The notes beneath the pieces are model-generated. The model did no database searches, was not told where the DNA came from, and saw only the letters and a program-made list of their open reading frames with translations. Of a stretch of 64,000 bases of DNA, positions 1-64,000 are shown piece after piece; positions within the stretch are counted from its first letter, which is position 1; the number at the start of each line of letters is the position of its first letter. Source of the DNA: Fibrobacteria bacterium (GTDB taxonomy: Bacteria; Fibrobacterota; Fibrobacteria; UBA11236; JADFYW01); contig JBNKOC010000008.1 in assembly GCA_050294405.1 (NCBI GenBank), positions 59,332 to 123,331 of the forward strand. The letters are read 5' to 3'. Position numbers and translations under genes: made by a program.

Positions 1-974
1 ATAATTTCCGCATCTAATAAGCCCATTTCTCCCATTCCCACCACTTTTTTCATTGCTTCCGAAGGGTTATAGGGTATGCGATAAGTTCTTTCGCTGCAAA
101 GTGCTTCAAATACATCGCATATGGCCACAATTCTTGAATAAGGGTGGATAACTGATTTTTTTCTTCGTTTGGGATACCCCACTCCAGAGCAGCGTTCGTG
201 GTGCTGGTAGGCTACGAAGGTCACTTGTGGCGGAATACCATCGATTTTTTCCAAAGCATATAAACCGAGAACAGGGTGCTTTTGAACTTCATATAATTCT
301 TCGGCGCTGAGCCTTCCTCTTTTTGTGCGTATGTCGCTGGAAATCAAAGTCATTCCCACATCGGCCAGTAAGGCGGCAGAGCCCAATTCTAATATCTGTT
401 CCTTGGAAAGGCCCATTTCAGCGCCTATGTTAATGCTTAGCATACATACTCTCATAAGGTGGTGGAACAAATAATCATTTTCATCCATAACAAAGGTGGA
501 AAGGTTTTGCACCATAGCGCTGTCGGTGGCCAGCAAGTCCACAAAGGGTTCCACTATCCGGCTGACTGATTTGTAAGATAGGCTTTGGCCATGGGAAAGG
601 CGAGCGTATATTTGCATGGTCTTTTTAAAGCCCTGCTGGTAATTCTTTAATATTTCTTCTTTGTACTGGACAGTTCTTTCGGCTTGTCCGATTTGAGTGA
701 AGGAATTTTTAAAGGGTTCGCCACTGGGAAGTATTTGCAGCAGTTTTGAAATTTTACTTTCAGTATTTTTAACAAACTCCGCATCATTTAAAAATTGAAA
801 GCCCTCTTCTCCTGCGGGAATTTCGCTTAAAAAATTATTTAACTGTTCTTTGCCCTGTTTGGAAACAGAAGAGCTCTTATTCTCAGAGCCGCCATCCTCC
901 TCATCCAGGTCAAGAGAATCAAGTTCCTCAAGTTTTAAGTTGAGCAACTCTTTAATTTCATCTTCGTTTATCAT
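1..974 (-). CDS. HD-GYP domain c-di-GMP phosphodiesterase; N-terminal part only, C-terminus lies beyond the window start
   Basis: Manual minus-strand translation from the ATG at 974-972 (MINEDEIKELL...). It contains the HD-GYP signature ...HHERCSGVGYP..., encoded by plus-strand 201-206 and flanks. It runs off the window edge, which is why it is missing from the ORF track. Confidence 0.7.
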   Translation of the reverse strand, partial: MINEDEIKELLNLKLEELDSLDLDEEDGGSENKSSSVSKQGKEQLNNFLSEIPAGEEGFQFLNDAEFVKNTESKISKLLQILPSGEPFKNSFTQIGQAERTVQYKEEILKNYQQGFKKTMQIYARLSHGQSLSYKSVSRIVEPFVDLLATDSAMVQNLSTFVMDENDYLFHHLMRVCMLSINIGAEMGLSKEQILELGSAALLADVGMTLISSDIRTKRGRLSAEELYEVQKHPVLGLYALEKIDGIPPQVTFVAYQHHERCSGVGYPKRRKKSVIHPYSRIVAICDVFEALCSERTYRIPYNPSEAMKKVVGMGEMGLLDAEI

Positions 975-1230
975 TAAAATATGGCCTTATTCCTCAATCT
1001 GCCCCTAATTCTATTATACGGCAAAAGACTATTTTGTCGAAGAGAAAATAGGACAAAACCCCTGCAAAGGCGGTTTCAGCTTAAATTTGCAATGTGTTTG
1101 TGATTTAAATCACCCTCTTAACGCAAAAATAGTGACTATTTCTTTTTATTTCCAGTGGGAAAATGGATAAAATGGGATTTGAATTCAATAAAAATTGGGA
1201 AGTTGCGAATTTTATTTGAGGTTTTTGGGT

Positions 1231-1932
1231 TCAATTAAAATTCAAACTCAATTTTCCAATATCGTATTCCTTTAAATGCCTCTGCCATCCAAATTGGCTA
1301 TGCACGTAAATGTTGAGATAATCCATTTTGAATGGGGTATTTAGTTCAAAGGGGGAGGATTGAAAATCATATTGCTTGACCACGCTGCCCCCGTCGGCCA
1401 AAATGACCAACCTTGAGCCTTTGGGAAGGGAGTCTATGCGCCCTGAAATTTTTTTGTAATCCTGCTCCACTTCAATGACCGGATTTAAAAAATGGGTGTT
1501 GTAATCAAAAAGCCTCTCTTCTGAAAAATCCAAATCGAAATCTATGTTATGTATGTTTACTTTAAACTCGCTACGGGATTCGGCAATTTCAATCCGGGAA
1601 ATAGAACCAGACACGGGATTTTTGAGGTAATTGCTCTGGGCTGGAATTAAAACGCAACGTACTGTATCGTCCACTCGAACTTCAAGTATGGCTTGGAAAT
1701 TTAAATTCTGGTTAAAGCTAAAATTTAATTTGCCATTGGGAAGATCCTCGTTTTCAATAACTTCAATCACTTTGTTTTTGTAGGCGTCGTTTTCCACAAT
1801 AAAAATATTGTAGTCTCTGGAACTATCGTAGGGATGTATTTCGCCTGAAAGATGGATCTCCACGGAATCCTGTTTACAACCCGTAAAAACAAGAATTGAA
1901 ATTGCAAATAATAAACGCAATATGTTCCTCAT
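1231..1932 (-). CDS. hypothetical lipoprotein
   Basis: Signal peptide with lipobox (LVFTGC); no recognisable domain. Confidence 0.4.
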   Translation of the reverse strand: MRNILRLLFAISILVFTGCKQDSVEIHLSGEIHPYDSSRDYNIFIVENDAYKNKVIEVIENEDLPNGKLNFSFNQNLNFQAILEVRVDDTVRCVLIPAQSNYLKNPVSGSISRIEIAESRSEFKVNIHNIDFDLDFSEERLFDYNTHFLNPVIEVEQDYKKISGRIDSLPKGSRLVILADGGSVVKQYDFQSSPFELNTPFKMDYLNIYVHSQFGWQRHLKEYDIGKLSLNFN

Positions 1933-2130
1933 AAGCAGTACCCTTTAAAGCTGTTAGTGAGTTCCAGAATTCGCATTTCCTGAGTAACCTCTTTTTTATT
2001 TCGGGGCACCCAGACTCAGTTAAAAAGATATTTTAAAAAAAATTGCTTTTCAACTTGAAGGGAGCAATTGTTGGTTTTTTGTGTTCTTCGGGCTTGAGGA
2101 GTTTGGGTTTTTCGCGGTTTTTTTTGGAAG

Positions 2131-2853
2131 TTAATCCTTTTTCCGGCGTTCCAGCTCAATTTCAAAAACCTTTTTCATAATAATATCCTGGATATGGTTT
2201 GGAACATCCATAAAGCGGACCCCGTGTTCATAGGCATTGCCCAGCCGATGGGACCACATGACTTCGGCTTCAAAGACCATATCCTGGTTTTCAAAATTAA
2301 AACTGATTTTTAAAACAGAAGGTTTTTCCAATATTTCATGGTTCAAGAATTTAATACTCTTTACATCCAGTATATCCATAGCTGAGCATAATTTCATTCC
2401 CGATGCGCTAATATCCTTTGCATATATGGGCGCAACATCATTTACATCTTTGTTGTTAATGGATAATATCTGGACATCAATTTTTACATAGGCCCTTACA
2501 TGCTTTCGCCTTTGATCTTTTTTGTATTCCAGAGGATTTTTAATAATGAAAATACCGTTGTCCAGCATTTCCTCTAGTTCAATATCGAAATAATAAAAAT
2601 GCTCGTTTGAACTGAAATTTACTTCACCCGGTCTGTCGCTTAAAATTTTCATTTTGTTTTTAAGATCGGGGCTGAATATTTTTATTCTGGACTTGTTGTA
2701 TTCTATAATTGTGGCTAAATACCGCAATCCGAATTTTTCGGTATGTATGGGGAAACTTTCTTTTCCAACCAAGGGAATGGCGTATGAACCTTCCTTGTTG
2801 GGCAATTTGAATTTTACCGAGATGTTTTTGGGTAATTTAACAACTTCATTCAT
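2131..2853 (-). CDS. PilZ-domain c-di-GMP receptor, YcgR-like (PilZN + PilZ)
   Basis: PilZ motifs QRRKHVRAYV (RxxxR) and DISASGM (DxSxxG) in the C-terminal half; N-terminal YcgR-like domain. Confidence 0.7.
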   Translation of the reverse strand: MNEVVKLPKNISVKFKLPNKEGSYAIPLVGKESFPIHTEKFGLRYLATIIEYNKSRIKIFSPDLKNKMKILSDRPGEVNFSSNEHFYYFDIELEEMLDNGIFIIKNPLEYKKDQRRKHVRAYVKIDVQILSINNKDVNDVAPIYAKDISASGMKLCSAMDILDVKSIKFLNHEILEKPSVLKISFNFENQDMVFEAEVMWSHRLGNAYEHGVRFMDVPNHIQDIIMKKVFEIELERRKKD

Positions 2854-2884
2854 GGAATTAACACCCGGGACGTTTTCTGTCTGG

Positions 2885-3517
2885 CTATTTCCAAAAATTA
2901 AGCTTGCTCAACCAGGCAGCCCTTTCGGCCTCATCTTTCCATTCAAAGTTTACGAATATTTTTCCACTTGGGTCACGCATTATTTGGCAGTCCGGTTTGC
3001 CATTTACGAAAAATTTTAATTGGAGCACATTGTGGAAATCCGAATCCATACCGGGAATATCCTTATTTAAATCCAGTTTTTTCTCTTCCGCAGTCATTTT
3101 AAAAATAGGCTCTTCTTCAATTTTATCCAGAATAGTTCCGCCCAAATGGATTTCATATAAATCCAATACATAAGCTGATTCTTCGTCATCCCATTTTAAA
3201 AATGCCGGAGGCATGGATTCAAAGTCAGAGGAAACATGAAAACTCAGTTCCAACCTATGGTCCTTTTCAAATTGGCTTTTATCCATAAAAAAGCCTTCCA
3301 TTCTAAAGCGGCTGGAGTGGGTACCGTTGGGTTGGGTATACGGTTCTTCGTAATCTTCTAACCCGGATATTTGCTCCATGGTGTAGAGGTCTAAATCACT
3401 CTTTGGTATTGAAATACCATTAGTTGCATTAGATTCTTTTTCTTTGCCTTTTAACTGATTTGAATAAATCATTGAAAAACAAAGCATTACAAAAAAATAT
3501 CTTCCTGGTTTTTGCAT
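2885..3517 (-). CDS. hypothetical secreted protein
   Basis: N-terminal signal peptide (MQKPGRYFFVMLCFSMIYS); no recognisable domain. Confidence 0.35.
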   Translation of the reverse strand: MQKPGRYFFVMLCFSMIYSNQLKGKEKESNATNGISIPKSDLDLYTMEQISGLEDYEEPYTQPNGTHSSRFRMEGFFMDKSQFEKDHRLELSFHVSSDFESMPPAFLKWDDEESAYVLDLYEIHLGGTILDKIEEEPIFKMTAEEKKLDLNKDIPGMDSDFHNVLQLKFFVNGKPDCQIMRDPSGKIFVNFEWKDEAERAAWLSKLNFWK

Positions 3518-3681
3518 AGTTGATTTAAATTATAAGATGCGCCAAACCAATGCAAACAATAAATTGTTAAAACATTAAATTTTGTGTTTTTGCGTAAAAA
3601 TGGCCCTTTTTTTTGCATTTAAAATAAAAATAGACTCTTAAAATCCTTCATTGATCCAAAATTTGAGGGTATAATTATCTC

Positions 3682-4053
3682 ATGAATCAAAAATTTGACG
3701 AAATTTTAGTTTATAATCGTGTGGGAACCCTTAGACGTGTGACTGTGGAAGCATTAAAAAGGTTGAATTATAGTTCAATAAAAGAGTTCTCAAGCAAGGA
3801 TGAATTGGAAAAAGAGCTTAAATTAGATATTCAATTTTTGTTGATTTTGGAGATAACAGGGGAGAACCCTGTGTCCGAGCTTGAGCTAATTCAAAAATAT
3901 TCGGGCCGTCATAGAATGCTGGTTACTCTTCAAATAAGCAGTAAAGAGTTGATTTTAAAACTTTCTCGTGCTGGGGCTAAAAATGTGCTCTTAAAGAGTT
4001 TGGATATCGGAGGCTTCTCTGAAAAATTACAAACCGCTCTCGGTCCCCGTTAG
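3682..4053 (+). CDS. CheY-like pseudo-receiver domain protein (acid pocket lost)
   Basis: Aligns along its whole length to CheY (ILVYNRVGTLRRVTVEALKRL.. versus [21 protein letters not shown]..). DD is replaced by NR and the phospho-Asp position is Glu (LILEITGENP); the conserved Thr and Lys are retained. RBS GAGGG sits upstream. Confidence 0.5.
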   Translation: MNQKFDEILVYNRVGTLRRVTVEALKRLNYSSIKEFSSKDELEKELKLDIQFLLILEITGENPVSELELIQKYSGRHRMLVTLQISSKELILKLSRAGAKNVLLKSLDIGGFSEKLQTALGPR

Positions 4054-4062
4054 CAGCTGTTT

Positions 4063-4902
4063 TTAAATAAAGAAATCGGCATTGGAAATTTCTCGTTTTA
4101 CCTTTTCCACGAGCTCTTCCAAAACTTCGCTGGAAAGGTTTAAGTCGTGTAAAGCACCCTGGCTACAATTCTCAGGCATTTTCTTGCTCGGCATCAAAAA
4201 ACCAAACAAAGAGGCGTAGAAATCGGCAACATGGACGGCCTGAGTGAGGCCCAGTTCCTGATGGGCGGATTTATCGGGAAAATGATGGAATTCCACGGCG
4301 CACAACAAAGCCTCTGGCAATTTCCATTCCTGCAATAAAACCCTTCCTGCGCTCCCGTGGTCTATACCAAAAAAATCTTTTTCCAAAATGGATATATCAA
4401 TGGATTGGCTTTCTGATTTTTCTATTAGCTCCTGATACTTTTCCGGCTCCAGGCTGGATAAAATCAGAATCCCGATATCATGGAAAAGCCCGGCAATGTA
4501 AGCGGAATCCGGATTTATTTTTTTTTCTTTGGAGCCCTCAATAATAAGTCGGGTTATTAAGGCTACGCTCACAGAGTGTTTCCAAAACTCCTTAATGTCC
4601 ATGTTTTTTGAAGTGGGGGAGTTTTGAATCATGGAAATAGCCAGGGATATTTTACTGACCTCCTTAAGGCCTATTCTGGAAACAGCTTGAGAAATTGATC
4701 CAATGCTTCCATATTTTCCAGCATACTTAACTGAATTGGCAATTTTAAGAAAGTGGGCGGACAGGGCGATATTCTTTTCTATGGTTTGAATGACTTCGGA
4801 AAATTCCACATTGGGATCTTGGATACATTTTAAGAAATATTGGGTTTCAATACCCAGAGAGGGGAGGGAATCCAGCGATAATATTCTTTTAGTTATATCC
4901 AT
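4063..4902 (-). CDS. HDOD domain signalling protein
   Basis: HDOD signatures LFHDIGILIL and EFHHFP...AVHVADFYAS. It is the last gene of the che operon. Confidence 0.75.
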   Translation of the reverse strand: MDITKRILSLDSLPSLGIETQYFLKCIQDPNVEFSEVIQTIEKNIALSAHFLKIANSVKYAGKYGSIGSISQAVSRIGLKEVSKISLAISMIQNSPTSKNMDIKEFWKHSVSVALITRLIIEGSKEKKINPDSAYIAGLFHDIGILILSSLEPEKYQELIEKSESQSIDISILEKDFFGIDHGSAGRVLLQEWKLPEALLCAVEFHHFPDKSAHQELGLTQAVHVADFYASLFGFLMPSKKMPENCSQGALHDLNLSSEVLEELVEKVKREISNADFFI

Positions 4903-4910
4903 TTTAAAAT

Positions 4911-5282
4911 TTACTGTTCGCTATCCAAACACTCCATGATTTTTACCATTAATTCTTCCTGGGTAAAAGGCTTCATTATGTAATTGGTGGCTCCAGCTCC
5001 GATGGCTTCTATAATTTTATCGGGTTCATTTACCGCTGTGAGCATTATTATGGGAATGTTGCTTAAGCTTTCATTTTCCTTAATAGCTTTAACAGCGCTA
5101 AGGCCGTCCATTACAGGCATATCCCAATCCATTAATATTAATCCCACATCGCTATTGTTGCTCAAAGCATCTAAAGCGGCCTGGCCGTTTTCAGCTTCCA
5201 GGGTATTGTGCCCCAGCATATCCAGGGCATTTCGAACCAACTTTCTGATAGTTGGCGAGTCATCAACTGATAGTATGTTCAT
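4911..5282 (-). CDS. cheY: chemotaxis response regulator CheY
   Basis: Single receiver domain: SVDDS, LILMDWDMPVMDG, T at LTAV, YIMKPF. Overlaps the cheR stop by 4 nt. Confidence 0.85.
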   Translation of the reverse strand: MNILSVDDSPTIRKLVRNALDMLGHNTLEAENGQAALDALSNNSDVGLILMDWDMPVMDGLSAVKAIKENESLSNIPIIMLTAVNEPDKIIEAIGAGATNYIMKPFTQEELMVKIMECLDSEQ

Positions 5283-6124
5283 AGAGGCACCCTCTTTTTA
5301 TAATACAATCCTATGGGCTTAATTTTATTGGAAAAGGATTCTGTAATACCTGTTAAACTTTCCGCTCCCCCCACAATTAAAATTCCAAAGGAGGATAATT
5401 TTTGCGCAATTTTTTCAAACATTTGGCTTTTGGTTTTACTGCTAAAATAGATAGCCACATTTCGGCAAAATACAATATCCATGGTGGGGACATCATCAAA
5501 TTTGTCTAAAATGTTTAATCGTTTAAACTGAACTAAGTTTCTTACAGAATCTTTAATAGTCCAAATTTTTTCATCCCCATCAAAATATTGGGATAAATGA
5601 GCTTCATCCATTCCCCGACTCATGGTGAATTTGTCGTATCTTCCCGAACGGGCTAAAAGTAAAATAGGATCTGATATGTCTGTTGCCGTAATTTTAATTT
5701 TCTCTACGGGAAAATCCGGATGTTTCTTTTGGTAGTCCAATATTGTCATGGCAATAGAATAGGGCTCCTGGCCCGTGGAACAGGCGCAACTCCATATATT
5801 TGCAAAAATTCTCTTTCCGCTTTTGAACTCTTCATGTAATTCAGGCAAAAATTCTTCGGCCAACAATTTAAAAGGGTACCCGTCCCGAAACCACAAGGTT
5901 TCATTGGTGGTCATAGCATCCAAAATTTTATCCCTAAGACCCGAGGCTTTTTCTGATACAGCCTTTTTGTGGAGCTCCCCAATGCTCTTGCATCCATTGG
6001 TAGCCATTAAGACGGTGAGGCGGCTTTCCACTAAATATTCTTTTTCATCTCCCAGACAAATACCGCAATGCTCTTCGATAAACGAGCGGATATCCAAAAA
6101 TTCCTGCCGGGTCATGATGCTCAT
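5279..6124 (-). CDS. cheR: chemotaxis protein methyltransferase CheR
   Basis: TNETLWFRD, IWSCACSTGQEPYSIAM (SAM-binding), FCRNVAIYF. Confidence 0.9.
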   Translation of the reverse strand: MSIMTRQEFLDIRSFIEEHCGICLGDEKEYLVESRLTVLMATNGCKSIGELHKKAVSEKASGLRDKILDAMTTNETLWFRDGYPFKLLAEEFLPELHEEFKSGKRIFANIWSCACSTGQEPYSIAMTILDYQKKHPDFPVEKIKITATDISDPILLLARSGRYDKFTMSRGMDEAHLSQYFDGDEKIWTIKDSVRNLVQFKRLNILDKFDDVPTMDIVFCRNVAIYFSSKTKSQMFEKIAQKLSSFGILIVGGAESLTGITESFSNKIKPIGLYYKKRVPL

Positions 6125-7186
6125 TTAAACTTTTACCCTCTCCTGGGATATAATTTCAATGGCCTGGGAAATCTCATCTACATCCAGTTCCAAATCAGAT
6201 AAACCAGCATCCACAACAGCCTTTGGCATTCCGTAAATGGTACAGCTGGACTCGGATTGGGTAATGGAGTAGCAACCTTTTTTCTTTAGGGCTTTAACTC
6301 CCTCAAGGCCGTCCTGACCCATTCCTGTCAGCATAATAGAGGCTGTGGAAAAACGGTAGTTTTTTGCAATGGATTCAAACAATACATCTACAGAGGGACG
6401 GCAACTATTCACTTTTTCCTTTTCATTGATATCCAGTTTATATTGAAACCCCTCTTTTACCAACTCCATGTGTTTTCCGCCCGGAGCGAAATACACAGTG
6501 TTTGCCTGAAGCTCCATGTTAGGTTCAGCTTCGCATATCTTAATAGGAGTTAATTTATCCAAATTGGCCGCCAGGGACTTTGTAAAGTTCGCAGGCATAT
6601 GTTGCACTACTAATATTGGCACCTGAGATGATTTGGTTAACTTTGAAAAAATTTGGGTTAAAACTTTAGGACCCCCGGTACTCACTCCGATGGCAATTAG
6701 TTGGACATCTTTTGGGAGCGCGGTATTTAAATTTTTACTGGGTTTTTGTTCTATGCGGGATGTTCGTTTAGGGGACTGTGCAGCAACCAAGCTTAAGCAG
6801 TTACTCAAGTGTTCCTTTAATTTCCCAAAGTTTTCGTCAACGCTGGAACTTCCCGGTTTAGGGATAAAATCCAAGGCGCCCATTCTAAGGCCCATAATAG
6901 TGTCCGGGGCATTCTTTTGGCTAATGCCACTAATCAAAACCACAGATGTATTAGGGTATTTTTGCAGAATTAGCCCCAGGGTTTGCACGCCGCCCATACC
7001 TGGCATATGTATATCCAACAATACCAAATCAGCTTCTTTTTCTTTGAGAACTTCCAAGGCGTTTTCCCCAGATGAAGCTTCATCTATTATGTCTACATTT
7101 TCAAAATGGCTCAGTGATTTTCTGATTACCTTGCGATAGAGCAGGTTATCATCCACTATTAAAACTTTGATTTTGGAAGAGTTCAT
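6125..7186 (-). CDS. cheB: protein-glutamate methylesterase CheB (REC + methylesterase)
   Basis: N-terminal receiver (VLIVDDNLLYRK...DIHMPGMGG). C-terminal esterase motifs IAIGVSTGGP, VVQHMP, RPSVDVLF, TGMGQDG, YGMP. Confidence 0.9.
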   Translation of the reverse strand: MNSSKIKVLIVDDNLLYRKVIRKSLSHFENVDIIDEASSGENALEVLKEKEADLVLLDIHMPGMGGVQTLGLILQKYPNTSVVLISGISQKNAPDTIMGLRMGALDFIPKPGSSSVDENFGKLKEHLSNCLSLVAAQSPKRTSRIEQKPSKNLNTALPKDVQLIAIGVSTGGPKVLTQIFSKLTKSSQVPILVVQHMPANFTKSLAANLDKLTPIKICEAEPNMELQANTVYFAPGGKHMELVKEGFQYKLDINEKEKVNSCRPSVDVLFESIAKNYRFSTASIMLTGMGQDGLEGVKALKKKGCYSITQSESSCTIYGMPKAVVDAGLSDLELDVDEISQAIEIISQERVKV

Positions 7187-7190
7187 AAAG

Positions 7191-7673
7191 TCAATAATTG
7201 CTTTTAGCTACCTTTTGCTCCAATATGTTTAGGAGGTTCAGTACAATTATTAAATTGTCGTTTTGCTTAATTATTCCATCCACCATATCGCTGTGAATGC
7301 CTGTTACATTGGCCGGTACAGGCTCAATATCTGTTTCTGCTAAATTTACAATATCACCGACCTTATCCACTAAAAGGCCTATTTTTTCTTTTTGCAAAAA
7401 CCCCAATTGGTTTTGTCCGGAAGGCCAATCCGGTTTATCTTTTAAAACCAGACAGTGGGAGTCTTTTCCTATTTCAATGTTATCAAATCCTATACAATAG
7501 GGAAGATCCATTACTGTAATGATTTGGCCTCTTAAGTTTAACAACCCCGTTATAAAAGTCGGGGCCAAATCCACTTTGGATACTTCCAGATTCTGGTTTA
7601 TTTCTCTTATGTACCTTATATCCAAGGCGTATAATTTGTCGTTTATATAAAAGGTGGTAAAAGAAAGAGCCAT
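7191..7673 (-). CDS. cheW: chemotaxis coupling protein CheW
   Basis: 160-aa single CheW-like domain (YALDIRYIREI...LLNLRGQIITVMDL). Confidence 0.8.
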   Translation of the reverse strand: MALSFTTFYINDKLYALDIRYIREINQNLEVSKVDLAPTFITGLLNLRGQIITVMDLPYCIGFDNIEIGKDSHCLVLKDKPDWPSGQNQLGFLQKEKIGLLVDKVGDIVNLAETDIEPVPANVTGIHSDMVDGIIKQNDNLIIVLNLLNILEQKVAKSNY

Positions 7674-7679
7674 AATATG

Positions 7680-10600
7680 TTAGTTTAAAAACTGGCTTAA
7701 GGTTAATAGAATTTTCTTTTTATCCCATTTGGATTCCACAGCGTCAAAATCCAACTTTCGGTCCCGTTCCTGCGCCGGAATTACACCGGTGCTGCTCATA
7801 GCTACCACAGGAATACTTTTTAAGGAGTCCGAGGATTTTATTTTTGAGGCGAGCTCGTAGCCATCCATTCCGGGCATGTTTAGATCCGATAAAATCAAAT
7901 CAAAATTTTCCTGGCCGGAAAGGGCGTCCCAGGCTTCTTTGCCATTGGAACATATTTTCAATTCGCAATTGGGGTGATCTAAATAAGCCCGAAGCAGTTT
8001 TCCGAAATAATCCGTATCTTCTGCAATTAAAATTTTCTTTTGATTTAAAAAGTCGTAATTAAATTTGTGTTTTGGTTGAGCTTTTTCCACAATTTTAAAA
8101 AGGTCCAATATAAGCAACATATTTTTGTTTACAATTTGGGACCCTAAAATGCCTTCGGGGCTGGTTCCGCTTTGTTCCAGATTGCCCATGCAATTTACAG
8201 TATCAAAAAGTTCGCTTGCTAAAATGCCCACCTGGTTTTCATTCAATTTGGGGATAATTACAAATTCATAGGGGAAATCCGAATCTCCCCGGGAGATAGG
8301 CAAATAGTCGTTGAGTTCTATTAAAGGTAAGGATTTTGATTCGTATTTTAAATAAAGTTTGCCGCTGATGTTCTCCACATTTTCCCTATGAATTTTTTCA
8401 ATTCTGGAAATCATGGATAAGTTAAAAGCCAATAATTCACTGCCTCCAACCTTAAAACTTAACATGGCCTGTGCTTCTTCCAACTGCCGTTCTTTTTCCA
8501 TTTTCGCTTCTTCTATAGAGCTTTCGGCAATATCATCAAATTTTAATTTGGCCATTTCTGATATGCCTACCGAATCCAATATCATGGCAATTTGCCCGTC
8601 TCCCAAAATGGTGACGCCGCTGTAGCAAGGGCTGTCTTTTAAAAAAGCGCTAAGGGGCTTCACCACAATTTCTTCATTGTTTATTACCGAGTCCGCAATT
8701 AAGCCGTAGTGATTTTTACCTATGTTTATGACGCAAATAATAACGCTGCCTGTGGCATTTTGCCGTCTATCAGGATTTTTTCTTCTTTCCTGAATCTCTT
8801 CGGCGATTTCCTGCCCATTTCTTCTATCCGCCATATGTATGCGATGATTTGGGTGGCGCTTGTTGGTTTCGCTGTCCAAATATGTGGTTTGGATGTTAAG
8901 CACATCGGTAAGTTTCACAAGCGGCAGCAATTTGCCCCGAAGGCGTAAAACTTCAAAGCCATTCACATTTTCTATTTTTTGGCTTATTTCCGAGTTCTTT
9001 ATGCGCACTAATTCCTCCAGGCCGACCTGGGGAAGCGCAATTTTTCTTCCCTCTACAGATAAGATAAGAGAAGGTATAATGGCCAATGTTAAGGGCAACC
9101 TTAATGTGATAAGCATGCCCTTATCAAACTCGGAATCCACTTCAAGTATTCCGCCCAACTTCTCCACATTGGTTTTTACCACGTCCAAACCAACTCCTCG
9201 GCCAGATACATTGGAAATATTTTTGGCCGTGGAAAAACCGGGTCTAAAAATCAAATTCTTCTTTTCATTTTCCGAAAGAATCATGGCCTCGTCTTCCGAG
9301 ATGATCTTTTTATCAAGGGCCTTAGCCACAATTTTTGGAATGTTTAAACCTGCACCATCGTCTTTTATTTCAATGACTATTTTTCCGCTTTTGTGATAGG
9401 CGCTTAATTGGATAAACCCCTGTTTGTTTTTTCCCTTTTGCTCTCTTTCTTCGGGGGGTTCAATCCCATGATCGCAGCAGTTTCGAATGAGGTGAGTAAG
9501 AGGATCTGTTAAAAGTTCCAGCACGGACTTGTCCATTTCCACTTCTGAACCTGTGATGTGGAGTGAAATTTCTTTGCCTAACATCTTGGAGAGATCTCTT
9601 ATGACTCGAGGAAATTTGTTGAATAGAAGTCCAATGGGCTGCATGCGGGATTGCATAATGCCTTCCTGCAAATCACTGGTGATACGGGAAAATTGCTGAA
9701 TCAGGGAATTGATGCTTGTAAAGTCGGATAATTTTTTAGAGCTGGCCTGGCTGTAAACGCTTTTTATTTGGGAACAATGGTTGGAAATATTTCCTTGTAA
9801 GTTTTGGATTTTTTCTGGCTCTGCGCTGGGAAAAGCCTGAGTTACAGATTGCATAATCTGGTTCTGAAAATCCTCCATGAGTTTTTCCACAAGTCCCAAA
9901 CCCTGGTTCTGCCCATCTAAAGTTTTCAGAGGCTGATTAAATTGCTGCATAATCTGGTTGCGGCTAAGAACCAGTTCACCCGCCAGGTTCATCAGGTTGT
10001 TGAGCAAGTCCAGTTTTACTCTCAGAGTTTCATTGTTGCTGTTTGCCGCTTTGGCCTTCTTTTCATTCCCCGATGTTTTGATAGTTTCAATGGCTTTTTC
10101 CCTGGTCTTTTTCAAGTCTGTTTTTAGGGCAGTGTCATCAAACTTCCGGATTTGGGCAGGGTCTATGTTAAGAGCCAGTTGGGCGTATTCCTCTTCTAAA
10201 ACCGAGGTAAACAATATCAAAGCCGGTTGTTTGGCTTCGCCCCTTCCCTTTGCGCTCTTTTTTGGCTTTTTTTCCTGGGGAATTAAATGAATTCCGGCGA
10301 TGTCGCCCAGCTTTCGCCATTCATTTAAAATGGGATCTTCTTCAGGGTTGTTTGCCTGAATTCCTTCTTCCCAATTTATTTCATATATGTAATGGCCTTG
10401 TTGTATATGGCTATTTAATTTTTGCTCGCTAAGTTCCTTGTAAACGGATAGGATGTATTTAAAATCAAATTTTTCGGAAAGTTCAGCGTTTTGAGAGTTT
10501 TTCTTCGGGTTGGGGGAGTTTTGCCTCGCTGGTTCAATATTATCAGCGCCTGGCTCAAGCGCCTTTAGCTTAACGATAACATCCTCAATTTCCAGTTCGT

Positions 10601-10937
10601 TACTTTTTTCAAGTTCATCCAGTAAATGCTTGAGTTTATCCATCCCTTCAAATAAGACATCAATTATTTCTACAGTAATTTCCTGTTGCTTATCTCGAAG
10701 CCTTCCCAACAGGTTTTCCAGCTCGTGGCTCAAATCGCGGATGTTTGTAAAACCAAAAAAACTGAATCCGCCTTTTATGCTGTGTATAGCTCTGAAAATA
10801 TGATTTAATATTTCATCGGAAACATTTTTGCCTGATTTTTCTAATTCCAGAATATCTGGCTCAATGTCGCTAAGATGTTCCAGGGACTCCTGGAGCAATT
10901 CAGCAACTAATTCATTGTTTCCATCCATAATTTGCAA
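7680..10937 (-). CDS. cheA: hybrid chemotaxis histidine kinase CheA (Hpt, dimerisation/HATPase, three CheW-like domains, C-terminal receiver)
   Basis: Hpt HSIKGG. N-box HLIRNCCDHGIE, G1 IKDDGAGLN, G2 GRGVGLDVV. Three CheW-like segments. C-terminal receiver ILIAEDTDYF...LILSDLNMPGMDG. Confidence 0.9.
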   Translation of the reverse strand: MQIMDGNNELVAELLQESLEHLSDIEPDILELEKSGKNVSDEILNHIFRAIHSIKGGFSFFGFTNIRDLSHELENLLGRLRDKQQEITVEIIDVLFEGMDKLKHLLDELEKSNELEIEDVIVKLKALEPGADNIEPARQNSPNPKKNSQNAELSEKFDFKYILSVYKELSEQKLNSHIQQGHYIYEINWEEGIQANNPEEDPILNEWRKLGDIAGIHLIPQEKKPKKSAKGRGEAKQPALILFTSVLEEEYAQLALNIDPAQIRKFDDTALKTDLKKTREKAIETIKTSGNEKKAKAANSNNETLRVKLDLLNNLMNLAGELVLSRNQIMQQFNQPLKTLDGQNQGLGLVEKLMEDFQNQIMQSVTQAFPSAEPEKIQNLQGNISNHCSQIKSVYSQASSKKLSDFTSINSLIQQFSRITSDLQEGIMQSRMQPIGLLFNKFPRVIRDLSKMLGKEISLHITGSEVEMDKSVLELLTDPLTHLIRNCCDHGIEPPEEREQKGKNKQGFIQLSAYHKSGKIVIEIKDDGAGLNIPKIVAKALDKKIISEDEAMILSENEKKNLIFRPGFSTAKNISNVSGRGVGLDVVKTNVEKLGGILEVDSEFDKGMLITLRLPLTLAIIPSLILSVEGRKIALPQVGLEELVRIKNSEISQKIENVNGFEVLRLRGKLLPLVKLTDVLNIQTTYLDSETNKRHPNHRIHMADRRNGQEIAEEIQERRKNPDRRQNATGSVIICVINIGKNHYGLIADSVINNEEIVVKPLSAFLKDSPCYSGVTILGDGQIAMILDSVGISEMAKLKFDDIAESSIEEAKMEKERQLEEAQAMLSFKVGGSELLAFNLSMISRIEKIHRENVENISGKLYLKYESKSLPLIELNDYLPISRGDSDFPYEFVIIPKLNENQVGILASELFDTVNCMGNLEQSGTSPEGILGSQIVNKNMLLILDLFKIVEKAQPKHKFNYDFLNQKKILIAEDTDYFGKLLRAYLDHPNCELKICSNGKEAWDALSGQENFDLILSDLNMPGMDGYELASKIKSSDSLKSIPVVAMSSTGVIPAQERDRKLDFDAVESKWDKKKILLTLSQFLN

Positions 10938-11042
10938 ATATTGGGCGGGTTTTCACAAAAGGGCCCGTTTAAAATTCATCTTAGTATACACCCAATGCAA
11001 ATCAGGCTTCAAGAAATAAAAAAGAGCTTTCTTAATGAAAAG

Positions 11043-11435
11043 CTAATTGGCAGAAATGTTGGGGATGGGGGAGAGCAGGTATTTCTTTAGAAAATTTTCA
11101 AATTCTCCACGATTTATGGGCTTTGCCATAAATGCGGTGGCCCCAATATCCAGCAAGCTGCCAATTTCTTTAACAGAAATAAAGGCTGAACACATAATTA
11201 TGGGAATATTCACAAAATCCTGCTGCTTTCTGGTTTCTTTAATGAATGTTTTACCATCCATTTCCGGCATTTTGTAATCCACTACAATGGCGCTAAAGTC
11301 CGGATTATCTTCTAGCATTTGCAGTCCCCGTAACCCATTACTGGCTACTATAGATACAATTCCCATGGACTCCGCAATTCTGAGAATGAGCCTTTGAGTC
11401 ATGCGTTCGTCTTCTACAATTAAAAGTTTTTTCAT
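11043..11435 (-). CDS. single-domain response regulator (CheY-like), first gene of the che operon
   Basis: LLIVEDERMTQRL...VVDYKMPEMDG...MCSAF...FMAKP. Confidence 0.8.
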   Translation of the reverse strand: MKKLLIVEDERMTQRLILRIAESMGIVSIVASNGLRGLQMLEDNPDFSAIVVDYKMPEMDGKTFIKETRKQQDFVNIPIIMCSAFISVKEIGSLLDIGATAFMAKPINRGEFENFLKKYLLSPIPNISAN

Positions 11436-11619
11436 GAGAATTTATGGGATAAAATTTGCCTTACTATTGCACCTATTTTAAAATTTTGTGTCTTTTTATT
11501 TCAATCTAAATCGAATCCTTTTTTAAAGCCCTGAATCATTTTGGCGCAATGATTTAAATTGAAATGCTCTAAAAAACTACAAACAGCCCAAAAATGGCAA
11601 TATTTACGCTGTTTAAGGC

Positions 11620-11634
11620 TGGCACTTCCTTTGC
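11620..11634 (+). promoter_or_regulatory. sigma-54 (RpoN) -24/-12 promoter upstream of clpB
   Basis: TGGCAC-ttcct-TTGCA exactly matches consensus TGGCAC-N5-TTGCW, about 25 nt upstream of the clpB ATG. RBS GGAGG at 11649-11653. Confidence 0.6.
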
Positions 11635-11659
11635 AAATACCATTAGCAGGGAGGAAAAA

Positions 11660-14320
11660 ATGAAAAAGTTAACCTATCTCAGTCAACAAGCCTTTGACGG
11701 GGCGCACAATATCCAGAAAAATGCAGGGCATCCTGAACTAAATTCTGTTCATTTGTTAAAGGGAATTTTGGATGTGGGCCAGGCAGTTTTGGAAAAACCT
11801 CTTAGGGAGTTGAAAATCAATGCGCAGGAGCTGCTTCAAAAGGCCGATCAGAATTTACAAAAGATGGCCGTGGTTTCCGGTTCCCAGACGGAGCCACAAA
11901 CATCATCTGACTTAAGGAAAGTCTTGAATGCGGCAGATAGCAATGCAGGCCAAATGGGGGATGAAGTTATAACCATTGAACATATCTTTTTGGGCATGCT
12001 TGAGAACAAACAGTGTTCCGAGTTAAGAGATGTATTTGCAAATGTTACTAGCAATGTATTTGAAGCTCAAAATGCCTTTAAACGTTACCGTGGGGGCAAA
12101 GGAAAGTCTAATCGAAAGGCGGATTCCCAAAACGCCGAAGAGCAGTTTAATGCTTTGGGAAAATTTGGAATGGATTTGGTGAATGCCGCCAAGGAAGGAA
12201 AGCTGGATCCCGTTATTGGACGGGATGAAGAAATCCGCAGGGTAATACGGATACTGTCCCGCAAAACCAAAAACAATCCTGTTCTGGTAGGAGAGCCCGG
12301 AGTGGGTAAAACTGCCATTGCCGAAGGGTTGGCACAGCGTATAGTAAAAGGAGATGTTCCCGAAACTTTAAAAGATAAAACAATTTTTAGCCTGAATTTG
12401 GGATCCTTATTAGCTGGCGCAAAATACCGTGGGGACTTTGAAGAAAGGCTCAAATCGGTTTTGGAAGAAATCGAATCTTCGGAAGGAAATATCATTTTAT
12501 TTATAGATGAACTCCACACTATTGTGGGTGCCGGAAAGACAGAAGGCTCCATGGATTTGGGTAATATGTTAAAGCCCAAATTGGCTCGGGGCGAGTTGCA
12601 TTGTATAGGAGCTACCACATTAAACGAATATCAAAAATATATTGAAAAAGATGCCGCTCTGGAGAGAAGGTTCCAAAAGGTAATGGTGGATGAGCCCAGT
12701 GTGGAAGAAGCCATTTCTATTTTGCGGGGAATTAAGGAACGCTTTGATAAACATCATGGGGTCCGTCTTCAGGATTCAGCCCTGGTGAGTGCTGTTAAAC
12801 TGTCACATCGATACATATCCGACCGTTATTTGCCGGATAAGGCTATTGACCTGATTGACGAGGCAGCAGCCACGGTTAAAATTCAATTGGATACCGTACC
12901 CGAATCACTGGATAGCCTTCAACGCAAACTCCTGCAAATGCAAATTGAAGAAAAGGCTCTTAAAAAGGAAAGGGATGCCAAAAGCAAGGAGCGTTATAAC
13001 GAACTTAAAACCCAAATTTCGGAAATTCAAAAAGTAGTTGAGTCGCAAACCAACCAATGGAAAGCCCATCGGGAGCGCATTGAAAATATTAGAAAACTGC
13101 AGGAAGAGCTTGATGAAATAAAACGGCAAATCCAAAAAGCAGAAAGTGAATATGATTTAAACAAAGCTGCAGAACTTAAATACAACAAGCTTGTGGCGGC
13201 AGAAAATAAATTGGAGAGCTTTCGCAATTCCGTGGAAAGTTATGGAAGCGAAATTTCAGAAGAGGTGAGCTCCGCAAACATCGCTGAGGTGGTATCCCGA
13301 TGGACAGGAATCCCCATTCACAACTTGCACCAAACAGAACGCCATAAAATACTGGAATTACCTCAGACTCTTAAAAACAGGGTGGTTGGCCAGGATGAAG
13401 CGGTGGATATTATTGCCAATGCCATACTTAGAAACAAGGCTGGCATAAAAGAAGACAAGGGCCCCATTGGAAGTTTCTTGTTCTTAGGCCCTACCGGAGT
13501 TGGAAAAACAGAACTAACCCGTGCGCTCGCGGCTGCTCTGTTTGACGTTGAAGAAAACATGGTACGCATCGATATGAGTGAATACATGGAAAAGCACTCC
13601 GTGGCCAAATTAATTGGAGCTCCTCCGGGTTATGTGGGGTATGATGAAGGTGGCCAGCTTACTGAGGCTATTCGTCGCAAACCCTATAGCGTCATTCTCT
13701 TGGACGAAATTGAAAAAGCCCATACAGATGTATACAATATGTTGCTGCAAATTTTTGAGGATGGCCGATTAACAGATGCCAAGGGTAGGGCGGTTAATTT
13801 TAAAAACACCCTTATTATCATGACTTCGAACATAGGAGCAGAACGTTTTTTATCTGAAGGGAAAATAAAAAAAGAGGATATGATGCACTTGCTGAGGCAA
13901 ACCTTCAAGCCTGAATTAATCAACCGCCTGGATGGAATCATACCTTTTAATCCATTAACATCAGACAAAATGGGTAAAATTGTAGAACTTCGACTTGCAG
14001 AGCTTGCGGCAAGGTTAAAAGATTTGGACATCCATTTTGTTCCCAGTCAAAATGCAATTGAACAAATCGCCTCCCAAAGTTTTGAAAAAGAATTCGGGGC
14101 CAGGCCGGTAAAACGTTTTATTCGGGATAAACTGGAAACTCCTTTAAGCCGGATGCTTATTTCCGATGAGCTGAAAAAGGGAGACACTGTCACAGTCCTG
14201 GTTAAAGATGGCGAATTTGAATTTAGGGTGACTCCCAATGGAAAAAGCCTGGATTTCGCTCAAAATTCTGGAGCGCAGCCGGAGGAAAACCAGTCCGAAA
14301 AATTTAAAAGAGCCTCGTAA
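11660..14320 (+). CDS. clpB: ATP-dependent chaperone ClpB (AAA+ disaggregase)
   Basis: Start moved to MKKLTYLSQQAFDGA (ATG 11660, RBS GGAGG); the ORF track start at 11594 overlaps the promoter. Two AAA+ modules with Walker A GEPGVGKT and GPTGVGKT and a long middle coiled coil. 886 aa. Confidence 0.95.
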   Translation: MKKLTYLSQQAFDGAHNIQKNAGHPELNSVHLLKGILDVGQAVLEKPLRELKINAQELLQKADQNLQKMAVVSGSQTEPQTSSDLRKVLNAADSNAGQMGDEVITIEHIFLGMLENKQCSELRDVFANVTSNVFEAQNAFKRYRGGKGKSNRKADSQNAEEQFNALGKFGMDLVNAAKEGKLDPVIGRDEEIRRVIRILSRKTKNNPVLVGEPGVGKTAIAEGLAQRIVKGDVPETLKDKTIFSLNLGSLLAGAKYRGDFEERLKSVLEEIESSEGNIILFIDELHTIVGAGKTEGSMDLGNMLKPKLARGELHCIGATTLNEYQKYIEKDAALERRFQKVMVDEPSVEEAISILRGIKERFDKHHGVRLQDSALVSAVKLSHRYISDRYLPDKAIDLIDEAAATVKIQLDTVPESLDSLQRKLLQMQIEEKALKKERDAKSKERYNELKTQISEIQKVVESQTNQWKAHRERIENIRKLQEELDEIKRQIQKAESEYDLNKAAELKYNKLVAAENKLESFRNSVESYGSEISEEVSSANIAEVVSRWTGIPIHNLHQTERHKILELPQTLKNRVVGQDEAVDIIANAILRNKAGIKEDKGPIGSFLFLGPTGVGKTELTRALAAALFDVEENMVRIDMSEYMEKHSVAKLIGAPPGYVGYDEGGQLTEAIRRKPYSVILLDEIEKAHTDVYNMLLQIFEDGRLTDAKGRAVNFKNTLIIMTSNIGAERFLSEGKIKKEDMMHLLRQTFKPELINRLDGIIPFNPLTSDKMGKIVELRLAELAARLKDLDIHFVPSQNAIEQIASQSFEKEFGARPVKRFIRDKLETPLSRMLISDELKKGDTVTVLVKDGEFEFRVTPNGKSLDFAQNSGAQPEENQSEKFKRAS

Positions 14321-14355
14321 TATGCTATGTTTTCCCTGGCAATAAAGGGGAAAAC

Positions 14356-14847
14356 ATGGCAGACAACAAGGAAGTGGGACTTTCCCATATAAGTAAAGAC
14401 AACCAGCCCACTATGGTGGATGTGAGCCACAAGGCAAATACCCGCAGGGAGGCTAAGGCCGAAGGCCGGGTCTATTTGCCTCCCCCAATTTCCTCCCTAT
14501 TTCAGGATGGAGATATTGTGGGTCCCAAAGGTCCGGTCTTTCAAACCGCTATTGTGGCGGCCACCCAGGGCTCCAAAAAAACCTGGGATTTAATTCCCTT
14601 CTGCCACCCCATTCCTTTGGAAAATATTTCCATTGAAATAAAAATGGAAAAGGAGGGCTTAGCCCATGTATTGGCCACGGCCGTGACCACAGGAAAAACT
14701 GGAGTGGAAATGGAAGCTCTAACTGCAGTTAGCCTGGCCTGTTTAACTATTTATGATATGTGCAAAGCCATGTCACATGAAATGGAAATAAGGGATATTA
14801 GATTGCTTTCCAAATCCGGCGGCAAATCCGATTATAGACAGCACTAA
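14356..14847 (+). CDS. moaC: cyclic pyranopterin monophosphate synthase MoaC
   Basis: MoaC family pattern (LSHISKDNQPTMVDVSHKANTRREAKAEG...); 163 aa. Confidence 0.85.
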   Translation: MADNKEVGLSHISKDNQPTMVDVSHKANTRREAKAEGRVYLPPPISSLFQDGDIVGPKGPVFQTAIVAATQGSKKTWDLIPFCHPIPLENISIEIKMEKEGLAHVLATAVTTGKTGVEMEALTAVSLACLTIYDMCKAMSHEMEIRDIRLLSKSGGKSDYRQH

Positions 14848-14991
14848 AAATTGGGCGTCGCAAGCTCCTTCAAGCTAGGCAGGACCTCAATTTCAGTATC
14901 CTTAGTTCCTCTTTGTGCGCTTTGTCTAAAATTGCGATCATTAATTTTTAGAGGCCCCCTCAAAAAGAAATCCTTGATTCAAAGCCCGATT

Positions 14992-15951
14992 TTAACAGGG
15001 TTGGCTTTGAACATATTCTGCCAATCTTTTAACATTTTCCACTGGAGTTCCAGGAAGAATGCCGTGGCCTAAATTAAAAATATGCCCTGGCTTGCCCTTT
15101 GTGCTTTTAAGGATGGCATCGGTTTCCTGTTTTATGTAATCCCAGTTTCCGAACAAGGCTGTTGGATCGAGGTTTCCCTGAACTCCGGTACAACCCAGTT
15201 TATCCCATAATGGTTGAATGGGAGTTCTCCAATCAAAGCCCAATACATCCGCTCCGGCTTTTGCAAGGCTGTCCATAAATGTGCCGGCCCCGGTCCCAAA
15301 AAATATGACAGGGACTTTTCCTTTCACTGCGGAAATTATTTTTTGGGTGTGAGGCAAAACAAAAGATTCAAAGTCCCTGGGGGAGAGGGCGCCAATCCAA
15401 CTGTCAAAAAGCTGAACTGCATGTACTCCGCATTTTATCTGATAGTTTAAATATTCAATAACATCCTGCGAAAGCTTTTCCATGAGCATATGCCAGGATT
15501 TAGCGTCTCCGTACATTAGTTTTTTCACGTTCTCATAATTTTTACTGCCTTTGCCTTCTATGGCGTAGGAAGCAAGGGTGAAAGGGGCGCCGGAAAATCC
15601 GATAAGGGGAATCCCTTCGGGTAAACCATCACATATGATCTGAATGCTTTTTCCCACAAACCCAAGGCTATCTTCCACAGAAAAGCTTTTTAAATTTTGG
15701 ATGTCTTTATCGCTGCGAATAGGGTTCGAAATATAGGGGCCTATTCCAGTTGGGTAATCCAAATCCAGTCCCAATGGCTCCAAAATCAGGGGCAAATCGG
15801 AAAATAAAATGGCCGCATCCACATTTAAAATTCGCTGGGCATCTAATGTTACTTTTGCCGCCAATTCAGGAGTTTTGCAAAAATCCAGAAAATTGTCTGC
15901 CTTGGCTTTGTCTTCCTGATATTCATTCATATAACGTCCTGCCTGACGCAT
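14992..15951 (-). CDS. hemE: uroporphyrinogen decarboxylase HemE (5' end uncertain, see findings)
   Basis: MRQAGRYM motif at the annotated N-terminus. Conserved upstream residues (..NSTFLKACAGLPTEYRPVWF) are encoded in frame above the ATG but without a canonical start. Confidence 0.85.
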   Translation of the reverse strand: MRQAGRYMNEYQEDKAKADNFLDFCKTPELAAKVTLDAQRILNVDAAILFSDLPLILEPLGLDLDYPTGIGPYISNPIRSDKDIQNLKSFSVEDSLGFVGKSIQIICDGLPEGIPLIGFSGAPFTLASYAIEGKGSKNYENVKKLMYGDAKSWHMLMEKLSQDVIEYLNYQIKCGVHAVQLFDSWIGALSPRDFESFVLPHTQKIISAVKGKVPVIFFGTGAGTFMDSLAKAGADVLGFDWRTPIQPLWDKLGCTGVQGNLDPTALFGNWDYIKQETDAILKSTKGKPGHIFNLGHGILPGTPVENVKRLAEYVQSQPC

Positions 15952-16024
15952 AAACCAAACAGGTCTGTATTCGGTGGGAAGTCCCGCACAGGCTTTTAGA
16001 AAAGTCGAATTGTTAACGCTTGTT

Positions 16025-17341
16025 TTAGTCAGAATTTTGTCCTTCGCTAGAGGTTTTACTGGATAAATTTAAATCGAAAATTACATTGGCAAACTGGCTT
16101 ATCTTTTTTGCCTCGCCATTGCCGCTCAGTTGCTTGATACCCGTGAATGTACTGTGCAAAATCTTATTAATGAGTCCCTGGCTGAAATTTTGAACCTGTT
16201 TTAAGGTTTGGGGATCCAACTTGGAAGCTTTGTTTTCGAGCTCTGCCTCCAGAATAGATTGAAACTTTCCCCGGATTTCCTGAAGGACGTTACTCACATT
16301 GAGTTGGGCAAACCAGGTTTCAAATTTTTGAACTTCTTCATCTATTATTTGGCGAGCTTGCTCGGAAGCTTCCTGGCGCATGGCCACGTTTTCACCGATT
16401 ACTTTTTTAAGATCATCAATGGTGAAAACAAAGACATCATCCACATCTCCAGCTGCAGGGTCAATGTCTCGGGGAGCAGCAATATCGATAAAAAACTGGA
16501 TTTTCCCCCCACGCTTTTTAGCGCTTTCTTTAACATGGGACTCGGTAATAACAACATCTCTTGCCCCGGTGGCCGATATGATAATATCGCAAAATTGAAG
16601 GTGGGAACTCAACTCTTCCAGAGAGCGGGTTTCCCCATTGTACTTGGAAGCTAATTTTTCCGCATTGGCTACAGAGCGATTAAAAAAGAGGAACTTCTTA
16701 ACATTGCAGCGGCTTAAGTGTCCCGCAGTAAGCTCTCCCATTTCGCCAGATCCGATAACACCTATAACCTTGTCTTCCAGGTTTTTGCCTAAAACCTTTT
16801 TAGCCAACTCCACCGCAGCGTAGCTTATACTCACCGCTCCTTCATTGAGGTGGGTTTCGCTTCGCACCCTTTTGCCAACCTTAAAAGCCTGTTGAAAAAG
16901 ATTATTGAAGTAAAACTTGACCATTTGATTGTCTACGGCAAATTGATAGGCATCGCGAACCTGACCCAAAATCTGGTTTTCACCTATGATCATGGAATCC
17001 AAGGAACATACCACATTAAATAAATGGACTATGGAATCCAGATGTGTCCATTCGTAACTGTGCTTTTGAATTTCTTCGGGATTCAGCTTCTTGATTCGGG
17101 CCCAATGCCGATAAATAGCGTCAATGGCTTCTTTTGGATTTTTACTTGAAAGGTAAACTTCGCTGCGATTGCAGGTGGAAACGATAACGGCTTCGTTGGA
17201 TGCATCGTTTTCCAGACAGCACTTTGCCATTTCCAGAATCTGGTTTTCTTCAAAATGGACCTTGTCCCGAAGTTCCACAGGGGCGGTAATGTGGTTTAAT
17301 CCCACCACTAATGTATGCAGTTCCCCCTGTGAATGGTTCAT
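16025..17341 (-). CDS. hemA: glutamyl-tRNA reductase HemA
   Basis: VIVSTCNRSEVY motif, NAD-binding GSGEMG, 438 aa. Confidence 0.9.
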   Translation of the reverse strand: MNHSQGELHTLVVGLNHITAPVELRDKVHFEENQILEMAKCCLENDASNEAVIVSTCNRSEVYLSSKNPKEAIDAIYRHWARIKKLNPEEIQKHSYEWTHLDSIVHLFNVVCSLDSMIIGENQILGQVRDAYQFAVDNQMVKFYFNNLFQQAFKVGKRVRSETHLNEGAVSISYAAVELAKKVLGKNLEDKVIGVIGSGEMGELTAGHLSRCNVKKFLFFNRSVANAEKLASKYNGETRSLEELSSHLQFCDIIISATGARDVVITESHVKESAKKRGGKIQFFIDIAAPRDIDPAAGDVDDVFVFTIDDLKKVIGENVAMRQEASEQARQIIDEEVQKFETWFAQLNVSNVLQEIRGKFQSILEAELENKASKLDPQTLKQVQNFSQGLINKILHSTFTGIKQLSGNGEAKKISQFANVIFDLNLSSKTSSEGQNSD

Positions 17342-18147
17342 TGAAACCCGTGGCCTAAAAATTGGGTGGCTAGCATAATAAAAAATCCTGAAATAACAGC
17401 ATAGGCGAAACGCGCGCTTCTGAGTTTACCAAACTTTCTCACCAGCACAATAGCGGAGAAGAAAAACAGAATTCCAAAAACCCCCATTTCCATGGCAGAC
17501 ATGCCTCCCTGGGAGTTGGCCTTGTGGGCTGAGGCCCATCCAATAAAGCCACTGACCACCATTAATATAATGCCTAACGAAATCCAGATGGCCATAAGGC
17601 TTTCCATTTTATCTAACGGTGGGAGCCTGCGGAACACCACATCAAAGTTTTTAGCCTTTAATTTTCTAAAGAGAATAATATACATGGTGGAAATAATGGC
17701 CCCAATAGTAAAGCAGGCATAAGATGTAAGGCTGGCCACAATGTGGAAGGAAAACAGGCTGCCCAAATTTTTTTCCGGAGAAATGGGTGCTGCGGAGACT
17801 AAAAACAAAGAGAACCAAACGCTAAGGGAAGTGGGAATAACAGTGAAAATTCCCAGGTGGATGGTTTTTGAAAAAAACTCGCTTATTAATTGAGAAATGC
17901 AAAGAATTAATCCACAAAAAAGTAAGGCCTCTCCAGGAGTAGCCAAAGGACATCGGCTGTTAACCATGCCCAACTCCAATAAAAAAAGCGAATGAAAAAA
18001 CAGAGCTACAAATAAAGAGCTTCTAACTGCTGCAGCGCTACCCTGATTTTCAGAAATGAAAAATCGCCAATAAAAAAAGCTGGAAGCAGCATAGGCCAGG
18101 CACATTGCGGTGGCAGTGAGGTAATAGAAAACTTCCATAATTATCAT
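17338..18147 (-). CDS. polytopic membrane protein, HemX/CcsA-like cytochrome c assembly family (tentative)
   Basis: About 8 predicted TM helices. Sits immediately upstream of hemA with a 4-nt overlap, as in hemAX-type operons. Family assignment is inferred from context. Confidence 0.45.
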   Translation of the reverse strand: MIIMEVFYYLTATAMCLAYAASSFFYWRFFISENQGSAAAVRSSLFVALFFHSLFLLELGMVNSRCPLATPGEALLFCGLILCISQLISEFFSKTIHLGIFTVIPTSLSVWFSLFLVSAAPISPEKNLGSLFSFHIVASLTSYACFTIGAIISTMYIILFRKLKAKNFDVVFRRLPPLDKMESLMAIWISLGIILMVVSGFIGWASAHKANSQGGMSAMEMGVFGILFFFSAIVLVRKFGKLRSARFAYAVISGFFIMLATQFLGHGFQ

Positions 18148-18280
18148 TCCCCAGGTTTAACAGGGTATTCCATATTTCCCTTAAATTGAGAAAATAAGAG
18201 AAAAATCGGCAAATGTTAAGAAAAACCTGGTTAAATGCCAAAAAGTCTCATTTTAGCCAAAAATTGGGGCTTGTCCCTGG

Positions 18281-18316
18281 AAAAAGAAAGCGGGCGAGTC
18301 GGGGGACTCGCCCGCT
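18281..18316 (-). terminator. GC-rich 12-bp perfect hairpin plus U-tract on the minus strand, in the leader region of the hem operon
   Basis: AGCGGGCGAGTC-gggg-GACTCGCCCGCT. On the minus strand it is followed by TTCTTTTT. A second 10-bp perfect hairpin lies at 18326-18354 (GATATTCCAA-N9-TTGGAATATC). Confidence 0.5.
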
Positions 18317-18670
18317 ATGGTGGGTATTCGATATTCCAATTTTGGGGGTTGGAATATCTTGGTAGGGTTTTTTTGGATGTATGTAGGTTGTATCATTTTT
18401 TTTACATTCATTCAAGTAAAATTTTTAATTATTAAACAAAAATTAAACGGTCTAAAGTTCATGACCATTATTTAAAGACTTGGGGCAATAAAATTTCTAG
18501 TTTTAAGCCAGACTGCATTTTTTAAAAATGAACAACCCCAAGCATTAAGCAGGTTGGTTATGCTCAAAATTAAAGGGCATCAATTTGCATCGGGATAATG
18601 TAAAGGGTAAGTAAACTGTCTAAACAATTTGTGCACCCTTTCCCGGGGGCGGTTAAAAGGATTCTCTGTT

Positions 18671-20524
18671 ATGATACAGTTAAATACACTCACACCCACA
18701 GGAATATTGTTGGTAGACGATGATCCAAGTTCTCTTGCGGTAATGGAAAGCAGCCTCAAGGCCGATTTCGAGATTTTTAAGTCTTCCAATGTTGCCGCTG
18801 CCCAAGATATTCTTAGCACTGGGAAGATCGCAGTTATTGTTTCAGATTTAAAAATGCCCGGAGAATCCGGGCTTGAACTTTTGAGAAAGGCCAAAGAAAA
18901 TTTCCAGGATGTTCCCTTAATTTTGGTAACAGGCGAAGGAGACAAAAGTTCAGCCATAGAGGCCCTAAAGTTGGGAGCTTACGATTACATTGAAAAACCT
19001 ATTCACAAGCAAGAATTATACAATAGCGTCAAACATGCCTTTGATTCCTTTGCCTCAAAACACACTGCCCGGGAGTACCAAAGAGTTTTAAAGTTGTTGG
19101 AAGCGGGGGTCCAATGTGCAGGAGAAGCCATTTTTATTGGATACCTTTCTTCGGAAAATGGGGATGGGGTTATCGAATATGTGAACAATGCTTTTACCCG
19201 TCAAACAGGGTTGGCTGCCAAGGATATTATCGGAAAGTCACCACGGGTATTTCAGGGGAAGGAATCTGACCCATTATTTCTGGAAAAATTGCGCTCTTCC
19301 ATTGAAAATAATCGCGATTATTTAGGGGAAACTCTGAATTACCGGAAAAACGGCACCAGCTACTTTTCAGAGTGGCAAATAAGCCCTCTGTATCTTGATG
19401 AAACACCCACCAAGTACTGGATTTGTGTTATGCGCGACATTAAAGAAAAAAAGGTGGTAGAGGAAAGACTATTGCAAATAGAAAAAGAAGTGGAGTCTTT
19501 AAAAGGCAACCTGAAGGTTGAAAACCTAAAATACCCTGGCGCTTTTCAAAATATTATTACTCAAAATTTGAAGATGTTTGGCCTATTCCATTACATCGAA
19601 TTGATACAAAATTCTCAGCAACCCATTTTGCTTTGTGGGGAACCTGGAACCGGAAAGTCCTTATTGGCGGAGGCCATATATATTGCCTCAGGGATGCCGG
19701 GAGCTTTCCATCGTTTTGATTGTGATTTAGGAAGCACGCAGTTGGAATTGGATAAGCTCTTTCAATCCTTAAAGGATAATGGAAATAACGGAACCCCTAA
19801 CGGCAGCAATGGAGCTCAAAAAGTTCAGGGGGTGGTCTACATAAGAAATGTGCACAAACTCCCCCTTCCCAGTCAGGCTAAATTACTCCGATTTTTACAA
19901 GAGCTGGAATTTCTGGGTATGAATGATGTGAATAGCCTTTCCGGTGGGATTAAAATATTGGCTTCCACATCCAAATCACTTAATGAGTTGGCCGACTCTG
20001 GCAGTTTCAGAAGAGATTTGTACTACAAGCTCTGTCACCATCAAATAGCCTTGCCAGCTCTTAGGGAAAGGGTGGATGATTTGCCGGTTCTCATAAACCA
20101 TTTTCTGGCCATTGGAGCTCAAACTATGGGGATGAATAAACCTTCTTATCCCAAAGAGCTTTTGACACTGCTTTCTGCCTATCATTTTCCCCAGAATGTG
20201 GAAGAGCTTAGAGATATGGTCTTTCGGGCTTTGGAAAACCACAATCGGGGTATATTATCCATGGATTCCTTCAAAGACTCACTGCAAAAAACAGAAAATG
20301 CTAAGGGAAGTTCTACTAGAGACGCCATGGTGAAAGTGAATCGAAAAGAATCTTTAGTTTCTTTTTCCAGCCGTTTGCCTACACTAAGAGAGATGACCAG
20401 CGAACTAATTTTAGAAGCTCTGCGCCGCTCAAATGACAACCAGGGCATTGCTGCAAAAATTTTAGGAGTCAGCCGTCAGGCCTTAAACAAAAGGCTTAAC
20501 CGCCTGGGCTCCGGCGATAATTAA
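18671..20524 (+). CDS. REC-PAS-AAA+-HTH regulator, NtrC-like but with a degenerate sigma-54 activation module
   Basis: Receiver (ILLVDDDPSS...VSDLKMPGESG), PAS, Walker A GEPGTGKS, Fis-type HTH (AAKILGVSRQALNKRL). ESELFGH/GAFTGA are absent and Walker B DE is replaced (GVVYIRNVH). The ORF track starts at 18629; ATG 18671 is more likely. Confidence 0.7.
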   Translation: MIQLNTLTPTGILLVDDDPSSLAVMESSLKADFEIFKSSNVAAAQDILSTGKIAVIVSDLKMPGESGLELLRKAKENFQDVPLILVTGEGDKSSAIEALKLGAYDYIEKPIHKQELYNSVKHAFDSFASKHTAREYQRVLKLLEAGVQCAGEAIFIGYLSSENGDGVIEYVNNAFTRQTGLAAKDIIGKSPRVFQGKESDPLFLEKLRSSIENNRDYLGETLNYRKNGTSYFSEWQISPLYLDETPTKYWICVMRDIKEKKVVEERLLQIEKEVESLKGNLKVENLKYPGAFQNIITQNLKMFGLFHYIELIQNSQQPILLCGEPGTGKSLLAEAIYIASGMPGAFHRFDCDLGSTQLELDKLFQSLKDNGNNGTPNGSNGAQKVQGVVYIRNVHKLPLPSQAKLLRFLQELEFLGMNDVNSLSGGIKILASTSKSLNELADSGSFRRDLYYKLCHHQIALPALRERVDDLPVLINHFLAIGAQTMGMNKPSYPKELLTLLSAYHFPQNVEELRDMVFRALENHNRGILSMDSFKDSLQKTENAKGSSTRDAMVKVNRKESLVSFSSRLPTLREMTSELILEALRRSNDNQGIAAKILGVSRQALNKRLNRLGSGDN

Positions 20525-20539
20525 AAAAGAAAAAAAAAA

Positions 20540-20567
20540 AGAGCCCTGACCAGGAGGCTCTTTTTTT
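20540..20567. terminator. bidirectional rho-independent terminator
   Basis: A-run, then AGAGCC-ctgaccagga-GGCTCT, then T7. Confidence 0.6.
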
Positions 20568-20786
20568 ATTTAGGAGTTTTCAAAAGTCCGTTGCGCGAGT
20601 TATTTAATTTCATTATATGGGAAACCAACCAAGGTTTCAATATTTTTTTTAAAAGAATTTGATTCTCTATGTATAGGATATTGGGCTGTTTGGGAAATTG
20701 TATTTTTGTCTGTCAAGAAAGCATGGCAAGGGGAAATTTTTGCCCACTAAAAATCTAAAAGTTCTATATCTTAGATTGAATTTCAA

Positions 20787-21185
20787 ATGGCTGAGCGGTA
20801 TGATTATACCGAGGAAGTTATGAAATTCTTACTTGCAGATGATTCAAAAACAATTCGGCGGTTGTTAAAAACCTATTTAGGCAGCATGGGTTTTGAAGAT
20901 TTGGTGGAAGCTCAGGATGGAGAAGAAGCTTTGGAAATGTTGAAGGCTGAAATTCCTGATGTATTGATCCTGGATTGGAACATGCCTAAAAAATCAGGGA
21001 TTGAAGTTTTAAAATCCGCCCGGGAAGAAGGCGAGTTTAAAGAATTGAAAATTTTAATGTGCACATCAATGAGTGAAAAAGAAAATGTTATTGAAGCCAT
21101 TAAAGCTGGCGCTAACAATTATATGACCAAGCCTTTTTCAGAGGATATTCTAAAAGAAAAATTAGGGGCTTTAGGAATTATATAA
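20787..21185 (+). CDS. CheY-like single-domain response regulator
   Basis: FLLADDSKTIRR...LILDWNMPKKSG...NNYMTKPF. Alternative start at ATG 20820. Confidence 0.8.
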   Translation: MAERYDYTEEVMKFLLADDSKTIRRLLKTYLGSMGFEDLVEAQDGEEALEMLKAEIPDVLILDWNMPKKSGIEVLKSAREEGEFKELKILMCTSMSEKENVIEAIKAGANNYMTKPFSEDILKEKLGALGII

Positions 21186-21207
21186 AAACGTATATATTAA
21201 TAATATT

Positions 21208-21588
21208 ATGGGAACAACAATTAATGTGGCGGTACTGGGAGCAAGCTCCAACCCCGAACGTATTTCCAACCAAGCAGTGGAAAGGCTGTTAAGCTATGGC
21301 CACAAGGTTTTTCCAATTCACCCCAAAGAAGAAGAAGTTCATGGACTCAAAGTTTTGCGGAAACTTTCAGATATTCCGGAAAAAATCCATACGCTTACTA
21401 TGTATGTATCCGAAAAACTCTCCACTCCCATGACCGATGATATCTTAGCTCTGTCTCCAGAACGCATTATCTTTAATCCCGGTGCAGAAAACCCCGGTTT
21501 GGCCTCTGTGGCCCAGGCTCAGGGCATTGAAACGGAAAATGCCTGTACATTAGTGCTTTTAGGTACAGGCCAATTTATAAATAGCTAA
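21208..21588 (+). CDS. CoA-binding domain protein (YccU-like)
   Basis: INVAVLGASSNPERISNQAVERLLSYGHKVFPIHP pattern of CoA-binding fold proteins. Confidence 0.6.
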   Translation: MGTTINVAVLGASSNPERISNQAVERLLSYGHKVFPIHPKEEEVHGLKVLRKLSDIPEKIHTLTMYVSEKLSTPMTDDILALSPERIIFNPGAENPGLASVAQAQGIETENACTLVLLGTGQFINS

Positions 21589-21602
21589 ATAATTTGCTAA
21601 GC

Positions 21603-24086
21603 TCAGGCCACTGAATATTCCGGCCCCATCCATTTTGAAATTTCCATTTTAGAAAACTCTTTGGAGCCATACTCTGCAGCCATCTTAATCAGGGGAGAAG
21701 CGCTATTTCTGTCTTCCAGTTCGATTATCCATTTGGACATTTTTACCAAATCGGGATGATTGTCCGCTAAAACTATGCAATGCCCCAATTTGGCCAAACT
21801 TAAAAGGGCAATGGCCAGCTTTTTTAGATCTTCAAAATGAAGTCCGTGGCTGGGACCATCTAATAAAAATACACTGGGCTCTAGCCTGGAATTTGCCAAT
21901 TGTAAGGCCAGCTTAATACGCTGGTTTTCTCCTCCGGACAGGCTTTCGGTATTTTGGTTGAGTGGTAAATAGCCAAGGCCTAAAAGGTTTAAAATTTTAA
22001 GCTGCCGCATAATACGCGGGTAATTCCAAAAAAACTCCAAAGCATCATCCACAGTTAAAGATAAAGCTTCCCATATGTTTTTGCCTTTGATATATACATC
22101 TAAAATGTCGGGTTTATATCGTTTGCCCCCGCAATCTTCGCATAGGGTTTTTATTTCTCCCAAGCCTTCTACCTGGCTTTTGATTTGCCCGTGGCCCTGG
22201 CAACTGGGGCAAGCCCCTTCTTTGGTGTGGTTAGAAAAATGGGCGGCCTTGTACCCTCTTATTTTTGCTTCGGTGGTGGAAGCGTATAATTGCCTTAAAG
22301 GGCTGAACAGGGAAAGGGCCGTGGCCATCATGGAATTGGCCCGGCCACGAAGGGGGCTGCTGTCCATGAAAACCCAATTCATATCCGGGGCCAGGGAAGC
22401 ATGCTTTGCTTTAAGGTCTACTAACATCCGGGATTTTCCACAAGCCGTTTTTCCGCATATGATGTTTATGGCACCGCAAAGGAGCAGGGGCTCGGAAATC
22501 TTGGCTTTAATAATGTCCTTTAGTTTGATTTGTGTTTGGGTAGGTTTGGATTGGGGAAGAGCTAAGTCCCGACGGATTTCTTTCTCCAGGAAGTCTAACC
22601 GGAATCCTCCTTTATCTTTGAGATACTTTCCGGTTAAAGGCGAGGAAGTAAGGTCTTTTACCTTTCCTTCAAAAACCAATTGGCCTCCTTCTGGCCCTGC
22701 CCCTGGTCCAAATTCAAATACATAGGCGCAGCTTTTAATGATTTGCAAGTTGTGATCCACCACAATAATATGGTTGCCGTTATCTCTTAGACGTTTTAAT
22801 ATGGATATTAATTTGGGAATTTCTGAAGGGTGAAACCCTAAAGAAGGCTCGTCCAAAATATAGCAAAGCCCGGACATTTGGCTTTTTAAATGGCTAATGT
22901 ATAGGCACCTTTGGAATTCTCCGGTGGATAATTGGGAAAGGGGGGCTCCAAGTTGCAAGTAGTCCATTTCAAGCTCAGCGAAATCAGCTATCCAGCTTAG
23001 GAGCCTTTCCAAAAAGGGTAAAGCAATGGCCTTGTCCTTAAGGCTGTAGCTATTTTCAAGGTCACTTTTGGAAAGCTCGGTAATTAAATTTCTAGCCCAA
23101 GGTAAAAGTTTTGAGAGTTCCCATTGCATCATTTCCGGCAGTGAGATGTCAGAAATTTTCCATTGGAAAATTTCCGGGCTATATCTCGAACCACTACAAT
23201 ACGCACAATTCATTCCGCTTCCTTTGCAGGCAGGGCATGCTCCAAGGGGAGAAAAGTAGGAGAAATGGCTGAGGCTGGGCTGGTTAAAGCCAGCTTCATG
23301 GCCCTGGGCTTCGTAGCTGTTATAGTATATATGAAATTTTTCCTGGCTATAATCCCAAAGTCGCAGTTCTCCTTTGCCCCATTCGTAGGCGGTTTCCAGA
23401 GATTCCTGAATCCGTTTTTGCTGGCTGCCTTTCTCAAAGGAAGAGGCTGATAACATCCACCGGTCCACTAACAGGAAGCTATCTTTATTTTTAAGCTGCT
23501 CGGCTGTTACATCCTCCAAATCAAAGTTTTCTGATTCAATTTTAATTTTGGCAAAACCTGCTTTCCGGCATTTTTCCAAAAGCTCTTCTCCCTTAATATT
23601 TTTCATATGGGATAAGGGTGCCAGCAGTTCCAATTTGTATTTAGAGTTTGGGTTTTTGTTGGCTTTTTCTTTGAGTTGCCTGAATATTTGGGGTGAGCTT
23701 GTGGTTTTAAGGATGTTTCCATTTTGATGAGGTCGGCTCAATTGGGCATAGAGTTTTTGTAATATATAAAGGAGGCCACTGTAGCTTCCTAAACTGGCCC
23801 GACCAGCTTTATTTACTTTTTCGCTGCGTATACAAAGGGCAGGGGTAAGGCCATCCATATTTTCTACTTCCGCTGCGTCTGGGAGTTCGGCTAGCCTTCT
23901 GATAAAGACGGATTGGGACTCTAAAAATTTGCGCTGGCTTTCCGCATACAATGTATCCACAGCCAATGAGGTTTTTCCGGAACCCGAAGGGCCTATAATG
24001 GCCACCAATTCTCCCTTGGGAATTTTGAGGTTTACCCCCTTTAAATTGTGAGTTTTTGCGTTTTGAATCTGAATGTAGTTGCGCAT
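21603..24086 (-). CDS. UvrA-family ABC ATPase, shortened paralog at 827 aa
   Basis: N-terminus matches UvrA ([43 protein letters not shown]). Zinc-finger Cys pairs CPACKGSG and CPSCQGHG, two ABC signatures LSGGE/LSTGE. About 110 aa shorter than canonical UvrA. Confidence 0.85.
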   Translation of the reverse strand: [827 protein letters not shown]

Positions 24087-24141
24087 GACTTAGGGTGGTT
24101 TTTTAAATTTGCTAGTATATTTCTAAATAAATCACAGGACT

Positions 24142-24621
24142 ATGAAATTTACCAAAAAAACAGACTATGCCCTTCGCATAATGCAAATTTTAGCGAGGCA
24201 ACCCCGTAAAGAGCTTTTGCCTATGAAAACTATGGCAGCAGATTATGGCATGTCCATTAAATTTTTGCAGTCGGTGGCCCGGGGGTTAACCCATGCAGGT
24301 CTGGTAAACTCCCGTTCGGGGCCCCACGGAGGACTTGGCTTGTCCCGGGAGCCTTCACGTATTTCTGTATTGGAAATTATTGAAAGCGTAGAAGGCAAAA
24401 TCAATCTAATGGATTGCCTGGATCATCCCCATATTTGTTCCAGCGCGAACATGTGCTCCATTATGGGCGTGCTTCAACAAGCTCAAAACGCGCTTATCGA
24501 TACATTGAGAACCACCAGTTTAAAACGCATGGTGGAAAAGAAAAAAGATCCCTTTAACCAAATCCCCAGGGAAAACTTTCAAAATCCGGTGTACCATTGT
24601 CCGGTTGTGAAAGTTTCTTAA
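24142..24621 (+). CDS. Rrf2-family transcriptional regulator (IscR/NsrR-like, three Cys ligands)
   Basis: N-terminal TDYALRIMQ HTH. CLDHPHICSSANMCSIMGV cysteine cluster. Divergent from the UvrA paralog. Confidence 0.8.
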   Translation: MKFTKKTDYALRIMQILARQPRKELLPMKTMAADYGMSIKFLQSVARGLTHAGLVNSRSGPHGGLGLSREPSRISVLEIIESVEGKINLMDCLDHPHICSSANMCSIMGVLQQAQNALIDTLRTTSLKRMVEKKKDPFNQIPRENFQNPVYHCPVVKVS

Positions 24622-24761
24622 GTTAAGCTGACAATTATAGACCAAACATCCTGATGTAATTGCTGGGGATTGGTTTTTTCCTTGCCAATTTGTGTAGATG
24701 AGTAGTTTTTTTTGAAGATTTTGCTACACTTTTATGCGTCAAAATTAACAGGGTTTGCAAT

Positions 24762-25928
24762 ATGAAATTACTCGAATACCAAGCTAAAAAGCTTTTGTCG
24801 GAAGTGGGCCTGCCTGTCCCTAAGGGGGAGCTGGTTACCGAAGTAGGGCAGGTTGATGCTGCTCTTCAAAAATTGGGAATTGAAAGGGGAGTGGCCAAAG
24901 CCCAGGCCTTTACCGGCGGTCGCGGTAAGGGTGGGGGAATAAAGCTGTTCAAATCCTCCGACGAAGCGAAAAGTTATGCCAAAGACATGCTGGGCATGAC
25001 CCTGGTAACAAAGCAAACGGGCCCTGCGGGAACCTTAATCCATTCAGTTTATCTGGAAGAAGCCAGTGAAATTGATGTAGAACTTTATGTTGCCCTTACT
25101 TTGGACAGAGCAAAATCCTGTCCGGTTTTTATTCTCTGCCCCGAAGGCGGAATGGAAATTGAAGAAATTGCTGAAGAAACTCCTGAAAAAATTTTAAAAC
25201 TCCATGCGCCACTTTCAACCGGGGTAAGCGATGAATTGCTCTCCCAAAGTGCGGAATTCATGGGAATTCCCGAAAAAAGCCAAGCCCAGTGGGGACAAGT
25301 GCTCAAAGGCCTTTTTGATATGTTTATAAAAAGAGATTGCTCCTTATTGGAAATCAACCCTCTTATCCTTACTAAATCCGGGGAGCTTTCCATTTTGGAT
25401 TGCAAATTCAGCATTGACGATAACGCTCTGTTCCGCCAAAAAGATTCTGGCGGCGATCCCTATGCTGAGCTCACCAAGTCAGAAATTGAAGCCGAACAAT
25501 ACGGCTTAAATTATATTAAACTGGATGGCGATATTGGATGTATGGTAAACGGCGCAGGCCTTGCCATGGCTACCATGGATATTATCCAGCACTACGGCGC
25601 TGAGCCTGCCAACTTTTTAGATGTGGGCGGCTCTGCTTCGGAAGAGGCCGTCACCAAAGCTTTTCAAATTATAACTTCCGACCCCAATGTTAAGGGCATA
25701 TTGGTAAACATTTTTGGCGGCATTATGGAATGCGACAAAATTGCCAAGGGAATTGTTAATGCTGTTTCCATATCCGGATTATCAGTTCCTCTGGTAGTCC
25801 GACTCTCTGGAACACACAGTGAAGAAGGCAAGGCCATAATTGATGGTTCCAATTTAAGTTTGCAAAGTGCGGAAACCCTTTCAGAGGGCGCCGAAAAAAT
25901 CGTGGCAGCCGTAAAGGGAGGAAAATAA
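24762..25928 (+). CDS. sucC: succinyl-CoA synthetase beta subunit
   Basis: [12 protein letters not shown]..., ATP-grasp, 388 aa. Confidence 0.9.
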
Positions 25929-25929
25929 C

Positions 25930-26802
25930 ATGGCCATTTTAATCAATGAAAATACCAAACTTTTAACTCAGGGCATCACCGGAAAAGCCGGTTTATTTCA
26001 CTCATTGCGCTGCCGGGAATACGGTACCAATGTGGTAGGCGGAGTGACTCCAAAAAAAGGCGGAACCACTGTGGAAGGTTTCCCGGTTTTTAATTCCGTT
26101 GCCGAATGTGTGGAAAGCACTGGCGCTAACACCACCATGATTTTTGTTCCACCTCCCTACGCAGCCGATGCCATTATCGAAGCTGCCGATGCTGGCCTGG
26201 AACTTATTGTAGCCATCACCGAAGGTATTCCCGTAATGGATATGGTTCGCGTTAAAGAATATCTGGCAGATAAAAAATCCATATTAGTTGGCCCAAATTG
26301 TCCGGGCATCGTAACATCTGGCGTTTGCAAGGTGGGCATCGCCCCAGGCATGGTTCACAAAAAAGGTAAAATTGGAATAGTTTCCCGTTCGGGCACCCTT
26401 ACTTACGAAGCCGTTTACCAAACAACTCAGTTGGGCCTTGGTCAAACCACTGCAGTGGGCATCGGGGGTGATCCTGTTCATGGCCTCACTCACACCGAAG
26501 TAGTCAAAATGTTTAACGAAGATCCCGAAACCGAAGGAATTATATTAATCGGCGAAATTGGCGGCTCTGAAGAAGATGCAGCAGCAGCCTACATAAAAGA
26601 AAATGTTTCCAAACCTGTGGCTGCTTTTATTGCTGGCGCTTCCGCTCCCAAAGGAAAAAGAATGGGACACGCTGGAGCGATTATCGAAGGCGGCGAAGGA
26701 ACAGCTCAAAGTAAAATTGCCAAACTGAAGGATGCTGGTTGTTTTGTGGCCTCCACAGCGGCGGAAATTGGCGATATGATGGTGAAGGCCATGAAGAACT
26801 AA
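25930..26802 (+). CDS. sucD: succinyl-CoA synthetase alpha subunit
   Basis: CoA-binding region plus the phospho-His region GHAGAII; 290 aa; 2 nt after sucC. Confidence 0.9.
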
Positions 26803-27780
<978 letters not shown>

Positions 27781-27782
27781 GT

Positions 27783-28286
27783 TTAGTTCTGACTCAGCCT
27801 TTTGATGTAAAACAATATTAGCTCAAGCTCTTTATCTTTAATATCGAACTTGGGCATTAGGTTTTCCATATACCCATCGGGTATCTGGGAATTGGGTTCT
27901 CGAATTGAATTGCGGATGTACTCTTCATCCGCAATTATTTTTTTACCGTTGTTTAACACAACCTCCGAACCGTACAACCCCTTAAAACTGGGCCCCCGAA
28001 ATTTGGATCCATCCACAGAGTGGCATCCTAAACAACCGTATTGCCCCATTACCATGCTGGCTTCGAATTCTTTTTTGGCAATGGAATCCGCATTTTCCGT
28101 ATTGTTGTCTTCGGTGGAGGGGTCTTTGTTCTCCGCGCTGCAATTGCTGAACAAAAATCCGGAAGCTAATAAACATAGTCCTAAAAACTTAAGGGCAGCT
28201 CTAAAAATGCCTTCCCGGATTCGCGCGGCTGCATTTTCGCTCGGTCTCACCTTCGGAAAACCATTTTTAGAGCTGCCCTTATACAT
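27783..28286 (-). CDS. monohaem cytochrome c lipoprotein
   Basis: CLGCH haem-binding motif. Signal peptide with lipobox LFSNC. The start was moved to the internal Met (MYKGSS) because the ORF-track start overlaps yrdC by 65 nt. Confidence 0.6.
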   Translation of the reverse strand: MYKGSSKNGFPKVRPSENAAARIREGIFRAALKFLGLCLLASGFLFSNCSAENKDPSTEDNNTENADSIAKKEFEASMVMGQYGCLGCHSVDGSKFRGPSFKGLYGSEVVLNNGKKIIADEEYIRNSIREPNSQIPDGYMENLMPKFDIKDKELELILFYIKRLSQN

Positions 28287-28884
28287 AAACAATACCTTCA
28301 CCTTGGCGAATAAGTTCAGGCTGGCCGTTTGTAAAATCAACAATGGTAGAAGGGCTGATGTTTAGAGGGCCCATGTCTGCCAAGGCGCTCACTGCGCTTT
28401 TTAAAAAAGGGTTTAAGGGTTCTGGAATTTCCGAAATCCCTGTTTCTGAATCGAACATGGATTTAATAATAAGGGGATAATCCGAAGACTCCAATAAATG
28501 CGACATAAATTTTGAGGAGGGAAATTTAACTCCCATTTCAGGTCTTCTGGCTTCCAGAATTTTTTTTCCATGGTTGGTCGCTGGTAAAATAAAAGTAAAG
28601 GGTCCGGGAATAAGGGGTTTCATGTATTTATAGGCAAAGTTTTCCACTGTGGCATATTCTGTAACCTGACGCATATCTTTAAAAAGCAAGGTCCTGGAAG
28701 ATTTATCGCTGGTCTCTCTTAATTTGTAAAACTTTTTTAAAGCCTGTTTGGAGCCCACATTGGCTGCAATGCAATATCCCGAATCTGATGGGCATATAAT
28801 CATGCCACCGTCCTCCAGAATTTTTACCAGGTTGTTTAAAAAGCGCTTTTCCGGGTCCTGGGGATGTAACCTATAATATTCCAT
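28279..28884 (-). CDS. L-threonylcarbamoyladenylate synthase, YrdC/TsaC family
   Basis: YrdC-domain pattern (GGMIICPSDSGYCIAANV...). Confidence 0.8.
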   Translation of the reverse strand: MEYYRLHPQDPEKRFLNNLVKILEDGGMIICPSDSGYCIAANVGSKQALKKFYKLRETSDKSSRTLLFKDMRQVTEYATVENFAYKYMKPLIPGPFTFILPATNHGKKILEARRPEMGVKFPSSKFMSHLLESSDYPLIIKSMFDSETGISEIPEPLNPFLKSAVSALADMGPLNISPSTIVDFTNGQPELIRQGEGIVYV

Positions 28885-28919
28885 TTATCCTGCTCACTCT
28901 CCCAATATTAGCATTATCC

Positions 28920-29306
28920 TCATAAAATTGCCAAAAAAGCGTTTTTAAAATGAGAAATTTGGTAGGGAAAGCTGGACATGTTAACGCTTACAACATCAAA
29001 GCGGCAGTTACAGGGCTTTAACTTATTAAAGCTAAGCCAGGCATTGGCTATTTTATAAATTTGTTTTTTCTTTTTGGAGCCAACCCAGGATTCCGGTGTC
29101 CCGGCTGAATTGCTAAGGCTTGATTTTACTTCTATAAACACCAATTCTCCCTTTGGACAGCGTGCAATAATATCTAATTCTCCCTTACGAATTCTGAAAT
29201 TCTTGTCCAAAATTTTATAACCCCGGCTATGTAAAAACTTGCAGGCTATCAACTCCCCTAATTGGCCTTTTTGTCGGCTATTTGATGTATTCATAAAACG
29301 CGGCAA
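28920..29306 (-). CDS. YraN/UPF0102 family endonuclease-like protein
   Basis: GELIACKFLHSRGYKILDKNFRIRKGELDIIA...FIEVKS. Confidence 0.7.
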   Translation of the reverse strand: MPRFMNTSNSRQKGQLGELIACKFLHSRGYKILDKNFRIRKGELDIIARCPKGELVFIEVKSSLSNSAGTPESWVGSKKKKQIYKIANAWLSFNKLKPCNCRFDVVSVNMSSFPYQISHFKNAFLAIL

Positions 29307-29371
29307 ATCACTAAATGATTTGCTGTAAAGCTAATTAATTTTGAATTATTGGTAACCCTGATTATTCAAGA

Positions 29372-30829
29372 TCATTCATAGGGCATGGCTAATAGCCTTA
29401 TAGCCTTCACTTTAACCTGAGAAGCTTCCGGAAGAGAGTTTTCTAATTTCACCTCTAAATTTTCGGCGATAAAATCAGGTAAATCCAAATATTGTGGTCC
29501 TGGAATAGCAGCTAATTCTAATCTGGCCTGCTCCCGCCCGGAGCTATGTAGGCTTAAAATTATTTGTTGGCCGGTTATCGCATTGGGCGCGGGGAGGAGA
29601 TCCAGCGTTAAACCCATAATTAAAGATTGGGATTTTAATTGGACGGCTAAATTTAACCCTTCTAAGATGGGCAAGTCCAAATTGTCCAGTTTCACTTCTG
29701 CCGAAGTTTCATCAGAAAGAAGTTGGCTGCTTTTGGGGCTTATCCATTTTGAATTTTGTGATCTCGAATCCAAAAACTTGTTTGCTAACCACATTCCCAT
29801 AAAGCCCAGAACAAATATAAGTAAGGCCAGGGAAATAAAAGAGCGGGCGGACTTCACCTGAACCACTCTTCTTCTGTCTGTGGACCGCCTGTCCGTAATT
29901 CTTTTTTCAGGTCCTGTATCTTTTTGCTGGGGGGAAGTACTAAAAGGAAGACTATGGCTCGCTTTTTTAATGGAGTCCATATCCTTCAACAATTCTGTGG
30001 CGTCTTTGTAGCGCTCTTCCTTATTTTTCTTGAGGCATTTTGCCACAATTAATTCCAGCCGTGGGTTTACATTCTTTTTGAGTTTCGAAAGTAAGGGAGG
30101 GTTTTCGTGAACTTGTTTATATGCAATGGAAAGGGGGTTTTCTCCCATAAAAGGTGGTTTTCCGCAAACCATTTCAAATAAAACCACGCCAAAGGAATAA
30201 ATATCGCTTTGAAAATCAATTTTATGGCCTTGGCATTGCTCAGGCGACATGTATTCGGGAGTGCCCATAGCCATTCCGGTAGTGGTTAGGCGGGTTCCCC
30301 CAGGCGTTTGGGCAATTCCAAAGTCAGAGATGTAGGCTCTTCCATCTGAATCGAGCATTACATTGCCCGACTTTATGTCGCGGTGAACAATTCCCTTCGA
30401 ATGGGAATATTTTAGCCCGCGGCAAATTTGTTTGCCAATGTTAATGACTTCATCTTCAGGCAAACCTTTTTTGCGTTCAATAATTTTGCAAAGGGTTTCC
30501 CCCCGTATATATTGCATAGCAATATAGCGTCGGTGATCTATTTCCCCGTAATCGTAAATGGTAACAATATTTTGATGTTGCAGGCGGGAAATGGCGAAAG
30601 CTTCGGAATTAAAGCGTTCGATAAAATCAGGAGTAGATAAAACCACAGGTAATACTTTTAAGGCGACGTACCTATCCAGTTTAAGGTGCTTGGCTTTATA
30701 TACATCGCCCATACCACCTCTGCCAAGGAGCTCTACAATGCGATAGGCGCCGAATTCAGAATTGATATTTAGGGACCCTGCTTTCATACTGGGCTTTGTG
30801 GGTGGGTCAAAGGTTATGGTTTCTGGCAT
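29372..30829 (-). CDS. Hanks-type Ser/Thr protein kinase with one TM helix and an extracytoplasmic C-terminal domain
   Basis: GRGGMGDVYKA, VALK, HRDIKSGNVML, DFGIA, TPEYMSPE. TM helix at LALLIFVLGFMGMWL. Confidence 0.85.
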   Translation of the reverse strand: MPETITFDPPTKPSMKAGSLNINSEFGAYRIVELLGRGGMGDVYKAKHLKLDRYVALKVLPVVLSTPDFIERFNSEAFAISRLQHQNIVTIYDYGEIDHRRYIAMQYIRGETLCKIIERKKGLPEDEVINIGKQICRGLKYSHSKGIVHRDIKSGNVMLDSDGRAYISDFGIAQTPGGTRLTTTGMAMGTPEYMSPEQCQGHKIDFQSDIYSFGVVLFEMVCGKPPFMGENPLSIAYKQVHENPPLLSKLKKNVNPRLELIVAKCLKKNKEERYKDATELLKDMDSIKKASHSLPFSTSPQQKDTGPEKRITDRRSTDRRRVVQVKSARSFISLALLIFVLGFMGMWLANKFLDSRSQNSKWISPKSSQLLSDETSAEVKLDNLDLPILEGLNLAVQLKSQSLIMGLTLDLLPAPNAITGQQIILSLHSSGREQARLELAAIPGPQYLDLPDFIAENLEVKLENSLPEASQVKVKAIRLLAMPYE

Positions 30830-31037
30830 TTACTTCCCGGATAAATCATTTATCGAAAATAAAGATTTTAAGGGGCTTAGCACAAATGAATAATCTGGAA
30901 AATAAAAAGACAAGGAATCTTGAAATAAAGTTGTTGTACAGTTATGAACTGTAAACAAATTCTCCCTCAAGCTCGCCGGGTCGTTAATTTATGTATCCTG
31001 GGCTCCTCTTCGAGCGTCTAATCTGAAGTCGCGATCC

Positions 31038-32240
31038 TCAATTTTTTGAGCGACCCAGAAGCTCTAAAAGTCCAGTTTTTAGCCTTTCAAGTCCTTTTTC
31101 TAAATCAGAAACATCGCTGGTAAAAGACATTCTGGCCCATCCTTCAATTCCAAATGCACTACCGGGCACCAGGGCTAATTTTTGTTTTTCCAGGAACCAA
31201 TGGCAAAACTCTTCACTGCTTTTAATAGGTTTTTCCTTATTTAAGAAGTTGGAAATGTTAAGTAAAAAGTAAAAGGCTCCTTCGGGACTAATAAAAGACA
31301 GTTTTTCAATACCCTTAAGTTTACTTTCCACAAGTTCTTTTCTTTTTGAAAGGCTGTCTCTCAAATCATCAATATAGGATTGCGCTTTTTCATAAGCACC
31401 CAGGGCGGCATATTGGGAGGGAAGGGAAGGATGATGGGTGGATTGGCCTTGAAAAGCAGTGATTAACTTGGCAATGGGGGTGGGGGCTGCGGTAAAGCCA
31501 ATTCGGTAACCGGTCATGGCATAGCGTTTGGAAACTCCATTGATAATTATGGTTCGCTGATACATTTCCCGCGACAAAGATGCAGGACTTTGAATGGAAC
31601 TCTCTCCATAAACAAGGCTCTCGTATATTTCATCAGAAAGGCAGTACAAATCATTTTCCGCAATTATTTGCCCTAACTTTTCCAACTCTTCCCCATCAAT
31701 AACGGTCCCAGAAGGGTTGTTGGGTGAATTTAAAACGATGGCCTTGGTTTTTGGACTTATGTATTGGGCTATATCCTTGGCTTGAGGCTTAAAATTTTTT
31801 TTAGCGTCCGTGGGAATTATTTTTGGAACCGCTCCTAAGAGACGTACCAGTTCCGGGTAGGTAACCCAGTAGGGCGAAAAAATCAAAATTTCATCCCCTG
31901 GATTGATAACCGCGTTTAACGCATTAAAAAAGGCGTGCTTAGCTCCAGAGGAAACAGTGATATCTTGGGGCTGGTAATGGAGATTGTTTTCTATTTCTAA
32001 TTTTTTACAAATAGCTTTTCGCAATTCTAACAATCCCGCAGGAGAATTGTATTTGGAATAATCTTTTTCAATAGCCTTAATAGCGTTTTTTTTTGCCTGC
32101 TCTGGCGAGGCTTCTTTAGGTTCGCCGCTGGTAAGGTTAATGATATCTTCTCCCCTGGCTTGCATTTCCTTAGCCAGGGAGTCTAAGGAAACTGTTACAG
32201 ATGGAGCCAAGTCTAAAATTTTATGGGAGAGGGCTTTCAC
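31038..32240 (-). CDS. PLP-dependent class I aminotransferase (AspAT-like)
   Basis: NPSGTV, SKRYAMTGYRIGF (PLP-Lys); 400 aa. Start overlaps the MMPL stop by 20 nt. Confidence 0.85.
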   Translation of the reverse strand: MKALSHKILDLAPSVTVSLDSLAKEMQARGEDIINLTSGEPKEASPEQAKKNAIKAIEKDYSKYNSPAGLLELRKAICKKLEIENNLHYQPQDITVSSGAKHAFFNALNAVINPGDEILIFSPYWVTYPELVRLLGAVPKIIPTDAKKNFKPQAKDIAQYISPKTKAIVLNSPNNPSGTVIDGEELEKLGQIIAENDLYCLSDEIYESLVYGESSIQSPASLSREMYQRTIIINGVSKRYAMTGYRIGFTAAPTPIAKLITAFQGQSTHHPSLPSQYAALGAYEKAQSYIDDLRDSLSKRKELVESKLKGIEKLSFISPEGAFYFLLNISNFLNKEKPIKSSEEFCHWFLEKQKLALVPGSAFGIEGWARMSFTSDVSDLEKGLERLKTGLLELLGRSKN

Positions 32241-34638
32241 TATTTTCGCTCAATTGATTGATTTTTTTTGAATCCAAATATCCTAATAAAAACGGGGAAA
32301 ACAAAAGGGTGGCCAAAAAGGTCGACCCGATTCCCAAAATAGCTGTCAGCCCCATACTTTTCAATCCTAAATGGTGAGAAAAGCCAAGCCCAATAAAGCC
32401 GGCAAGAGAAGTTAGGGAGGTAGCAGTAATAATAACCCCTGTTTTTCTTAGAACCCAATATAAGGAGCCTATGCCTTCTTCCTTGTATCTATGGAATAAA
32501 TGCACACTGTTATCGATGCCAATCCCAATCATGGCTGGCAAAACTACAAGGTTGAAATAATTAATGCGTATTGAAAAAATACGCATGAGTCCCATTGTCC
32601 AAAGAATACCCAAAATTAAGGGTATTAATACCAAGACAGTGGCTTTTAGGGAGCGGGTATTCAACAAAATTAAAGCGAACACAATGAACAAGGATAATAT
32701 CAAAGCTTTAATGGTGTCCGGTATCATGATATTCAACAAATCTGCATACACCAGCGCCATTCCAGAACTTTTGTATACATTGCCTTCGGGGGTTGTAATT
32801 TCTCTTACATCATTTGCAAAGGCTCTGCAATTTATCCCGCTGGATAAATCCACCGAAGGAAAAATAAAAACGAAATTTTCTTCTAACTGGTTTTTACCTA
32901 TAAACTTTTTCTTAAAGCTAGGAGGCAAGTCGGTTAATCCCAAAGGTTTTACGTTCCAGTTGTTTCGCAATCGGATTAACTCAGCAGGCAACAAACTGTC
33001 GGGAGTAGAGCTAAAAACAGGTTCCAGCTTTTCTTTTATCTCATTTATGATTTGTATTTTTTCCGTTTGGTTTTGAGGCAGGAGGCTGTGGAGAGAGTAA
33101 ACCGAATGTATAGTTGGACTTAAGCTATCCGTCTTAATTTGCCTTTGAATTTCCCGAGTAACCTCCGCCGCTTTGTCCGGGGAATCGGTCATAATTACGG
33201 CTGGCGTGACTATGGCTTCACCTGCAATGTGCAGTAAACTGTCTGCAGTCTCATTGGAGTTGGCAAAATCCAGTTTTTCAAAATTGTATTCAAAACGGGT
33301 TTGAACCCCTAATATTAAACTAAATATGCTGATAAAAAAAGTGGCTATGCCAAAGGGCTTCCAGAGAGAAAATTTCCGTCGCTTAAAAAGATTTAAGCTA
33401 TACATACGGCTGCCAAAAACATAAACCAACCGTTGCTTTTCTAAAAGAATCAGGATACAGGGAAACACCAATAATATGGCAATCATGGTGCAAATAATTC
33501 CCAATCCCGCTATGATGCCAAATTCCGAAAAACCTTTAAACTGAGTTATGGTAATACTAAAAAAAGCCCCTGCTGATGTGAGCGCGCTGGTAGAAATGGC
33601 AGGTCCTGTTTCTAATGTTATGGTTTCAAAAGCCACCTCAGCCCCAAATCCTTTGCGGCGTTCTTCTACATATCTGGCTAATAGGTGTAAGGCGGCGTCT
33701 AAACCAAGACCAATTAAAATAATTCCCAGAGATAGGGAAACTAAATTCAAGTGCCCCACAAAAATTTTAGCCAGGGCCAAAGTCCAGATAACCCCCATTC
33801 CCAGAGGAACAAGAGCTAATATGGGGCCTAGTGGCATTCTAAAATAAAACAAGGCAATTAGAAAGAATATGGCAAAAAAGGAAACCCAACCCGATTCTGT
33901 AACTTCCCTCATAAGCCTACCTTCATTTTGGATAGTTTCCAAAACTTCACCAGTCATTAAAATATCAAGACTACTATCCTGTTTTAAGGGGTCAATAACT
34001 CTATTTACATCCCGGTACAAAGATTTACATTGAGTGTAATTGGATACATCAAAATTTGGAAATATATGCAGAATCAAAATGGTTTCATCCAGGCTTCCGT
34101 AATAGGGTTTTAGACGCCTGTTGTATTTTTGTTCTAAATCCTTAAAGTCCAGTTCTGGCTCGACGGGCGAATCTAGACTGTCTTCAGAACTAAGGTCTAC
34201 TAATAAGGGATTGTTTTTTGCCTGGTGAAAAACTACCAGGCTATCGACCCTTTCCTCAATGGTTTTTAAATCTTCCAGGTTGATGTATAGCAGTTGGTTT
34301 TCTGAATAATATTGAATTTCATTTTTATAGTCCAAAAAATTAATGTTGGGGTGAGTGGAGAGCGCATTGGCTGTTTGTTGTAAAGTCCTTTTGTTAAAAT
34401 TGGAGTCGGGAGATTGAAATATTAAGGTAAGTTTTCCCAATCCTCCAAAATTTTCTTCTGTTTTTTTTAGCAGTTGAATGCTGTGGAATTCGTTAGGGAG
34501 TACTTCTAAAAGAGAGGATTTTAAATGAATTTTATTAGCATAAAATGCGGCGATTGCAGTGAGTAAAAGACAAAGGCATATGACAGTAACGGGTCTTTTA
34601 TGTAACTTATGAAATAATCTGCAAATAAGAGTATACAT
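32221..34638 (-). CDS. MMPL/RND-superfamily exporter (two SSD-like 6-TM bundles)
   Basis: 805 aa with two blocks of about 6 TM helices separated by soluble loops; typical MMPL architecture. Confidence 0.75.
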   Translation of the reverse strand: MYTLICRLFHKLHKRPVTVICLCLLLTAIAAFYANKIHLKSSLLEVLPNEFHSIQLLKKTEENFGGLGKLTLIFQSPDSNFNKRTLQQTANALSTHPNINFLDYKNEIQYYSENQLLYINLEDLKTIEERVDSLVVFHQAKNNPLLVDLSSEDSLDSPVEPELDFKDLEQKYNRRLKPYYGSLDETILILHIFPNFDVSNYTQCKSLYRDVNRVIDPLKQDSSLDILMTGEVLETIQNEGRLMREVTESGWVSFFAIFFLIALFYFRMPLGPILALVPLGMGVIWTLALAKIFVGHLNLVSLSLGIILIGLGLDAALHLLARYVEERRKGFGAEVAFETITLETGPAISTSALTSAGAFFSITITQFKGFSEFGIIAGLGIICTMIAILLVFPCILILLEKQRLVYVFGSRMYSLNLFKRRKFSLWKPFGIATFFISIFSLILGVQTRFEYNFEKLDFANSNETADSLLHIAGEAIVTPAVIMTDSPDKAAEVTREIQRQIKTDSLSPTIHSVYSLHSLLPQNQTEKIQIINEIKEKLEPVFSSTPDSLLPAELIRLRNNWNVKPLGLTDLPPSFKKKFIGKNQLEENFVFIFPSVDLSSGINCRAFANDVREITTPEGNVYKSSGMALVYADLLNIMIPDTIKALILSLFIVFALILLNTRSLKATVLVLIPLILGILWTMGLMRIFSIRINYFNLVVLPAMIGIGIDNSVHLFHRYKEEGIGSLYWVLRKTGVIITATSLTSLAGFIGLGFSHHLGLKSMGLTAILGIGSTFLATLLFSPFLLGYLDSKKINQLSENSESPLP

Positions 34639-34657
34639 GAAAGGCTTTAACCAAACA

Positions 34658-35704
34658 TTAATTCAGGACAATTGTTTTCGTGGAAATCGAATCTGAGGCT
34701 GCCAGGTTATTTACTCTGAATTTTTTAATTCCCAATATTTGCCCGTTTTCCAATTCTACTTTTATTTTCCATAATCCATCTTCAATGTTATTTTTATAGG
34801 TGTAACCCCTGTATCCCGAACTGCGTCCGCTTTTAATTTGAAAGCCAATTTTATCCCGTTTTTGCCAGCTTTTTTGCCTCTCGTTATAATATTCCCATTG
34901 ATGGTAAATTTTTGTTTCAATACCATCGGGAGCAAATATGGAGCTAAAACAGGAAACAGGCTGATTTAACGGCTTTTGAATATTTTGTCTTCCCGGTTTT
35001 AAAAAGTAATACCAGGGCTTCTTTGCTACCGTGGCGCGGTACTCATTGTTTTCTTTTTGAATTTTCAAACTAAGCGCCATATTTTTTTGTACGAGAGGAA
35101 CCGGGGGAATAATGTTTGCAATAAAGAAAAGAACCAAAATTATTTGCCCCAGAACGGAGGGCATTAGATTTTTAATGTTTTGCCGGGTTAGTTTTTTTAG
35201 GCCATAAGTTATGGCAAGGGCTAAAAGGCAGCTCAGGATAAACCAAATGGAATGTATACTTCCGAATACATGGGGCAATCCAAAATTTATAAACATGGTT
35301 CCGCAAAGAGTAAATAAAGTCCAACTAATTATTTTTTTCTGGTAATAATCAGCCAAAAACTCATTGAGAACTAAAAATACCAAAAGCAAAAAAACTGTGA
35401 TATATCCCCAAATATGGGAACTGGACTTAAAATAAAACACTACTAATGCGCTGAATATTCCGCCAAGAAAAAATTGCAAGCCCAGGGGTATGTATTTGCT
35501 CCATTTTCCCCCTAATTTTTTTTCCATGGCAAAAAGGCAAAACCCCGCGCCTAAATAATATGCCATTATGATATATAGATCGCTGGGTTTGATTTGCCGT
35601 CCCAAGGTAAAAGAGTCCCATAAAAAACCTGCAAAAAAGGCAATAGCAGGAAAATATCGGCTAACCCGCTTGTATTTGTCGGCGACGTTCTTTCTAATAC
35701 TCAT
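34658..35704 (-). CDS. hypothetical polytopic membrane protein with a C-terminal soluble beta-rich domain
   Basis: About 8 TM helices followed by a ~120-aa domain (..WKIKVELENGQILGIKKFRV..). Confidence 0.35.
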   Translation of the reverse strand: MSIRKNVADKYKRVSRYFPAIAFFAGFLWDSFTLGRQIKPSDLYIIMAYYLGAGFCLFAMEKKLGGKWSKYIPLGLQFFLGGIFSALVVFYFKSSSHIWGYITVFLLLVFLVLNEFLADYYQKKIISWTLFTLCGTMFINFGLPHVFGSIHSIWFILSCLLALAITYGLKKLTRQNIKNLMPSVLGQIILVLFFIANIIPPVPLVQKNMALSLKIQKENNEYRATVAKKPWYYFLKPGRQNIQKPLNQPVSCFSSIFAPDGIETKIYHQWEYYNERQKSWQKRDKIGFQIKSGRSSGYRGYTYKNNIEDGLWKIKVELENGQILGIKKFRVNNLAASDSISTKTIVLN

Positions 35705-35746
35705 TGAGTAAGATATAGTTTTTTGCGGCCATTTCCACAGATGTTT

Positions 35747-36625
35747 TTATTGGGGTCGGGTAATAAGTCCTGTAATAAATCCCTTTTTTAGCTCCCAAAC
35801 TCCCTTGAAAAGGATTGCCCAATCCCTTTGACCATTTTTGCGGCTGTGGAATTCTAAAAAATAAAGCATTCTCCTTAAAAAGGGCTTTATGTTAACTAAA
35901 AGACCATGTCTGCCCCAGAAGTAAGCCTCATTGAAACATTGGTGAAACACAAAATTTTCTTTGAAATTTTGGGAACGGCAACCTCCAAGGGGAATTTTTC
36001 GATGAAATATTCTCATTTTTGAATTGAAGTAAATTTTTCCGCCCTTATTTAAAAATCGCCTGGCGAAATCAATTTCTTCTCCCTGTGAGCTGCCTTTAAA
36101 GTGCTTTGAAAATTTCAAGGACTTTGCCCAGTGGAGGGGGATTATGTTATGGCCACCTGGAAACATTTCGCAGAAAAAATTGGACTTGGAATTGTAATTG
36201 GTTTTTATTTCTCCTGTAACCAAATCCACGGTTCCTACACCCTCCACATCGGGGACGTCTTGTTGGTCCACCGCTCCGGCAATAATATGATTTGGAAATT
36301 GTAATATGCTTTGTTTAGCCATTTCAATTAAGTCGGAGTTTGGAATAATATCATCATCCAGAAACATAACATGGCCACCGGCGGCTTTATTGATACCAAA
36401 ATTTCTCGCTTTGGTCAGGGAAGGGGGATGGTTCCAGTAGAACTTAATATTGTCCCGTTGGCTAAACTTTTGCGGGATTTCCAGAGGAGGGGAGTTTTGA
36501 TCAATAATTAATATTTCATCGCTATCCTTTATTTGATTGGCAAGAACATCTAAGGTTTCGAATAGAACCTCACTTCTTCCCAAGCTGGGAATAATTATGG
36601 AAATGTTTGGACTTGGGTTATTCAT
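35747..36625 (-). CDS. family 2 glycosyltransferase
   Basis: ISIIIPSLGR...ILIIDQNS...FLDDDIIP (DxD); 292 aa. Confidence 0.75.
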   Translation of the reverse strand: MNNPSPNISIIIPSLGRSEVLFETLDVLANQIKDSDEILIIDQNSPPLEIPQKFSQRDNIKFYWNHPPSLTKARNFGINKAAGGHVMFLDDDIIPNSDLIEMAKQSILQFPNHIIAGAVDQQDVPDVEGVGTVDLVTGEIKTNYNSKSNFFCEMFPGGHNIIPLHWAKSLKFSKHFKGSSQGEEIDFARRFLNKGGKIYFNSKMRIFHRKIPLGGCRSQNFKENFVFHQCFNEAYFWGRHGLLVNIKPFLRRMLYFLEFHSRKNGQRDWAILFKGVWELKKGFITGLITRPQ

Positions 36626-38733
36626 TAAAATTGCTGCAATTTTGTTTTAAAAGCCCTTATTTTTTGTTGTTCACATAAAAGATGAAACTGAGCGAGATTT
36701 TTCCTAAGTTCATAACCGTCATACAACTCTTTTTGCTGAAAGAAGTTTTCTAAATTTTGGCCAGATGGCAAATTTTTTGCAAGAGGATAACATGCCATGT
36801 TTCCACCACTGTTTTGATAATTAAAACATTCCACTTCGTTTCCCGCATTTAAGTAGGGGTGAAAATATTTTCCTAAAAAAGCTTTCCATTGGAAATTTCC
36901 TTTTTCATTTTCTTCCCAAATAAGAAAGTTTAAAATGTCTTGGCTCACTTCAGCTTCTTTATCGTAAAAAACATCTTTACTGGAATCGGATTGGGCTAAA
37001 TAATACCAATGCAGCAGGCTTTTTATGTAGCTAAGTTTTGCGATGATGCTCTTATCCTTTTTCGCTTTGCCAGCCATTTTTTCTGATAAAATTTTTAAAG
37101 CCATTTCTCTTTCAAGACTATAGTTTTCCCTGGGTGTTTGGCTTAGCATTCCGTTCAATTCTACCCAAAGACTGTCTTTTTTTTGAAATGTATGTTTTTC
37201 TTTTTGCCTTAACTCAAAAACCACATTTTTTGTGCTCTGGGCAAGCTCAATTCCGGCAAGGCTGTTTTCCCAATTTCCCAATTGGGAGATAATATTTTGA
37301 GCCTTTTCCAGGTATTGGATTTTTAGAAATAATAAGCCAAGTTGCGCGTAATAGTTTTTATCCGGGATTGAAAAATGGTCTGCCACCCATAAGTAAATTT
37401 CAAAAAGGCTTTTGGCTCCGTCAAAACTAAGCTCGGAATTTAATAATGCGATATTATTCAAGTATATCCTGGTGGAGTCCAGGTATTCCATATGTTCGGA
37501 AACTATAGATTTAGAAAACCGGACAGCTTTTAAATAATTCCATATTGATTTTTCCCAATTTTCTAAACCCGAAGAATCGGGTATTGTGCAATCCTGTATT
37601 TGGGTTTGACGGGAATAACATTGGTAGAGTTGCTTGATTTGTAACAACTTTTTTTCTCCACTACTGTTCTTCTCAGCTAAAGTCACATCAACGGATTCCG
37701 CAATAAAATCCATACTTTCACTTTTGACATTTCTAAGTAAATACAAGCAAAAAGAATAATAATCGGAGAATGACCAGTTTTTGATTTGTTCATTTTCAAA
37801 AATTATTTTGGGATGGATTAGGCTGTCTAAAATCAGGTCCGCTAAGCTAAAAGTCAGTAATAGTTTTTTTTCCTCTTTTAATTCCCAGTTGATGTAGTTA
37901 ACTAGGTTGCTGCTTATTTCTTCATATTCTTTTTGCTTGTCTTTACTGGCTTTACAACCCTGGTAAAAAAAATTGTATAAACTGGATTGCTGCAATTTTG
38001 GATTGTCTTTTTGGAGAAAAAGCTTTTCTAATTGCAGGCAACTGAGCTCTTTTTGTCCATTGATATAACTTAAATCAGCCAAGTGGAACAGAAGGCTGTC
38101 TTTGATCTCCTTCTCCAGATTTTTGTTGAGCAGTTCCTTTAGCTTAGCAATGGCCCCATTAACATTTCCTTTTTGGCTCTCCAGCTCAATAATTCTGAAC
38201 TCTGCTTCGGCTAACCTCTGGTAATAGTCCTTTTGAGTTATGGGCAAAAAAAAGAGTTTCGATATTTTCTGAAGTTCTTCCAGGGCTTCTCTATATTGAT
38301 TTTCCCTGTAGTATATTTGGTATAAGTAAAAACGGGCCAAAGAGCCAAAACGGGTGCTTCCATCAAAGCTTTGTGTGAGCTCCTTAAAAAGGCTCTTCGA
38401 CTTTTCCAATCGCCCCTGATTCCACAACAAAGCTCCCAGATTTAATTGTATTTCCGGCAATTGAGGGGAGTGGGAAAAATCTTTTAAGTATTCCCCATAC
38501 ATATGCCATAAGTTTTGGTAAAAAAGAGAGTCGGGTTTTTCTTTTTCCTGGCCGGATTCCAGGGCAAGGTTAAATACATTCAGGATTTCGTTTTCACTGA
38601 GGTTTTTTATCCCTGGGTTGGATGTTACGAATTGATTAAAACGCTCAAATTTTTCCACTTGGCTAAAGCCCATGAAGGGCAATAACAGGAAAAGCCCTGT
38701 GTTAATTTTTTTTATTGTTTTGATCTTAACCAA
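36625..38733 (-). CDS. hypothetical secreted alpha-helical repeat (TPR-like) protein
   Basis: Signal peptide; 702 aa, Leu/Lys/Tyr-rich helical repeats. 1-nt overlap with the GT2 start. Confidence 0.3.
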   Translation of the reverse strand: MVKIKTIKKINTGLFLLLPFMGFSQVEKFERFNQFVTSNPGIKNLSENEILNVFNLALESGQEKEKPDSLFYQNLWHMYGEYLKDFSHSPQLPEIQLNLGALLWNQGRLEKSKSLFKELTQSFDGSTRFGSLARFYLYQIYYRENQYREALEELQKISKLFFLPITQKDYYQRLAEAEFRIIELESQKGNVNGAIAKLKELLNKNLEKEIKDSLLFHLADLSYINGQKELSCLQLEKLFLQKDNPKLQQSSLYNFFYQGCKASKDKQKEYEEISSNLVNYINWELKEEKKLLLTFSLADLILDSLIHPKIIFENEQIKNWSFSDYYSFCLYLLRNVKSESMDFIAESVDVTLAEKNSSGEKKLLQIKQLYQCYSRQTQIQDCTIPDSSGLENWEKSIWNYLKAVRFSKSIVSEHMEYLDSTRIYLNNIALLNSELSFDGAKSLFEIYLWVADHFSIPDKNYYAQLGLLFLKIQYLEKAQNIISQLGNWENSLAGIELAQSTKNVVFELRQKEKHTFQKKDSLWVELNGMLSQTPRENYSLEREMALKILSEKMAGKAKKDKSIIAKLSYIKSLLHWYYLAQSDSSKDVFYDKEAEVSQDILNFLIWEENEKGNFQWKAFLGKYFHPYLNAGNEVECFNYQNSGGNMACYPLAKNLPSGQNLENFFQQKELYDGYELRKNLAQFHLLCEQQKIRAFKTKLQQF

Positions 38734-40364
38734 AGATTTTGATCCATGGCTTGGGAATCGCCCAGCTTGTATCTGAAATTACCACTAACAACATACAAAT
38801 TACCCTCTTTATCCCGCAGCCGCCCTTCCGTTAGGGTTCCTTCCACCAATTGCTCCTTGCTGTCCAGGGTAGAACGAATACTGGTCCCCTCATCAAGAGC
38901 AATACTTGTATCTGAGTAGATCCAAACAGAGCTGTCGGCATTAATGGGAATTTGGGTGAAAATATAATAGGCGGGGTTTTCTATGGTGATTAATTTGTCC
39001 TTGTTTTGTCCGGGAGTTGTAACAAATCCCAGTGGAAAATTTCCGAACTCCTCCTCGGCATAAATTTGAATACTATCTGCTCCATTTTCATTATGTATGC
39101 ATTTCGAATCAAAATAATACTTAAGGGTATCCCCCCCATAGAACAAATGGAAGTAATCCTGCTGAGGAAATCTGCTCAAAGGGTTTTGCGCTATGGACTG
39201 GGAGTCCGCAGGGGAGAGTAGGGCGTTTAAGCCTGAGCCTTTTATACTCAATTTGTTATTTTGATATTGTGCATTTACAGATAAATTCAGGCTGTCGGTT
39301 TCCAAAAGCAAATTTCCATTTTCCACATTCCAATTTAAAAACAGGGGCCAATCTTCTTTGTTTGTAATTACCTTAATTTGTCCGTTGGCATAGAACAATA
39401 AATCATAATATTGGCCAAAATGGTTTTCCACCGGATTTCTATTGTAACCCATGGAATCCGATCGCCAGTAATTTTCAGTTAGAAATTCCAAGTCCACAAA
39501 GTTTTGGTTTTTTTTAGAGCTTGCATAAAATTGTATGTATTCCAACTCCTGCCCTGCCAAACTGTCCAGTTGAAGCAGGTTTTTAGAACCCAATGGCCAG
39601 AGTCTGAGGGAGTCGTAATGGCCTTCCAGAGTGTTGAAATAGTCAATAAGGTAGGTTTCACTAGAGTTGTTATTGGATAATTTAAGGCTGTCTCCGAAAA
39701 TTTCCGCATCCATAACAATTGTATCCAATTGGCCCCGCAAAGATTTGTAAATGGTCACCGATTCTTCCTCAAATACATAGTAGGTGATTTCCCGGCTAAA
39801 ATCTTGGGGCTGAAACTGCCTATCCTCATTTCTGTACCCCGAATACTCCCAGGTTTTGGCGCTGGAATCGCTTTTCATATACAAGTGACCTACAAAATCT
39901 TCCTGGGATGGAACGGGGATTTTTTCAAAATGTATGTAGTCTTCGGAATCTTCAAAATACAGGTTCAGGTAATAGCCTTCGAAATAAAGCCTGGTTTTGA
40001 GGCTGGCTTCCCAATTTTCATTTTCTCCATTTGTCCCGGAAAAAGATAAACGCTTTGCATTCTGGTTGTATGTTATCGTCCCATTTAGATAGCCGGGGAA
40101 AATATCAGCGGATTTATTCTTTATATATACAGAAGAGTCTTTTAAAATTTCAATGCGGATTTGAGAATAGGACTGAATCTTGTCGTTTTGCGCTTCGAAT
40201 AGATAGGTGGAAATCCATTCTCCTTCAAAAAGCTGAATGTTCCAGTCTGGCTCTTCGTTTATTATTTCATCCAGTTCATCCTGGGGATCCTGGAAATTAA
40301 CCGAGCAGGCCATATAGCAAAGCGCTCCCGCAAAAACGAAAAAAAGCGGAAATAAGTGTTTCAT
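38712..40364 (-). CDS. hypothetical lipoprotein (beta-rich, Tyr/Asn/Trp-rich)
   Basis: Lipobox ALCYMAC; 550 aa. Overlaps the next gene by 22 nt. Confidence 0.35.
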   Translation of the reverse strand: MKHLFPLFFVFAGALCYMACSVNFQDPQDELDEIINEEPDWNIQLFEGEWISTYLFEAQNDKIQSYSQIRIEILKDSSVYIKNKSADIFPGYLNGTITYNQNAKRLSFSGTNGENENWEASLKTRLYFEGYYLNLYFEDSEDYIHFEKIPVPSQEDFVGHLYMKSDSSAKTWEYSGYRNEDRQFQPQDFSREITYYVFEEESVTIYKSLRGQLDTIVMDAEIFGDSLKLSNNNSSETYLIDYFNTLEGHYDSLRLWPLGSKNLLQLDSLAGQELEYIQFYASSKKNQNFVDLEFLTENYWRSDSMGYNRNPVENHFGQYYDLLFYANGQIKVITNKEDWPLFLNWNVENGNLLLETDSLNLSVNAQYQNNKLSIKGSGLNALLSPADSQSIAQNPLSRFPQQDYFHLFYGGDTLKYYFDSKCIHNENGADSIQIYAEEEFGNFPLGFVTTPGQNKDKLITIENPAYYIFTQIPINADSSVWIYSDTSIALDEGTSIRSTLDSKEQLVEGTLTEGRLRDKEGNLYVVSGNFRYKLGDSQAMDQNLWLRSKQ

Positions 40365-40452
40365 TTCCGAAAAACCTTTTTAATTACCATGGATTAATTT
40401 TATTATACCTGCATTACAAAGGGAAAGCGCATATGGCCTTTCTGAAGGAGAT

Positions 40453-41070
40453 TTGGAAAAAGTGAATCCTGTTCGAAAAATATATGACTGGGTGTTGGGT
40501 TTGGCTCAATCTCCCTACGGCAGTTTTTGGCTTATTTTATTGGCAATTGCCGAATCTTCCTTTTTTCCTATTCCCCCTGACGTGCTGCTAATAGCCCTTT
40601 GTCTTGGAAACCAGAAAAAAAGCTGGACCTTTGGGCTGATTTGCTCGTTGGGTTCTGTGATAGGTGGGGTTGCCGGTTACGCTATCGGACATTTTATGTG
40701 GTGGAGTGGGGCTGAGTTTTCGGGATTTGCCCAATGGTTTTTTGACTATATCCCAGGTTTTAAAGAAGCCAAATTTTTCGAGGTAAAAGAACTGTACGAA
40801 AAGTTCAATTTCTGGATAGTTTTTGCTGCGGGATTTACCCCCATTCCCTATAAAATTATCACAATCTCCGCAGGGGCCTTTTCAGTGGATTTCGCCATGT
40901 TTTTAATAGCCTCAATGGTGGGTCGAAGCGCCCGTTTTATTCTAGTATCCGGTTTATTGTATTTTTTCGGCTATCCCATTAAAAACTGGATAGACAAGTA
41001 TTTTAACTGGCTGGCCATTATTTTTACCCTACTTTTGGTTGGCGGATTCTGGTTGATAAAGTTACTTTAA
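40453..41070 (+). CDS. YqaA/DedA-related (VTT-domain) inner membrane protein
   Basis: N-terminal SFWLILLAIAESSFFPIPPDVLLIAL motif typical of the YqaA family; 205 aa. Confidence 0.55.
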   Translation: MEKVNPVRKIYDWVLGLAQSPYGSFWLILLAIAESSFFPIPPDVLLIALCLGNQKKSWTFGLICSLGSVIGGVAGYAIGHFMWWSGAEFSGFAQWFFDYIPGFKEAKFFEVKELYEKFNFWIVFAAGFTPIPYKIITISAGAFSVDFAMFLIASMVGRSARFILVSGLLYFFGYPIKNWIDKYFNWLAIIFTLLLVGGFWLIKLL

Positions 41071-41149
41071 AAGTAGAGAAGCCATCAAATTCGGGAATTA
41101 CTGGCTTTTGTAGACAGATAAATGCATTTTAAATGCCACAGGATTTCTA

Positions 41150-41839
41150 TTGAAAATGGTAAAATTTCGATTCCCAGCTAGCTTATTCTTATTTTTGTTG
41201 TTTATGGCGGGTTCTCAATGGGGCTTCGGCCAGTTTATCGGTTTTGAGGACGCTCCAACCCAACGCGGCAATGTGCAGCGGGGTGCTGGCACCCTTGAAG
41301 GCATGGTGGTGGAAAAAAGAGTAGGAGCCACTCCCGATGAGAAAGACGTAACCATTACCTTCATTTTAACAGAAATGCCTTCTGCCTTTTTTGATTATTA
41401 CGACCTTGAAAAAAAAGCGGTGGTTCTGGATCTTTACGATGTGGAAGTGGGGGAGAGTGCCATTGACACCTTAAAAGAGCACCCTATTACCCACAGTTAC
41501 CTGGAACAGACTCAGGTAGACCTCAATAAAGAAGTGGCTGGTTTAAAACCAGATCTAAGAACTGTTGTGCGTATCACTTTGTTTACTCCTTATAACCTCA
41601 GTTATGCCATAGAAGAAGAGTTTGGAGTGGTCACATTGAAATTTAAATGGAGCCGAAAGATTGAAAAAAAATTGAATCGTTCCAAAAATTCCATCTACTG
41701 GAAATTTCCCCTGGCCACAGCGGTTTTGGCAGGTATCGGTTACTACTCTTACGATCGCTGGTTTAAAGAAGAAACCGTTGGTCCCTCTTGCCCTGTTTGT
41801 GACGAAGCGGGCGAATTGCCAAACCATCCTGGCAATTAG
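41150..41839 (+). CDS. secreted/membrane-anchored protein with an AMIN-like beta domain (tentative)
   Basis: Signal peptide. AVVLDLYDVEV...RTVVRITLFTPYNLSYAIEEEFGVVTLKF resembles AMIN. C-terminal TM helix and a CPVCDE tail. Confidence 0.3.
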   Translation: MKMVKFRFPASLFLFLLFMAGSQWGFGQFIGFEDAPTQRGNVQRGAGTLEGMVVEKRVGATPDEKDVTITFILTEMPSAFFDYYDLEKKAVVLDLYDVEVGESAIDTLKEHPITHSYLEQTQVDLNKEVAGLKPDLRTVVRITLFTPYNLSYAIEEEFGVVTLKFKWSRKIEKKLNRSKNSIYWKFPLATAVLAGIGYYSYDRWFKEETVGPSCPVCDEAGELPNHPGN

Positions 41840-41929
41840 TCACAAAATTCCTTTCCATTTTTTTGACTTTCCATTTGAAAATATCATGGGGGCCGATTAG
41901 TTTTTGTTAAAAATTTTAAGGAATAAGGC

Positions 41930-43108
41930 ATGAGCTATAAAATACTGACTCTCAATAAAATTTCCCCCGAAGGCTTAAAAAACTTTAATGGCAATTATGC
42001 CGTTTCCGATGGAGAAAACACTCCTGACGCAATATTGGTGCGCAGCGCAAAAGTAGCCACCGACAACTACGATGGTTTATTGGCTGTGGCCAGAGCAGGG
42101 GCAGGAGTAAATAACATTACCATTGGCGAAGCCACTAAAAAAGGTGTGTGTGTATTTAATACTCCCGGGGCAAACGCTAATGCCGTGGCCGAGTTGGTTA
42201 TGACCATGATGGGCTTTGCCGCCCGAAACATTGGTGAGAGCCTGGATTATACCGCTACTCTGGTGTCTGAAGAAAGTGACGAAGTTATTTCCAAGGCTGT
42301 TGAAGCAAACAAATCAAACTTCAGAGGTTTTGAATTAAAAGGCAAAAAGCTAGCCGTTATTGGCCTGGGCAAAATTGGAGTGCTCGTTTCTAACTACGCC
42401 ATTGATCACGGTATGGAAGTTAATGCTTACGACCCCTGGCCCACTATTGGAAACGTTCATTATTTAAATTCCAAAGTAAATATCTGTGGAAACTTTAATG
42501 ATGCCATTAACGATGCGGAGTTAATTACGGTGCATGTTCCCTTAAGCGATAAAACCCGTGATCTGGTTGGCAGCGACGAACTGGAATTGGTAAAGGACGG
42601 ATGTATATTGTTGAATTTTGCCCGCGATGGCATTATCAATGACGATGCCATTGAAGAAGGTATCAAATCTGGCAAAGTTGCGAAGTTTGTAACTGATTTT
42701 CCTAAAAAAAGGTTTCTAAACAATAAGAATGTGATTTCCACTCCTCATTTGGGAGCAAGCACCTCTGAGTCTGAGGAAAATTGCGCTGTAATGGCGGTAA
42801 ATCAACTTAGTGAATATCTGGAATTTGGAACTGTAACAAACTCTGTAAACTTTCCTATCATAGAGGCGCCAGTCCAAAAATCCACTAAAAGCCGTATTAT
42901 CGTTATTACGGAAGATATTCCCAATATGATTGCTAACATCACAAAGGTAATCGGAGAAACGGGCCTTAACATCGTATCTTTCAGTAATGAAAGCAACGGA
43001 AAAATTGGATATAACATCATAGATTTGGATACTGCAGTTGAAGAAAGTGTCGTAAGCAGCATCAATTCTTTGGGAAATATCATCAAAGTTCGTCTTATAC
43101 AATTCTAA
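41930..43108 (+). CDS. serA: D-3-phosphoglycerate dehydrogenase SerA (with C-terminal ACT domain)
   Basis: 2-hydroxyacid dehydrogenase NAD motif GLGKIG, catalytic HLGAST, C-terminal ACT; 392 aa. Confidence 0.9.
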   Translation: MSYKILTLNKISPEGLKNFNGNYAVSDGENTPDAILVRSAKVATDNYDGLLAVARAGAGVNNITIGEATKKGVCVFNTPGANANAVAELVMTMMGFAARNIGESLDYTATLVSEESDEVISKAVEANKSNFRGFELKGKKLAVIGLGKIGVLVSNYAIDHGMEVNAYDPWPTIGNVHYLNSKVNICGNFNDAINDAELITVHVPLSDKTRDLVGSDELELVKDGCILLNFARDGIINDDAIEEGIKSGKVAKFVTDFPKKRFLNNKNVISTPHLGASTSESEENCAVMAVNQLSEYLEFGTVTNSVNFPIIEAPVQKSTKSRIIVITEDIPNMIANITKVIGETGLNIVSFSNESNGKIGYNIIDLDTAVEESVVSSINSLGNIIKVRLIQF

Positions 43109-43150
43109 AAACATCGCTTAATATTTAAAAATTGCCGTTTTTGGCAAAAA

Positions 43151-43189
43151 AACCCAGACTTTTAAAATTTGAATTTCTGGGTTTTTTTG
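43151..43189. terminator. bidirectional rho-independent terminator after serA
   Basis: A-run, AACCCAGA, 17-nt loop, TCTGGGTT, T7. Confidence 0.65.
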
Positions 43190-43335
43190 TTGATTTGCTG
43201 TTCTATAATGTTTTATGATTATTTTGTTGTTTTAGCATTTTGAAATTCAGTTATTTGAAAATAATGCATTGGAAGTTAATCTGGTAATGTTTGAAATAAG
43301 CAAGGATGATTTAAATAGGCTAGCTGCCTGATGTT

Positions 43336-43983
43336 ATGAAGAATTTTAGAATCGCTGTCTGGCTTATGGTACTCGGCTTCCTATGTGCCACATCCACTTT
43401 GGCTCAGCAGGAATATCTGCTTCGCCCGGGAGACATTATTGTGGTTTCTGTTGTGGATAACCCAGAATTTTCTGTTCGCTCAAAAATCAGACCAGATGGC
43501 AGAATTAACTTTCCCGTTTTAGGTGACATCGAAGTTGCAGGTAAAAATACAACAGGAATTGTGGCCATGATGGAAGAAAAGCTACAGCCCTATGTAAATA
43601 ATGCTGCTGTTAGCGTGACGATTGAGCAGTATTTTGCCAATAAAATATTTTTGATTGGGGATTTAAATGCCAATGGCGAATTTGAAATTTTTGAACCTAT
43701 TGACGTTATTCGGGCTATAGCCATGGCTGGAGGTCTTAAAAACCCCAAAGCCAAAGAGGCAAGAATTATCAAAGGCAATGGGGAAGTTATTTCTGTTCCC
43801 CTTCGCAAGTTATTTACAACAGCCGGTGCCGCAAAAAATGAGAGCTATTTGCTACACCCGGGTGATACATTTTATGTTCCTAAACCGTTTAGCATTCCCT
43901 GGAGCTCATGGAATTTGGTGGTAGCGACCTTGTCCTCTACCATTGTGTTGTATTTCTTAATACAGCAGCTGGGCGGCAGCTAA
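43336..43983 (+). CDS. short Wza-like polysaccharide export protein (Poly_export/SLBB), PEP-CTERM-locus type
   Basis: Signal peptide. LRPGDIIVVSV Poly_export motif, SLBB segment. Only 215 aa with a C-terminal hydrophobic helix. Confidence 0.75.
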   Translation: MKNFRIAVWLMVLGFLCATSTLAQQEYLLRPGDIIVVSVVDNPEFSVRSKIRPDGRINFPVLGDIEVAGKNTTGIVAMMEEKLQPYVNNAAVSVTIEQYFANKIFLIGDLNANGEFEIFEPIDVIRAIAMAGGLKNPKAKEARIIKGNGEVISVPLRKLFTTAGAAKNESYLLHPGDTFYVPKPFSIPWSSWNLVVATLSSTIVLYFLIQQLGGS

Positions 43984-44002
43984 TTTAATTTTATAATATA
44001 CC

Positions 44003-44881
44003 TTGGTTACTATGGAAAAAGTGGAGAACAGCTATCTTTCCTTTTTCGCATTGCATAAATTCCCATTTGACGAGTCCAAAGACACGTCCTTCTTTTTTGA
44101 AAGTGACGATCATTTGGAAGCTCTGGAGAGGCTGGAATATATTGTAAATGACGGAAATATGAATTTTGGGCTGCTTACAGGCGAAGTGGGTAGCGGTAAA
44201 ACCATGCTTAGAATGGTTTTGGAAAACCGAATGGACCGAACCCAGTTTGAGCCCGCAGTTTTGGAAAACTCTTTTTATCCCTTTGAAGATATTGTTTATG
44301 AAATCATAACCCAAATAAAGAATATTTCCGGCCAGCATTTTTTCCTTCAGGAATCAGAGCTTCCAGCCCGGGGCGATAAATATGGATTAGTGAGTACTCT
44401 TAAAAAAATTATGGAGCTAATTCACCTTAAGGAAAATCGTCGGCTTGTCATAATTATGGACGAAGCCCAACAGCTAGATGTTAAGGATTTGGATGAATTA
44501 AAGAACCTAACCAATATTTCTGCAGATGGGGTCAATTTGGTGACCATCATTTTGGCGGGACAGCCGGAGCTAAGAGAAAAGGTAAGGGCGTTAAAACAGG
44601 TAGATCAGCGCATTAGCCTTCGATTCCACCTAAATAACCTACATTTTGAAGATACCAAAAAATACGTGGAGCACCGGCTTAAGGTAGCTGGCCATAAGTC
44701 CGGAAAATTGCTTTCCGATAAAGCATTAGAAGTCTTATTTCGTTATACCCTGGGCGTGCCAAGGGAAATCAATCGAGCCTGTAAATTATCCCTTGAACAT
44801 GCCTTTGCAAATGATAGAGGATTAGTAGAGGAAGAAATTGTAAAAACAGTTCTCGAGGATTTGGAACGCCATCGGTTATAA
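44003..44881 (+). CDS. ExeA-like AAA ATPase of EPS loci
   Basis: Walker A GEVGSGKTMLRMV, Walker B IIMDEAQ. Stop/start overlap TAATG with the next gene. Confidence 0.75.
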   Translation: MVTMEKVENSYLSFFALHKFPFDESKDTSFFFESDDHLEALERLEYIVNDGNMNFGLLTGEVGSGKTMLRMVLENRMDRTQFEPAVLENSFYPFEDIVYEIITQIKNISGQHFFLQESELPARGDKYGLVSTLKKIMELIHLKENRRLVIIMDEAQQLDVKDLDELKNLTNISADGVNLVTIILAGQPELREKVRALKQVDQRISLRFHLNNLHFEDTKKYVEHRLKVAGHKSGKLLSDKALEVLFRYTLGVPREINRACKLSLEHAFANDRGLVEEEIVKTVLEDLERHRL

Positions 44882-47838
44882 TGGAAGAACCCAAGAAAAA
44901 AGCACTCAGTTTTCTTTCCATACGGAACAAAAAGCAGGGAAAGTTTTCTTCCTTTGAGGAAGAAGATGTTATCGAAGTTGAGGAAGAAAAAAGCGAGCAT
45001 TCTTTTAAATCCCGGCGTAGCGGTTATAAAGCTGCTGATAACACCCGACTGGAATCAAGTGTATATGATGGTGATGGGGAAGAGGACTTTGATGTATTTA
45101 AATATATAGGTCTTATTGTAAGTCGTAAATATTGGTTTTTGGGTGGGGTAGCTGTAATGGTTATCATTTGCCTGTTAATTAATTCCAGGCTGCCTAAAAT
45201 ATACAGCAGTACAACGCGTCTATCTGTGAAAGTGCATCCAATTGAAGATGCACTGGGAAACATTTTTTATGGGAATTTTACTGAGCGGGCCTTTTTGGCG
45301 TCAAACCATTTGGAAAATTTAAAGACTCCCGATGAGGATTTTTTAAAGCATGTAATAAATCTACTGGATACCAATCTTACCACCAGAGAAATTCGTTCCA
45401 TATACAAAGTAAAATTGGAACCGGATTCTGATATGCTAATTTTAAGAGTGACCTCTTCCAATGCAAAGCAGGCCAAAAAAATAGCAGACGCGCTGGCAAA
45501 AGCCTATGAGGATTATGATCTCAAATTTAGGCAAAAGAATTTTATGGAAAAGGAAAAATGGATAATATCACAGTTGGATTTGCACTCCGATAAGCTAAAT
45601 ACCCTTGAAGTTTCCATTAAAGACTTTAAAGAAAAATATCCAAAGTTTAACCCGAAAAATTTTAATGATGAAATTTTCCAATTGGAATCTCAATTGAAAA
45701 ATTTAACGCTCACCATGGAAGAAGATAAGCAAAAATTGGATTTGGTTTCTTCCGCCTTTGCCAGGGCGGATTCTGTGGTGGTCGCAGAGGTTACCCGTGA
45801 CAGGCCATTACAAAAAGAACTTTTAACTCTGGAAGTGGAGTTGGCGAAGTTAAAGGTGAATTATGGTGAGGAAAGCCGCCAGGTTAAGGAAACCATGCAG
45901 CAAATGGAAAATATAAAATCCCTATTGGACCAGGATATTGAAACTAAATCATACACAACAATTTTGCAGGCAAACCCTCGCTATCAAAATTTGCAAGGGC
46001 AATTAGATGAACTCCGTTCAGAAAACAAAGTAAAATCTGCTCGCAAGAAAGAATTGGAAAAGATGTTGGAAGAAGCTTACCGTCAATCTTCTGAACAACC
46101 GGAATTGCAGTTGGAATATATTCGCTTGGAAAGGGAGCGCTCAGCCTCCGAAAAATTGTATAACATGCTAAAGGAAAACCTGGAAGAAACCCGTCTTAAA
46201 AAATCAGGTGTCAACCGGGAAGTATATCAGATTGGTCAGGCCAGCGCCCCTTCTTTAGCTACCAAGGGCAAACTAAACTTATGGGCTATTTTAGGCTTGA
46301 GTATTGCTTTTGGAATAGGCCTTTGTGTAGTTGTGGATAAATTAGACAGAAGTATTCGCTTTCCTTTAGAGATTGAAAAAAAATTGGGGATTCCTGTATT
46401 GGGTATTATTCCAGAGTTGGCTCAGGGAGCCAATAAAATAACCATAGATTCAGATTCAAAAATTATTGAGCCTTATAGAAACTTGCGTACCAACATAAAT
46501 TACTCTTCCATTCGGAAAACTTCAGATTGTCAAACTCTGATTATAACCAGCGCCTTGCAGGGAGAAGGAAAAACCACCAAAGCTGTGAACCTGGCTATTT
46601 GTTTTTCATTGGATGGAAAAAAGGTATTGTTGGTGGATGCGGATATGCGTCGTTCCAGCATACATGGAATTTTAAACTGTGAAAAAGGTCCCGGTTTATC
46701 GGAGTATTTGACCGGACAAAATGATTTGGACGATGTAATGCAAAAAACATCTTATCCTGGATTATTTTTAACCAGTTCAGGAGAGAGAATGCCAAATCCT
46801 GCCGAGATATTGGGCAGTGAAGGGCTTTTGAAATTTATTTCCGATGCTAAAAAACACTTTGATGTTATCTTATTTGATTCTCCCGCAATTTTCCCAGTGA
46901 GTGATGCCTTGGTTTTAGCTCCCCTAATGGATGCGGTACTGGTGGTTTTTCGCTCCAATTATACCCCAATGAAGGCGGGCGAAGAAGTGCTGAAAAAGCT
47001 GCGAAGGTTAAATGCCCACATTGTGGGGGGAGTTCTTAATGATGTGGATGCTGGCAAGGGAAAATATTATTACAGCTATTATGGATATTATGGTTACTCT
47101 TATTACCACAACTACTACGATGAGAATCCCAAGAATCCCAGGGAAAATAAAATTGGCGGAGCGGTTACCGCCACTAAAAATAGCATTGGTAATTTTTATA
47201 GGAAATTCCAAGCGGTTAAAAAAAGACCAGAAGAAAAATCGCATAAAAATCGCAGAGCAAGTAGAAGTAAGTTAAATGTAGCTCTGATTGTTCTATCGCT
47301 TTTGCTTTTATTATCAGGGGCTGGACTGCTCGTTATTAAAAAACTCCAGGTTCCCGAGTTCATTCCAATTCAGGATTTTAAAGAAGTTGAAAAAACTGTG
47401 GAAACTAAAAAAGCAGAAATACCTCCAATTAAATCAAATGGAAATTACGAAGATTCATTGCAAATTCGCACTCAATTGAGCAATTGGGCCAATGGATTAG
47501 GGCAACTCAATTTGCCGCTTTACTTGAGTAACTATTCGGTGGTAAAATTTGAATTTAAGGGTGGCGGCTTTGAGGACTGGAAAGTTCGAAAACAAGCTGA
47601 GTTTAAAAACATACAGGACATTAAATTAAAAATTGAACAAATCGAAATAGATTTGGATAAACCTCAGGCAAGGGTAAAATTTTTACAAACTCTGAATGTA
47701 GATGGCAACGAAACTCAATATGAAAAAGTTCAATATTGGGAAAAAGAGGATAAAAGATGGGGGATCGTTCGAGAGGGTATTCTGTCTGCTCAGCAGGAAA
47801 TTGGAGCAAAGGAATTGACCCATGAAATTACTGAATAA
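44881..47838 (+). CDS. Wzc-like chain-length determinant plus BY tyrosine kinase fusion with a C-terminal extension
   Basis: Two TM helices flanking a coiled-coil Wzz region. Walker A SALQGEGKTT, Walker B ILFDSPAI. Tyr cluster YYYSYYGYYGYSYYHNYY. Then a further TM (LNVALIVLSLLLLLSGAGLLVI) and about 170 aa. Confidence 0.85.
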   Translation: MEEPKKKALSFLSIRNKKQGKFSSFEEEDVIEVEEEKSEHSFKSRRSGYKAADNTRLESSVYDGDGEEDFDVFKYIGLIVSRKYWFLGGVAVMVIICLLINSRLPKIYSSTTRLSVKVHPIEDALGNIFYGNFTERAFLASNHLENLKTPDEDFLKHVINLLDTNLTTREIRSIYKVKLEPDSDMLILRVTSSNAKQAKKIADALAKAYEDYDLKFRQKNFMEKEKWIISQLDLHSDKLNTLEVSIKDFKEKYPKFNPKNFNDEIFQLESQLKNLTLTMEEDKQKLDLVSSAFARADSVVVAEVTRDRPLQKELLTLEVELAKLKVNYGEESRQVKETMQQMENIKSLLDQDIETKSYTTILQANPRYQNLQGQLDELRSENKVKSARKKELEKMLEEAYRQSSEQPELQLEYIRLERERSASEKLYNMLKENLEETRLKKSGVNREVYQIGQASAPSLATKGKLNLWAILGLSIAFGIGLCVVVDKLDRSIRFPLEIEKKLGIPVLGIIPELAQGANKITIDSDSKIIEPYRNLRTNINYSSIRKTSDCQTLIITSALQGEGKTTKAVNLAICFSLDGKKVLLVDADMRRSSIHGILNCEKGPGLSEYLTGQNDLDDVMQKTSYPGLFLTSSGERMPNPAEILGSEGLLKFISDAKKHFDVILFDSPAIFPVSDALVLAPLMDAVLVVFRSNYTPMKAGEEVLKKLRRLNAHIVGGVLNDVDAGKGKYYYSYYGYYGYSYYHNYYDENPKNPRENKIGGAVTATKNSIGNFYRKFQAVKKRPEEKSHKNRRASRSKLNVALIVLSLLLLLSGAGLLVIKKLQVPEFIPIQDFKEVEKTVETKKAEIPPIKSNGNYEDSLQIRTQLSNWANGLGQLNLPLYLSNYSVVKFEFKGGGFEDWKVRKQAEFKNIQDIKLKIEQIEIDLDKPQARVKFLQTLNVDGNETQYEKVQYWEKEDKRWGIVREGILSAQQEIGAKELTHEITE

Positions 47839-49393
47839 CAAAGCGGCAAAGGTCTTAGCATTAGCTTGTTTATCCCTGGCTCTTTTAATTACATCGGGTT
47901 ACGCTTATTGGGAATGGACCCAGCTGGAAACCGGAGAACCGGTTCAATACGCTCTGGTAGACGGGAACGTGGAACGTCCTGGTTATTACAAGATTACTGA
48001 ATTCACCACAAATTACGACTTGCTTTTGAAAGCAGGTCTTAACGATAGTTCCGAGATTAATCACATTCAGCTAATACAAGCTGCTAATCCAGAGCAGGCC
48101 ATTGAAGTGGAAGTAAGTAAAGAAAAGGTTGCGGCCAAAGCCTATACTAAATTTTTTGACCCCAAGGTGGTTTATTTTGAAGGGAATGTTACCGTTAAAA
48201 AGGAGCTTAAAATTGCAAATGTTAGGTATGAACAAGTTTTAGAAGAACAGGACAGGCTTTATACCAAGGCCGATGGAAAAGCCAGAATATCCTTCAAAAA
48301 TCTGGCGGAAATGGACGTAAACATCAATACTTCCATAAAAATAATGAACATGGACGATGAGGGGGAAATAGCCTTCACCAAAATCAAATTGGAAAATGGC
48401 TCTCTTTGGATTAAAGTTCCTAAAGATACTCCCGGATCTGTGTTAATTATCGAAACGCCCACTGCTGAACTAAGTCTTCCGGAAACGGAAGGGGAATTTA
48501 TAATTTCCGCTAAACCTGAGGAATCATCTATACATGCAGCCAAAGGTGCTGTAACTGTTAAGGAAATAAAAAGTGGCAAAAGCACCGTATTGTTAGAAAA
48601 TCAAATTATCGTCTTAAATTCGAATATTCAGGATTTAGACCCACTGCAACAAAATTTTGCTGAAGATGCTGCTAAAGAAGCCTTCGGAGATTTGGATAAA
48701 TCCCTGGCTAGATTTAAAAAGAGCCGTGAAGAAGCTTCCATGTTACTTACTAGTCATGGGTTTAATATGTTAATTTCTTTGATACCAAATAAAAAAAGAA
48801 TGGTAATAATGGATATTCCAAAAAATACCTATGTGGGAGATTATGTGGATGGGATTTTTAAATTAGACCAGAGTTTGCTCTTGGCCGGTAGTGAAATTAC
48901 ACGTGGGGTTGTGGAAAGGCTTTTGGGAAGACCTGTTCAGTACGTTGTGGATGTAGCCATTTCAGATTTGTATGCCTTTGCTGGGGATATAAATAACCTG
49001 AATGTTGAGGTGGATGGTTCCGCCGCACTTGTTTTAGGTATCCCTGCTGGATTACAAATGTTAAATAAGGATAAGATAATCCAATTCTTAGATCCCAAAT
49101 TGCCTGGAGGCTACGCAGCTGCTGTAACCAGGCAAAAAAAAGTGTTTTATGCCTATTTGAAAAAAATAAAACAAGAAGGAGTTGGAAAATCTGCGGCCAC
49201 AATAATGAGCCTGGTTTCCAGGCTTAGGACAAATTTATCAGCAAAAGATGCATTAAAATATTTTGAGATGTATACAGCAGAAGCAAATTGGCAAGTTTTA
49301 AATATTCAGATGCCCAGCAAACAAATAATTAAAGGCAATTTGGTAATGCAAAGTCCAGACTACGGTCGTATAAACCGCCTTTATACCCAATAA
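47822..49393 (+). CDS. membrane-anchored LytR-CpsA-Psr (LCP)-like protein (tentative)
   Basis: N-terminal TM. C-terminal RMVIMDIPKNTYV...VERLLGRPVQYVVDVAISDLYAFAGD matches the LCP core (IPRDxYV ... LLGIxIDYYV). 17-nt overlap with the wzc-like gene. Confidence 0.45.
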   Translation: MKLLNNKAAKVLALACLSLALLITSGYAYWEWTQLETGEPVQYALVDGNVERPGYYKITEFTTNYDLLLKAGLNDSSEINHIQLIQAANPEQAIEVEVSKEKVAAKAYTKFFDPKVVYFEGNVTVKKELKIANVRYEQVLEEQDRLYTKADGKARISFKNLAEMDVNINTSIKIMNMDDEGEIAFTKIKLENGSLWIKVPKDTPGSVLIIETPTAELSLPETEGEFIISAKPEESSIHAAKGAVTVKEIKSGKSTVLLENQIIVLNSNIQDLDPLQQNFAEDAAKEAFGDLDKSLARFKKSREEASMLLTSHGFNMLISLIPNKKRMVIMDIPKNTYVGDYVDGIFKLDQSLLLAGSEITRGVVERLLGRPVQYVVDVAISDLYAFAGDINNLNVEVDGSAALVLGIPAGLQMLNKDKIIQFLDPKLPGGYAAAVTRQKKVFYAYLKKIKQEGVGKSAATIMSLVSRLRTNLSAKDALKYFEMYTAEANWQVLNIQMPSKQIIKGNLVMQSPDYGRINRLYTQ

Positions 49394-49479
49394 TATTGTC
49401 CTGTTTTTAATTCCTTAAAAATAGTTTGACTTCACTTGGGGGAAACTGGATTTTCATACAAAGGGAGATTTTAACCTCA

Positions 49480-51555
49480 ATGTGGGCAAAAGCATTCATT
49501 TTTCTTTTCCTTATACCTGCCTTTATATGGGCAGCCTCCTCTGATTTTCGCTTAGAGTTGGCCAGAAAATTGGCTAAAGAAGGAAAAGTGGAAATGGCAA
49601 TTCGGGAGTATAAAAATTATCTCAGCGAAAATCCCCACGCTCCAAATATTTATGAGGAATTAGCACAACTTAGAATTAGGCAGGGGAAATATAAATTTGC
49701 CATTTTAAATTATTCCTTGGCCTTAAAACAAAATCCAAATCTGGAAACGGCGCAGGAAGGACTGGCTCTGGGATATGAATTAAATGGAGAGAGAGAAAAG
49801 GCCTTAATCGAATGGCGAAAATTGGCCAGCATCACCTCTAGTTCCATAGCCAAAAATCGAGCGGAATCTCATATTGAAAAATTGTTGGGAAAATTAAAAG
49901 AACCGAATAAGAATCAACCCTCCTTGGAAAAAGAAAAATTACTGGAGTCCGATATAACAGAGTCTCCAGATCTTACCCCAGATAAAAAGCAAGAGAAGGA
50001 GTTGTCCGCCACCAAACCAAAAGGGTTGGAAACTTCAAAGGAAAAAGCGGAGCAAGTGGAAGTAAAAAAATCCGATGTGAATGACTCTTCACTATGGTCA
50101 TCCAAGGAAGTGGGTAAACCTGAGGAACAAAATAAAGTAAAGGCAGAAAAGCCAAAAGCCACGGTACAAGAAAAGCCCCAGGAAAAGCTTGTGGAAAAAA
50201 AATCAGAAGAAAAAAATATCGGAGATATGGAGAATATTGTTTCTCTGTACAACTCGGGAAAAAAAGATGAGGCGCTCCTAGCAGTAAGGCAAATGATAAA
50301 AAAACAACCCGGTCACCCTGGTGCCTATTATTATGGCGGAGTTATTCGCTATGACAAGGGAGATTTCAATAAAGCCATATATAATTTCAAACAAAGTTAT
50401 GATTATCCAGAGCTGGGATTTAATGCTCATTTTTATTTGGGACGCATATATCAAAAATTAAACCAAAATCAAAATGCCATAAGAGCCTTTAAAAAATATG
50501 TAGAATTAACCGAATCTGCTTCCGGTAAAAAACAGGCCGAGGCCTATATTGCGCAGTTGGAAAAATCAAGTTCGAAAAATGACAATAACATTGCCGAAAG
50601 AAGGGAAACACGGACAAAATCCATAGTTCCCGCTTCTGAAAAAACAAATCCTGCCGTAGCTAGATTTGAAAACGGGTTGATGTTTTTTATTCCCGACCAA
50701 TCTCAATCTGATAGCAAACACTCTGAGGCTGTAGCTCTATTGGAAAGCAAAAAATGGGAAGCTGCCATTAATTTGCTAAAAGAGCTGTCCGGCAGCTTTG
50801 GCGGCTCTTTCAAGTCCGATATTGCCGAACTAAACATAGGATCTATTTACGAGCGCATGGGATTGTATGATAAAGCCAAAAATAAACTGGAGTTGTATTT
50901 GTCTTCCAAACATTCAAAAACCTTTAAGAATCAGGCTGAATTTTTATTGGCTAAATCTGAACTAGGTTTGCAAAATTGGAACAACGCTGAGCAAAAATTA
51001 AAATATGTGAAAGTAGACGCAAAATGGGGGCCCAGCGATTTGGAAAAAGAAAAACTATGGGCTAAAATTTATTTGGGTAAGGGGCAAAACGATAAAGCAG
51101 TCTCCCATTTAAATAAATTAGCGGGCAAAGTTAAAAAACCGGAAGATAAGGTGAATGTATGGCTTCAGGTGTCTAACATACATAAGTCCAATAAACATCC
51201 CATTGCTATGGAAAAAACTCTTTTAAATGCTAAAGAGCAGTGCAATAAAAAAATGCTGGAAGGTTGCGATGTGGTCTATTTGGAGTTGGCGGACAACTAT
51301 TTCAAAGGAAAAAAATGGAAACAGGCTCAAAACAGCTATAATCAATTTTTAAAATCTTTTCCCTCTCACAAAGAGGCTGCCTGGGCGGAGTATCAGCAAG
51401 GAAACATATATAAACGTTCCGGGCAATATAAAAAAGCTTTGGATAGTTATCGAGACATGATTGAAAAGTACCCTGAAAGCTACTGGGCCAATCAAGCCAA
51501 ATGGGAAAGAGAAGATGCCATTTGGAAAAATGAATACAGCGATGTATTGGATTGA
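49480..51555 (+). CDS. secreted TPR-repeat protein (PrsT-like)
   Basis: Start chosen at MWAKAFIFLFLIPAFIWAASS (signal peptide, RBS AAGGGAG upstream); the ORF track begins at 49426. Multiple TPR units and a central Lys/Glu-rich linker. Confidence 0.6.
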   Translation: MWAKAFIFLFLIPAFIWAASSDFRLELARKLAKEGKVEMAIREYKNYLSENPHAPNIYEELAQLRIRQGKYKFAILNYSLALKQNPNLETAQEGLALGYELNGEREKALIEWRKLASITSSSIAKNRAESHIEKLLGKLKEPNKNQPSLEKEKLLESDITESPDLTPDKKQEKELSATKPKGLETSKEKAEQVEVKKSDVNDSSLWSSKEVGKPEEQNKVKAEKPKATVQEKPQEKLVEKKSEEKNIGDMENIVSLYNSGKKDEALLAVRQMIKKQPGHPGAYYYGGVIRYDKGDFNKAIYNFKQSYDYPELGFNAHFYLGRIYQKLNQNQNAIRAFKKYVELTESASGKKQAEAYIAQLEKSSSKNDNNIAERRETRTKSIVPASEKTNPAVARFENGLMFFIPDQSQSDSKHSEAVALLESKKWEAAINLLKELSGSFGGSFKSDIAELNIGSIYERMGLYDKAKNKLELYLSSKHSKTFKNQAEFLLAKSELGLQNWNNAEQKLKYVKVDAKWGPSDLEKEKLWAKIYLGKGQNDKAVSHLNKLAGKVKKPEDKVNVWLQVSNIHKSNKHPIAMEKTLLNAKEQCNKKMLEGCDVVYLELADNYFKGKKWKQAQNSYNQFLKSFPSHKEAAWAEYQQGNIYKRSGQYKKALDSYRDMIEKYPESYWANQAKWEREDAIWKNEYSDVLD

Positions 51556-51560
51556 GTTAA

Positions 51561-51956
51561 ATGGATTTTAGCGGCTTAAAAAATATACTGTCCAAAAGAA
51601 AAAATTCATTAGAAGAGTATTTATACCTCCAACTCGAATTATTTAAAAATATTCAAAACGGTCCGGGTAGCAAAACTCGCGACCTGGAAAATGAACTTGA
51701 GACTGTAAACAAAGATATTGAAACTCAACGTCTGGTATTGCAGCCTTTGCTTAAAGAGTGGGGAAGGCTTGAAGCCCAGCAGAAATCAGTGCATTTAAAA
51801 GGCGAAATTGGCCAGATTTTAAATGAAATTGAAGGCATCGCCCACAAAATAGAAGGCGATCACAAGCTTCAAAACAAAGAAATTGGGTCTAATGAGGGAA
51901 TGAAAACTCAATTTAACAGCCAATTGGCTCAAAACAGTATTTATTTGTCAAAATAA
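51561..51956 (+). CDS. hypothetical small coiled-coil protein
   Basis: 131 aa, 6 nt after the TPR gene; no known domain. Confidence 0.3.
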   Translation: MDFSGLKNILSKRKNSLEEYLYLQLELFKNIQNGPGSKTRDLENELETVNKDIETQRLVLQPLLKEWGRLEAQQKSVHLKGEIGQILNEIEGIAHKIEGDHKLQNKEIGSNEGMKTQFNSQLAQNSIYLSK

Positions 51957-51996
51957 AGCCCAAATATTTAAAAAATCCACATTCTCTCAATGGTAT

Positions 51997-52004
51997 TGTA
52001 TAAT
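51997..52004 (+). promoter_or_regulatory. extended -10 promoter (TGnTATAAT) for the histidine kinase gene
   Basis: TG at 51997-98, TATAAT at 51999-52004. RBS GGAGATAGG, then ATG 52029. Confidence 0.45.
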
Positions 52005-52028
52005 GGGAGATAGGAAAAAAATTCCGCT

Positions 52029-53264
52029 ATGGATAACTACCTGGACAATTTATCAGAAGATACGCAAACCAAAATGTCCCAGGTTTTTGACTGGTTTAAC
52101 AACAATGTAAACCGTCTTGAATCTGCTTACCGGGACATTGGAATGCGTTTTGACAAAATCAGCCTTGAGCTGGAGGATAAAAATGCCCAGCTTATTGAGT
52201 CCTTTGTGGAAAATGAAAACATCAAAACCCAACTGCGTTCGGTGTTGGAAAGTATCCACTCTGGAGTAGTCATGGTAAACACAGAGGGAAAGATTACTCT
52301 TTTTAACGCAGCAGCTGAATCGCTCTATGGGGTAGAAACATCCAAAGTAATTATGCATCCCATTGCAGAGGTCTTTGAAGATCCTGAATGCGCCAAATCT
52401 TTGCTGGATACTTTAAAATCAAACCAAGGTGTGAGCAATCAGGAAAAATATGTTAGCAGAAAGGGAAAAACTATTCCCATAGGATTCACAACATCTATCG
52501 TTAGAGATCCCAAAGGAAAAATTTTGGGGGCTGTGGAAATTGCTACGGATTTAACCCATATGAAACAAATGCAAAACCAGGTGCAGCATGCCAAGACCCT
52601 GGCAGCCATTGGACAGATGGCAGCTACCGTAGCCCATGAAATTAGGAACCCTTTAGGCGCAATAGGCGGCTTTGCGGGGCTTTTGGAACGGGATTTACCA
52701 GCAGATGATAGCCGCAAATCTCTGGTGAACAAAATTGTACAGGGAGTCTCCAGTTTAAATAAAATTGTATCCAACCTCCTGGTTTTTTCTCGTCCAATGG
52801 AAATTCAATTGCGGAAAATTGAAATTCTGGAATGGATAGAGGAAATATTGAGATATGCCGAATTAGAAATTTCCCGTCTGGGTAAGGACATAATAATTTC
52901 CAGGGATTACCAAATTAAAGGCGGTAAAGTTTTTATGGATCCCGAAAAGTTTCAACAGGTGTTATTGAACTTAACCTTTAATGCAATACAGGCCATTCCC
53001 GAAGAGGGAGAATTAAAAATAACTGTGGGAATGAATCCTGAAAATTTTTTATTTATAAATATTCAGGATAATGGCAGGGGCATTGACCCCGAAAACATGG
53101 AAAAAATATTTGATCCTTTTTTCACGACCCGGGAGCAAGGCACGGGATTAGGCCTTGCTATAGTAAAAAGAATAGTTGAGCTACATAGCGGTAACATTAG
53201 CGTTGAAAGTAAAAAAGGGTACTGGACCCGCTTTTCCATTGTTTTAAATTCTGAGGTGCATTAA
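52029..53264 (+). CDS. cytoplasmic PAS sensor histidine kinase
   Basis: PAS (VVMVNTEGKITLFNAAAESLYG), H-box ATVAHEIRNPL, N-box NLTFNAIQA, G1 DNGRGI, G2 GTGLGLAI. Confidence 0.85.
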   Translation: MDNYLDNLSEDTQTKMSQVFDWFNNNVNRLESAYRDIGMRFDKISLELEDKNAQLIESFVENENIKTQLRSVLESIHSGVVMVNTEGKITLFNAAAESLYGVETSKVIMHPIAEVFEDPECAKSLLDTLKSNQGVSNQEKYVSRKGKTIPIGFTTSIVRDPKGKILGAVEIATDLTHMKQMQNQVQHAKTLAAIGQMAATVAHEIRNPLGAIGGFAGLLERDLPADDSRKSLVNKIVQGVSSLNKIVSNLLVFSRPMEIQLRKIEILEWIEEILRYAELEISRLGKDIIISRDYQIKGGKVFMDPEKFQQVLLNLTFNAIQAIPEEGELKITVGMNPENFLFINIQDNGRGIDPENMEKIFDPFFTTREQGTGLGLAIVKRIVELHSGNISVESKKGYWTRFSIVLNSEVH

Positions 53265-53267
53265 CAC

Positions 53268-54623
53268 ATGGCAAAAATAGGCGTGATTGATGATGAAGGT
53301 TTAATGCGGGACTTGGTATCCACTAGTTTAAGCCGACTACATCACGAAGTTACATCCTTTAACAGTGGGGATGATTTTATCAGGGCTTTTAATCCGAGAG
53401 AATTTGATCTCATTGTAACGGATATGAAAATGCCCGGCCTTTCCGGGCTGGAATTGTCCGAAAAGGTTTTGGCAAAAGATCCCCAGGTTCCCATTATATT
53501 AATGACGGCTTACGGAACTGTGGACAATGCCGTGCAGGCAATGAAAATGGGTGTGCAGGACTTTATAGAAAAACCTTTTCAGGTGGAAAAATTAGAGCAT
53601 ATTATATCTCGCGTTTTAGAAGTTAAGGGACTTAAAACAGAAAACATTAAGCTTAAAGAAAATTTAAGAGAGCGTTATAAATTTATCGGCCAAAGCGATG
53701 CTATTAAAGATATGTTGGATTTGGTGGAAAATGTGGCTGCTTCCAAATCCACTGTGTTGATTACGGGCGAATCCGGAACCGGAAAAGAATTAATTGCCCA
53801 TGCTATTCATTTTCAAAGCCAGCGTCACGACGCACCCCTGGTTAAATTGAATTGCGCCGCTATTCCCGATAACCTTTTGGAAAGCGAACTATTTGGTCAT
53901 GAGAAAGGAGCTTATACCGGGGCTATTAAAACCAGGGTAGGCAAATTTGAGCAGGCCAATGGGGGGGCCATATTGCTTGATGAAATCGGAGAAATGCCCC
54001 TACATGCCCAGTCTAAACTGTTAAGAGTGTTACAGGAAAGGGAGTTGACTAAAGTGGGGGGAAACTCCAGCCTTCCATTGGATGTTAGGGTTATCTGTAC
54101 CACCAATAGGGATTTGCAAAAAGAAGTGGAAGAAGAAAAATTTCGTGAAGATTTATTCTATCGCTTAAATGTGATTCCCATAAAAGTTCCCCCTTTGAGG
54201 GAAAGAAAGGGAGATATCCCCTTGCTCTGTGAACATTTTGTGGCCAAATACAATAGGGAAAACGGTTTTAGCGTGGACGGCATAACAGAGGCATGTATGG
54301 AAAAACTCCAGTCTCACAATTGGCCGGGCAATGTTCGGGAATTAGAGAATGTGATTCAGCGGGCTGTGATATTCGCCAAGTTTGAAACCATAGATGTTAA
54401 ACATTTAAAAATGTTTGATGTAGGCCCAGCCAAAGAAGCTCCCGCAAAAAATGGTGAATTTAAACTAGGAATGACTATCGCCGAAGGAGAAAAAAATTTA
54501 ATTCTTAAAACTCTGGAATCCTGTGGAGACAATCGGACCAGGGCGGCAGAATTGCTGGGAATAAGTGTGAGGACCTTAAGAAACAAGTTGCATGAATATC
54601 GAATTAATGAAAGCCATTCGTAG
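53268..54623 (+). CDS. sigma-54-dependent response regulator (REC-AAA+-Fis HTH; NtrC/PrsR-like) with GAYTGA
   Basis: Receiver D-pocket. Walker A GESGTGKE. ESELFGHEKGAYTGA. Walker B GGAILLDEIGEMPL. HTH AAELLGISVRTLRNKL. Confidence 0.9.
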   Translation: MAKIGVIDDEGLMRDLVSTSLSRLHHEVTSFNSGDDFIRAFNPREFDLIVTDMKMPGLSGLELSEKVLAKDPQVPIILMTAYGTVDNAVQAMKMGVQDFIEKPFQVEKLEHIISRVLEVKGLKTENIKLKENLRERYKFIGQSDAIKDMLDLVENVAASKSTVLITGESGTGKELIAHAIHFQSQRHDAPLVKLNCAAIPDNLLESELFGHEKGAYTGAIKTRVGKFEQANGGAILLDEIGEMPLHAQSKLLRVLQERELTKVGGNSSLPLDVRVICTTNRDLQKEVEEEKFREDLFYRLNVIPIKVPPLRERKGDIPLLCEHFVAKYNRENGFSVDGITEACMEKLQSHNWPGNVRELENVIQRAVIFAKFETIDVKHLKMFDVGPAKEAPAKNGEFKLGMTIAEGEKNLILKTLESCGDNRTRAAELLGISVRTLRNKLHEYRINESHS

Positions 54624-56190
54624 TAGGAGTGAAGGACTCAGCTATGCGAAGACTTTTGGAACTTTAACCAATAGTTTATTGTATACACCGCCTGAAATAT
54701 TAGTGTTGTCCTCCAGCGAAAAACTATTCGCTGACATTAGCGGGCTTTTCCCTAATTTGTCTGTAAGAAGAGTGAACCTGGAAAAATTGCCCGGTTTTTT
54801 TGAAAATTGGAATGAAGCAATTTTAGCTTTGGAAGCTAAATACTCATCTGCCTTTTTGGAATTGAATCCTTCGGACAATGTTTTTGAAAGTTGCATTTTA
54901 TTTGGCAAATCAAAATTAACATCGGAAGAACTGGTTCAATGGTATGAAAAAGGGGTGTACTACATTTCCCAAAGTTTTTCCAAAGACAAAAAATTAAAAA
55001 GCAAATTTGAAAAGCTTGTAACTCAAAAATGCAGTGTGATGAGCCAACGCTTTTTGAGCCAAAGGCTAAATCATGAATTTGAAGATCAAAAAAAGCATAT
55101 CCAGGAGCAAAACGATTTGCTGCAAATGGCCGTGCACGATTTGAGGTCTCCTCTTTCGGCCATGGTATGTTATTCTGAATTGTTGATGGACGGGGTGCTG
55201 GACAGCATAAAAGGAACCAAAGTGGACCCCATAAACATCATCCACCAAAATTGTGAGTTTTTAATTGATATGGTAGATGACTTGCTGGATTCCGCTCAGT
55301 TAGAAGCAGGCAAAAAAAGTTTGAAATTAGTGCGCTCCAATTTTACCAACATCATTTTAAAGGTAGTTCGCTCCCTAGAGGGTTTGGCCCGGGTAAAAGA
55401 TATCGACATCATTACCCATTTGGATTCCATTCCCGATTTGTTTGTGGACCCTCAAAAAATGGAGAGAATTGTAATAAACCTTTTGGGCAACGCCATTAAA
55501 TTTACCAAAGCTAAGGGAACTATCGTTATAAAATGCACAAGGGTGGAAAATAACATTGTTTTTTCCATTCAGGATACGGGTCCTGGGATTCCGGAAAAGG
55601 ATTTGGAAAATATTTTTGAAAAATTCAATATAGGTGATGACAGTAAAATTTCGGGCAAAGGGCACGGCCTTGGGCTTGCCATAACTAAATCCTTTGTGGA
55701 AATGCACGGGGGAAAAATATTTGTTAAATCTGAAAGGCATAAAGGTTCCACCTTTATTATCCACCTAAGAGTTGAAAAACGCCTTTCCCACTTACATCGA
55801 GATGGAACTAAAAAAATCCTGTTTCTGGATGCGGCGCAAGATATTCCAGATGTTAACAGCCTGGTTCACATTGCGGGCGCCGAAGTGGAATTTTGGGATG
55901 TAAAGCAGTTTAAAAAGAAATCGAAGGAAATGTCCAAATTCGCTTCCGTTATCATCAACGAGAAAATGGATTTTTCCACCATCGGGCATAAATTCTTCCA
56001 TAATCTGGAAAACTCCCAGCTCAAACACAGGCCCTGGTTCTTTTTATTTCCTTCGGAAATAAGCAAAGATGAAAGAATGTTATTTGAGTATTTAAATATA
56101 CATGTATTGATTAAACCTCTGGATTTGCCCCAGCTTGTATCGGAAATTGAAAAGTATTTAACGGTGGATAGGCGTAAAAAGGAAAATTAA
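54592..56190 (+). CDS. histidine kinase flanked by receiver-like domains that lack Asp
   Basis: H-box MAVHDLRSPLSAM. HATPase N/G boxes (NLLGNAIKF, DTGPGI, GHGLGLAI). N- and C-terminal alpha/beta segments resemble degenerate receivers (KILFLDAAQD...LIKPLDL). Confidence 0.8.
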   Translation: MNIELMKAIRSRSEGLSYAKTFGTLTNSLLYTPPEILVLSSSEKLFADISGLFPNLSVRRVNLEKLPGFFENWNEAILALEAKYSSAFLELNPSDNVFESCILFGKSKLTSEELVQWYEKGVYYISQSFSKDKKLKSKFEKLVTQKCSVMSQRFLSQRLNHEFEDQKKHIQEQNDLLQMAVHDLRSPLSAMVCYSELLMDGVLDSIKGTKVDPINIIHQNCEFLIDMVDDLLDSAQLEAGKKSLKLVRSNFTNIILKVVRSLEGLARVKDIDIITHLDSIPDLFVDPQKMERIVINLLGNAIKFTKAKGTIVIKCTRVENNIVFSIQDTGPGIPEKDLENIFEKFNIGDDSKISGKGHGLGLAITKSFVEMHGGKIFVKSERHKGSTFIIHLRVEKRLSHLHRDGTKKILFLDAAQDIPDVNSLVHIAGAEVEFWDVKQFKKKSKEMSKFASVIINEKMDFSTIGHKFFHNLENSQLKHRPWFFLFPSEISKDERMLFEYLNIHVLIKPLDLPQLVSEIEKYLTVDRRKKEN

Positions 56191-57515
56191 TGGCCTTGTT
56201 GGGGATAAAAAGAGACAGCCTCTCTTATAAAACAACCATCCTTTATGTTATTTCCGGATTAATCATTATTTCCCTGTTTAATTTTATTATTTGGGAAAAC
56301 CAGTCCGAACTAATTATTGAAAACCAAAAAATGGTGGTGGAATCCAAGTCCATTCTCATGCGAAGGTTGGTGGTTAACATTTTAGAATCCGATGACTCCA
56401 CGGACACCATGGAGAAATACAAGAGCCTGGCGGAAAAAGCGGTGGACGAAGGCATGGCCCAAACGGTGGTTTACTCAGAGGGCGGCCATATATTGTATCA
56501 ATGGAACCAGGAGTTGCTGGGAGATTTTGCTGAAAACAGGGAGTTGATTTTAATCAACCGCAGTATCGCCCGCTTTGAACTGGAAAATAAACAATTCCTC
56601 CACAATACAAATCTGGAAAGAGGGTTAATTGAATTGTATTTGCCTTATCAGGATCCCAAATTCAATAACATAGTGGTGATAAAATTCGCCCTGCCGCTTC
56701 TGGAACTCACCAATCGAAAAAATGATGTATTAAAAATATGTATCTTGATTACAATTGCGATCTTGTTATTACAGCTTGGAATGGCCTTTTTTCTGCGCAA
56801 GCTGATTATTGTACCCATATCTAAAATTGTAAGGATAACAGAAGCGGTGGCCGGGGGTGATCTGAAACAAAGAGCCACCATCGCGCAAAAAGATGAAATA
56901 GGAATTTTAGCTGGGGCCTATAACAAGATGATGGTGAACTTGGATATGATGCAGGCCGAGGCTAAGGGAGCTAATCCCTTGTCCGGACTTCCTGGTAACC
57001 TGACCATTATGAGAAAAATTGATGATGCCCTGGCTCAAAATAAACAAGTTAGCGTAATATACGGTGATTTGGATAACTTTAAAGCCTATAACGATAAATA
57101 CGGCTTAAATAAGGGCGATGAGGCTATATTACACACCAGGGATTGCTTTGTAAAGGCGGCGAAACAGGCTGGAGATAACGATACCTTTGTGGGCCATGAG
57201 GGCGGTGATGACTTTGTGATAGTTACCAGCTTTGAAACCTGGGAACCTATTTGCCAGAAAATTGTGGAGTACTTTGATGAGGGCGTACCCAAATTTTACT
57301 CCAGCCAACATATAGAACAGGGATACATTGATGCCTTTGACAGGCAGGGCAATCCGGTTAAGTACCCTCTTATGAGCATTTCCCTGGCGGTGGTGAGCAA
57401 TCATTTCCGTAAAGCCGATGACCATCGCTTGCTTATATCCTGGGCCGGAGAAATGAAAAAACTGGTGAAAAAAATGGAAGGAAGCTCATACGCCATTGAC
57501 AAACGCACAGAATGA
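56190..57515 (+). CDS. membrane sensor: TM, periplasmic domain, TM, HAMP, degenerate GGDEF (GGDDF)
   Basis: LSGLPGN, YGDLDNFKAYNDKYG, GGDDFVIV. No RxxD I-site. Confidence 0.7.
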   Translation: MALLGIKRDSLSYKTTILYVISGLIIISLFNFIIWENQSELIIENQKMVVESKSILMRRLVVNILESDDSTDTMEKYKSLAEKAVDEGMAQTVVYSEGGHILYQWNQELLGDFAENRELILINRSIARFELENKQFLHNTNLERGLIELYLPYQDPKFNNIVVIKFALPLLELTNRKNDVLKICILITIAILLLQLGMAFFLRKLIIVPISKIVRITEAVAGGDLKQRATIAQKDEIGILAGAYNKMMVNLDMMQAEAKGANPLSGLPGNLTIMRKIDDALAQNKQVSVIYGDLDNFKAYNDKYGLNKGDEAILHTRDCFVKAAKQAGDNDTFVGHEGGDDFVIVTSFETWEPICQKIVEYFDEGVPKFYSSQHIEQGYIDAFDRQGNPVKYPLMSISLAVVSNHFRKADDHRLLISWAGEMKKLVKKMEGSSYAIDKRTE

Positions 57516-59242
57516 AAAAAAAGCCATCACATTTAGCCTACGAATTTTTTTATACGCTAAACCCTCTTTTGTTGCTGGCGGCTTTTATACTGCTTTCCCT
57601 ATACATGAACGAAACGGTCATCAAATTCCGACTACAGGAATTTGATTCAGGCTTAAAGGAACTTTCGGAAAAAGAAGCGCTTAGCCATTCGGTAAACATT
57701 TTAGCCCGATTTGAGATGATCAAAGAGCGTCTAAATAACCCCAATGCCGATGAGACCGAATTAAAAAGAGAAGTAAAGTTTCACGCCATCACTTCCAATG
57801 ATTTGGTATCCGGGTCCAGTTTTTCTTTTTCTCCTTCGGAAAAGTTGGTTATCCATTTGATCAATGGTTTGCGTATTATGATGGGGAAAAAAATTAGCCA
57901 GTTTGGAATGTCTGGCAATTCAGAAAAATCGTTGGAGGTGGCCTATTTTTATGAACGCAATCGAAATTATAAAAAGGCCATTGCTGAATACGAAACATTA
58001 TTATCAGAGTCCTGGCCCTCTCAAATTCTTTCCACCATCTACTTACATCTGGGCTTTTGCAAGGCCATGACAGGGGATTACAAAGGCTCCAGGGACGATA
58101 TACAATACATTACCTCCCGGGATGAATTTACCGGAAGCGATAACTGGAAAGTGGCTTGGAAAATGGAAAAAGAATTGAGTAGCCTGGAATCCCGCGCGGC
58201 AAAACTTAAAGAGGAGCCCTTGGACCTTTTGGAAAGAGGTAAAGAACTATTCCGTATGGGCAATCACATCCAGGCGGCCAAAGTTTTAAAGGAATTTATA
58301 GAGGAATCCCCCAAAAAGAAGGTATCGGAAAGCCAATATTTTTTGGGTAGAGTTAATGAAGATGAGGGCCGTTTTGAAGACGCCGTGTTAAATTACACCA
58401 AAGTTTTAAAAAATGAGCCCACCTCAGACTGGGCGCAAAAAGCCAACCGGCGCTTATATGTATTGGGAAAGTTCTATTCGAAAAACGAACAGCTTGCCGA
58501 TGTTGCTAAACGAAACAGCCAGGTCCTAGGAGATACATCTATTATCCGGGAGCTCGAAGTATTTGAAAAAATTGAAGAAGCAAAACCGGAAGATAATCCA
58601 CTGCCGCCCGCTCCCGATACCACCGCAAAAAAACAGGAAGAATCACAAACAGCTGACTCTTTGGAAGCTATTTCCAAAGAAACCATAGCTACTAAAGATA
58701 GCGCCACTCAAAAATTGGAAAAAAGTCCGGAAGAAACCAAAGCTGAAATAGCGGAAAAAGAAAAGGTGCAGAAGATACTGGAAATACTGGAAGATATACG
58801 TTTGCCCGAAAAACCTCTGGAGGAGGCAGAGCAGGAAATGGTTGCTGTGCAGGAAAAAGGGGAAATGACCGAGGAAGAACGCAGAAAGTTGGAGAAAAAA
58901 GACCGAGAAATTATTTCGGACCCCATCCGCACCAAGGAAATTTTTTCCGTTATCAAAGCTCGCAGTACAGAGCTTCAGTACGTGTATGAAAAATGGAAGA
59001 AAAAGGGTTTGGTGGGGCAGGGGCAATTGGAACTGGTCCTGGTTATCTCCCCTCAGGGAGAAGTGAGGGAAGTTCGCATTGAAAATGTTGACAGGGGCAT
59101 AAATTCTGATATCTTTGAGAAAGAATTGGTGGAAAGAATTCAAAAATGGAAATTCAGACAAAAAAAGGGGACGACCCAGGATGTGGCGGTAAATTTCCCC
59201 ATTTCTTTTATAAGCCGGGATGCCCGCTCGGCGGGGCCTTAG
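57512..59242 (+). CDS. TPR-repeat protein with a Glu/Lys-rich linker and a C-terminal TonB_C-like domain
   Basis: N-terminal TM. TPR units. C-terminal ...GQGQLELVLVISPQGEVREVRIENVDRGINSDIFEKELVERIQKWKFRQ resembles the TonB C-terminal fold. Confidence 0.55.
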   Translation: MKKKPSHLAYEFFYTLNPLLLLAAFILLSLYMNETVIKFRLQEFDSGLKELSEKEALSHSVNILARFEMIKERLNNPNADETELKREVKFHAITSNDLVSGSSFSFSPSEKLVIHLINGLRIMMGKKISQFGMSGNSEKSLEVAYFYERNRNYKKAIAEYETLLSESWPSQILSTIYLHLGFCKAMTGDYKGSRDDIQYITSRDEFTGSDNWKVAWKMEKELSSLESRAAKLKEEPLDLLERGKELFRMGNHIQAAKVLKEFIEESPKKKVSESQYFLGRVNEDEGRFEDAVLNYTKVLKNEPTSDWAQKANRRLYVLGKFYSKNEQLADVAKRNSQVLGDTSIIRELEVFEKIEEAKPEDNPLPPAPDTTAKKQEESQTADSLEAISKETIATKDSATQKLEKSPEETKAEIAEKEKVQKILEILEDIRLPEKPLEEAEQEMVAVQEKGEMTEEERRKLEKKDREIISDPIRTKEIFSVIKARSTELQYVYEKWKKKGLVGQGQLELVLVISPQGEVREVRIENVDRGINSDIFEKELVERIQKWKFRQKKGTTQDVAVNFPISFISRDARSAGP

Positions 59243-59404
59243 TGGGAGTGGCTTGAAAAAGTTCCTTAAAATTCTCCAGCTTTTTCAAATGGCTTTGATA
59301 CTGATTGTGGGCTATTTATTGTGGAAGGGAATTAACAATTATTTTTAATTGAAATCCCCTAATAAAATAAAGCAAACTGGAATCAGGAAAAATTCGAAAA
59401 TAGG

Positions 59405-59432
59405 TTGACAATCTATATTCGCCAAATATATT
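59405..59432 (+). promoter_or_regulatory. sigma-70-type promoter TTGACA-N16-TATATT
   Basis: Perfect -35, 5/6 -10, about 40 nt upstream of the GTG start of the acidic ORF; RBS AGGAG at 59461-65. Confidence 0.55.
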
Positions 59433-59471
59433 TCAGCTAATTACACAGGTTATTGTGAGAAGGAGAAATCG

Positions 59472-59699
59472 GTGGAAGAAGATGAATTGAGAAATTTTGG
59501 ACGCCGTCCCAAACAGGATGATTTTGACGACCTGGATCCATCTGATGAGGATTTCAACGGATACCAGGGCGATTCCTTCGATGGGGATGACGATGACGAT
59601 GAACCGGATGAAAGCGAAGAAATCAATCTGGACAACCCTGATTTTAAAAAGGGAGAAATGTGGAACGATTACGCTGACGACTTGGATTTTGAAGAATAA
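59472..59699 (+). CDS. small hyper-acidic protein (75 aa, ~45% Asp/Glu), GTG start
   Basis: Strong RBS and a consensus promoter. The stop lies 3 nt before the mltD-like start. Confidence 0.5.
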   Translation: MEEDELRNFGRRPKQDDFDDLDPSDEDFNGYQGDSFDGDDDDDEPDESEEINLDNPDFKKGEMWNDYADDLDFEE

Positions 59700-59701
59700 A
59701 A

Positions 59702-61717
59702 TTGGTGCTCCTACGTTTTTTAAAATTATTCTTTTTAATTACAGCAATTCCGCTTGTTCAAAATTGTAGCGTTACAAAAACTAACCCTTCGGCTCCTGGC
59801 TTTAGCTCTCCATCGGGGGAACTAAACCAAGACCAAATTTTATTTTCGGAAGTTTTTGAATTTCTAAATCCGGGTTTAGAATACATGAAGGATTCTTTGT
59901 GGTTCGAAGCCCAGGATAATTTCGACTCTGCCTTAGCAAAACTAAATGAATTAGAGTCCCTGGATTCACTGGACAGCAGCTATTACCAGCATATCCATGT
60001 ATATCGCGATTCCATTTATAAACTGCTTATACATGTTACTTCTGTAACCAGCCAGATGGCCATTCAATTGCCTTGGTCCCTTTGGTGGGATACGGAAATG
60101 GAAGATGTTAGTGATAGCGCCATTGTTGCCATGGATAGTTTATCCGCGCATCTGCATCCTGACAACTACGATTTACCTCTTTCTTTGCCCCTTCATCCCA
60201 GGGTGTTGCAAGCCATGGCTGTTTTAAAATCCGAAAAAGGCCGCAAGTATTTCCAAAAATGGATTAACAGACGTTCCCGCTATGAAAATATGATTCTGGC
60301 CAAATTAAAAGAGCATAACATGCCCCAGGATTTAATCTACCTTGCTATGATAGAAAGCGGGTTTTCTCCCCGTGCCTGGTCCAGGGCTGCTGCCAGCGGT
60401 GTTTGGCAATTTATATCGGCAACAGGCAGGCGTTACGGCCTTAGTTCGGACTGGTGGGTGGACGAAAGGCGCGACCCTGAAAAAGCCACCTTGGCTGCTA
60501 TCAAGTACCTTTCCGAGTTGCACGAAGAGTTTGGCGATTGGTATTTGGCTATGGCAGCCTACAACTGCGGGGAAAATCGCATCCGTCGAAAGCTAAAAGA
60601 AAATCCGGGAGCCAGCTACTGGGATATGACTTTGCCCAGGGAAACAGAAAAATATGTTCCAAAAGTTTTAGCTGCCATGATAATCGGTAAAAATCCCGAA
60701 CATTACGGTTTTACCCTATCGCCCGAGCCGCCCATTGAATACGATACGGCCACAGTGTTTCACTGTTTATCTCTGGCCAATATTGCCGAAGCTGCCGAAG
60801 CCGAAGAAGAGGATGTTAAGCTGCTCAACCCAGAATTAAAACGCTGGTGCACGCCTCCTAATGCAAAATCCCACGTTGTAAAAATCCCTGTTGGCAAAAG
60901 AGAAATTTTCCTGGCTAACTACGAAAAAATGGACAAGACCAATTTGGTGAAATGGCATCGCCACAGGGTTTCCCGGGGGGAAAACCTGGGTTACCTGGCC
61001 AATAGATATGGTGTGAGTATTGGGGCTATAAAAAGCACCAATAACTTAAAAGGAAATATGATTCGCATAGGCCAAAAGCTTATTATTCCTGTTCCGGGGG
61101 GCGGCCAACCTTCTAAAAAATCAAGCAACTCTGCTGAAGCCCAAAAACCCGAGCCAGTGGAATTTAAGAAGACAACAACTTCCGCTGTGGCCGGAGAATA
61201 CATTGTCCAAAATGGCGACAATTTATACGACATCAGCCGCAAACTAGGTATTTCAGTCCGAGATTTAATGAGCATCAACAGCCTAAGCAAAAACGCCATA
61301 ATAAGGCCGGGCCAGGTTTTAAAAACTACGGCGGGCTCTACAGCTGCAGACAATACATCTGGCCATAGCTCAAGTCCTAAAGAATCCGCTCTATCCCGCA
61401 GTGCAGAAGAAGAGTACAGCGTATACAGGGTTCGTGCCGGAGATAACCTGGGAGTTATTTCCAATAAATTGGGAGTGGATGTGGCCCAGCTAAAAAGCTG
61501 GAATAAACTAACCAGTAACCGCATAAACATCGGTCAGGAACTACGCTATTTGCAGGTAAACAGCGATGGCACAAGCAAAATGTTTTATACGGTTAAACCT
61601 ATGGACAATTTGTGGGATATATCTGTTCGCTTTCAAACCACAGTAAAAGAATTAAAACGCCTAAACCCCGATCTACCTAAAGTGCTTAAGCCAGGCCTTA
61701 AAATTAGGGTGCAATAA
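59702..61717 (+). CDS. membrane-bound lytic murein transglycosylase D-like (SLT domain plus three LysM)
   Basis: Lipoprotein-type signal. SLT motif LAMIESGFSPRAWSRAAASGVWQF. Three LysM repeats (YIVQNGDNLYDISRKLG..., YRVRAGDNLGVISNKLG..., YTVKPMDNLWDISVRF). Confidence 0.85.
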   Translation: MVLLRFLKLFFLITAIPLVQNCSVTKTNPSAPGFSSPSGELNQDQILFSEVFEFLNPGLEYMKDSLWFEAQDNFDSALAKLNELESLDSLDSSYYQHIHVYRDSIYKLLIHVTSVTSQMAIQLPWSLWWDTEMEDVSDSAIVAMDSLSAHLHPDNYDLPLSLPLHPRVLQAMAVLKSEKGRKYFQKWINRRSRYENMILAKLKEHNMPQDLIYLAMIESGFSPRAWSRAAASGVWQFISATGRRYGLSSDWWVDERRDPEKATLAAIKYLSELHEEFGDWYLAMAAYNCGENRIRRKLKENPGASYWDMTLPRETEKYVPKVLAAMIIGKNPEHYGFTLSPEPPIEYDTATVFHCLSLANIAEAAEAEEEDVKLLNPELKRWCTPPNAKSHVVKIPVGKREIFLANYEKMDKTNLVKWHRHRVSRGENLGYLANRYGVSIGAIKSTNNLKGNMIRIGQKLIIPVPGGGQPSKKSSNSAEAQKPEPVEFKKTTTSAVAGEYIVQNGDNLYDISRKLGISVRDLMSINSLSKNAIIRPGQVLKTTAGSTAADNTSGHSSSPKESALSRSAEEEYSVYRVRAGDNLGVISNKLGVDVAQLKSWNKLTSNRINIGQELRYLQVNSDGTSKMFYTVKPMDNLWDISVRFQTTVKELKRLNPDLPKVLKPGLKIRVQ

Positions 61718-61746
61718 AAAGCCATTACAAAAAAGGGAGCTAATAT

Positions 61747-62664
61747 ATGAAAAAATTTGGTAAAGCTCTGGTTCTGTTATTGGTATTTGCCGTCGGCTGC
61801 TTTTTTCTTATGATGAGCGGTTTCTTTAATATGTTATCCTCCTTAACCGGTGATTTAACCTACATGGAACTCGAAAATAAACCTCATGTATCTGTGCTTA
61901 AGGTGGAAGGTCCCATCATGGGTTCCGAAGCAATATTGACGCAAATCGAGGCCATTCGCAAAAATAAAAACTCCAGGGGTATAATAGTTCGCATCGATTC
62001 TCCCGGGGGAGCGGTGGGCGCATCTCAGGAAATTTTCACCAGCCTTAAAAAAATTAAAGAGGATAGCATTCCCGTTGTGGTGTCTATGGGAAATACCGCA
62101 GCTTCCGGCGGCTATTACATTGCCCTTGCGGCCTCTAAAATATTCGCCAACCCTGGCACCATAACTGGTAGCATTGGCGTGATAGCTCAATTTCCTGTGG
62201 CCTCAGAGCTTATGGATAAAATTGGCGTGGATGTTACTACCGTAAAAAGCGGTGAACTCAAAGATGCCGGCTCTCCCTTCCGCAACCCAAGCTTAACAGA
62301 CAGCCTCTATTTCCAGGGTGTTATCGACGATACATACGAACAATTTTTTGGCGATGTAATGGACTCTCGTCCCATTAGTGCCGACAGTTTAAAACAAGTG
62401 GCCGATGGCCGTATCCTTACAGGGCGGCAGGCTCTGGGTTGGGGTCTGGTGGACAGCCTGGGGGGATGGCAGGAAGCCAAAAGCTACATGGCCAGCCAAG
62501 TCCAGCTTTCTCAGGCAGATTTTTATGAAATCCCCAAAAAACGCAGTCTTTGGGAGCGCCTCAACGAACCTGTGGAGGGCAGCCTCAATAAATTAGGCCA
62601 ATTTCTCAGCCGAAATCTGGGTTTTGGCGTATTTTACATGCCTCATTTGCCACTTAACTCCTAA
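61747..62664 (+). CDS. sppA: signal peptide peptidase SppA (36K type)
   Basis: N-terminal TM. ClpP/crotonase-fold motifs (IVRIDSPGG, NTAASGGYYIALAASKIFANPGTITGSIGV). Confidence 0.85.
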   Translation: MKKFGKALVLLLVFAVGCFFLMMSGFFNMLSSLTGDLTYMELENKPHVSVLKVEGPIMGSEAILTQIEAIRKNKNSRGIIVRIDSPGGAVGASQEIFTSLKKIKEDSIPVVVSMGNTAASGGYYIALAASKIFANPGTITGSIGVIAQFPVASELMDKIGVDVTTVKSGELKDAGSPFRNPSLTDSLYFQGVIDDTYEQFFGDVMDSRPISADSLKQVADGRILTGRQALGWGLVDSLGGWQEAKSYMASQVQLSQADFYEIPKKRSLWERLNEPVEGSLNKLGQFLSRNLGFGVFYMPHLPLNS

Positions 62665-62698
62665 AAGCCTTTCCTTTGGTAATTATTTGGTAATATTA

Positions 62699-62732
62699 GG
62701 CTTTTGCTTTTGAACCAAAAGCCCATATTTTG
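62699..62732 (+). terminator. putative intrinsic terminator after sppA
   Basis: GGCTTTTG-cttttgaac-CAAAAGCC followed by a T-rich run. Confidence 0.45.
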
Positions 62733-62744
62733 TAAATCGTATTC

Positions 62745-64000
62745 ATGAAATATTCTTTTTTTAAAAGGCTAAAATGGCCTGGTTTAAGGGGTATTCCTCT
62801 TGGCCTGGTTGTTTTTATCGCCCAAGGGCTGGGATTAAATAAAGCATATGCCCACCAGCTGCAAGTTTTAGAAGACAGTCCCCGGCAACTTAAGCTGGAA
62901 TTAAAGCTGGACCCGATACATTCTGGCAAACAATTTAAAAGCCTTCAGGAGTTTATGGAGGCCTGCCAAAAATGTGTGCCCAGTTCTAAAGCGGGGGAGC
63001 CTAACAGACCTTATTACCCCATACAAGTGGTGGCGGAAAAAGAGCCTTCCATAAACTATGTAATTGATAAAAGCCAAAGTTTATTTGTTAAAGTAAACCC
63101 TAAGCCTGTACCCATTTCCAAAAGCCCCACTGAAGAAGTTTATGAAAAGGATTTGCAGTTGTATAAAAAAGCTAATGCTTTAACTCCAGTTATTTCTACC
63201 CAAAAGAAAATGCGCTCTTTGCCGGTTTATACCGTTTTATTGCCCTTGGCCAGTTGGGATGAAAGTAAATCCAAGTGGAATTGGGTCACAGATGTAACAT
63301 GGAGCCTTCGTTATAAATCAAACAATCCAACTCCGGTAAATTTGAATATTCCCAAAAACATGGAACAAAGCTTAGCAAACCCCATTGGAGCTAAAAGTCA
63401 GATAAAAAACTTAGGTCTAAATTCTTTACGCAAAATAGGAACCCGGCAAGCCATTAACATAAAGGGCCCCTTGGTAAAAATACAAATAGGGGATAGGGAA
63501 GTGGAAGGCCAATTGGAGGATGGCTATTATAAATTAACCTATCAGGAAATAAGGGCTGCGGATAAATTAAGAGGGACCAAAAACTTTACCTTTGGGAATT
63601 CCATAAACAGCATTTCCATGTATGCGGGTGTGGAAAGACGGCCTTCGGAAATACCGGAGGGCTTGCCTCATGGAGGAAATTTAATAGAAGTGCCAATACG
63701 GGTAGTGGATGTAAATAAAGATGGAACTTTTGATGACGAGGATTATATTGAGTTTTTTGCCCACGGTACATCTGTATGGAATGAACTCAGCTGGGATTCT
63801 CTGGCCACATTTCCCATACATTATGAGTTGGATGTAAACCCCTTTAGCTTTTACAATTATTATTATCTTGATTTTAAATCTGGCGCCGGGAAAAAACTCG
63901 AAACTCTGGAATCCCTTTCTGTGGAAGGGTCCACTAAAACAAGTTCTTACACTTACCTTCACCGCCAAAAAGAGTTCCAATTGGGTACCTGTGCCTATGG
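62745..64000 (+). CDS. secreted protein of unknown function, 3'-truncated at the window end; 5' end disrupted by a 1-nt frame offset in a T7A5 tract (possible pseudogene or sequencing indel)
   Basis: ATG 62745 opens a 32-codon ORF. The +1 frame is open from 62749 to the window end (over 415 codons). It begins with a signal-peptide-like ..KWPGLRGIPLGLVVFIAQGLGLNKAYA|HQ but has no in-frame ATG/GTG/TTG. Confidence 0.5.
   Translation, partial: MKYSFFKRLKWPGLRGIPLGLVVFIAQGLGLNKAYAHQLQVLEDSPRQLKLELKLDPIHSGKQFKSLQEFMEACQKCVPSSKAGEPNRPYYPIQVVAEKEPSINYVIDKSQSLFVKVNPKPVPISKSPTEEVYEKDLQLYKKANALTPVISTQKKMRSLPVYTVLLPLASWDESKSKWNWVTDVTWSLRYKSNNPTPVNLNIPKNMEQSLANPIGAKSQIKNLGLNSLRKIGTRQAINIKGPLVKIQIGDREVEGQLEDGYYKLTYQEIRAADKLRGTKNFTFGNSINSISMYAGVERRPSEIPEGLPHGGNLIEVPIRVVDVNKDGTFDDEDYIEFFAHGTSVWNELSWDSLATFPIHYELDVNPFSFYNYYYLDFKSGAGKKLETLESLSVEGSTKTSSYTYLHRQKEFQLGTCAY

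Follow-up and report, generated by a model that had tools for sequence, protein, structure and literature searches.

Organization of the che operon

The window analysed here, a stretch of 64 kb, carries seven co-directional genes on the minus strand from position 11435 down to 4063. They encode, in this order, a receiver (REC), CheA, CheW, CheB, CheR, CheY and an HDOD protein. This gene order had been predicted from the sequence, and it is real, with strong Pfam support for CheB_methylest, CheR and HDOD; the operon also holds a complete phosphorelay and adaptation set. The genes from CheA through HDOD overlap or are separated by gaps of 0-8 nt. The description of all seven genes as overlapping or abutting applies to this part, while REC is set apart: REC and CheA do not abut, since about 105 nt with a 13-bp hairpin lie between them. 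A promoter-like site is found at 11504-11475, upstream of REC, and the 3' end of the operon is marked by a terminator-like hairpin (4046-4031) and a convergent plus-strand gene. On inspection by eye, we could not see a GCCGATAA-like (sigma-28) element upstream of the operon.

REC (11043..11435), the first gene of the unit, encodes a single-domain receiver of 130 aa (Pfam Response_reg, E = 1.5e-18). Aligned with E. coli CheY, it keeps the acidic pocket (E-D) and the equivalents of D57, S87 and K109. The CheA hybrid kinase (7680..10937) was assigned by Pfam and a split-domain test. Its likely ATG start is position 10928, and an identical protein, P0001, begins at that ATG. It is followed by a CheW coupling protein of 160 aa (7191..7673; Pfam CheW, 1.7e-23), a CheB methylesterase with an N-terminal receiver (6125..7186; CheB_methylest, 2.6e-60; 340.9 bits against the NCBIfam CheB model with a cut-off of 293) and a CheR methyltransferase (5279..6124; CheR, 2.7e-51; CheR_N, 7.2e-12). 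CheY (4911..5282; 123 aa; Pfam, 3.3e-29) shares 43% identity with E. coli CheY and keeps D12, D13, D57, T87, Y106 and K109; judged by these residues, it is a canonical motor-type CheY. The last gene, as predicted, encodes a stand-alone HDOD protein of 279 aa (4063..4902; HDOD, 2.9e-48; HD, 4.4e-09).

Genes downstream of the operon

A pseudo-receiver had been placed directly downstream of the operon. The adjacent gene (3682..4053, 123 aa) may indeed encode an aspartate-less pseudo-receiver outside the operon, but it lies on the plus strand and converges with the HDOD gene, the two stop codons being 9 nt apart. Its likeness to receivers is seen by hhalign only, with a probability of 72% and an E-value of 3.3e-05 against the REC profile; the acidic pocket is missing, there is no Pfam match at E<=5 and the structure model is unusable.

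The further downstream units are 198-256 nt apart, with promoter-like sites in the gaps, and include two unannotatable genes for secreted proteins or lipoproteins (3517-2885 and 1932-1231). A neighbouring minus-strand gene (2131..2853), which is probably co-transcribed with the secreted-protein gene 3517-2885, encodes a PilZ protein of 240 aa. The PilZ domain (aa 114-225; Pfam, 1.1e-09; 39 bits with a cut-off of 22.5) has intact RxxxR (RKHVR) and DxSxxG (DISASG) motifs. The assignment as a YcgR-type receptor is borne out for this domain but not for the N-terminal half, where the first 113 aa give no relevant Pfam match, such as a YcgR-N/PilZN-type domain, at E<=5; the AlphaFold model of the protein (pLDDT 42) is unusable. 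At the left end, an HD-GYP-family gene on the minus strand (1..974; HD_5, 3.2e-25) with a promoter-like site of its own (1040-1013) runs past window position 1. The window holds the first 324 of 410 aa, and the full length is available from L002, another contig of this organism. The HHE...GYP motif (HHExxDGxGYP) is intact (QHHERCSGVGYP). LLADVGM aligns with LLHDIGK in 5Z7C and PMHDIGK in 4MCW, from which we conclude that Ala stands in place of His in the HD dyad (AD). Of the predicted HD-GYP phosphodiesterase, the HD_5 domain and the GYP motif are thus present, but not the catalytic dyad. The Pfam scan matched all three of the domains anticipated at the locus, HDOD, PilZ and HD-GYP.

CheA architecture and chemosensory class

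According to Pfam, the domain order of CheA is Hpt, dimerisation domain, HATPase, CheW, CheW and REC, with no Pfam match to a P2 domain. The original prediction counted three CheW-like domains and a C-terminal receiver. The receiver is present (Response_reg at aa 969-1058, with a divergent alpha4-beta5 region), but the protein has one Hpt and only two CheW domains. An insert of 48 aa (aa 682-729) interrupts the first of these: the two halves of the domain match positions 3-59 and 70-133 of the Pfam profile, and the spliced sequence matches 3-133. A false count of three CheW domains arising from an insert of ~50 aa has already been described (PMC10782961). Two CheW domains together with the insert are shared by all of the closest CheA homologues (120/120), and 48 of the 120 carry REC as well.

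In a survey of CheA proteins, duplicated CheW domains were found only in class F5, some F1 and one F10; among F5 CheAs, 99% carry it and REC is frequent, and the F5 systems studied to date govern flagellar chemotaxis (PMC10782961). The same survey gives a single CheW domain for CheAs of the alternative-cellular-function (ACF) class and several Hpt domains for those of the Tfp class. Two CheW domains plus a receiver, which had been read as an ACF hallmark of the Wsp or Chp kind, are thus by architecture alone the signature of flagellar class F5 (PMC10782961). We conclude that the operon is most likely of the flagellar type and of class F5, a class placement made on CheA architecture alone.

The one Hpt and two CheW domains of CheA argue against ACF or Tfp membership. 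A dedicated output regulator and an in-cluster receptor of the ACF/Tfp kind were also looked for; the regulators of the operon are single-domain receivers and CheB, and there is no MCP. A CheA of a standard flagellar class had been named beforehand as the outcome that speaks against the alternative-function reading, and the CheA found here is F5-like, again by architecture only.

Chemoreceptors and related clusters

Neither a Pfam scan of every large ORF nor a local MCP HMM detected an MCP gene in the 64 kb window, and the HMM found none in the ~5.9 kb past the left window edge that are covered by L002. The operon thus encodes no chemoreceptor, in agreement with the original prediction, and no MCP gene lies immediately beyond this edge. 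Most likely, the receptor genes lie at other sites in the genome; che operons without an MCP gene are common.

Three related clusters (L003, L004 and L086) come from Fibrobacterota, Raymondbacteria and another MAG. They share the order CheA-CheW-MCP(1-2)-CheB-CheR-CheY-HDOD-CheX, which identifies the window operon as the same operon minus the internal MCP and CheX. In the window, cheB starts 4 nt past cheW, the very spot at which these three clusters have their MCP gene or genes. Another related cluster, L087, is likewise MCP-less. Neither the window nor L002 yielded a hit for CheX, CheC or CheZ. L003 adjoins flhA-flhF-flhG-fliA and a second HDOD gene; flagellar genes were not found in the window itself.

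By a rough length count, the in-cluster MCPs of L003, L004 and the Desulfobulbaceae-like cluster L005 each extend 147 aa (21 heptads) beyond the hairpin tip; near the glycine hinge, they have one heptad fewer than TM1143, which we take to be a 44H receptor. Work on A. brasilense links 38H receptors to alphaproteobacterial F5 systems. The 21-heptad arms seem to differ from this type, which would count against the F5 reading.

The HDOD protein

The HDOD protein scores 164.4 bits against PF08668 (cut-off 22.9), and its best PDB match is 3HC1, an HDOD protein of G. sulfurreducens (1.2e-43). The di-metal site is complete. It consists of five His and one Asp (H109, H141, D142, H182, H206 and H207), the ligand count given for di-metal HDOD in PMC12075610. 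In our HDOD alignment (A1), the first five of these residues are invariant and H207 is nearly so.

An HDOD orthologue lies inside a che cluster at 38 of the 63 informative metagenome loci. Three gene orders are found: CheY-HDOD-CheX, CheR-HDOD-CheB and HDOD-CheX-CheY. In the soil-type clusters, HDOD is located between cheR and cheB with no cheY adjacent. REC-HDOD fusions are also present among the homologues. We conclude that HDOD is a genuine conserved accessory member of this kind of che operon, here in the terminal position. The profile of this HDOD subfamily matches 13,967 clusters (50% identity) at E<=1e-30, and the HDOD domain as a whole has tens of thousands of members. HDOD has repeatedly been tied to motility, with mostly motility phenotypes of published mutants; the papers considered here assign it no biochemical function.

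Proposed function of the operon

With a probability of roughly 0.7, the locus is a fairly ordinary chemotaxis operon of the flagellar type, most likely class F5, in an uncultured Fibrobacterota-related bacterium. We infer that its output is flagellar. Receptors from elsewhere in the genome would form arrays with CheW and the two-CheW CheA. CheA would phosphorylate CheY, the predicted motor-switch regulator, as well as CheB, and CheR and CheB would adapt the receptors. With no gene for CheX, CheC or CheZ nearby, the role of phosphate sink or modulator may fall to the CheA-fused receiver and to the stand-alone receiver upstream. The terminal HDOD would act as a conserved accessory component of the operon. 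By analogy with REC-HDOD fusion proteins, it may be controlled by phosphorylated CheY or act on it.

A system of F-class appearance could instead steer a non-flagellar output, for example exopolysaccharide or surface behaviour, with HDOD as an enzymatic output activated by phosphorylated CheY. This would agree with the complete di-metal phosphohydrolase site of HDOD, with the REC-HDOD fusions, which suggest receiver control, and with the window being free of flagellar genes. In Geobacter, a group-beta che cluster regulates extracellular matrix expression according to unpublished preliminary results in Tran et al. (PMC2577667). However, CheY is of the canonical motor type, L003 is embedded in a flagellar region, HDOD is followed in relatives by CheX, a CheY-P phosphatase of motility systems, and the published HDOD mutants mostly have motility phenotypes. 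We regard a non-flagellar output as unlikely.

Alternatively, HDOD itself could dephosphorylate CheY-P as a functional counterpart of CheZ or CheX and replace the missing CheX here. Its intact metal-dependent phosphohydrolase site, its position directly after cheY and the failure to detect CheX, CheC or CheZ in the window or in L002 are consistent with this. To our knowledge, HDOD has no biochemical precedent as a CheY-P phosphatase. In most related clusters, HDOD and CheX occur side by side, a co-occurrence that argues against simple redundancy, and the HDOD of soil-type clusters has no adjacent cheY. A phosphatase role for HDOD in this operon therefore seems improbable.

Beyond this operon, we tentatively consider the stand-alone di-metal HDOD as a widespread auxiliary chemosensory component, working either as a CheY-P-controlled output enzyme or as a new CheY-P phosphatase; we hold this to be possible rather than probable. 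Such a component would span at least three che-cluster architectures and several phyla, and the output enzyme would be a split version of the REC-HDOD regulators. If this is true, the window operon, which has neither CheX nor an internal MCP, is a minimal example of an HDOD-containing che system. HDOD in che operons, usually next to cheY, cheX, cheR or cheB and with a complete metal site, offers a concrete testable setting. Its role in chemotaxis is the part of the locus worth pursuing, in terms of CheY-P interaction and phosphohydrolase activity.

The proposed link to c-di-GMP

The locus had been described as an alternative-cellular-function Che-like pathway with c-di-GMP sensing or turnover as output, through the HDOD, PilZ and HD-GYP proteins. 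The HDOD gene at the operon end, the intact c-di-GMP-binding motifs of PilZ and an HD-GYP-family gene within 4 kb favour such an output. CleA, a c-di-GMP effector encoded by Caulobacter che1 (PMC5677366), is a precedent for an effector of this kind in a che operon. In the Desulfobulbaceae-like clusters L005 and L088, a GGDEF/HD-GYP gene is located just upstream of cheA, and there may be a c-di-GMP connection in this CheA family; the two are close relatives, though, and count as one lineage. The F5-like CheA architecture speaks against a c-di-GMP output, as does the arrangement of the PilZ and HD-GYP genes in separate transcription units past a convergent gene. PilZ or HD-GYP was found beside HDOD at 0 of 79 loci with single-sequence models, which may miss divergent neighbours, and none was detected alongside L003, L004 and L086, the most closely related clusters. 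In addition, the HD dyad of the HD-GYP protein reads AD. Nor does HDOD count as an established effector of c-di-GMP: the HDOD protein SadB of P. aeruginosa showed no c-di-GMP binding in the assay used in PMC12075610, a paper which also cites a report of such binding by P. fluorescens SadB. A c-di-GMP output of the operon is thus very unlikely, and the PilZ and HD-GYP genes are most likely unrelated chance neighbours. With this wiring unsupported and an MCP-less che operon being commonplace, the locus as first described adds little.

Comparison with known systems

The class F5 systems Rhodospirillum centenum Che1, Azospirillum brasilense Che1, Caulobacter crescentus che1 and that of Azorhizobium caulinodans likewise have a CheA with duplicated CheW, a C-terminal receiver and no P2, and their operons also contain CheW, CheB, CheR and single-domain CheY genes. 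In Caulobacter che1, a receiver gene presumably lies ahead of cheA, with a second CheY after the adaptation genes. In contrast to these systems, the window operon has a 48-aa insert in the first CheW domain of CheA, is closed by an HDOD gene and belongs to a different phylum, and the receptor arms in related clusters seem to span 21 heptads. Wsp (ACF) and Chp (Tfp) share with it the C-terminal receiver of CheA, CheB and CheR. Each comes with a receptor gene of its own and with a regulator dedicated to its output (WspR; PilG and PilH). The window operon has neither of these, nor the single CheW domain of ACF or the multiple Hpt domains of Tfp.

The wiring had been thought to be without a described counterpart. 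The Geobacter group-alpha che clusters, however, contain cheA, cheW, cheB, cheR and a stand-alone HD protein without mcp, as here; the match is one of gene content with the published description (PMC2577667). The closest PDB structure to the window HDOD is also from Geobacter. Group-alpha clusters were found by Tran et al. 2008 only in Geobacteraceae, and that of G. sulfurreducens has an upstream sigma-28 site that ties it to the flagellar regulon (PMC2577667), whereas no such site is apparent at the window operon. Caulobacter che1 with CleA (PMC5677366) provides a second counterpart.

In the YcgR motor brake, MapZ-CheR1 (P. aeruginosa), PlzC (V. cholerae) and CleA, a PilZ-type or c-di-GMP-binding protein acts on motor or chemotaxis proteins. 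The window PilZ differs: a YcgR-type domain was not detected in its N-terminal half, and its position near the operon is not conserved. CleA is encoded within the che operon, whereas the window PilZ gene belongs to a separate unit. Xanthomonas GsmR, Campylobacter Cj0248, Pseudomonas PSPTO_4229 and SadB have the HDOD domain in common with the terminal gene, and their mutants show motility phenotypes, but they are not described as che-operon members in their papers. Among REC-HDOD response regulators, the fusions imply receiver control of HDOD. In SadB, which works as an adaptor for proteolysis, three of the histidines that bind metal are missing, whereas the window HDOD keeps all six ligands.

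Operon layout

The seven minus-strand genes between 11435 and 4063 are probably a chemotaxis operon, flagellar in type and F5-like, that includes HDOD as a conserved accessory gene, with receptors encoded elsewhere and with PilZ and AD-GYP genes as coincidental neighbours; we give this reading a probability of about 0.7. Based on ORF listing together with Pfam and NCBIfam scans, the operon consists of a single-domain receiver of 130 aa (11435-11043), CheA (10937-7680, with the ATG at 10928 as likely start), CheW (7673-7191), CheB (7186-6125), CheR (6124-5279), CheY (5282-4911) and the HDOD protein (4902-4063), all on the minus strand. From CheA to HDOD the genes overlap or are spaced by 0-8 nt, forming a tightly packed unit. 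Between the receiver and CheA there is a gap of ~105 nt, and a 13-bp GC-containing hairpin in this gap (10941-10972), directly 5' of the cheA start, is a possible attenuator or processing site. Upstream of the operon, the opposite strand carries a ClpB-like ATPase, MoaC and haem-synthesis genes, and no sigma-28-like promoter was seen there on inspection by eye. The end of the operon is marked by a terminator-like hairpin at 4046-4031 and by a convergent plus-strand gene (3682-4053), whose stop lies 9 nt from the HDOD stop.

Further away, the window encodes a REC-PAS-sigma54 activator and, after it, another CheY-like single-domain protein (18629-21185). The latter (20787-21185), 9 kb distant from the che operon, shares 44% identity with E. 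coli CheY. At 43336-59242, a polysaccharide export cluster, whose matches to the XrtA/PEP-CTERM-associated export, ATPase and tyrosine-kinase families stay below threshold, precedes genes for a PAS histidine kinase, a sigma54 response regulator, another kinase, and HAMP-GGDEF and TPR-TonB_C proteins.

CheA architecture and chemosensory class

The original prediction described a CheA with three CheW-like domains and a C-terminal receiver, and took such kinases as a mark of Wsp- or Chp-like systems. The receiver is seen in the domain layout, but the three CheW stretches reported by HMMER are two domains only, as resolved by Pfam scans of sub-fragments. Residues 624-681 match positions 3-59 of the CheW profile and residues 730-791 match positions 70-133; with the 48-aa insert spliced out, a single match covers positions 3-133. 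Since these halves join into one profile match, three true CheW domains are rejected, and residues 822-955 form the second, complete domain. CheA is composed of one Hpt, no P2, two CheW domains with an insert and one receiver. The insert that splits the first CheW domain is charged (aa 682-729; window 8750-8893), and at this position the insert length ranges from 9 to 75 aa across the 120 closest homologues. The two-CheW layout with insert is found in all 120, and 48 of them have the receiver as well.

CheA receivers are typical of the F3, F5, ACF and Tfp classes (survey by Berry, Andrianova and Zhulin 2023, PMC10782961). The same survey explains apparent three-CheW CheAs, for example those of Desulfobacteraceae, by a ~50-aa insert that splits the first CheW domain. 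The two-CheW CheAs studied experimentally, from R. centenum, A. brasilense, C. crescentus and A. caulinodans, are all F5, and for the kinases of R. centenum and A. caulinodans defects in chemotaxis or phototaxis are on record (PMC10782961). The CheA of the window fits this account of an insert-bearing, two-CheW F5-type CheA exactly, and therefore the premise of a Wsp- or Chp-like system is contradicted. An ACF or Tfp assignment is rejected on CheA architecture. From this architecture, we propose the class as F5-like. With 43% identity to its E. coli counterpart, CheY retains D12, D13, D57, T87, Y106 and K109; the other receivers likewise keep the phospho-acceptor when aligned with E. coli CheY. 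Both features fit a flagellar system.

The receptors of related clusters sit less neatly with F5. By a rough count, each of their MCPs has 147 residues (21 heptads) beyond the hairpin tip, and compared with Tsr and with TM1143 (the latter taken as 44H), the MCPs of L003, L004 and L005 (three of these clusters) seem to have approximately one heptad per arm fewer near the glycine hinge. Alphaproteobacterial F5 systems use 38H receptors, and by the same rough count the relatives' MCP length is not that of the 38H class. In the three lineages, the MCPs at L003:13742-15472, L004:13715-15031 and L005:14078-16312 have exactly 147 residues after the tip and end in a conserved (Q/C)FKV.

Receptor genes and related clusters

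That the region encodes no chemoreceptor holds, because there is no MCP in any sequence examined. Pfam scans of all large ORFs found none in the window, and a local MCP HMM found none in the window or in L002, another contig from this organism. As L002 extends ~5.9 kb past the left edge of the window, an MCP just beyond this edge is ruled out.

The best CheA homologues, ~40% identical, come from Fibrobacterota, Raymondbacteria, Chitinivibrionia-like and Desulfobulbaceae MAGs. L003 (GCA_964590225.1) has the order CheA-CheW-MCP-CheB-CheR-CheY-HDOD-CheX-CheX and adjoins flhA-flhF-flhG-fliA and a second HDOD gene. The Raymondbacteria locus L004 has CheA-CheW-MCP-CheB-CheR-CheY-HDOD-CheX, its 438-aa gene showing a clear MCP hairpin, and a Fibrobacteres locus (L086) has the same order with two MCPs instead. 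In the window, cheB begins 4 nt after cheW, at the exact site of the relatives' MCP genes, so that we regard it as the same operon minus the internal receptor and CheX. Locus L087 reads STAS-CheA(no REC)-CheW-CheB-CheR-CheY, with neither MCP nor HDOD. In a Desulfobulbaceae MAG (L005) and a closely related contig (L088), a GGDEF/HD-GYP gene is followed by CheA-CheW-MCP-CheB-REC-CheR, again with no HDOD.

The second HDOD gene of L003 belongs to the flhA-flhF-flhG-fliA region (L003:2487-9011), two genes downstream of fliA, and adjoins a 7TMR-DISM/PAS protein. The GGDEF/HD-GYP hybrid gene (L005:8340-9734; L088:8146-9540) lies on the same strand just upstream of cheA and is the only recurrent c-di-GMP gene seen beside this CheA family, in one lineage.

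SucC of the source organism shares 64-65% identity with proteins from Fibrobacteria MAGs. A search with the HDOD protein on the contigs of GTDB representative genomes returned one distant locus only, and the source species is thus absent from these representatives. Among GTDB species representatives the organism has no close relative; in a collection of 15 billion proteins, those of this organism are singletons, seen on a single NCBI contig (312,660 nt) and in run SRR36185844 but nowhere else.

HDOD as operon member

The prediction that the operon ends in an HDOD protein is borne out by the Pfam HDOD match (2.9e-48, with a secondary HD match) and by a conserved link to che clusters. Scanning metagenomes with 14 aligned HDOD orthologues yielded 80 loci, which were scanned with local HMMs for CheA, CheW, CheB, CheR, CheY, MCP, CheX, PilZ and HD-GYP. 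A che-specific gene on the same strand lies within 6 kb of HDOD in 38 of the 63 loci that have 1 kb or more of flanking sequence, and in 16 of the 26 whose flanks measure 3 kb or more on each side. Among the orders seen are CheR-CheY-HDOD-CheX-CheB, (MCP)-CheW-CheA-CheR-HDOD-CheB and HDOD-CheX-CheY. A PilZ or HD-GYP neighbour is found at none of 79 loci, with weak models each built from a single sequence.

At E<=1e-30, the subfamily profile gathers 13,967 clusters (50% identity), most of which are stand-alone proteins of ~290 aa, and REC-HDOD fusions are present among the homologues. The family keeps H109, H141, D142, H182, H206 and H207. This ligand set is equivalent to the di-iron site, of five His and one Asp, that PMC12075610 describes for the Geobacter HDOD structure 3HC1. 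The best PDB match is also 3HC1 (1.2e-43).

Downstream neighbours

The original prediction proposed c-di-GMP turnover or sensing as the output of the pathway, with HDOD, a YcgR-type PilZ receptor and an HD-GYP phosphodiesterase as c-di-GMP effectors; the last two were placed downstream together with a pseudo-receiver. The possible pseudo-receiver, the 123-aa product of 3682-4053, lies convergent with HDOD and not in the direction of the operon. It has no Pfam match even at E<=5, and its receiver likeness is seen by hhalign only, with a full-length alignment to the receiver profile (probability 72%, E 3.3e-05) in which acidic pocket and phospho-acceptor are not conserved; its single-sequence AlphaFold model (pLDDT 39) is too low for use. 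On the minus strand follow a secreted protein without known family (3517-2885), the PilZ protein (2853-2131), starting 31 nt after it, and a lipoprotein without known family (1932-1231). Both PilZ motifs, RxxxR and DxSxxG, are intact; YcgR type is unproven because the N-terminal half matches nothing, and the single-sequence AlphaFold model (pLDDT 42) is again too low for use.

The HD-GYP-family gene, preceded by a gap of 256 nt with a strong promoter-like site, starts at 974 and runs on the minus strand past the window edge; L002 supplies the full protein of 410 aa (L002:5549-6781). It keeps HHE...GYP and has AD where V-cGAP3 (5Z7C) and PmGH (4MCW) have the HD dyad in the alignment. It may therefore be inactive as a phosphodiesterase, a degenerate and possibly sensor-type HD-GYP. 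PDB 9RC0 likewise has a non-HD pair (SQ) at this position. Beyond this gene, L002 encodes an AI-2E-type transporter, an asparagine-synthase-like gene, and FG-GAP and NUDIX proteins. No c-di-GMP riboswitch is found in the window, where Rfam at gathering threshold gives no match at all. Cross-talk of c-di-GMP and chemotaxis is described for CleA, encoded inside Caulobacter che1, and for PlzC and MapZ. A c-di-GMP output of this Che pathway finds little support here and we consider it improbable.

Comparison with known systems

The most interesting point is the role of the di-metal HDOD protein next to CheY, which would be either an output under CheY-P control or a phosphatase. Motility phenotypes are known for HDOD proteins of Xanthomonas (GsmR), Campylobacter (Cj0248) and Pseudomonas (PSPTO_4229, PFL_0554, PFL_5871, SadB). 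P. aeruginosa SadB showed no c-di-GMP binding in the assay of PMC12075610, and binding by P. fluorescens SadB is reported as cited there. HDOD itself as a che-cluster component was not found in the literature searched. According to Tran et al. [quoted passage not shown]

Follow-up and report, generated by a model that had tools for sequence, protein, structure and literature searches.

Can a response regulator built like an NtrC-type enhancer-binding protein (EBP) still serve sigma-54 promoters once the motifs on which canonical activators depend are no longer recognizable, and, if not, what might it do instead? The question is raised by a gene on contig JBNKOC010000008.1 of a Fibrobacteria bacterium (assembly GCA_050294405.1), which lies in the 64,000-nucleotide stretch of that contig that we have analysed (hereafter, the window). 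A first-pass annotation of this DNA had recognized the REC-PAS-AAA+-HTH domain order of an EBP and had proposed that the protein can neither hydrolyse ATP nor contact sigma-54 in the canonical way. We have examined the gene, its motifs, its relatives and its surroundings in turn.

The gene and its domain architecture

The features of the locus are collected in Table 1. The ATG start puts the onset of REC at residue 12, its position in the homologs, and is therefore favoured over an upstream TTG at 18629. Both the GC content and GC3 of the gene are like those of the neighbouring genes. The hairpin that follows the stop codon was called on the minus strand by the terminator scan; its symmetric A and T flanks fit the plus strand too. 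Judged by this layout it is probably a bidirectional intrinsic terminator, in which case the gene would be monocistronic at its 3' end. The hairpin in the intergenic region 5' of the gene gave nothing but insignificant matches in Rfam. The GGTATTCNATATT repeats, also upstream, have exact copies nowhere else, and a window-wide search that allowed for mismatches gave nothing significant. A GGCAA-N10-TTGCC arrangement 5' of the next gene occurs as often as chance predicts, and its spacing is not that of a -24/-12 element. We looked in the window for a DNA target, a cognate kinase and a promoter regulated by this protein, and found none.

Table 1. Features of the EBP-like gene and its immediate flanks (positions are those of the window; aa, residues of the protein)
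Feature	Position	Strand	Evidence
Shine-Dalgarno-like AAGGA, 9 nt 5' of the ATG	18657-18661	+	sequence read
EBP-like gene, complete ORF, 617 aa	18671 (ATG)-20524	+	ORF list, Pfam, NCBIfam
REC domain, aa 12-120	18704-19030	+	PF00072, 83.5 bits
S-box PAS, aa 160-259, LOV/NifL-like subgroup	19148-19447	+	PF13426, 54.5 bits
Helical J-alpha-like PAS-to-AAA+ linker, aa 260-290	19448-19540	+	AlphaFold2 helix 260-280
AAA+ core, Sigma54_activat homology, aa 295-459, catalytically degenerate	19553-20047	+	PF00158, 83.9 bits
Walker A / P-loop GEPGTGKS, aa 323-330, intact	19637-19660	+	G323, G326, G328 and K329 invariant in homolog alignment
L1 region KLFQSLKDNGNNGTPNGSNGAQ, aa 362-383, canonical loop length	19754-19819	+	alignments
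Walker B strand VVYIRNVHKL, aa 388-397, DE replaced by R392-N393	19832-19861	+	alignments
R-finger region FRRDLYYKL, aa 446-454; R447 kept, finger Arg replaced by K453	20006-20032	+	NtrC1 (FREDLYYRL), homologs
AAA+ lid, aa 465-548	20063-20314	+	PF25601, 51.4 bits
Sensor II PQNVEELRD, aa 507-515; GNVREL replaced by QNVEEL (G508Q, R511E)	20189-20215	+	alignments
Fis-type HTH, aa 572-611, NQGIAAKILGVSRQALNKRL	20384-20503	+	PF02954, 24.3 bits vs cut-off 22
Hairpin between A-run and T-run, directly 3' of the stop codon	20534-20567	unstranded	sequence, inverted repeat, terminator scan

Pfam resolves the protein into REC, PAS_9, Sigma54_activat, AAA_lid_14 and HTH_8 domains, in that order, which bears out the architecture read earlier and places a lid domain between AAA+ and HTH. 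The HTH is intact; the HTH_8 match is barely over its threshold. When the AlphaFold2 model was searched with Foldseek, the top matches were NtrX, NtrC4, NtrC1, LuxO, VpsR and FleQ. The protein keeps the EBP fold and a five-domain architecture, and its membership of the family is established by Pfam, NCBIfam, a PDB sequence search, AlphaFold2 and Foldseek. The best NCBIfam matches are NtrC, AtoC and NtrX, all of them far under the equivalog cut-offs. The scores are 193.1 bits against a cut-off of 558.6 for NtrC, 173.5 against 600 for NtrX and 112.5 against 576 for TyrR, and we therefore regard the protein as an independent lineage and not as an ortholog of any of the three.

The phospho-acceptor pocket of the REC domain is intact (D16/D17, D59, T87 and K109); in the homolog alignment neither D59 nor K109 varies, and D17 hardly does. 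The PAS domain has PpSB1-LOV and YtvA as its best solved relatives (E about 1e-17), and the linker that follows it aligns to the J-alpha helix of the PpSB1-LOV proteins. We compared the positions of the adduct-forming Cys and the flavin-coordinating Asn, Asn and Gln of YtvA. The LOV segment GKNCRFLQG pairs with GKSPRVFQG, so Pro191 occupies the position of the adduct Cys (C62 in YtvA); N94 is kept as N223, N104 is replaced by S233 and Q123 by M254. Pro is found at the Cys position in ordinary tandem PAS domains as well (homolog P0264). Among the NCBIfam models the domain passes the cut-off of the generic TIGR00229 alone, YtvA_fam scoring 86 bits against a cut-off of 250. With the Cys replaced by Pro, two flavin contacts altered and only a generic S-box model passed, a LOV photoreceptor can be rejected. 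The domain may bind flavin or another cofactor.

Catalytic and contact motifs of the AAA+ core

For the motif comparison we used alignments to the solved proteins NtrC1 and NtrC4 and to 76 homologs, with the canonical EBP encoded in the same window (53268-54623) serving as an internal control. Against PF00158 (cut-off 20.2 bits) our protein scores 83.9 bits, as compared with 243.6 for the control.

The ELFGHxKGAFTGA motif of the L1 loop pairs with KLFQSLKDNGNNG (residues 362-374), in which GAFTGA reads DNGNNG (369-374): not one of its residues is kept, Phe and Thr included. The first-pass annotation had described an Asn/Gly-rich insert in place of the motif. The replacement is real, but the insert is not, as this is a substitution of the same length; relative to NtrC1 and the homologs, the length of L1 is unchanged (gap of at most 1-2 residues). 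In the Walker B strand, TLFLDE pairs with VVYIRN (388-393), which is devoid of acidic residues; every one of the other 76 sequences has Asp and Glu at positions 392 and 393. The loss of DE had been noticed before; the pair that takes its place is R392-N393 and not the NV originally given. Three further losses went beyond the earlier observation, namely those of the R-finger (Arg at this position in 100% of the homologs, K453 here), of sensor II (E511) and of the L2 loop Gly (N418).

That GAFTGA or Walker B is present but hidden or out of register can be rejected: three-frame translation around L1 yields no GAFTGA in the other reading frames, and there is no register shift against NtrC1, NtrC4 or the 76 homologs, so the alignment to NtrC-type proteins upholds the loss of both elements. 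In the AlphaFold2 model the pLDDT of the AAA+ domain exceeds 90 except in L1, the lowest value (57) falling on residues 371-380, and a beta strand is placed at 387-392, where Walker B is expected from the alignment.

Because L1, Walker B (both D and E), the R-finger and sensor II are all replaced, canonical ATP-driven activation of sigma-54 by this protein appears to be excluded at the level of sequence, in agreement with what had been proposed at the outset. PF00158, Walker A and PF02954, all features of a bEBP, are present; GAFTGA (or GAYTGA or GSFTGA), hhhhDE, and the R-finger together with the sensor II Arg are absent. Having the AAA+ and HTH domains of the EBP family and an altered GAFTGA, the predicted protein fits the class of atypical EBPs as delimited in PMC6158489 and bioRxiv 10.1101/2023.06.06.543975.

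Comparison with known atypical EBPs

TyrR, HupR, HsfA, PhhR and NtrX have been listed as atypical EBPs (PMC6158489). One of the options raised by the first-pass annotation, a sigma-54-independent regulator, agrees with this documented class, of which VpsR, NtrX and the NtrC proteins of Rhodobacter and Caulobacter are the instructive cases. VpsR of Vibrio cholerae is a structural neighbour of our model (7v2b) and resembles it in combining REC, AAA+-like and HTH domains, in having no GAFTGA and in the replacement of the Walker B pair (ND in VpsR, RN here); it has no ATPase activity and activates the sigma-70 RNA polymerase (PMC6158489). VpsR is, however, controlled by c-di-GMP and has no PAS domain; our protein does have one, an S-box PAS that separates REC from AAA+, and it has lost the R-finger and sensor II as well. 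The similarity between the two is low (phmmer, 69 bits, AAA+ domain) and does not indicate orthology.

NtrX of Brucella and Caulobacter, to which Foldseek matched the full-length model best (5m7n/o/p), shares the REC, AAA+ and HTH domains and a non-GAFTGA L1, and is a repressor at a sigma-70-type promoter (PMC6158489). Our protein is not an NtrX, as its equivalog score shows. In NtrX the L1 loop is shortened and the gene belongs to the ntrYX operon together with the kinase; here the gene is an orphan and L1 is full-length but rewritten. The NtrC proteins of Rhodobacter capsulatus and Caulobacter crescentus are likewise NtrC-family response regulators without GAFTGA, and they operate at sigma-70 promoters under the control of conserved-Asp phosphorylation (bioRxiv 10.1101/2023.06.06.543975). 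Their L1 is deleted and their Walker motifs work, whereas our protein has kept the loop length and lost Walker B. [quoted passage not shown]

TyrR and PhhR, which are sigma-70 regulators (PMC6158489), resemble our protein in that a PAS domain lies in the N-terminal region, the AAA+-like domain that comes next has no GAFTGA, and an HTH is present. TyrR differs in having ACT-PAS where our protein has REC-PAS and in keeping its Walker motifs. Hexamerisation of TyrR is driven by ATP and tyrosine. The closest relatives by sequence are the canonical group-I bEBPs (Aquifex NtrC1 and NtrC4, DctD, AtoC and the EBP of the window), with which the fold, REC, lid and HTH_8 are held in common; the GAFTGA or GAYTGA, hhhhDE, R-finger and sensor II of these proteins are all missing from ours.

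We consider it rather likely, if well short of certain, that the gene encodes an atypical, sigma-54-independent EBP of the NtrC family, that is, an orphan response regulator with an AAA+ pseudo-ATPase. Such a protein would be unable to use ATP hydrolysis for remodelling the sigma-54 holoenzyme and would act as a conventional transcription factor. Asp59 would be phosphorylated by an unlinked histidine kinase, possibly in combination with a signal sensed by PAS. The signal would run through the helical PAS-AAA+ linker and shift the dimerisation or oligomerisation of the AAA+/lid scaffold, which may bind nucleotide without hydrolysing it (the P-loop is intact). A changed oligomer state would in turn alter the occupancy of DNA sites by the HTH, and promoters of the sigma-70 type could be activated or repressed, by analogy with VpsR, NtrX, TyrR, HupR and the NtrC proteins of Rhodobacter and Caulobacter.

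Sigma-54 in the window and the pattern of loss

The presence of a canonical EBP and of a perfect -24/-12 promoter in the window indicates that the organism uses sigma-54. The promoter is that of clpB (TGGCACttcctTTGCA, 11620-11635); it is the sole exact -24/-12 match in the window, where 0.05 would be expected by chance, and it is genuine. The role of our protein may be tied to sigma-54 enhancers. It could, for one, be an anti-activator or decoy that holds the UAS of a canonical EBP or poisons mixed rings, damping sigma-54 transcription (e.g., of clpB) under the control of REC. Since it has neither R-finger nor Walker B, hydrolysis would be poisoned in such rings, and both its oligomerisation scaffold and its lid are conserved. 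Its HTH is near the consensus of the nearest canonical subfamily, with an almost identical recognition helix, SRQALNKRL. EBPs in the resting state do act as repressors, FlbD, the repressor forms of NtrC and FleQ being the cited cases (PMC12754779). We nevertheless regard an anti-activator, the other option raised by the first-pass annotation, as unlikely. Identity between our protein and the one canonical EBP of the window is no more than 28%, the HTHs of the two differ, and we found no operon or neighbourhood tie between the gene and any sigma-54 promoter in the window.

The intervening DNA holds moaC, hemE, hemA and a ccsA-like gene (three of the four on the opposite strand), followed by a 523-bp intergenic region. 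Two inverted repeats upstream of clpB (11498-11512 and 11551-11565) are unique to that gene and have no close copy near ours; the single match with three mismatches, at 20774-20788, is indistinguishable from the AT-rich background. The first-pass annotation had suggested a possible relevance to the clpB promoter, about 7 kb away; apart from this proximity we found nothing that ties the protein to it. We know of no characterised atypical EBP that acts as an anti-activator or dominant negative. A dedicated, phosphorylation-gated dominant-negative EBP, whether competing for enhancers or sitting as a dead subunit in poisoned mixed rings, seems to us distinctly improbable; if it were true, a deep-branching bacterium would possess a built-in brake on sigma-54, possibly acting on stress genes such as clpB.

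The gene might also be a non-functional relic, a duplicated EBP that is decaying under relaxed selection and whose frame has stayed open by chance or because the event is recent. As many as 21 of the 47 highly conserved AAA+ positions are gone, L1 contains a low-complexity NG-rich stretch, no cognate kinase adjoins the gene, and the gene is a singleton without orthologs. On the other hand, nothing interrupts the 617 codons, the gene is furnished with a ribosome-binding site and a terminator, and AlphaFold2 models the AAA+ domain with confidence. The distribution of the losses speaks against a relic as well. Of the columns with a conservation of 85% or more in the 76 homologs, the protein matches 12 of 14 in REC, 13 of 15 in the lid (both misses fall within sensor II) and all 3 in the HTH, but only 26 of 47 in the AAA+ core (compare 28 of 32 elsewhere). 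The P-loop is kept, and the changes are concentrated in catalytic and sigma-54-contact residues, a pattern unlike neutral decay. The clustering of losses in the AAA+ core favours a repurposed pseudo-ATPase over a decaying gene, and the pattern in the alignment argues for an erosion that is selective and not random.

Nor does the lack of orthologs single the gene out. A word-indexed search of 5.8 billion proteins, as well as the GTDB representative genomes and an exact-sequence look-up of the contig, returned the protein itself or matches of at most 42% identity, and an exhaustive phmmer search against 1.84 billion representative proteins found no ortholog, the best non-self matches being 38-42% identical. 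The ClpB of the same contig also has a distant best non-self match (about 57% identity): missing orthologs are a trait of the whole contig, which comes from a poorly sampled lineage. Those ClpB matches that bear a name are spread over Fibrobacterota, Sumerlaeota and Planctomycetota, and a clpB identical to this one is present on a Logan contig from SRR36185844. A relic is, in our estimation, improbable. That the protein is still a sigma-54 activator, whose contact loop is non-canonical and whose catalytic residues are arranged in an unusual way, is barely credible: although PF00158 is matched over the gathering threshold, Walker A is intact and L1 has the canonical length, the Walker B residues, the R-finger and the sensor II Arg are replaced together, nothing of GAFTGA is left, and in PspF and NtrC a single substitution at such positions already abolishes activation.

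The preferred reading, an atypical EBP with a pseudo-ATPase, has parallels among the relatives. L1 or DE is missing in 30 of the 263 nearest homologs (about 11%), and for 25 of these 30 the nearest neighbour is canonical; the degeneration apparently took place in independent events, as far as these relationships indicate. A clade uniting our protein with degenerate relatives can be rejected, its identity being 32-40% to the degenerate homologs and up to 42% to canonical ones. We found no shared gene neighbourhood among the closest canonical homologs. One of them (P0004) belongs to a DctB/DctD-like cassette that includes a DcuA/DcuB transporter, and another (P0002) has no adjacent kinase.

Our protein most likely joins the already known class of atypical EBPs, in a lineage that its sequence places apart from the named members. 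Taken alone, it opens no new mechanism and resolves no open question. It is among the most complete cases, with four catalytic or contact elements gone, the P-loop kept and a PAS domain inserted, and it comes from a lineage without sequenced close relatives. Annotation pipelines will tag it and its degenerate relatives as "sigma-54-dependent Fis family transcriptional regulator", a name that one homolog (P0319) already bears at NCBI, and predicted sigma-54 regulons would be inflated as a result. Among the nearest homologs sampled here, about one in nine is without L1 or Walker B, apparently as a result of independent events, which suggests that turning a sigma-54 motor into a passive scaffold for DNA binding is an easy and recurrent evolutionary path.

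Gene, flanks and domain order

The regulator is encoded by a complete 617-codon ORF (18671-20524, plus strand). Its ATG is preceded by an AAGGA element and leaves 11 residues before the receiver domain, matching the homologs, which makes the in-frame TTG at 18629 a less likely start. Pfam recognizes five domains (see table) and bears out the REC-PAS-AAA+-HTH order proposed in the first-pass annotation. The top NCBIfam models are NtrC, AtoC and NtrX, each scoring far under its equivalog cut-off. As a hairpin directly follows the stop codon, the gene seems to terminate its own transcript. There is no histidine kinase gene adjacent to it, and the regulator is thus an orphan; its GC and GC3 are those of the neighbouring genes and so do not indicate a recent foreign origin.

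Features of the regulator and of related loci (residue numbers are marked aa; all other positions are those of the window)
Feature	Position	Strand	Details
REC	12-120 aa		Pfam, 83.5 bits
PAS_9	160-259 aa		Pfam, 54.5 bits
Sigma54_activat	295-459 aa		Pfam, 83.9 bits
AAA_lid_14	465-548 aa		Pfam, 51.4 bits
HTH_8	572-611 aa		Pfam, 24.3 bits (cut-off 22)
Walker A			GxxGxGK in canonical proteins; GEPGTGKS, intact
L1	362-374 aa		ELFGHxKGAFTGA in canonical proteins; KLFQSLKDNGNNG, with DNGNNG at the GAFTGA position
Walker B	388-393 aa		TLFLDE in canonical proteins; VVYIRN (D to R392, E to N393)
L2/pre-sensor-I loop	418 aa		Gly in canonical proteins; N418
R-finger			FRxDLYYRL in canonical proteins; FRRDLYYKL (K453)
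Sensor II			GNVREL in canonical proteins; QNVEEL (G508Q, R511E)
AAGGA, ribosome-binding site-like	18657-18661	+	5' of ATG 18671
Hairpin with A- and T-run flanks	20534-20567		directly 3' of the regulator's stop codon
Single-domain CheY-like receiver	20787-21185		downstream, beyond the terminator
CoA-binding protein	21208-21588		downstream, beyond the terminator
clpB	11660-14320	+
PAS-HisKA-HATPase kinase	52029-53264	+
REC-AAA+-HTH enhancer-binding protein	53268-54623	+	GAYTGA and DE; Sigma54_activat 243.6 bits
Second histidine kinase	54592-56190	+
HAMP-GGDEF protein	56190-57515	+

On its 5' side the gene shares an AT-rich intergenic region of 523 bp with a divergent minus-strand operon (ccsA-like, hemA, hemE). 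This divergent promoter region holds a repeated motif, GGGTATTC(C/G)ATATT, together with a perfect inverted repeat, GATATTCCAA-N9-TTGGAATATC (18163-18176, 18322-18335 and 18330-18358). Exact copies of the motif are found only here, its significance being lost once mismatches are allowed, and the repeats are candidate operator sites. The minus strand of the same region also carries a GC-rich hairpin (perfect 12-bp stem, T-tail; 18289-18316) that has no Rfam match and coincides with no ORF end; it may terminate an unannotated small RNA transcribed divergently from the regulator's promoter, or insulate the divergent units from each other. Further downstream, a UvrA-like ABC ATPase of 827 aa (21603-24086, minus strand), shorter than canonical UvrA and with UvrA_inter present, may belong to the class II paralogs of UvrA.

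The best solved relatives of the PAS domain are the LOV domains PpSB1-LOV and YtvA (E ~1e-17), and the alignment runs on into a J-alpha-like helix that in the regulator links PAS to AAA+ (helix 260-280 of the model). We reject a photoreceptor role: the LOV signature GKNCRFLQG reads GKSPRVFQG, with Pro191 in place of the adduct-forming cysteine; of the polar residues N94, N104 and Q123 that contact flavin in YtvA, the first is kept and the others are S233 and M254; and only the generic S-box model TIGR00229 scores above its cut-off, the YtvA-family and NifL models reaching 86 bits against 250 and 55 against 242. Ordinary tandem PAS arrays can likewise have proline in place of the cysteine (GKKPGTFQG in P0264). 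We take the domain for an ordinary member of the LOV/NifL-like PAS subgroup that serves in sensing or dimerisation and might still bind a cofactor.

Catalytic and sigma-54-contact motifs

As motif references we used the solved Aquifex NtrC1 and NtrC4 chains, alignments with 15 and 76 database homologs, and the canonical enhancer-binding protein (EBP, a sigma-54 activator) encoded in the window itself, which carries ELFGHEKGAYTGA, LLDEIGEM, FREDLFYRL and GNVRELEN. In PspF, NtrC and NtrC1, GAFTGA, the Walker B carboxylates, the R-finger and the sensor II arginine are each individually needed for ATP hydrolysis and sigma-54 engagement. Alignment to the solved EBPs, run to find an intact or shifted GAFTGA or Walker B, confirmed the loss, and the alternative reading frames at L1 hold no GAFTGA. 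Two details of the first-pass annotation have to be corrected: the Asn/Gly-rich stretch at L1 is not an insert, since it replaces the canonical sequence over an equal length without lengthening the loop, and the Walker B DE pair aligns with RN rather than NV. Its conclusion that the protein lacks both the catalytic carboxylates and the sigma-54 contact loop stands on the alignments and gains strength from the fact that the R-finger and sensor II are gone as well. Judged by these motifs, the sigma-54 module is very probably dead.

The regulator is a singleton among 5.8 billion proteins and among 1.84 billion cluster representatives searched exhaustively with phmmer, the best non-self matches being REC-AAA+-HTH proteins of ~470 aa, 38-42% identical and without PAS. 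Nor is it alone in having no orthologs: ClpB of the same contig has relatives only up to ~57% identity, and the GTDB representative set does not contain the genome. We surveyed the motifs in 263 near homologs. Fully canonical proteins make up 232 of these, and in many the loop reads GAFT[DS]A; 30 (~11%) have no DE pair or no L1 of the GAFTGA type, and L1, DE, R-finger and sensor II are all missing in four, the regulator belonging to both sets. Since 25 of the 30 degenerate proteins have a canonical protein as their nearest neighbour, and the regulator is no closer to the other degenerate proteins (32-40% identity) than to those with canonical motifs, this EBP branch seems to have undergone degeneration many times independently. 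Degenerate metagenomic homologs include P0292, P0250, P0246 and P0319. The first of these is strikingly similar in its motifs (L1 QDaNGNND, Walker B IIKNI, YNL, GNVAEL), and despite this it is no closer to the regulator than canonical proteins are.

Sigma-54 in the window and the clpB promoter

The organism clearly uses sigma-54, given a canonical kinase/EBP pair at 52029-54623 and an exact promoter match at 11620-11635. The former belongs to a canonical two-component sigma-54 module (52029-57515, plus strand), our internal control in the comparison. The latter, TGGCACttcctTTGCA on the plus strand, is the single exact match to TGGCAC-N5-TTGCW in the window (0.05 expected by chance) and sits 25 nt 5' of the clpB start codon, ATG 11660, which has the ribosome-binding site GGGAGG; the listed clpB ORF (908 aa, start 11594) begins too early and takes in the promoter. 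For clpB, dependence on sigma-54 would be unusual. The sequence GATTT(A/G)AATTGAAAT occurs ~55-120 nt 5' of the -24 element in two inverted copies (11498-11512 and 11551-11565), which are positioned like an enhancer (UAS) and are a candidate site for some EBP. The suggested link between the regulator and clpB is unsupported: further close copies of the repeat are absent from the rest of the window, including the vicinity of the regulator, and there is no -24/-12 element between positions 18 and 21 kb of the window. The GGCAA-N10-TTGCC palindrome at 20725-20744 was rejected as such an element, being at chance level and wrongly spaced.

Logan contig SRR36185844_108511, from a second public assembly, encodes an identical ClpB with the same neighbours (REC, moaC, hemE), so the same organism has been sampled at least twice. 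A chemosensory-like cluster (2131-11435, minus strand) encodes PilZ and HDOD proteins, CheR, CheB, CheW, a CheA-CheW-REC hybrid of 1085 aa and two single REC proteins, one of them divergent from clpB, with no MCP gene among the ORFs scanned. Two large adjacent ORFs of 702 and 550 aa (36625-40364, minus strand), neither with a Pfam match at E<=1e-5, adjoin genes for a glycosyltransferase, a DUF2914 protein and an MMPL transporter.

Selective loss and possible role

In the 76 homologs, 79 alignment columns show conservation of 85% or more, and of these the regulator matches 12/14 in REC, 26/47 in the AAA+ core, 13/15 in the lid (both misses lying in sensor II) and 3/3 in the HTH. The substitutions cluster in the loops that engage sigma-54 and at the site of nucleotide hydrolysis; the P-loop, lid, recognition helix and phospho-acceptor pocket (D16/D17, D59, T87, K109) are kept. 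In the AlphaFold2 model the AAA+ core has pLDDT >90 except in L1 (57 at residues 371-380), and the top Foldseek matches are NtrX, NtrC4, NtrC1, LuxO, VpsR and FleQ. Taken together, these features are more in keeping with a repurposed pseudo-enzyme than with a gene in decay.

By its motifs, the regulator falls within the operational definition of an atypical, sigma-54-independent EBP. Among these, VpsR has no GAFTGA, has ND at Walker B, lacks ATPase activity and activates sigma-70 RNAP, NtrX is a repressor, and TyrR, PhhR, HupR and HsfA are also listed (PMC6158489); in Rhodobacter and Caulobacter, NtrC works at sigma-70 promoters (bioRxiv 10.1101/2023.06.06.543975). With such precedents, a sigma-54-independent role is plausible. 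Equivalog scores make the regulator an ortholog of no named atypical EBP, and it differs from the characterised ones in that L1 is rewritten at full length rather than deleted, the whole catalytic set is lost yet the P-loop kept, and a PAS lies between REC and AAA+.

With the GAFTGA loop, Walker B carboxylates, R-finger and sensor II arginine absent, we infer that the protein cannot act as a motor on sigma-54. We propose that the AAA+/lid module survives as an oligomerisation scaffold, maybe still nucleotide-binding, that would be controlled by REC phosphorylation and possibly by the PAS, with HTH-mediated activation or repression at promoters of the sigma-70-type polymerase as its output. As a whole, this phosphorylation-controlled pseudo-ATPase scaffold appears reasonably likely. 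The recognition helix is similar to the one found in the nearest canonical subfamily, as would suit a decoy or ring poison gated by phosphorylation and directed at canonical EBPs, but we consider this unlikely, and the anti-activator role suggested earlier found no support. Less probable still is a non-functional relic, against which the selective pattern of substitutions speaks. An unorthodox but still active sigma-54 activator is highly improbable. What survives of the first-pass interpretation is the dead module and the plausibility of a sigma-54-independent role. One degenerate homolog is labelled "sigma-54-dependent Fis family transcriptional regulator" by NCBI; the label "sigma-54-dependent regulator" is wrong for the protein described here, and degeneration of this kind recurs in its branch of the EBPs.

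Follow-up and report, generated by a model that had tools for sequence, protein, structure and literature searches.

A lineage-specific envelope gene cluster with an HpnN-like RND exporter abuts a housekeeping aminotransferase block in a Fibrobacterota bacterium

Introduction

How diderm bacteria other than Proteobacteria supply their outer membrane with specialized lipids is poorly known, and the envelopes of Fibrobacterota have hardly been studied. We analyzed a window of 64,000 nucleotides from an uncultured Fibrobacterota bacterium in which six closely packed genes encode a lipoprotein, a large secreted protein, a glycosyltransferase (GT2), a membrane protein, an RND exporter, and an aminotransferase. 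An earlier note on this DNA had read the six genes as one translationally coupled operon that makes and exports an aminated glycolipid or lipid-linked polymer. Here, we ask which of these genes belong together and what they may do. Our joint reading, to which we assign a probability of roughly 0.55, is that a lineage-specific module for the synthesis and export of a glycosylated envelope lipid lies beside a housekeeping block.

Results

Our coordinates for the six minus-strand open reading frames and their close packing agreed with those of the earlier note (Table 1). Adjacent genes overlap by 22 nt (550-aa/702-aa), 1 nt (702-aa/GT2, TAATG), and 20 nt (RND/aminotransferase), the other two junctions are gaps of 42 nt (GT2/348-aa) and 19 nt (348-aa/RND), and 208 nt separate the aminotransferase from the kinase. 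Packing this tight is normal in bacterial operons and is unremarkable by itself. The Hanks kinase, which had been described as lying upstream of the cluster, lies 3' of the aminotransferase gene and is thus downstream. An Rfam scan of the whole window gave no matches, promoter-like sites occurred at chance level, and terminator-like hairpins were only modestly in excess; none of these sites or hairpins marked an operon boundary. The locus is a composite of two unrelated blocks on the minus strand, block A (positions 40364 to 32221) and block B (positions 32240 to 28279). A Wza/Wzc polysaccharide export locus lies 3 kb from the cluster.

Table 1. Genes of the two blocks and the divergent flanking gene (positions within the window)
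Gene	Positions	Strand	Product length (aa)	Profile match or remark
550-aa lipoprotein	38712-40364	-	550	
TPR-like secreted protein	36625-38733	-	702	
GT2	35747-36625	-	292	
DUF2914 membrane protein	34658-35704	-	348	
RND exporter (MMPL superfamily)	32221-34638	-	805	
Aminotransferase	31038-32240	-	400	
Hanks Ser/Thr kinase	29372-30829	-	485	
UPF0102	28920-29306	-		PF02021
Sua5/YrdC family	28279-28884	-		PF01300
DedA/VTT-family membrane protein	40453-41070	+		PF09335, 44.2 bits; divergent from cluster

Profile matches bore out the proposal that genes for a lipoprotein, a GT2, a membrane protein, and an RND exporter of the MMPL superfamily form a co-oriented envelope cluster. The exporter matched PF03176 in two stretches at 118.9 bits (cut-off 20.5), which places it in the MMPL/RND superfamily. 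Its hydrophobic segments cluster at residues 246-449 and 641-788, in addition to an N-terminal transmembrane (TM) segment, and it carries D314 in TM4 and D709 in TM10. The best PDB match was HpnN (5khn, 1.6e-31), with MmpL4/5 at 1e-11. Scores against more specific models stayed below their cut-offs: 302.2 bits for TIGR03480 (751.85) and 181.5 for NF052374 (1100), both HpnN models, 200 for the HAE3 model TIGR00921 (351.9), and 127 for the mycobacterial-type MmpL model TIGR00833 (actII; 874.7). On sequence grounds, we classify this 805-aa protein as an RND exporter of the MMPL/HAE3 superfamily that is closest to the hopanoid transporter HpnN. It is likely a lipid exporter.

A genome scan with the exporter found 443 relatives, and the best 80 of these 443, which we fetched, all came from FCB phyla. 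Our locus comparison comprised 82 RND loci, about 50 of them outside Fibrobacterota. In those roughly 50 loci, the exporter was accompanied by MlaC-like genes (37 loci), OEP (TolC-like) genes (32), and fusions with CDP-OH_P_transf, the CDP-alcohol phosphatidyltransferase domain (34). Within Fibrobacteria, its recurrent partners were the GT2 and the 550-aa lipoprotein. The lipoprotein gene adjoined the GT2 and RND genes in every lipoprotein-bearing locus with enough flanking sequence, in three different arrangements and at RND identities of 37 to 44%. One related locus, L018, has the same order as the window (lipoprotein, TPR, GT2, RND, aminotransferase), with each junction either an overlap or a gap no longer than 3 nt, and an RND/aminotransferase overlap of 4 nt. 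Several relatives from the window's own clade (L002, L008, and L095) have the exporter with no lipoprotein or GT2 gene nearby. Most of the lipoprotein-GT2 loci belong to one clade, in which an opposite-strand HAD-like gene lies between GT2 and RND, so the conserved neighborhood could reflect inheritance rather than function.

We then consider the three proteins in which no recognizable domain had been noticed, using the profile searches and the structure prediction that the earlier note had proposed. For the 550-aa protein the description held, since its profile matched nothing in Pfam or among PDB sequences. It has a hydrophobic segment at residues 4-22 and a lipobox, Cys20-Ser21, that is invariant in 10 homologues, as expected of a bacterial lipoprotein. 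The family is tiny, with 31 relatives among 1.84 billion representative proteins, and a word-index protein search returned only one relative. By these searches, the protein is classified as the founding member of a small, Fibrobacteria-only family without a Pfam domain. Its AF2 model (pLDDT 85.6, pTM 0.75) consists of four tandem all-beta modules (residues 48-148, 171-282, 299-386, and 404-533), among which hhalign did not detect any repeated sequence. The most probable Foldseek matches of the model (4nw4, 5yvf, and 2o62) were multi-barrel proteins and surface lipoproteins. We required of a lipocalin or calycin a closed antiparallel barrel of 8 to 10 strands, a ligand pocket, and a significant fold match; given that the whole-chain TM-scores of these matches were low (0.14-0.30), the protein is not established as a lipocalin-like lipid binder.

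For the other two proteins, the searches changed the picture in part. The 348-aa protein has a clear C-terminal DUF2914 domain (PF11141, 51.6 bits against a cut-off of 23.6, residues 263-331) and is polytopic, with at least four hydrophobic segments within residues 72-202. We found no homologue of it in related loci, so it is confined to the version of the cluster in the window's lineage, and the literature offered nothing useful on DUF2914. Two candidate counterparts were rejected, as neither matched: the 286-aa opposite-strand gene in the GT2/RND interval of relatives, which is HAD-like with a DLDDT motif, and a 264-aa membrane protein 3' of RND in other phyla. The 702-aa protein is predicted to be secreted and mostly helical, with TPR-like repeats whose profile matches stay below threshold (TPR_19 comes closest, 24.7 bits against 25, and the rest score lower), and it has weak matches to YbgF and BamD-type proteins. 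Among the fetched loci its only homologue is the 846-aa protein at the same position in L018, and we regard it as an accessory, lineage-restricted component. A TTG start is inferred for it; this start yields a signal peptide resembling that of the L018 homologue. The sequence from the TTG start is missing from the protein collection, which indicates that gene callers picked another start.

The GT2 protein matched PF00535 at 54.7 bits (cut-off 23.3), which assigns it to the GT2 family. The motifs FLDDDI (DXD), QGEEID, and GGCR are invariant in 10 orthologues, the QxxRW motif is absent, and no TM segment is predicted. These features identify the 292-aa protein as a putative soluble GT2 with a GT-A fold, of the non-processive type. 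Its profile matched the N-terminal domains of chondroitin synthase, TarP-like proteins, PglI, and heparosan synthase. It reached no named equivalog (the best was HpsN, 71 bits against a cut-off of 425), and there was no HpnI match at E<=0.01. In other Fibrobacteria, the exporter repeatedly adjoins a different, small GT2 of the polyprenyl-phosphate type.

The aminotransferase matched PF00155 over profile positions 2-361 of 361 (2.2e-64), and its best PDB matches were aspartate aminotransferases (AspATs; 4e-87 to 1e-76). It contains the motifs NSPNNPSG, DEIY, SKRYAMTGYR, and ARMSF. A match to the sugar-aminotransferase profile PF01041 (27.2 bits) covers only positions 42-145 of 360 and lies under the stronger PF00155 match; the protein thus falls in AspAT subgroup Ib and outside the sugar aminotransferases (DegT/DnrJ/EryC1). 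It aligns full-length with class Ib AspAT and prephenate aminotransferases (Thermus AspAT 1bkg, Arabidopsis PAT 5wmh, and 6f77; 4e-87 to 1e-74), shares their PLP-lysine and carboxylate-binding motifs, and shows no notable departure from them. Its 398 bits on the archaeal-type equivalog NF041091 are below the cut-off of 550, a shortfall expected for a distant phylum. We therefore classify it from its sequence as a class Ib aspartate aminotransferase, and it is possibly a prephenate aminotransferase. The GTG start is supported by an in-frame stop just 5' of it and by an N-terminus that aligns with orthologues from residue 2.

The gene neighborhoods of the aminotransferase point away from the exporter. 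Orthologues always lie 5' of the same Hanks kinase and UPF0102 genes, with Sua5 next where the sequence extends. The kinase itself has a Pkinase domain (1.6e-58), one TM segment (residues 331-349), and a C-terminal outside domain of about 135 aa. Aminotransferase, kinase, and UPF0102 stay together in L002, L007, L086-L088, L094, and L095; in L018, aminotransferase and kinase are present and then the contig ends. UPF0102 and Sua5/YrdC follow the kinase in the same order in relatives. The gene order in other Fibrobacterota is either ilvD-aminotransferase-kinase-UPF0102-Sua5 or fur-aminotransferase-kinase-UPF0102, and no exporter precedes. In GCA_028287465.1, the lipoprotein-GT2-RND locus has no aminotransferase, which is found on another contig after ilvD. 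Among the Fibrobacterota RND loci with usable downstream flank, 28 of 33 lack the aminotransferase. In addition, the phylogenies of the aminotransferase and the exporter are congruent, which argues for one orthologous housekeeping gene rather than a dedicated paralogue.

A housekeeping AspAT that stands beside unrelated genes in relatives, with its overlap not conserved, had been named as the finding that would speak against the aminated-lipid reading. Most of this is what we observed, as orthologues do stand beside other genes, but the RND/aminotransferase overlap recurs (20 nt in the window, 19 nt in L095, and 4 nt in L018). The two genes are adjacent in six distinct loci, among them loci of the window's own clade and L018, perhaps as an old juxtaposition whose genes are transcribed together. 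Given the recurrent overlap, the aminotransferase is likely to be co-expressed with the pump, which could have some regulatory meaning. Overall, block B (class Ib AspAT, Hanks kinase, UPF0102, and Sua5/YrdC) is a housekeeping block that is probably transcribed by read-through from block A.

Discussion

Block A would be an envelope module restricted to Fibrobacteria, made up of the lipoprotein, the TPR-like protein, the GT2, the DUF2914 protein, and the HpnN-like RND exporter. Block B, which abuts it, would take no part in its chemistry. We infer a mechanism of three steps. On the cytoplasmic side of the inner membrane, the GT2 would glycosylate a lipid-linked acceptor or a membrane lipid. The RND pump, driven by the proton gradient, would then draw the product out of that membrane and into its own periplasmic domain. 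Finally, the lipoprotein, which would be anchored in the outer leaflet, may take the product, with the TPR protein as scaffold, and carry or bridge it to the outer membrane. Where orthologous operons of other FCB phyla encode MlaC-like and TolC-like partners, this last role would fall to these, and in hopanoid systems it has been proposed for HpnM/HpnS/HpnT. The same logic, from an RND pump through a periplasmic shuttle to an outer-membrane lipoprotein, has been proposed in a preprint on HpnN (PMC12324291).

The HpnN system comprises the hopanoid exporter HpnN and its proposed partners HpnM (MlaC-like), HpnS (an MlaA-like lipoprotein), HpnT (lipocalin-like), HpnL, and HpnI (a GT2). HpnN is the closest characterized relative of the window's exporter. 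Both settings combine an RND pump for lipids in the inner membrane with a lipid-handling protein of the periplasm or outer membrane and a GT2 encoded nearby (PMC12324291), and in other FCB phyla the orthologues have MlaC-like and LPG_synthase_TM (HpnL-like) genes beside them. However, the exporter scores far below the HpnN cut-offs, with an identity of about 25%, and its GT2 is not HpnI-like in our searches. Hopanoid biosynthesis genes (shc, hpnH, and others) are absent from the window genes scanned, and in place of MlaC, MlaA, or DUF2147 the partner is an unrelated lipoprotein of four modules. The BstABC system for sterol transport in Methylococcus likewise has an RND part in the inner membrane together with periplasmic and outer-membrane-associated binding proteins (PMC11713862). 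The window's exporter matches the BstA model at 176 bits, far below its cut-off of 1400, and BstB- and BstC-type proteins and sterol genes are absent. Mycobacterial MmpL proteins export envelope lipids, and their genes are often clustered with biosynthetic genes. Like MmpL3 and MmpL4/5, which have lipoprotein partners, the exporter carries PF03176, but it is more distant from them than from HpnN, its host is a diderm, and polyketide and mycolate genes are absent.

The aminated-lipid reading is plausible as far as export of a lipid or glycolipid goes; it is not supported for the aminotransferase as a pathway enzyme. A joint role of aminotransferase, GT2, and pump in making and exporting an aminated glycolipid or lipid-linked polymer is largely refuted, and we consider it very improbable. 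The recurrent start/stop overlap and the adjacency in six loci speak for it. Known sugar aminotransferases are of the DegT/DnrJ/EryC1 kind, whereas this enzyme is assigned to AspAT Ib, its orthologues follow ilvD or fur and keep the kinase rather than the pump, and the congruent trees leave no specialized paralogue. In addition, GCA_028287465.1 has the export genes with no aminotransferase beside them, and L002 and L095 have the RND-aminotransferase pair with no GT2 or lipoprotein. It is similarly hard to credit that the exporter works as an efflux pump for drugs, solvents, or metabolites, with unrelated upstream cargo, even with its RND superfamily membership and the TolC-like genes beside orthologues in other phyla. 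Against AcrB-type pumps the match reaches a negligible 15 bits, and neither the window nor the annotated genes of orthologous operons yielded a membrane-fusion (periplasmic adaptor) protein. The closest characterized relatives (HpnN, BstA, and MmpL) all move lipids, and the conserved partners are MlaC-like lipid carriers and phospholipid head-group enzymes.

Greater weight belongs to another explanation, although we think it unlikely: the lipoprotein, TPR protein, and GT2 might serve the assembly of a polysaccharide, glycoprotein, or other surface glycan, with the exporter functionally independent and the neighborhood due only to shared descent. The best named relatives of the GT2 (HpsN, HpsE, EpsD, chondroitin synthase, TarP-like proteins, and PglI) are exopolysaccharide or wall-polymer transferases, and we count it against lipid export that the closest characterized ones make polysaccharides or wall polymers rather than glycolipids. 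Polysaccharide export commonly involves TPR proteins and lipoproteins, the Wza/Wzc locus is near, and in most loci the HAD-like gene parts GT2 from RND. Yet the other lipoprotein-GT2 loci always have the RND gene and never Wza/Wzc, and we rejected membership of the cluster in the Wza/Wzc locus on this ground. Profile scans found no flippase, polymerase, or priming transferase in the cluster, GT2 and RND are packed into one transcription unit in both the window and L018, and in other Fibrobacteria the exporter repeatedly neighbors the different, small GT2 of the polyprenyl-phosphate type.

Going further than a glycosylated-lipid module beside a housekeeping block, we tentatively propose that the lipoprotein family, its GT2, and the HpnN-like pump constitute a so far undescribed route, specific to Fibrobacteria, by which a glycosylated lipid is made and brought to the outer membrane, with the lipoprotein as the carrier or bridge in the periplasm. 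It would belong, as one branch, to an FCB-wide family of RND lipid exporters that elsewhere act with MlaC-like and TolC-like partners and with CDP-alcohol head-group enzymes; together they might be a third kind of inner-to-outer-membrane lipid pathway beside the Mla/Lpt-type systems and HpnN. The literature offered nothing useful on glycolipid export in Fibrobacter. Because partners swap by lineage, from MlaC/TolC-like proteins in some phyla to a new multi-barrel lipoprotein and a GT2 in Fibrobacteria, the FCB-wide exporter orthogroup offers concrete candidates to test. The locus also illustrates that a stop/start overlap is no proof of a shared pathway, as a housekeeping aminotransferase is here translationally coupled to a probable lipid pump. 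On the other side of the cluster, where membership of the divergent DedA/VTT gene in the module is uncertain, a DedA/VTT homologue also adjoins the RND gene in L008.

Gene organization of the cluster

All six minus-strand ORFs that the earlier note had described were recovered, at the positions in the table. Protein matches assign the window to an uncultured member of the Fibrobacterota. Read from the lipoprotein gene to the aminotransferase gene, the first two junctions are overlaps of 22 and 1 nt, the next two are gaps of 42 and 19 nt, and the last is an overlap of 20 nt. A 208-nt gap then separates the aminotransferase gene from a Hanks Ser/Thr kinase gene; the kinase, previously placed immediately upstream, is downstream of the aminotransferase.

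Features of the cluster and its flanks (window positions)
Feature	Position	Strand	Length (aa)	Family match
Kinase	29372-30829	minus		Hanks Ser/Thr kinase
Class I/II aminotransferase	31038-32240	minus	400	Aspartate aminotransferase subgroup Ib models and solved relatives
RND exporter (pump)	32221-34638	minus	805	MMPL domain
Polytopic membrane protein	34658-35704	minus	348	C-terminal DUF2914 (PF11141)
GT2	35747-36625	minus	292	PF00535
TPR-like protein	36625-38733	minus	702	TPR matches, all sub-threshold
Lipoprotein	38712-40364	minus	550	None
Hairpin and T-run	40347-40369	minus
Polysaccharide-export block	43336-49393
Signaling run with TPR-TonB_C, SLT-LysM, and SppA-type genes	52029-57515

The GTG start of the aminotransferase is supported by an in-frame stop codon just 5' of it and by an orthologue alignment that begins at residue 2. 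We infer that the 702-aa ORF starts at TTG, which gives the protein a signal peptide resembling that of its homologue in the related locus L018. The exact sequence of this TTG-start form is absent from the protein collection, therefore gene callers picked a different start. The G+C content is approximately 0.36 to 0.43 over the genes of the cluster and is lowest in the 702-aa (0.358) and DUF2914 (0.369) genes (window 34658-38733; neighbors 0.385 to 0.43), which are also the least conserved pair among relatives. A 9-bp hairpin with a trailing T-run spans the ATG of the lipoprotein gene; it may mask this start codon or may be a chance feature.

Identity and context of the aminotransferase

The earlier note proposed that the aminotransferase, GT2, and MMPL exporter make and export an aminated glycolipid or lipid-linked polymer. 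Our data argue against the aminotransferase as a pathway enzyme. Both its top-scoring models and its closest solved structures (4e-87 to 1e-74) belong to subgroup Ib of the aspartate aminotransferases, including the Thermus enzyme and plant prephenate aminotransferase, and the motifs NSPNNPSG, DEIY, SKRYAMTGYR, and ARMSF are legible in its sequence. Homologues in Fibrobacterota (43 to 50%) and Clostridia (42 to 45%) are about equally similar, as expected for a core enzyme. We rejected assignment as a sugar aminotransferase, for which the family match is a partial 27-bit overlap beneath the main aminotransferase match.

We counted 33 Fibrobacterota RND loci, leaving out the window, whose downstream flank is at least about 1.5 kb long; the order RND-aminotransferase-kinase occurs in five (L002, L007, L018, L094, and L095) and is absent from 28; the window has it too. 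Where synteny breaks, the aminotransferase remains with the kinase block, in the orders ilvD-aminotransferase-kinase-UPF0102-Sua5 (L086), fur-aminotransferase-kinase-UPF0102 (L087), and ilvD-aminotransferase-(reverse-strand kinase)-kinase-UPF0102-Sua5 (L088). The genome containing L088, GCA_028287465.1, has its RND gene at a separate locus (L003) that lacks the aminotransferase and reads lipoprotein-GT2-(opposite-strand HAD-like gene)-RND. The neighbor-joining tree built from the aminotransferases agrees with that of the RND proteins, therefore each genome carries one orthologous aminotransferase whose position relative to the pump varies. In this tree, the window sequence clusters with its L002 and L007 relatives, and the RND-linked L018 sequence clusters with the ilvD-linked L086 and L088 sequences.

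Judged from sequence, then, the aminotransferase is a housekeeping gene juxtaposed to the exporter and lies outside the pathway. The earlier note had named as contrary evidence a housekeeping aspartate aminotransferase beside unrelated genes in relatives, with an overlap that is not conserved; the former is what we found, but the RND-aminotransferase overlap recurs in the window's clade and L018 (20, 19, and 4 nt). The juxtaposition may be old, and the aminotransferase is likely cotranscribed with the pump through read-through.

A lipoprotein-GT2-pump core in Fibrobacteria

The lipoprotein and GT2 families lie upstream of the pump in every lipoprotein-bearing Fibrobacteria locus with enough flank, comprising 10 genome loci and three metagenome loci found independently by lipoprotein search. 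The arrangement is lipoprotein-TPR-GT2-DUF2914-RND in the window, lipoprotein-TPR-GT2-RND in L018 (tightly packed, successive genes overlapping or separated by only a few nucleotides), and overlapping lipoprotein-GT2 genes, an opposite-strand HAD-like gene, and RND in the large L012-type clade and L026. Among the compared loci, the TPR protein has a counterpart only in L018 and the DUF2914 gene has none. In L026 (7896-9030, a long-read MAG), the GT2 orthologue is broken into two ORFs, by a frameshift that made it a pseudogene or by an error in sequencing.

The pump occurs without this module in L002, L008, and L095 of the window's own clade and in the L005-type clade. Many module-less loci have a different small GT2 divergent from the pump, which resembles polyprenyl-phosphate sugar synthases (PpgS, 84 bits; AglJ and ArnC-type matches). 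In most Fibrobacteria, the gene divergent from RND, at a distance of 24 to 219 nt, is HAD-like, with a DLDDT motif and no match in Pfam, and behind it lie genes for a small GT2 of the PpgS/dolichyl-phosphate-hexose type and for a bona fide Pcm (L012:5000-9907; L005:7797-9971). Within the window's clade, the small GT2 is divergent from RND in L008, and L094 has a minus-strand GT2-like match just upstream of RND.

The lipoprotein family is very small, with 31 representatives at E<=1e-3 in a search of 1.84 billion proteins, and its lipobox cysteine is invariant across the 10 homologues compared. Of the three proteins previously said to lack a recognizable domain, the lipoprotein had no match in Pfam or PDB sequence searches and the 702-aa protein only the sub-threshold TPR matches, but the 348-aa protein has DUF2914. 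An AF2 model from a 25-sequence lipoprotein alignment (mean pLDDT 85.6, pTM 0.75) has four successive all-beta modules of 8 to 10 strands each (residues 48-148, 171-282, 299-386, and 404-533), with short helices after three of the four. The highest Foldseek probabilities against PDB were for 4nw4 (DUF4822), 5yvf (BFA1), and 2o62 (DUF3598), which we take to be calycin-type proteins with beta-barrels in tandem; the surface lipoproteins XusB and LbpB were also matched. Whole-chain TM-scores are low (0.14 to 0.30), as would be expected if domain orientations differ.

The pump and its orthologues

Lipid exporters of the RND type that have a lipoprotein or a periplasmic protein as partner have been described before (HpnN, MmpL, and BstA). 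The window exporter differs in falling below the cut-offs of all named subfamilies (best curated models HpnN, 302 bits against 751.85, and HAE3, 200 bits against 351.9), and its accessory lipoprotein family is new. Among solved structures, HpnN 5khn matches it best (1.6e-31), followed by MmpL4/5 (1e-11). The RND proton relay is expected to have acidic residues in TM4 and TM10, and the pump carries D314 (TM4) and D709 (TM10). Over the orthogroup, these positions vary (D, S, or E at 314; L, D, or N at 709).

A genome scan with the RND alignment returned 443 relatives, of which we retained the best 80. The exporter orthogroup is FCB-wide: orthologues outside Fibrobacterota (30 to 35% identity) occur in Gemmatimonadota, Latescibacterota, KSB1, and Calditrichota. 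Among roughly 50 such loci of the 82 compared, conserved neighbors are an MlaC-like gene (37 loci), a TolC-like OEP gene (32), and a nucleotidyltransferase/CDP-alcohol phosphatidyltransferase fusion (34), which assign the orthogroup to the synthesis of polar lipids and to transport from the inner to the outer membrane; LPG_synthase_TM (HpnL-like), flippase-type, or oxidoreductase genes are frequent extras. Operons with OEP, MlaC-like, LPG_synthase_TM, and CDP-alcohol fusion genes (L050:5215-12460, L040:2543-13720, and about 30 to 37 others) look like a dedicated route making and exporting a polar lipid. The HpnL/HpnM/HpnN arrangement (PMC12324291) is a parallel. None of these partner genes is present in the window.

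Proposed function and alternatives

We propose that, at the inner membrane, GT2 would glycosylate an acceptor that is either a lipid or linked to one, that the HpnN-like pump would pull the product from that membrane, and that the lipoprotein and TPR protein would take it over for the outer membrane, with the DUF2914 protein as a putative lineage-specific accessory. In the 10 GT2 orthologues compared, the motifs FLDDDI, QGEEID, and GGCR are invariant and QxxRW is absent.

In the leading alternative, the lipoprotein, TPR protein, and GT2 serve glycan assembly independently of the pump. The only matches of the GT2 profile are to the generic GT-A domain at the N-terminus of transferases for polysaccharides and wall polymers; such relatives would suit this role, as would a Wza/Wzc locus that lies 3 kb from the cluster. 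However, none of the other lipoprotein-GT2-RND loci has that locus; in L011 and L012, the counterpart of the window's 709-aa TPR gene directly follows serA, therefore the export block is an insertion or lineage-specific island. Moreover, the cluster has no flippase, polymerase, or priming enzyme. Drug efflux by the pump is unlikely, given that an adaptor protein is absent from the window and from the annotated genes of the orthologous operons and that the pump has negligible similarity (15 bits) to AcrB-type pumps.

The export block, between serA and the 709-aa TPR gene, encodes a Wza-like Poly_export protein, an AAA_22 ATPase, a 985-aa Wzc-like GNVR/AAA_31 protein with a Cds6_C domain, and a FecR/LytR-like protein. 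After it come genes for a PAS histidine kinase, a sigma-54 response regulator, a second histidine kinase, and a HAMP-GGDEF protein, and behind these lie genes for a TPR-TonB_C protein, an SLT-LysM transglycosylase, and an SppA-type peptidase.

Follow-up and report, generated by a model that had tools for sequence, protein, structure and literature searches.

Directly in front of a lytic transglycosylase gene in the window (the whole stretch of DNA that was analysed, 64,000 nucleotides) lies a 75-codon open reading frame whose predicted product consists to nearly one half of Asp and Glu, which raises the question of whether this frame is a gene at all and, if it is, what such a polyanionic peptide has to do with a cell-wall enzyme. 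The frame and the elements belonging to it are listed here.

59405..59432, + strand: sigma-70-type promoter, with the -35 hexamer TTGACA at 59405-59410, a 16-nt spacer and the -10 hexamer TATATT at 59427-59432
59461..59465, + strand: Shine-Dalgarno sequence AGGAG, read directly, 6 nt 5' of the GTG
59472..59699, + strand: acidic micro-protein gene, 75 codons with a GTG start and a TAA stop at 59697-59699, from the ORF list
59499..59540, + strand: N-terminal linear motif (N-motif), residues 10-23, GRRPKQDDFDDLDP
59541..59615, + strand: poly-Asp/Glu linker, residues 24-48, variable, with a pN of 0.35, above that of either motif
59616..59696, + strand: C-terminal linear motif (C-motif), residues 49-75, EEINLDNPDFKKGEMWNDYADDLDFEE, with the lowest pN (0.15)

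Coding status, family and disorder of the acidic micro-protein

The product contains 22 Asp and 11 Glu (33/75, 44.0% acidic), nine aromatic residues (F+W+Y, 9/75) and six Lys and Arg, giving a net charge of -27 and a computed pI of 4.05. The long ORFs of the window have a mean D+E content of 11.9% and a maximum of 17.8%. The original prediction had described a GTG-started, hyper-acidic protein of 75 residues with interspersed aromatics and about 45% Asp/Glu, preceded by a perfect -35, a good -10 and an AGGAG site. The ORF, the -35 hexamer and the ribosome-binding site were all confirmed; the -10 was also found and the promoter as a whole scored 11/12, but TATATT differs from the consensus. This score was the best within the 4-kb region scanned, and the exact pattern TTGACA-16-TATATT occurs a single time in the 64-kb window. 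Taken alone the match is within chance, as 10 of 100 shuffles gave at least two matches with no more than one mismatch. Across five aligned loci the two hexamers and the bases next to them do not vary, and in 20 distinct upstream regions from the wider clade of the window the hexamers are kept at 11/12 with a varying spacer, 60-100 nt before the GRRPK codons. An AGGAG- or GGAGG-like sequence stands at the equivalent place in four further loci (L019, L020, L023 and L030). The transcript would start near 59439, leaving a leader of about 32 nt, and, judged from sequence, the micro-protein would be highly expressed.

Spurious ORFs of 60-100 aa are plentiful in the region, so that length alone stays at chance level, and together with the non-significant promoter match this would suit a chance ORF lying inside a non-coding mltD leader. 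However, the peptide is kept across 54 distinct sequences despite saturated synonymous sites (pS > 0.75), for which reason pN and pS are given here instead of dN/dS. The pN/pS values were 0.15/0.88 for the C-motif, 0.25/0.81 for the N-motif and 0.35/0.82 for the linker. In the same 54 sequences the invariant residues (G, R, P, K, E, D, F, W and Y) are each spelled with 2-6 synonymous codons, and the positions of the start codon and the ribosome-binding site are conserved as well. An Rfam scan of the region returned sub-threshold eukaryotic families only, Rfam on eight Fibrobacter-type loci gave zero matches, and the apparent "long 5' UTR" of the Fibrobacter-type loci is a coding micro-ORF. The finding exceeds chance because the peptide is conserved through synonymous-codon turnover in 54 sequences and the promoter is kept in 20 loci. 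Codon turnover and pN/pS refute the chance-ORF reading, to which we leave virtually no probability, and show, on this comparative evidence, that the 75-codon ORF truly codes for a protein.

Sixteen close relatives share 51-70% identity with the micro-protein, and a profile search recovered 229 relatives at 90% clustering, so the family numbers at least 229. Its members are 60-80 aa long, hyper-acidic and without an export signal; those with a named source all come from the Fibrobacterota and are all annotated "hypothetical", among them WP_073191854.1 of the cultured Fibrobacter sp. UWP2. The micro-protein had zero matches in Pfam, NCBIfam, PHROGs and PADLOC, and a profile search of PDB sequences with E up to 10 gave none either. 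No acidic ORF was found upstream of mltD in 17 mltD loci, 16 of them from other phyla, and a literature search returned nothing on the family or on a small acidic gene preceding mltD. As sampled in the databases, this is shown to be an undescribed family restricted to the phylum Fibrobacterota.

Conservation is concentrated in two islands. The N-motif has the consensus GRRPK.D.FD..P, in which all 54 distinct sequences share G, R, P and K, and the second R occurs in 98% of them. The C-motif reads EE(V/I).(F/L)D.P.F....W.DYA.D.D(F/Y).., with E49, E50, D54, P56, F58, W64, D66, Y67, D70 and D72 invariant, and the C-termini of the family follow D-[FY]-[DE]-[EQD]. The linker differs in length and sequence among relatives while its acidic composition is retained. 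Two AlphaFold2 runs, with 16 and 49 sequences, gave no fold (pLDDT 64, pTM 0.19-0.20) and placed short helices at residues 18-21 and 65-71 only, so the disorder prediction, which had been proposed as a check, was supportive. With no stable fold in these models, a biased composition and conserved islands, the micro-protein is predicted to be intrinsically disordered and to carry short linear motifs, and the C-motif probably forms an amphipathic helix upon binding. Inspection of the sequences revealed no signal peptide, lipobox, hydrophobic stretch, or Tat motif with a hydrophobic region in any family member, and the micro-protein is probably cytoplasmic.

Linkage to mltD and the upstream membrane micro-ORF

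The genes around the acidic micro-protein gene in the window are the following.

59220..59348, + strand: hydrophobic micro-ORF, starting at ATG 59220 or TTG 59253, product ..LKKFLKILQLFQMALILIVGYLLWKGINNYF
59702..61717, + strand: MltD-like lytic transglycosylase gene, its product a probable lipoprotein with an SLT domain and four LysM repeats
61747..62664, + strand: SppA-type S49 signal-peptide peptidase gene (Pfam Peptidase_S49, 1.1e-46)
62706..62722, + strand: terminator-like hairpin after sppA, from a consensus scan only

The downstream product contains the catalytic SLT domain of family 1 (Pfam PF01464, 5e-28) at residues 198-307 and four C-terminal LysM stretches (Pfam, 2.8e-47). Its best NCBIfam match is murein transglycosylase D (3.8e-77) at 259.6 bits against a curated cut-off of 508, and the product is thus MltD-like by architecture, not a scored equivalog. 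The N-terminus, MVLLRFLKLFFLITAIPLVQNC, is signal-peptide-like and ends in Cys, with ...IPLVQNC read by eye as an atypical lipobox; the MltD homologs have clearer lipoboxes, L-(A/S)-(A/G)-C, and all begin with lipoprotein signal peptides. The protein is mildly basic, with a pI of 8.8.

An mltD homolog is the next gene in 52/52 distinct loci having enough downstream DNA, and zero copies of the acidic gene stand away from mltD among them. The upstream neighbours vary (TPR/TonB_C, TSP_3/OmpA, Wza, a sigma-54 regulator, NfeD, 2-hydroxyacid dehydrogenase and others), and the gene after mltD is likewise variable between loci, so the link to a lytic transglycosylase that had been suggested is not accidental. 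Looked for before mltD homologs in related genomes, as the original prediction had proposed, the small ORF was present and its peptide conserved across the Fibrobacterota, the opposite of the absence in relatives that had been set out beforehand as speaking against it.

In the window mltD starts at TTG 59702 (or GTG 59705), behind a gap of 2 nt (59700-59701) after the micro-protein stop; the two genes do adjoin, as had been described, at this distance and not at the 3 nt given earlier. The start codon is weak and has no clear Shine-Dalgarno sequence of its own. About 30 distinct Fibrobacter-type loci have a gap of -4 nt, the two genes overlapping in GTGA, and in other loci it measures 0-49 nt; translation of the micro-protein and of mltD would usually be coupled. 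In one clade (L041-L048) mltD has a GAGG ribosome-binding site to itself, 83-143 nt downstream and past GC-rich hairpins, yet the pair has not separated there and conservation of the peptide is no lower. Folding of 14 junctions with gaps from -4 to 143 nt revealed no common RNA structure. The sppA gene, which follows mltD in part of the family only, starts 29 nt past the mltD stop and is probably the third gene of the transcription unit, with the hairpin as its probable end.

The micro-ORF at 59220..59348 encodes a basic N-tail and one transmembrane helix and is conserved in L018, L019, L020 and L030; because it lies 5' of the micro-protein promoter, it is probably transcribed with the preceding operon. 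In 33 fetched loci, comprising L024 and those of the Fibrobacter type, the acidic gene is directly preceded by a membrane micro-ORF of 44-68 aa with the consensus ..PxWHRK.QKAYR.NR followed by a transmembrane helix. This membrane micro-protein has 135 database members, the named ones all from Fibrobacter or Hallerella, with locus tags adjoining those of the acidic gene. The window micro-ORF may be related to it, as hhalign gave a probability of 82% over 28 columns for what is a membrane-helix-biased match. No membrane micro-ORF was found in the L023/L031-L048 clade, L025, L028, L029 and L052. Such an arrangement would fit a three-part envelope module, in which the acidic protein would bind the membrane micro-protein at its basic cytoplasmic tail and the two together would link a cytoplasmic cue to MltD, and the adjacency in 33 loci, the neighbouring locus tags, the possible relative in the window and the complementary charges of the two micro-proteins all speak for it. 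However, the acidic motifs are unchanged where the membrane micro-ORF was not found, the promoter stands between both genes in the window, and the homology of the two micro-ORF types depends on the biased hhalign match; we hold this module to be quite unlikely.

Possible functions and likeness to known systems

We tentatively favour a reading in which the micro-protein is a trans-acting cytoplasmic partner tied to MltD production, and would give it somewhat less than an even chance. The strong conserved promoter and the good ribosome-binding site would drive the micro-protein gene, and ribosomes ending its translation would re-initiate on mltD; because of such re-initiation, MltD would be made only alongside the micro-protein and at a fixed lower ratio. 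The micro-protein would then act in trans within the cytoplasm via both motifs. It might hold the unfolded, mildly basic, LysM-rich precursor and hand it over ahead of Sec export, or alternatively report the cytoplasmic state to the machinery making or placing MltD, and it would not inhibit mature periplasmic MltD. Action in trans is suggested by the N-motif, which lies about 50 residues from the stop and is as invariant as the C-motif, and by the equal conservation of the peptide in L041-L048, where mltD has its own ribosome-binding site. MltD is predicted to be exported and the micro-protein lacks a signal peptide, so that the two should occupy different compartments once the enzyme is mature, which would limit direct contact to the MltD precursor. 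The dedicated regulator or chaperone that had been guessed at would therefore have to work in the cytoplasm, on this precursor or on its synthesis. The electrostatic argument for a chaperone is a weak one, because the pI of MltD is only 8.8.

Among known systems, CP12 and SutA resemble the micro-protein in being short disordered chains with two conserved binding motifs and a flexible spacer, an architecture that by analogy suggests a protein that bridges larger partners or regulates them; they are unrelated to it in sequence, however, and neither is tied in the same obligate way to an exported cell-wall enzyme. Antitoxin-toxin and barstar-like cassettes likewise begin with a small acidic, partly disordered protein whose gene overlaps or abuts that of a potentially dangerous enzyme, so that the enzyme is never made without its partner, and this inhibitor-first layout is also seen here, with a gap of 2 nt in the window and -4 nt in about 30 distinct loci. 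Barstar, which is cytoplasmic, serves the secreted barnase. In contrast to such cassettes, the micro-protein has no DNA-binding domain and no homology to their members, and it forms with mltD a phylum-wide chromosomal core pair that is not mobile. We know of no cytoplasmic substrate of a lytic transglycosylase and see no obvious one, so a protective role of the barstar kind is not obviously needed. Pup and UBact are similar in length (about 65-75 aa), acidity, disorder and a helix-forming C-terminal part, and the last residue of the micro-protein alternates between Gln and Glu among relatives. However, some relatives end in Asp, neither the C-terminal GGQ/GGE of Pup nor the R-[TS]-G-[EQ] of UBact is present, and the neighbourhoods annotated with Pfam families contain no PafA, Dop or proteasome gene; with the wrong C-terminal motif and gene context, the Pup-like reading was rejected.

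Proteins that inhibit lysozymes and lytic transglycosylases in the periplasm are a known class, and the tight linkage to a lytic transglycosylase gene might suggest another one, meeting mature MltD in the periplasm as an extracytoplasmic inhibitor, chaperone or cell-wall-polymer mimic. Ivy, MliC/PliC and PliG are, like the micro-protein, small proteins associated with an enzyme that cleaves peptidoglycan glycan strands, but they are exported and folded, whereas the micro-protein has no signal peptide, no fold and no similarity to them. To our knowledge, their genes are generally not encoded in front of the target; the micro-protein gene, in contrast, is strictly fixed 5' of mltD. No family member has a signal peptide, a Tat motif with a hydrophobic region, a lipobox or a hydrophobic stretch, no folded domain is present, and no dedicated exporter is conserved alongside the gene. 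The earlier suggestions of a cell-wall-polymer mimic and of a direct inhibitor of active MltD found no support, because the micro-protein lacks a signal peptide and hydrophobic segment while the MltD homologs carry lipoprotein signal peptides and are exported, and a periplasmic role of any sort is very unlikely. The DNA mimic that had also been proposed fared no better. Ocr, ArdA, HI1450 and DMP19 share the very high negative charge density, but DNA mimics are folded, present a charge array like that of the phosphate backbone and are mostly products of phages, plasmids or defence loci. The micro-protein, in contrast, is without a fold in the models and without a match in PHROGs or PADLOC, and its gene stands in a conserved chromosomal context that shows no sign of mobile elements or defence genes.

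A DNA mimic would be one form of a broader alternative, a cytoplasmic polyanion whose job is unrelated to MltD and which would bind, for instance, some basic protein (RNA polymerase, a ribosomal protein or a nucleoid protein). It would agree with a micro-protein that is cytoplasmic while MltD is not, and with a linkage that is known from one phylum only, as a single-phylum pair can persist merely through the reliance of mltD on the promoter and ribosomes of the small gene. Disordered acidic proteins of small size that regulate cytoplasmic machines are known, one being SutA, which is reported to modulate transcription initiation (bioRxiv 10.1101/423384). Against this polyanion stand the pair itself, which is the sole invariant while both flanks were reshuffled many times, the clade with an independent mltD ribosome-binding site that still keeps the pair together, the zero copies away from mltD among 52 informative loci and, for a DNA mimic in particular, the ordered charge arrays of the folded mimics and the lack of any phage or defence signal; we regard it as a minority reading with some real weight. 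An alternative of a different kind is a cis-acting leader peptide: while still being made, the acidic chain would halt the ribosome or destabilise it close to the stop codon, as an arrest peptide or through Mg2+-sensitive destabilisation by the Asp/Glu run, and so set re-initiation on mltD, the released peptide being functionless. MifM arrests on an acidic cluster. As in SecM, MifM, VemP, MgtL and other acidic or proline-rich small ORFs that abort translation, an acid-rich upstream ORF abuts the regulated gene and has a conserved C-terminus by the stop. The 2-nt distance between stop and start in the window, the GTGA overlap in most Fibrobacter-type loci, the weak mltD starts (GTG or TTG) with no clear Shine-Dalgarno sequence, the last 27 residues before the stop as the most conserved segment and the Asp/Glu run 25-50 residues from the N-terminus would all suit a leader, and small ORFs that abort translation are reported to control a downstream gene (PMC8092293). 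However, GRRPK is invariant phylum-wide although it would lie outside the exit tunnel at termination, and all members lack the N-terminal signal or membrane segment of the force-sensing SecM, MifM and VemP kind. Moreover, the peptide is just as conserved in L041-L048, where mltD initiates independently, no common RNA structure hiding the mltD start was seen in the 14 folded junctions, 60-80 aa with a strong ribosome-binding site and a promoter is unusual for a leader, and mltD encodes neither a secretion nor an insertion factor. A leader peptide is on this evidence unlikely.

A more specific version of control from inside the cell is a Fibrobacterota-wide device that acts on the lytic transglycosylase either via the basic tail of the membrane micro-protein or via an FtsZ-tail-like segment competing for a division protein, so that cell-wall cleavage by MltD would depend on a state of the cytoplasm, for instance division or envelope stress. 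The D-x-P-x-F-[KR]-[KR] segment of the micro-protein resembles the conserved FtsZ C-terminal peptide. In the E. coli FtsZ tail the hydrophobic positions I374 and L378 are important; the micro-protein is polar at both matching positions, for which reason the resemblance is kept only as a lead, and no FtsZ gene was found in the window or in any fetched locus. We consider this device improbable.

Possible significance for autolysin control in the Fibrobacterota

Lytic transglycosylases can kill the producing cell, and their restraint is only partly understood; the protein regulators of these enzymes known to us act in the periplasm. In the Fibrobacterota, which include the main rumen cellulose degraders, a whole phylum keeps a probably cytoplasmic, disordered, polyanionic micro-protein fixed to mltD, with which it would often share ribosomes. 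Regardless of the role, two families can now be defined, one with at least 229 acidic members and one with 135 membrane micro-proteins, gene calls in which the promoter has been read as an N-terminal extension of the protein can be put right, and the family is testable in cultured Fibrobacter. If the micro-protein is indeed a cytoplasmic partner with an effect on how MltD is made, exported or placed, it would represent a new mode of autolysin control and a clear example of a disordered bacterial micro-protein that has a function, and if the cytoplasmic device is real, it would be a new way to regulate an autolysin across the membrane.

An acidic gene in front of mltD

The original prediction described a GTG-initiated ORF of 75 codons with an AGGAG ribosome-binding site and a promoter with a perfect -35, followed by an mltD-like gene, and we found every element of this layout in place in the window:

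59405-59432, + strand: promoter-like site TTGACA-16-TATATT, score 11/12
59461-59465, + strand: ribosome-binding site AGGAG, 6 nt ahead of the GTG start
59472..59699, + strand: acidic ORF, 75 codons, GTG start, TAA stop at 59697-59699
from TTG 59702 or GTG 59705, + strand: mltD-like gene, SLT domain and four LysM repeats
61747..62664, + strand: S49 signal-peptide peptidase of the SppA type, next gene after mltD
62706, + strand: terminator-like hairpin after sppA

The encoded micro-protein contains 22 Asp and 11 Glu (44%, vs a mean of 12% in the long ORFs of the window), 6 Lys and Arg together and 9 aromatic residues, with a net charge of -27. The top NCBIfam match of the mltD product is murein transglycosylase D, at a score under the curated cut-off. 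Taken alone, the length of the acidic ORF and its single promoter match are within chance, and the case is made by comparison with relatives. An antisense ORF (59450..59635, - strand) encoding 61 serine-rich residues mirrors the GAT/GAA-rich coding strand and is most likely not a gene.

A single-sequence search revealed 16 proteins of 65-92 aa with 51-70% identity to the micro-protein, and profile searches returned 20 relatives from 1.84 billion cluster representatives and 229 from a 5.8-billion collection. All relatives with a named source are from Fibrobacterota (Fibrobacter, Fibrobacteraceae, Fibrobacteria), and their annotation is always "hypothetical", including that of WP_073191854.1 from the cultured strain Fibrobacter sp. 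UWP2. The micro-protein has no match in Pfam, NCBIfam, PDB sequences, PHROGs or PADLOC, and no Rfam match was found for the region of the gene. In a codon alignment of 54 distinct acidic-gene sequences drawn from contigs, G10, R11, P13, K14, E49, E50, D54, P56, F58, W64, D66, Y67, D70 and D72 are invariant, each written with 2-6 synonymous codons save W64, which has a single codon. Synonymous sites are saturated and non-synonymous change is low (pS 0.88 and pN 0.15 in the C-terminal motif, 0.81 and 0.25 in the N-terminal motif, 0.82 and 0.35 in the linker). By this codon pattern, the acidic ORF is a gene, conserved at the level of its peptide.

The conserved residues form two islands, GRRPK.D.FD..P (residues 10-23) and EE(V/I).(F/L)D.P.F....W.DYA.D.D(F/Y).. 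(residues 49-75), around an Asp/Glu-rich spacer of variable length and sequence. AlphaFold2 models (pLDDT 64, pTM 0.19-0.20, with 16 or 49 sequences) contain only two short helices, at residues 18-21 and 65-71, and the micro-protein is thus predicted to be an intrinsically disordered polyanion with two linear motifs. Hydrophobic stretches are absent from all family members, leaving no Sec, Tat or lipoprotein signal, and the micro-protein is probably cytoplasmic. The FtsZ conserved C-terminal peptide reads L-D-I-P-x-F-L-R. Within the C-terminal island, (F/L)-D-x-P-x-F-(K/Q)-(K/R) (window 59616..59660, residues 49-63, and all relatives) resembles this motif, which is the general one rather than the phylum's own, with two hydrophobic positions polar here.

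The conserved unit of acidic gene and mltD

Near relatives share the order HisKA, HAMP-GGDEF, TPR/TonB_C, acidic gene, mltD, sppA and C25 peptidase, which says little about linkage. The neighbourhoods of distant members (31-46% identity) are unrelated: upstream lie FGE-sulfatase, DegT, a zinc-ribbon protein, divergent TSP_3/OmpA, Wza, a sigma-54 response regulator, NfeD or 2-hydroxyacid dehydrogenase, among others, and 3' of mltD lie MurC, UbiE, an ankyrin protein or an epimerase, among others. We fetched 71 loci with 60 distinct acidic ORFs, 52 of them followed by 600 nt or more of sequence. Looking for the ORF in relatives, as proposed with the original prediction, showed it to be present, and in 52/52 of these distinct cases the next same-strand gene is an MltD homolog (SLT+LysM). 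All these homologs have an N-terminus that resembles a lipoprotein signal peptide. Only part of the loci have sppA after mltD, and only the window's wider clade has TPR/TonB_C and GGDEF genes upstream. No acidic ORF was found upstream of mltD in 17 mltD-type loci, 16 of them from other phyla. The conserved unit is the pair of acidic gene and mltD, head to tail on one strand.

In the window, two nucleotides separate the acidic stop from the first mltD start codon, TTG 59702. The gap is -4 nt (a GTGA overlap) in about 30 distinct Fibrobacter-type loci, 0-49 nt in other loci and 83-143 nt in the L041-L048 clade of relatives. The two genes can share a transcript, and in most lineages they are arranged in the classical manner of termination-reinitiation coupling. 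A separate GAGG ribosome-binding site serves mltD in the L041-L048 clade, where GC-rich hairpins (for example, GGGCCCC..GGGGCCC, then CCTGG..CCAGG) stand 3' of the acidic gene, at 3680-3730 in both L044 and L045 and right after the acidic stop in L041 and L042. Acting as stabilisers or as partial terminators, these hairpins could keep the micro-protein in a high ratio to MltD.

Some features of the surroundings are of separate note. The flanks 56190..59242 (+) and 62736..64000 (+) are conserved within the window's wider clade only; the upstream one holds genes for a HAMP-GGDEF protein and for a TPR protein with a C-terminal match to TonB_C and the AgmX/PglI C-terminal domain. A C25 (gingipain-type) peptidase gene lies 3' of sppA in two relatives (L018, L019). 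In one distant member (L029 5253-6762), two gene calls cover the MltD region, of 207 aa and then 297 aa (SLT and LysM); a frameshift, a split gene or a separate protein for the N-terminal domain could account for this.

Promoter and membrane micro-ORF upstream

The site at 59405-59432 is the top one in the 4 kb scanned and the sole exact occurrence of its pattern in the 64-kb window. Across five aligned loci the spacer differs, but both hexamers and the bases immediately beside them do not change. Within the window's wider clade, TTGACA-16-TATATT recurs at 11/12 in 20 distinct upstream regions, 60-100 nt 5' of the GRRPK codons. Judged by this conservation, the acidic-gene promoter is real. The deposited gene call for one relative protein (P0015, L023 5060-5134) reads the conserved promoter as an N-terminal extension (MLDNGGAQNIFG..), and by sequence similarity to it P0016 carries the same type of extension (MLDNRKLQDIFG..); the true start of the L023 acidic gene is an internal ATG downstream of GGAGG.

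In Fibrobacter-type loci, what looks like a 200-nt leader varies at third codon positions and is a coding ORF. It encodes a protein of 44-68 aa that has a basic N-tail and a single membrane helix (consensus ..PxWHRK.QKAYR.NR(I/V)IILLQ....G.I.(F/V)G....), and its stop lies 10-20 nt 5' of the acidic gene. A profile search placed it directly 5' of the acidic gene in 33 fetched loci, namely the Fibrobacter-type loci and L024 (for example, L055 3350-3502 and L024 4815-4985). The 135 database proteins of this type are all "hypothetical", and those with a named source all come from Fibrobacter or Hallerella and carry locus tags that adjoin those of the acidic gene. A look-alike in the window (59220/59253..59348, +), upstream of the promoter and common to L018, L019, L020 and L030, matched the Fibrobacter type in hhalign profile-profile comparison with 82% probability over 28 columns, a weak match that for membrane helices is no more than suggestive. 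The membrane micro-ORF could be driven from a further promoter-like site (TTGACA-16-TATCTT plus a TG extension, 10/12, window 59088..59115, +), which falls within the last part of the TPR/TonB_C gene.

Possible roles of the micro-protein

The link to MltD put forward in the original prediction held in 52/52 loci, while the inhibitor or mimic that it suggested is unlikely in a periplasmic form: MltD is predicted to leave the cytoplasm and the micro-protein, having no export signal, to stay there, which disfavours a direct inhibitor or polymer mimic. We prefer a cytoplasmic partner whose synthesis would be tied to that of MltD; MltD would be produced only when the micro-protein is, and in smaller amounts. 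The two motifs may then act on the MltD precursor, or on the machinery by which MltD is made or placed; the pI of MltD (8.8) gives only weak electrostatic support.

The micro-protein shares with known arrest peptides its position and C-terminal conservation. We nevertheless consider a purely cis-acting arrest or ribosome-destabilising leader peptide quite unlikely, because the two motifs are equally invariant, though the N-terminal one would lie outside the ribosome tunnel at termination, and because conservation of the peptide is just as strong where mltD initiates independently. Both points argue for a trans-acting protein. Inclusion of the membrane micro-protein in a three-part module would fit its place beside the acidic gene and is quite unlikely: no copy turned up in the L023/L031-L048 clade or in several other fetched loci, and since the acidic protein is unchanged there, it cannot be the sole partner. 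An unrelated cytoplasmic role, with the linkage kept only because mltD depends on the operon, would also account for the constant gene pair and is rated unlikely beside the trans-acting partner of MltD.

We compared the micro-protein with known systems and found their defining features mostly absent from it. Periplasmic lysozyme/transglycosylase inhibitors have in common with it only the association with such an enzyme, and DNA mimics only charge. Its gene order and coupling recall antitoxin or barstar-like cassettes; its size, disorder and Gln/Glu C-terminus recall Pup and UBact; and its disordered architecture with two motifs recalls CP12 or SutA. We found no literature on this acidic family, and by these comparisons the micro-protein belongs to no described family. 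The acidic-gene family is thus an undescribed, phylum-restricted one with a strictly conserved and unusual link to an autolysin gene.
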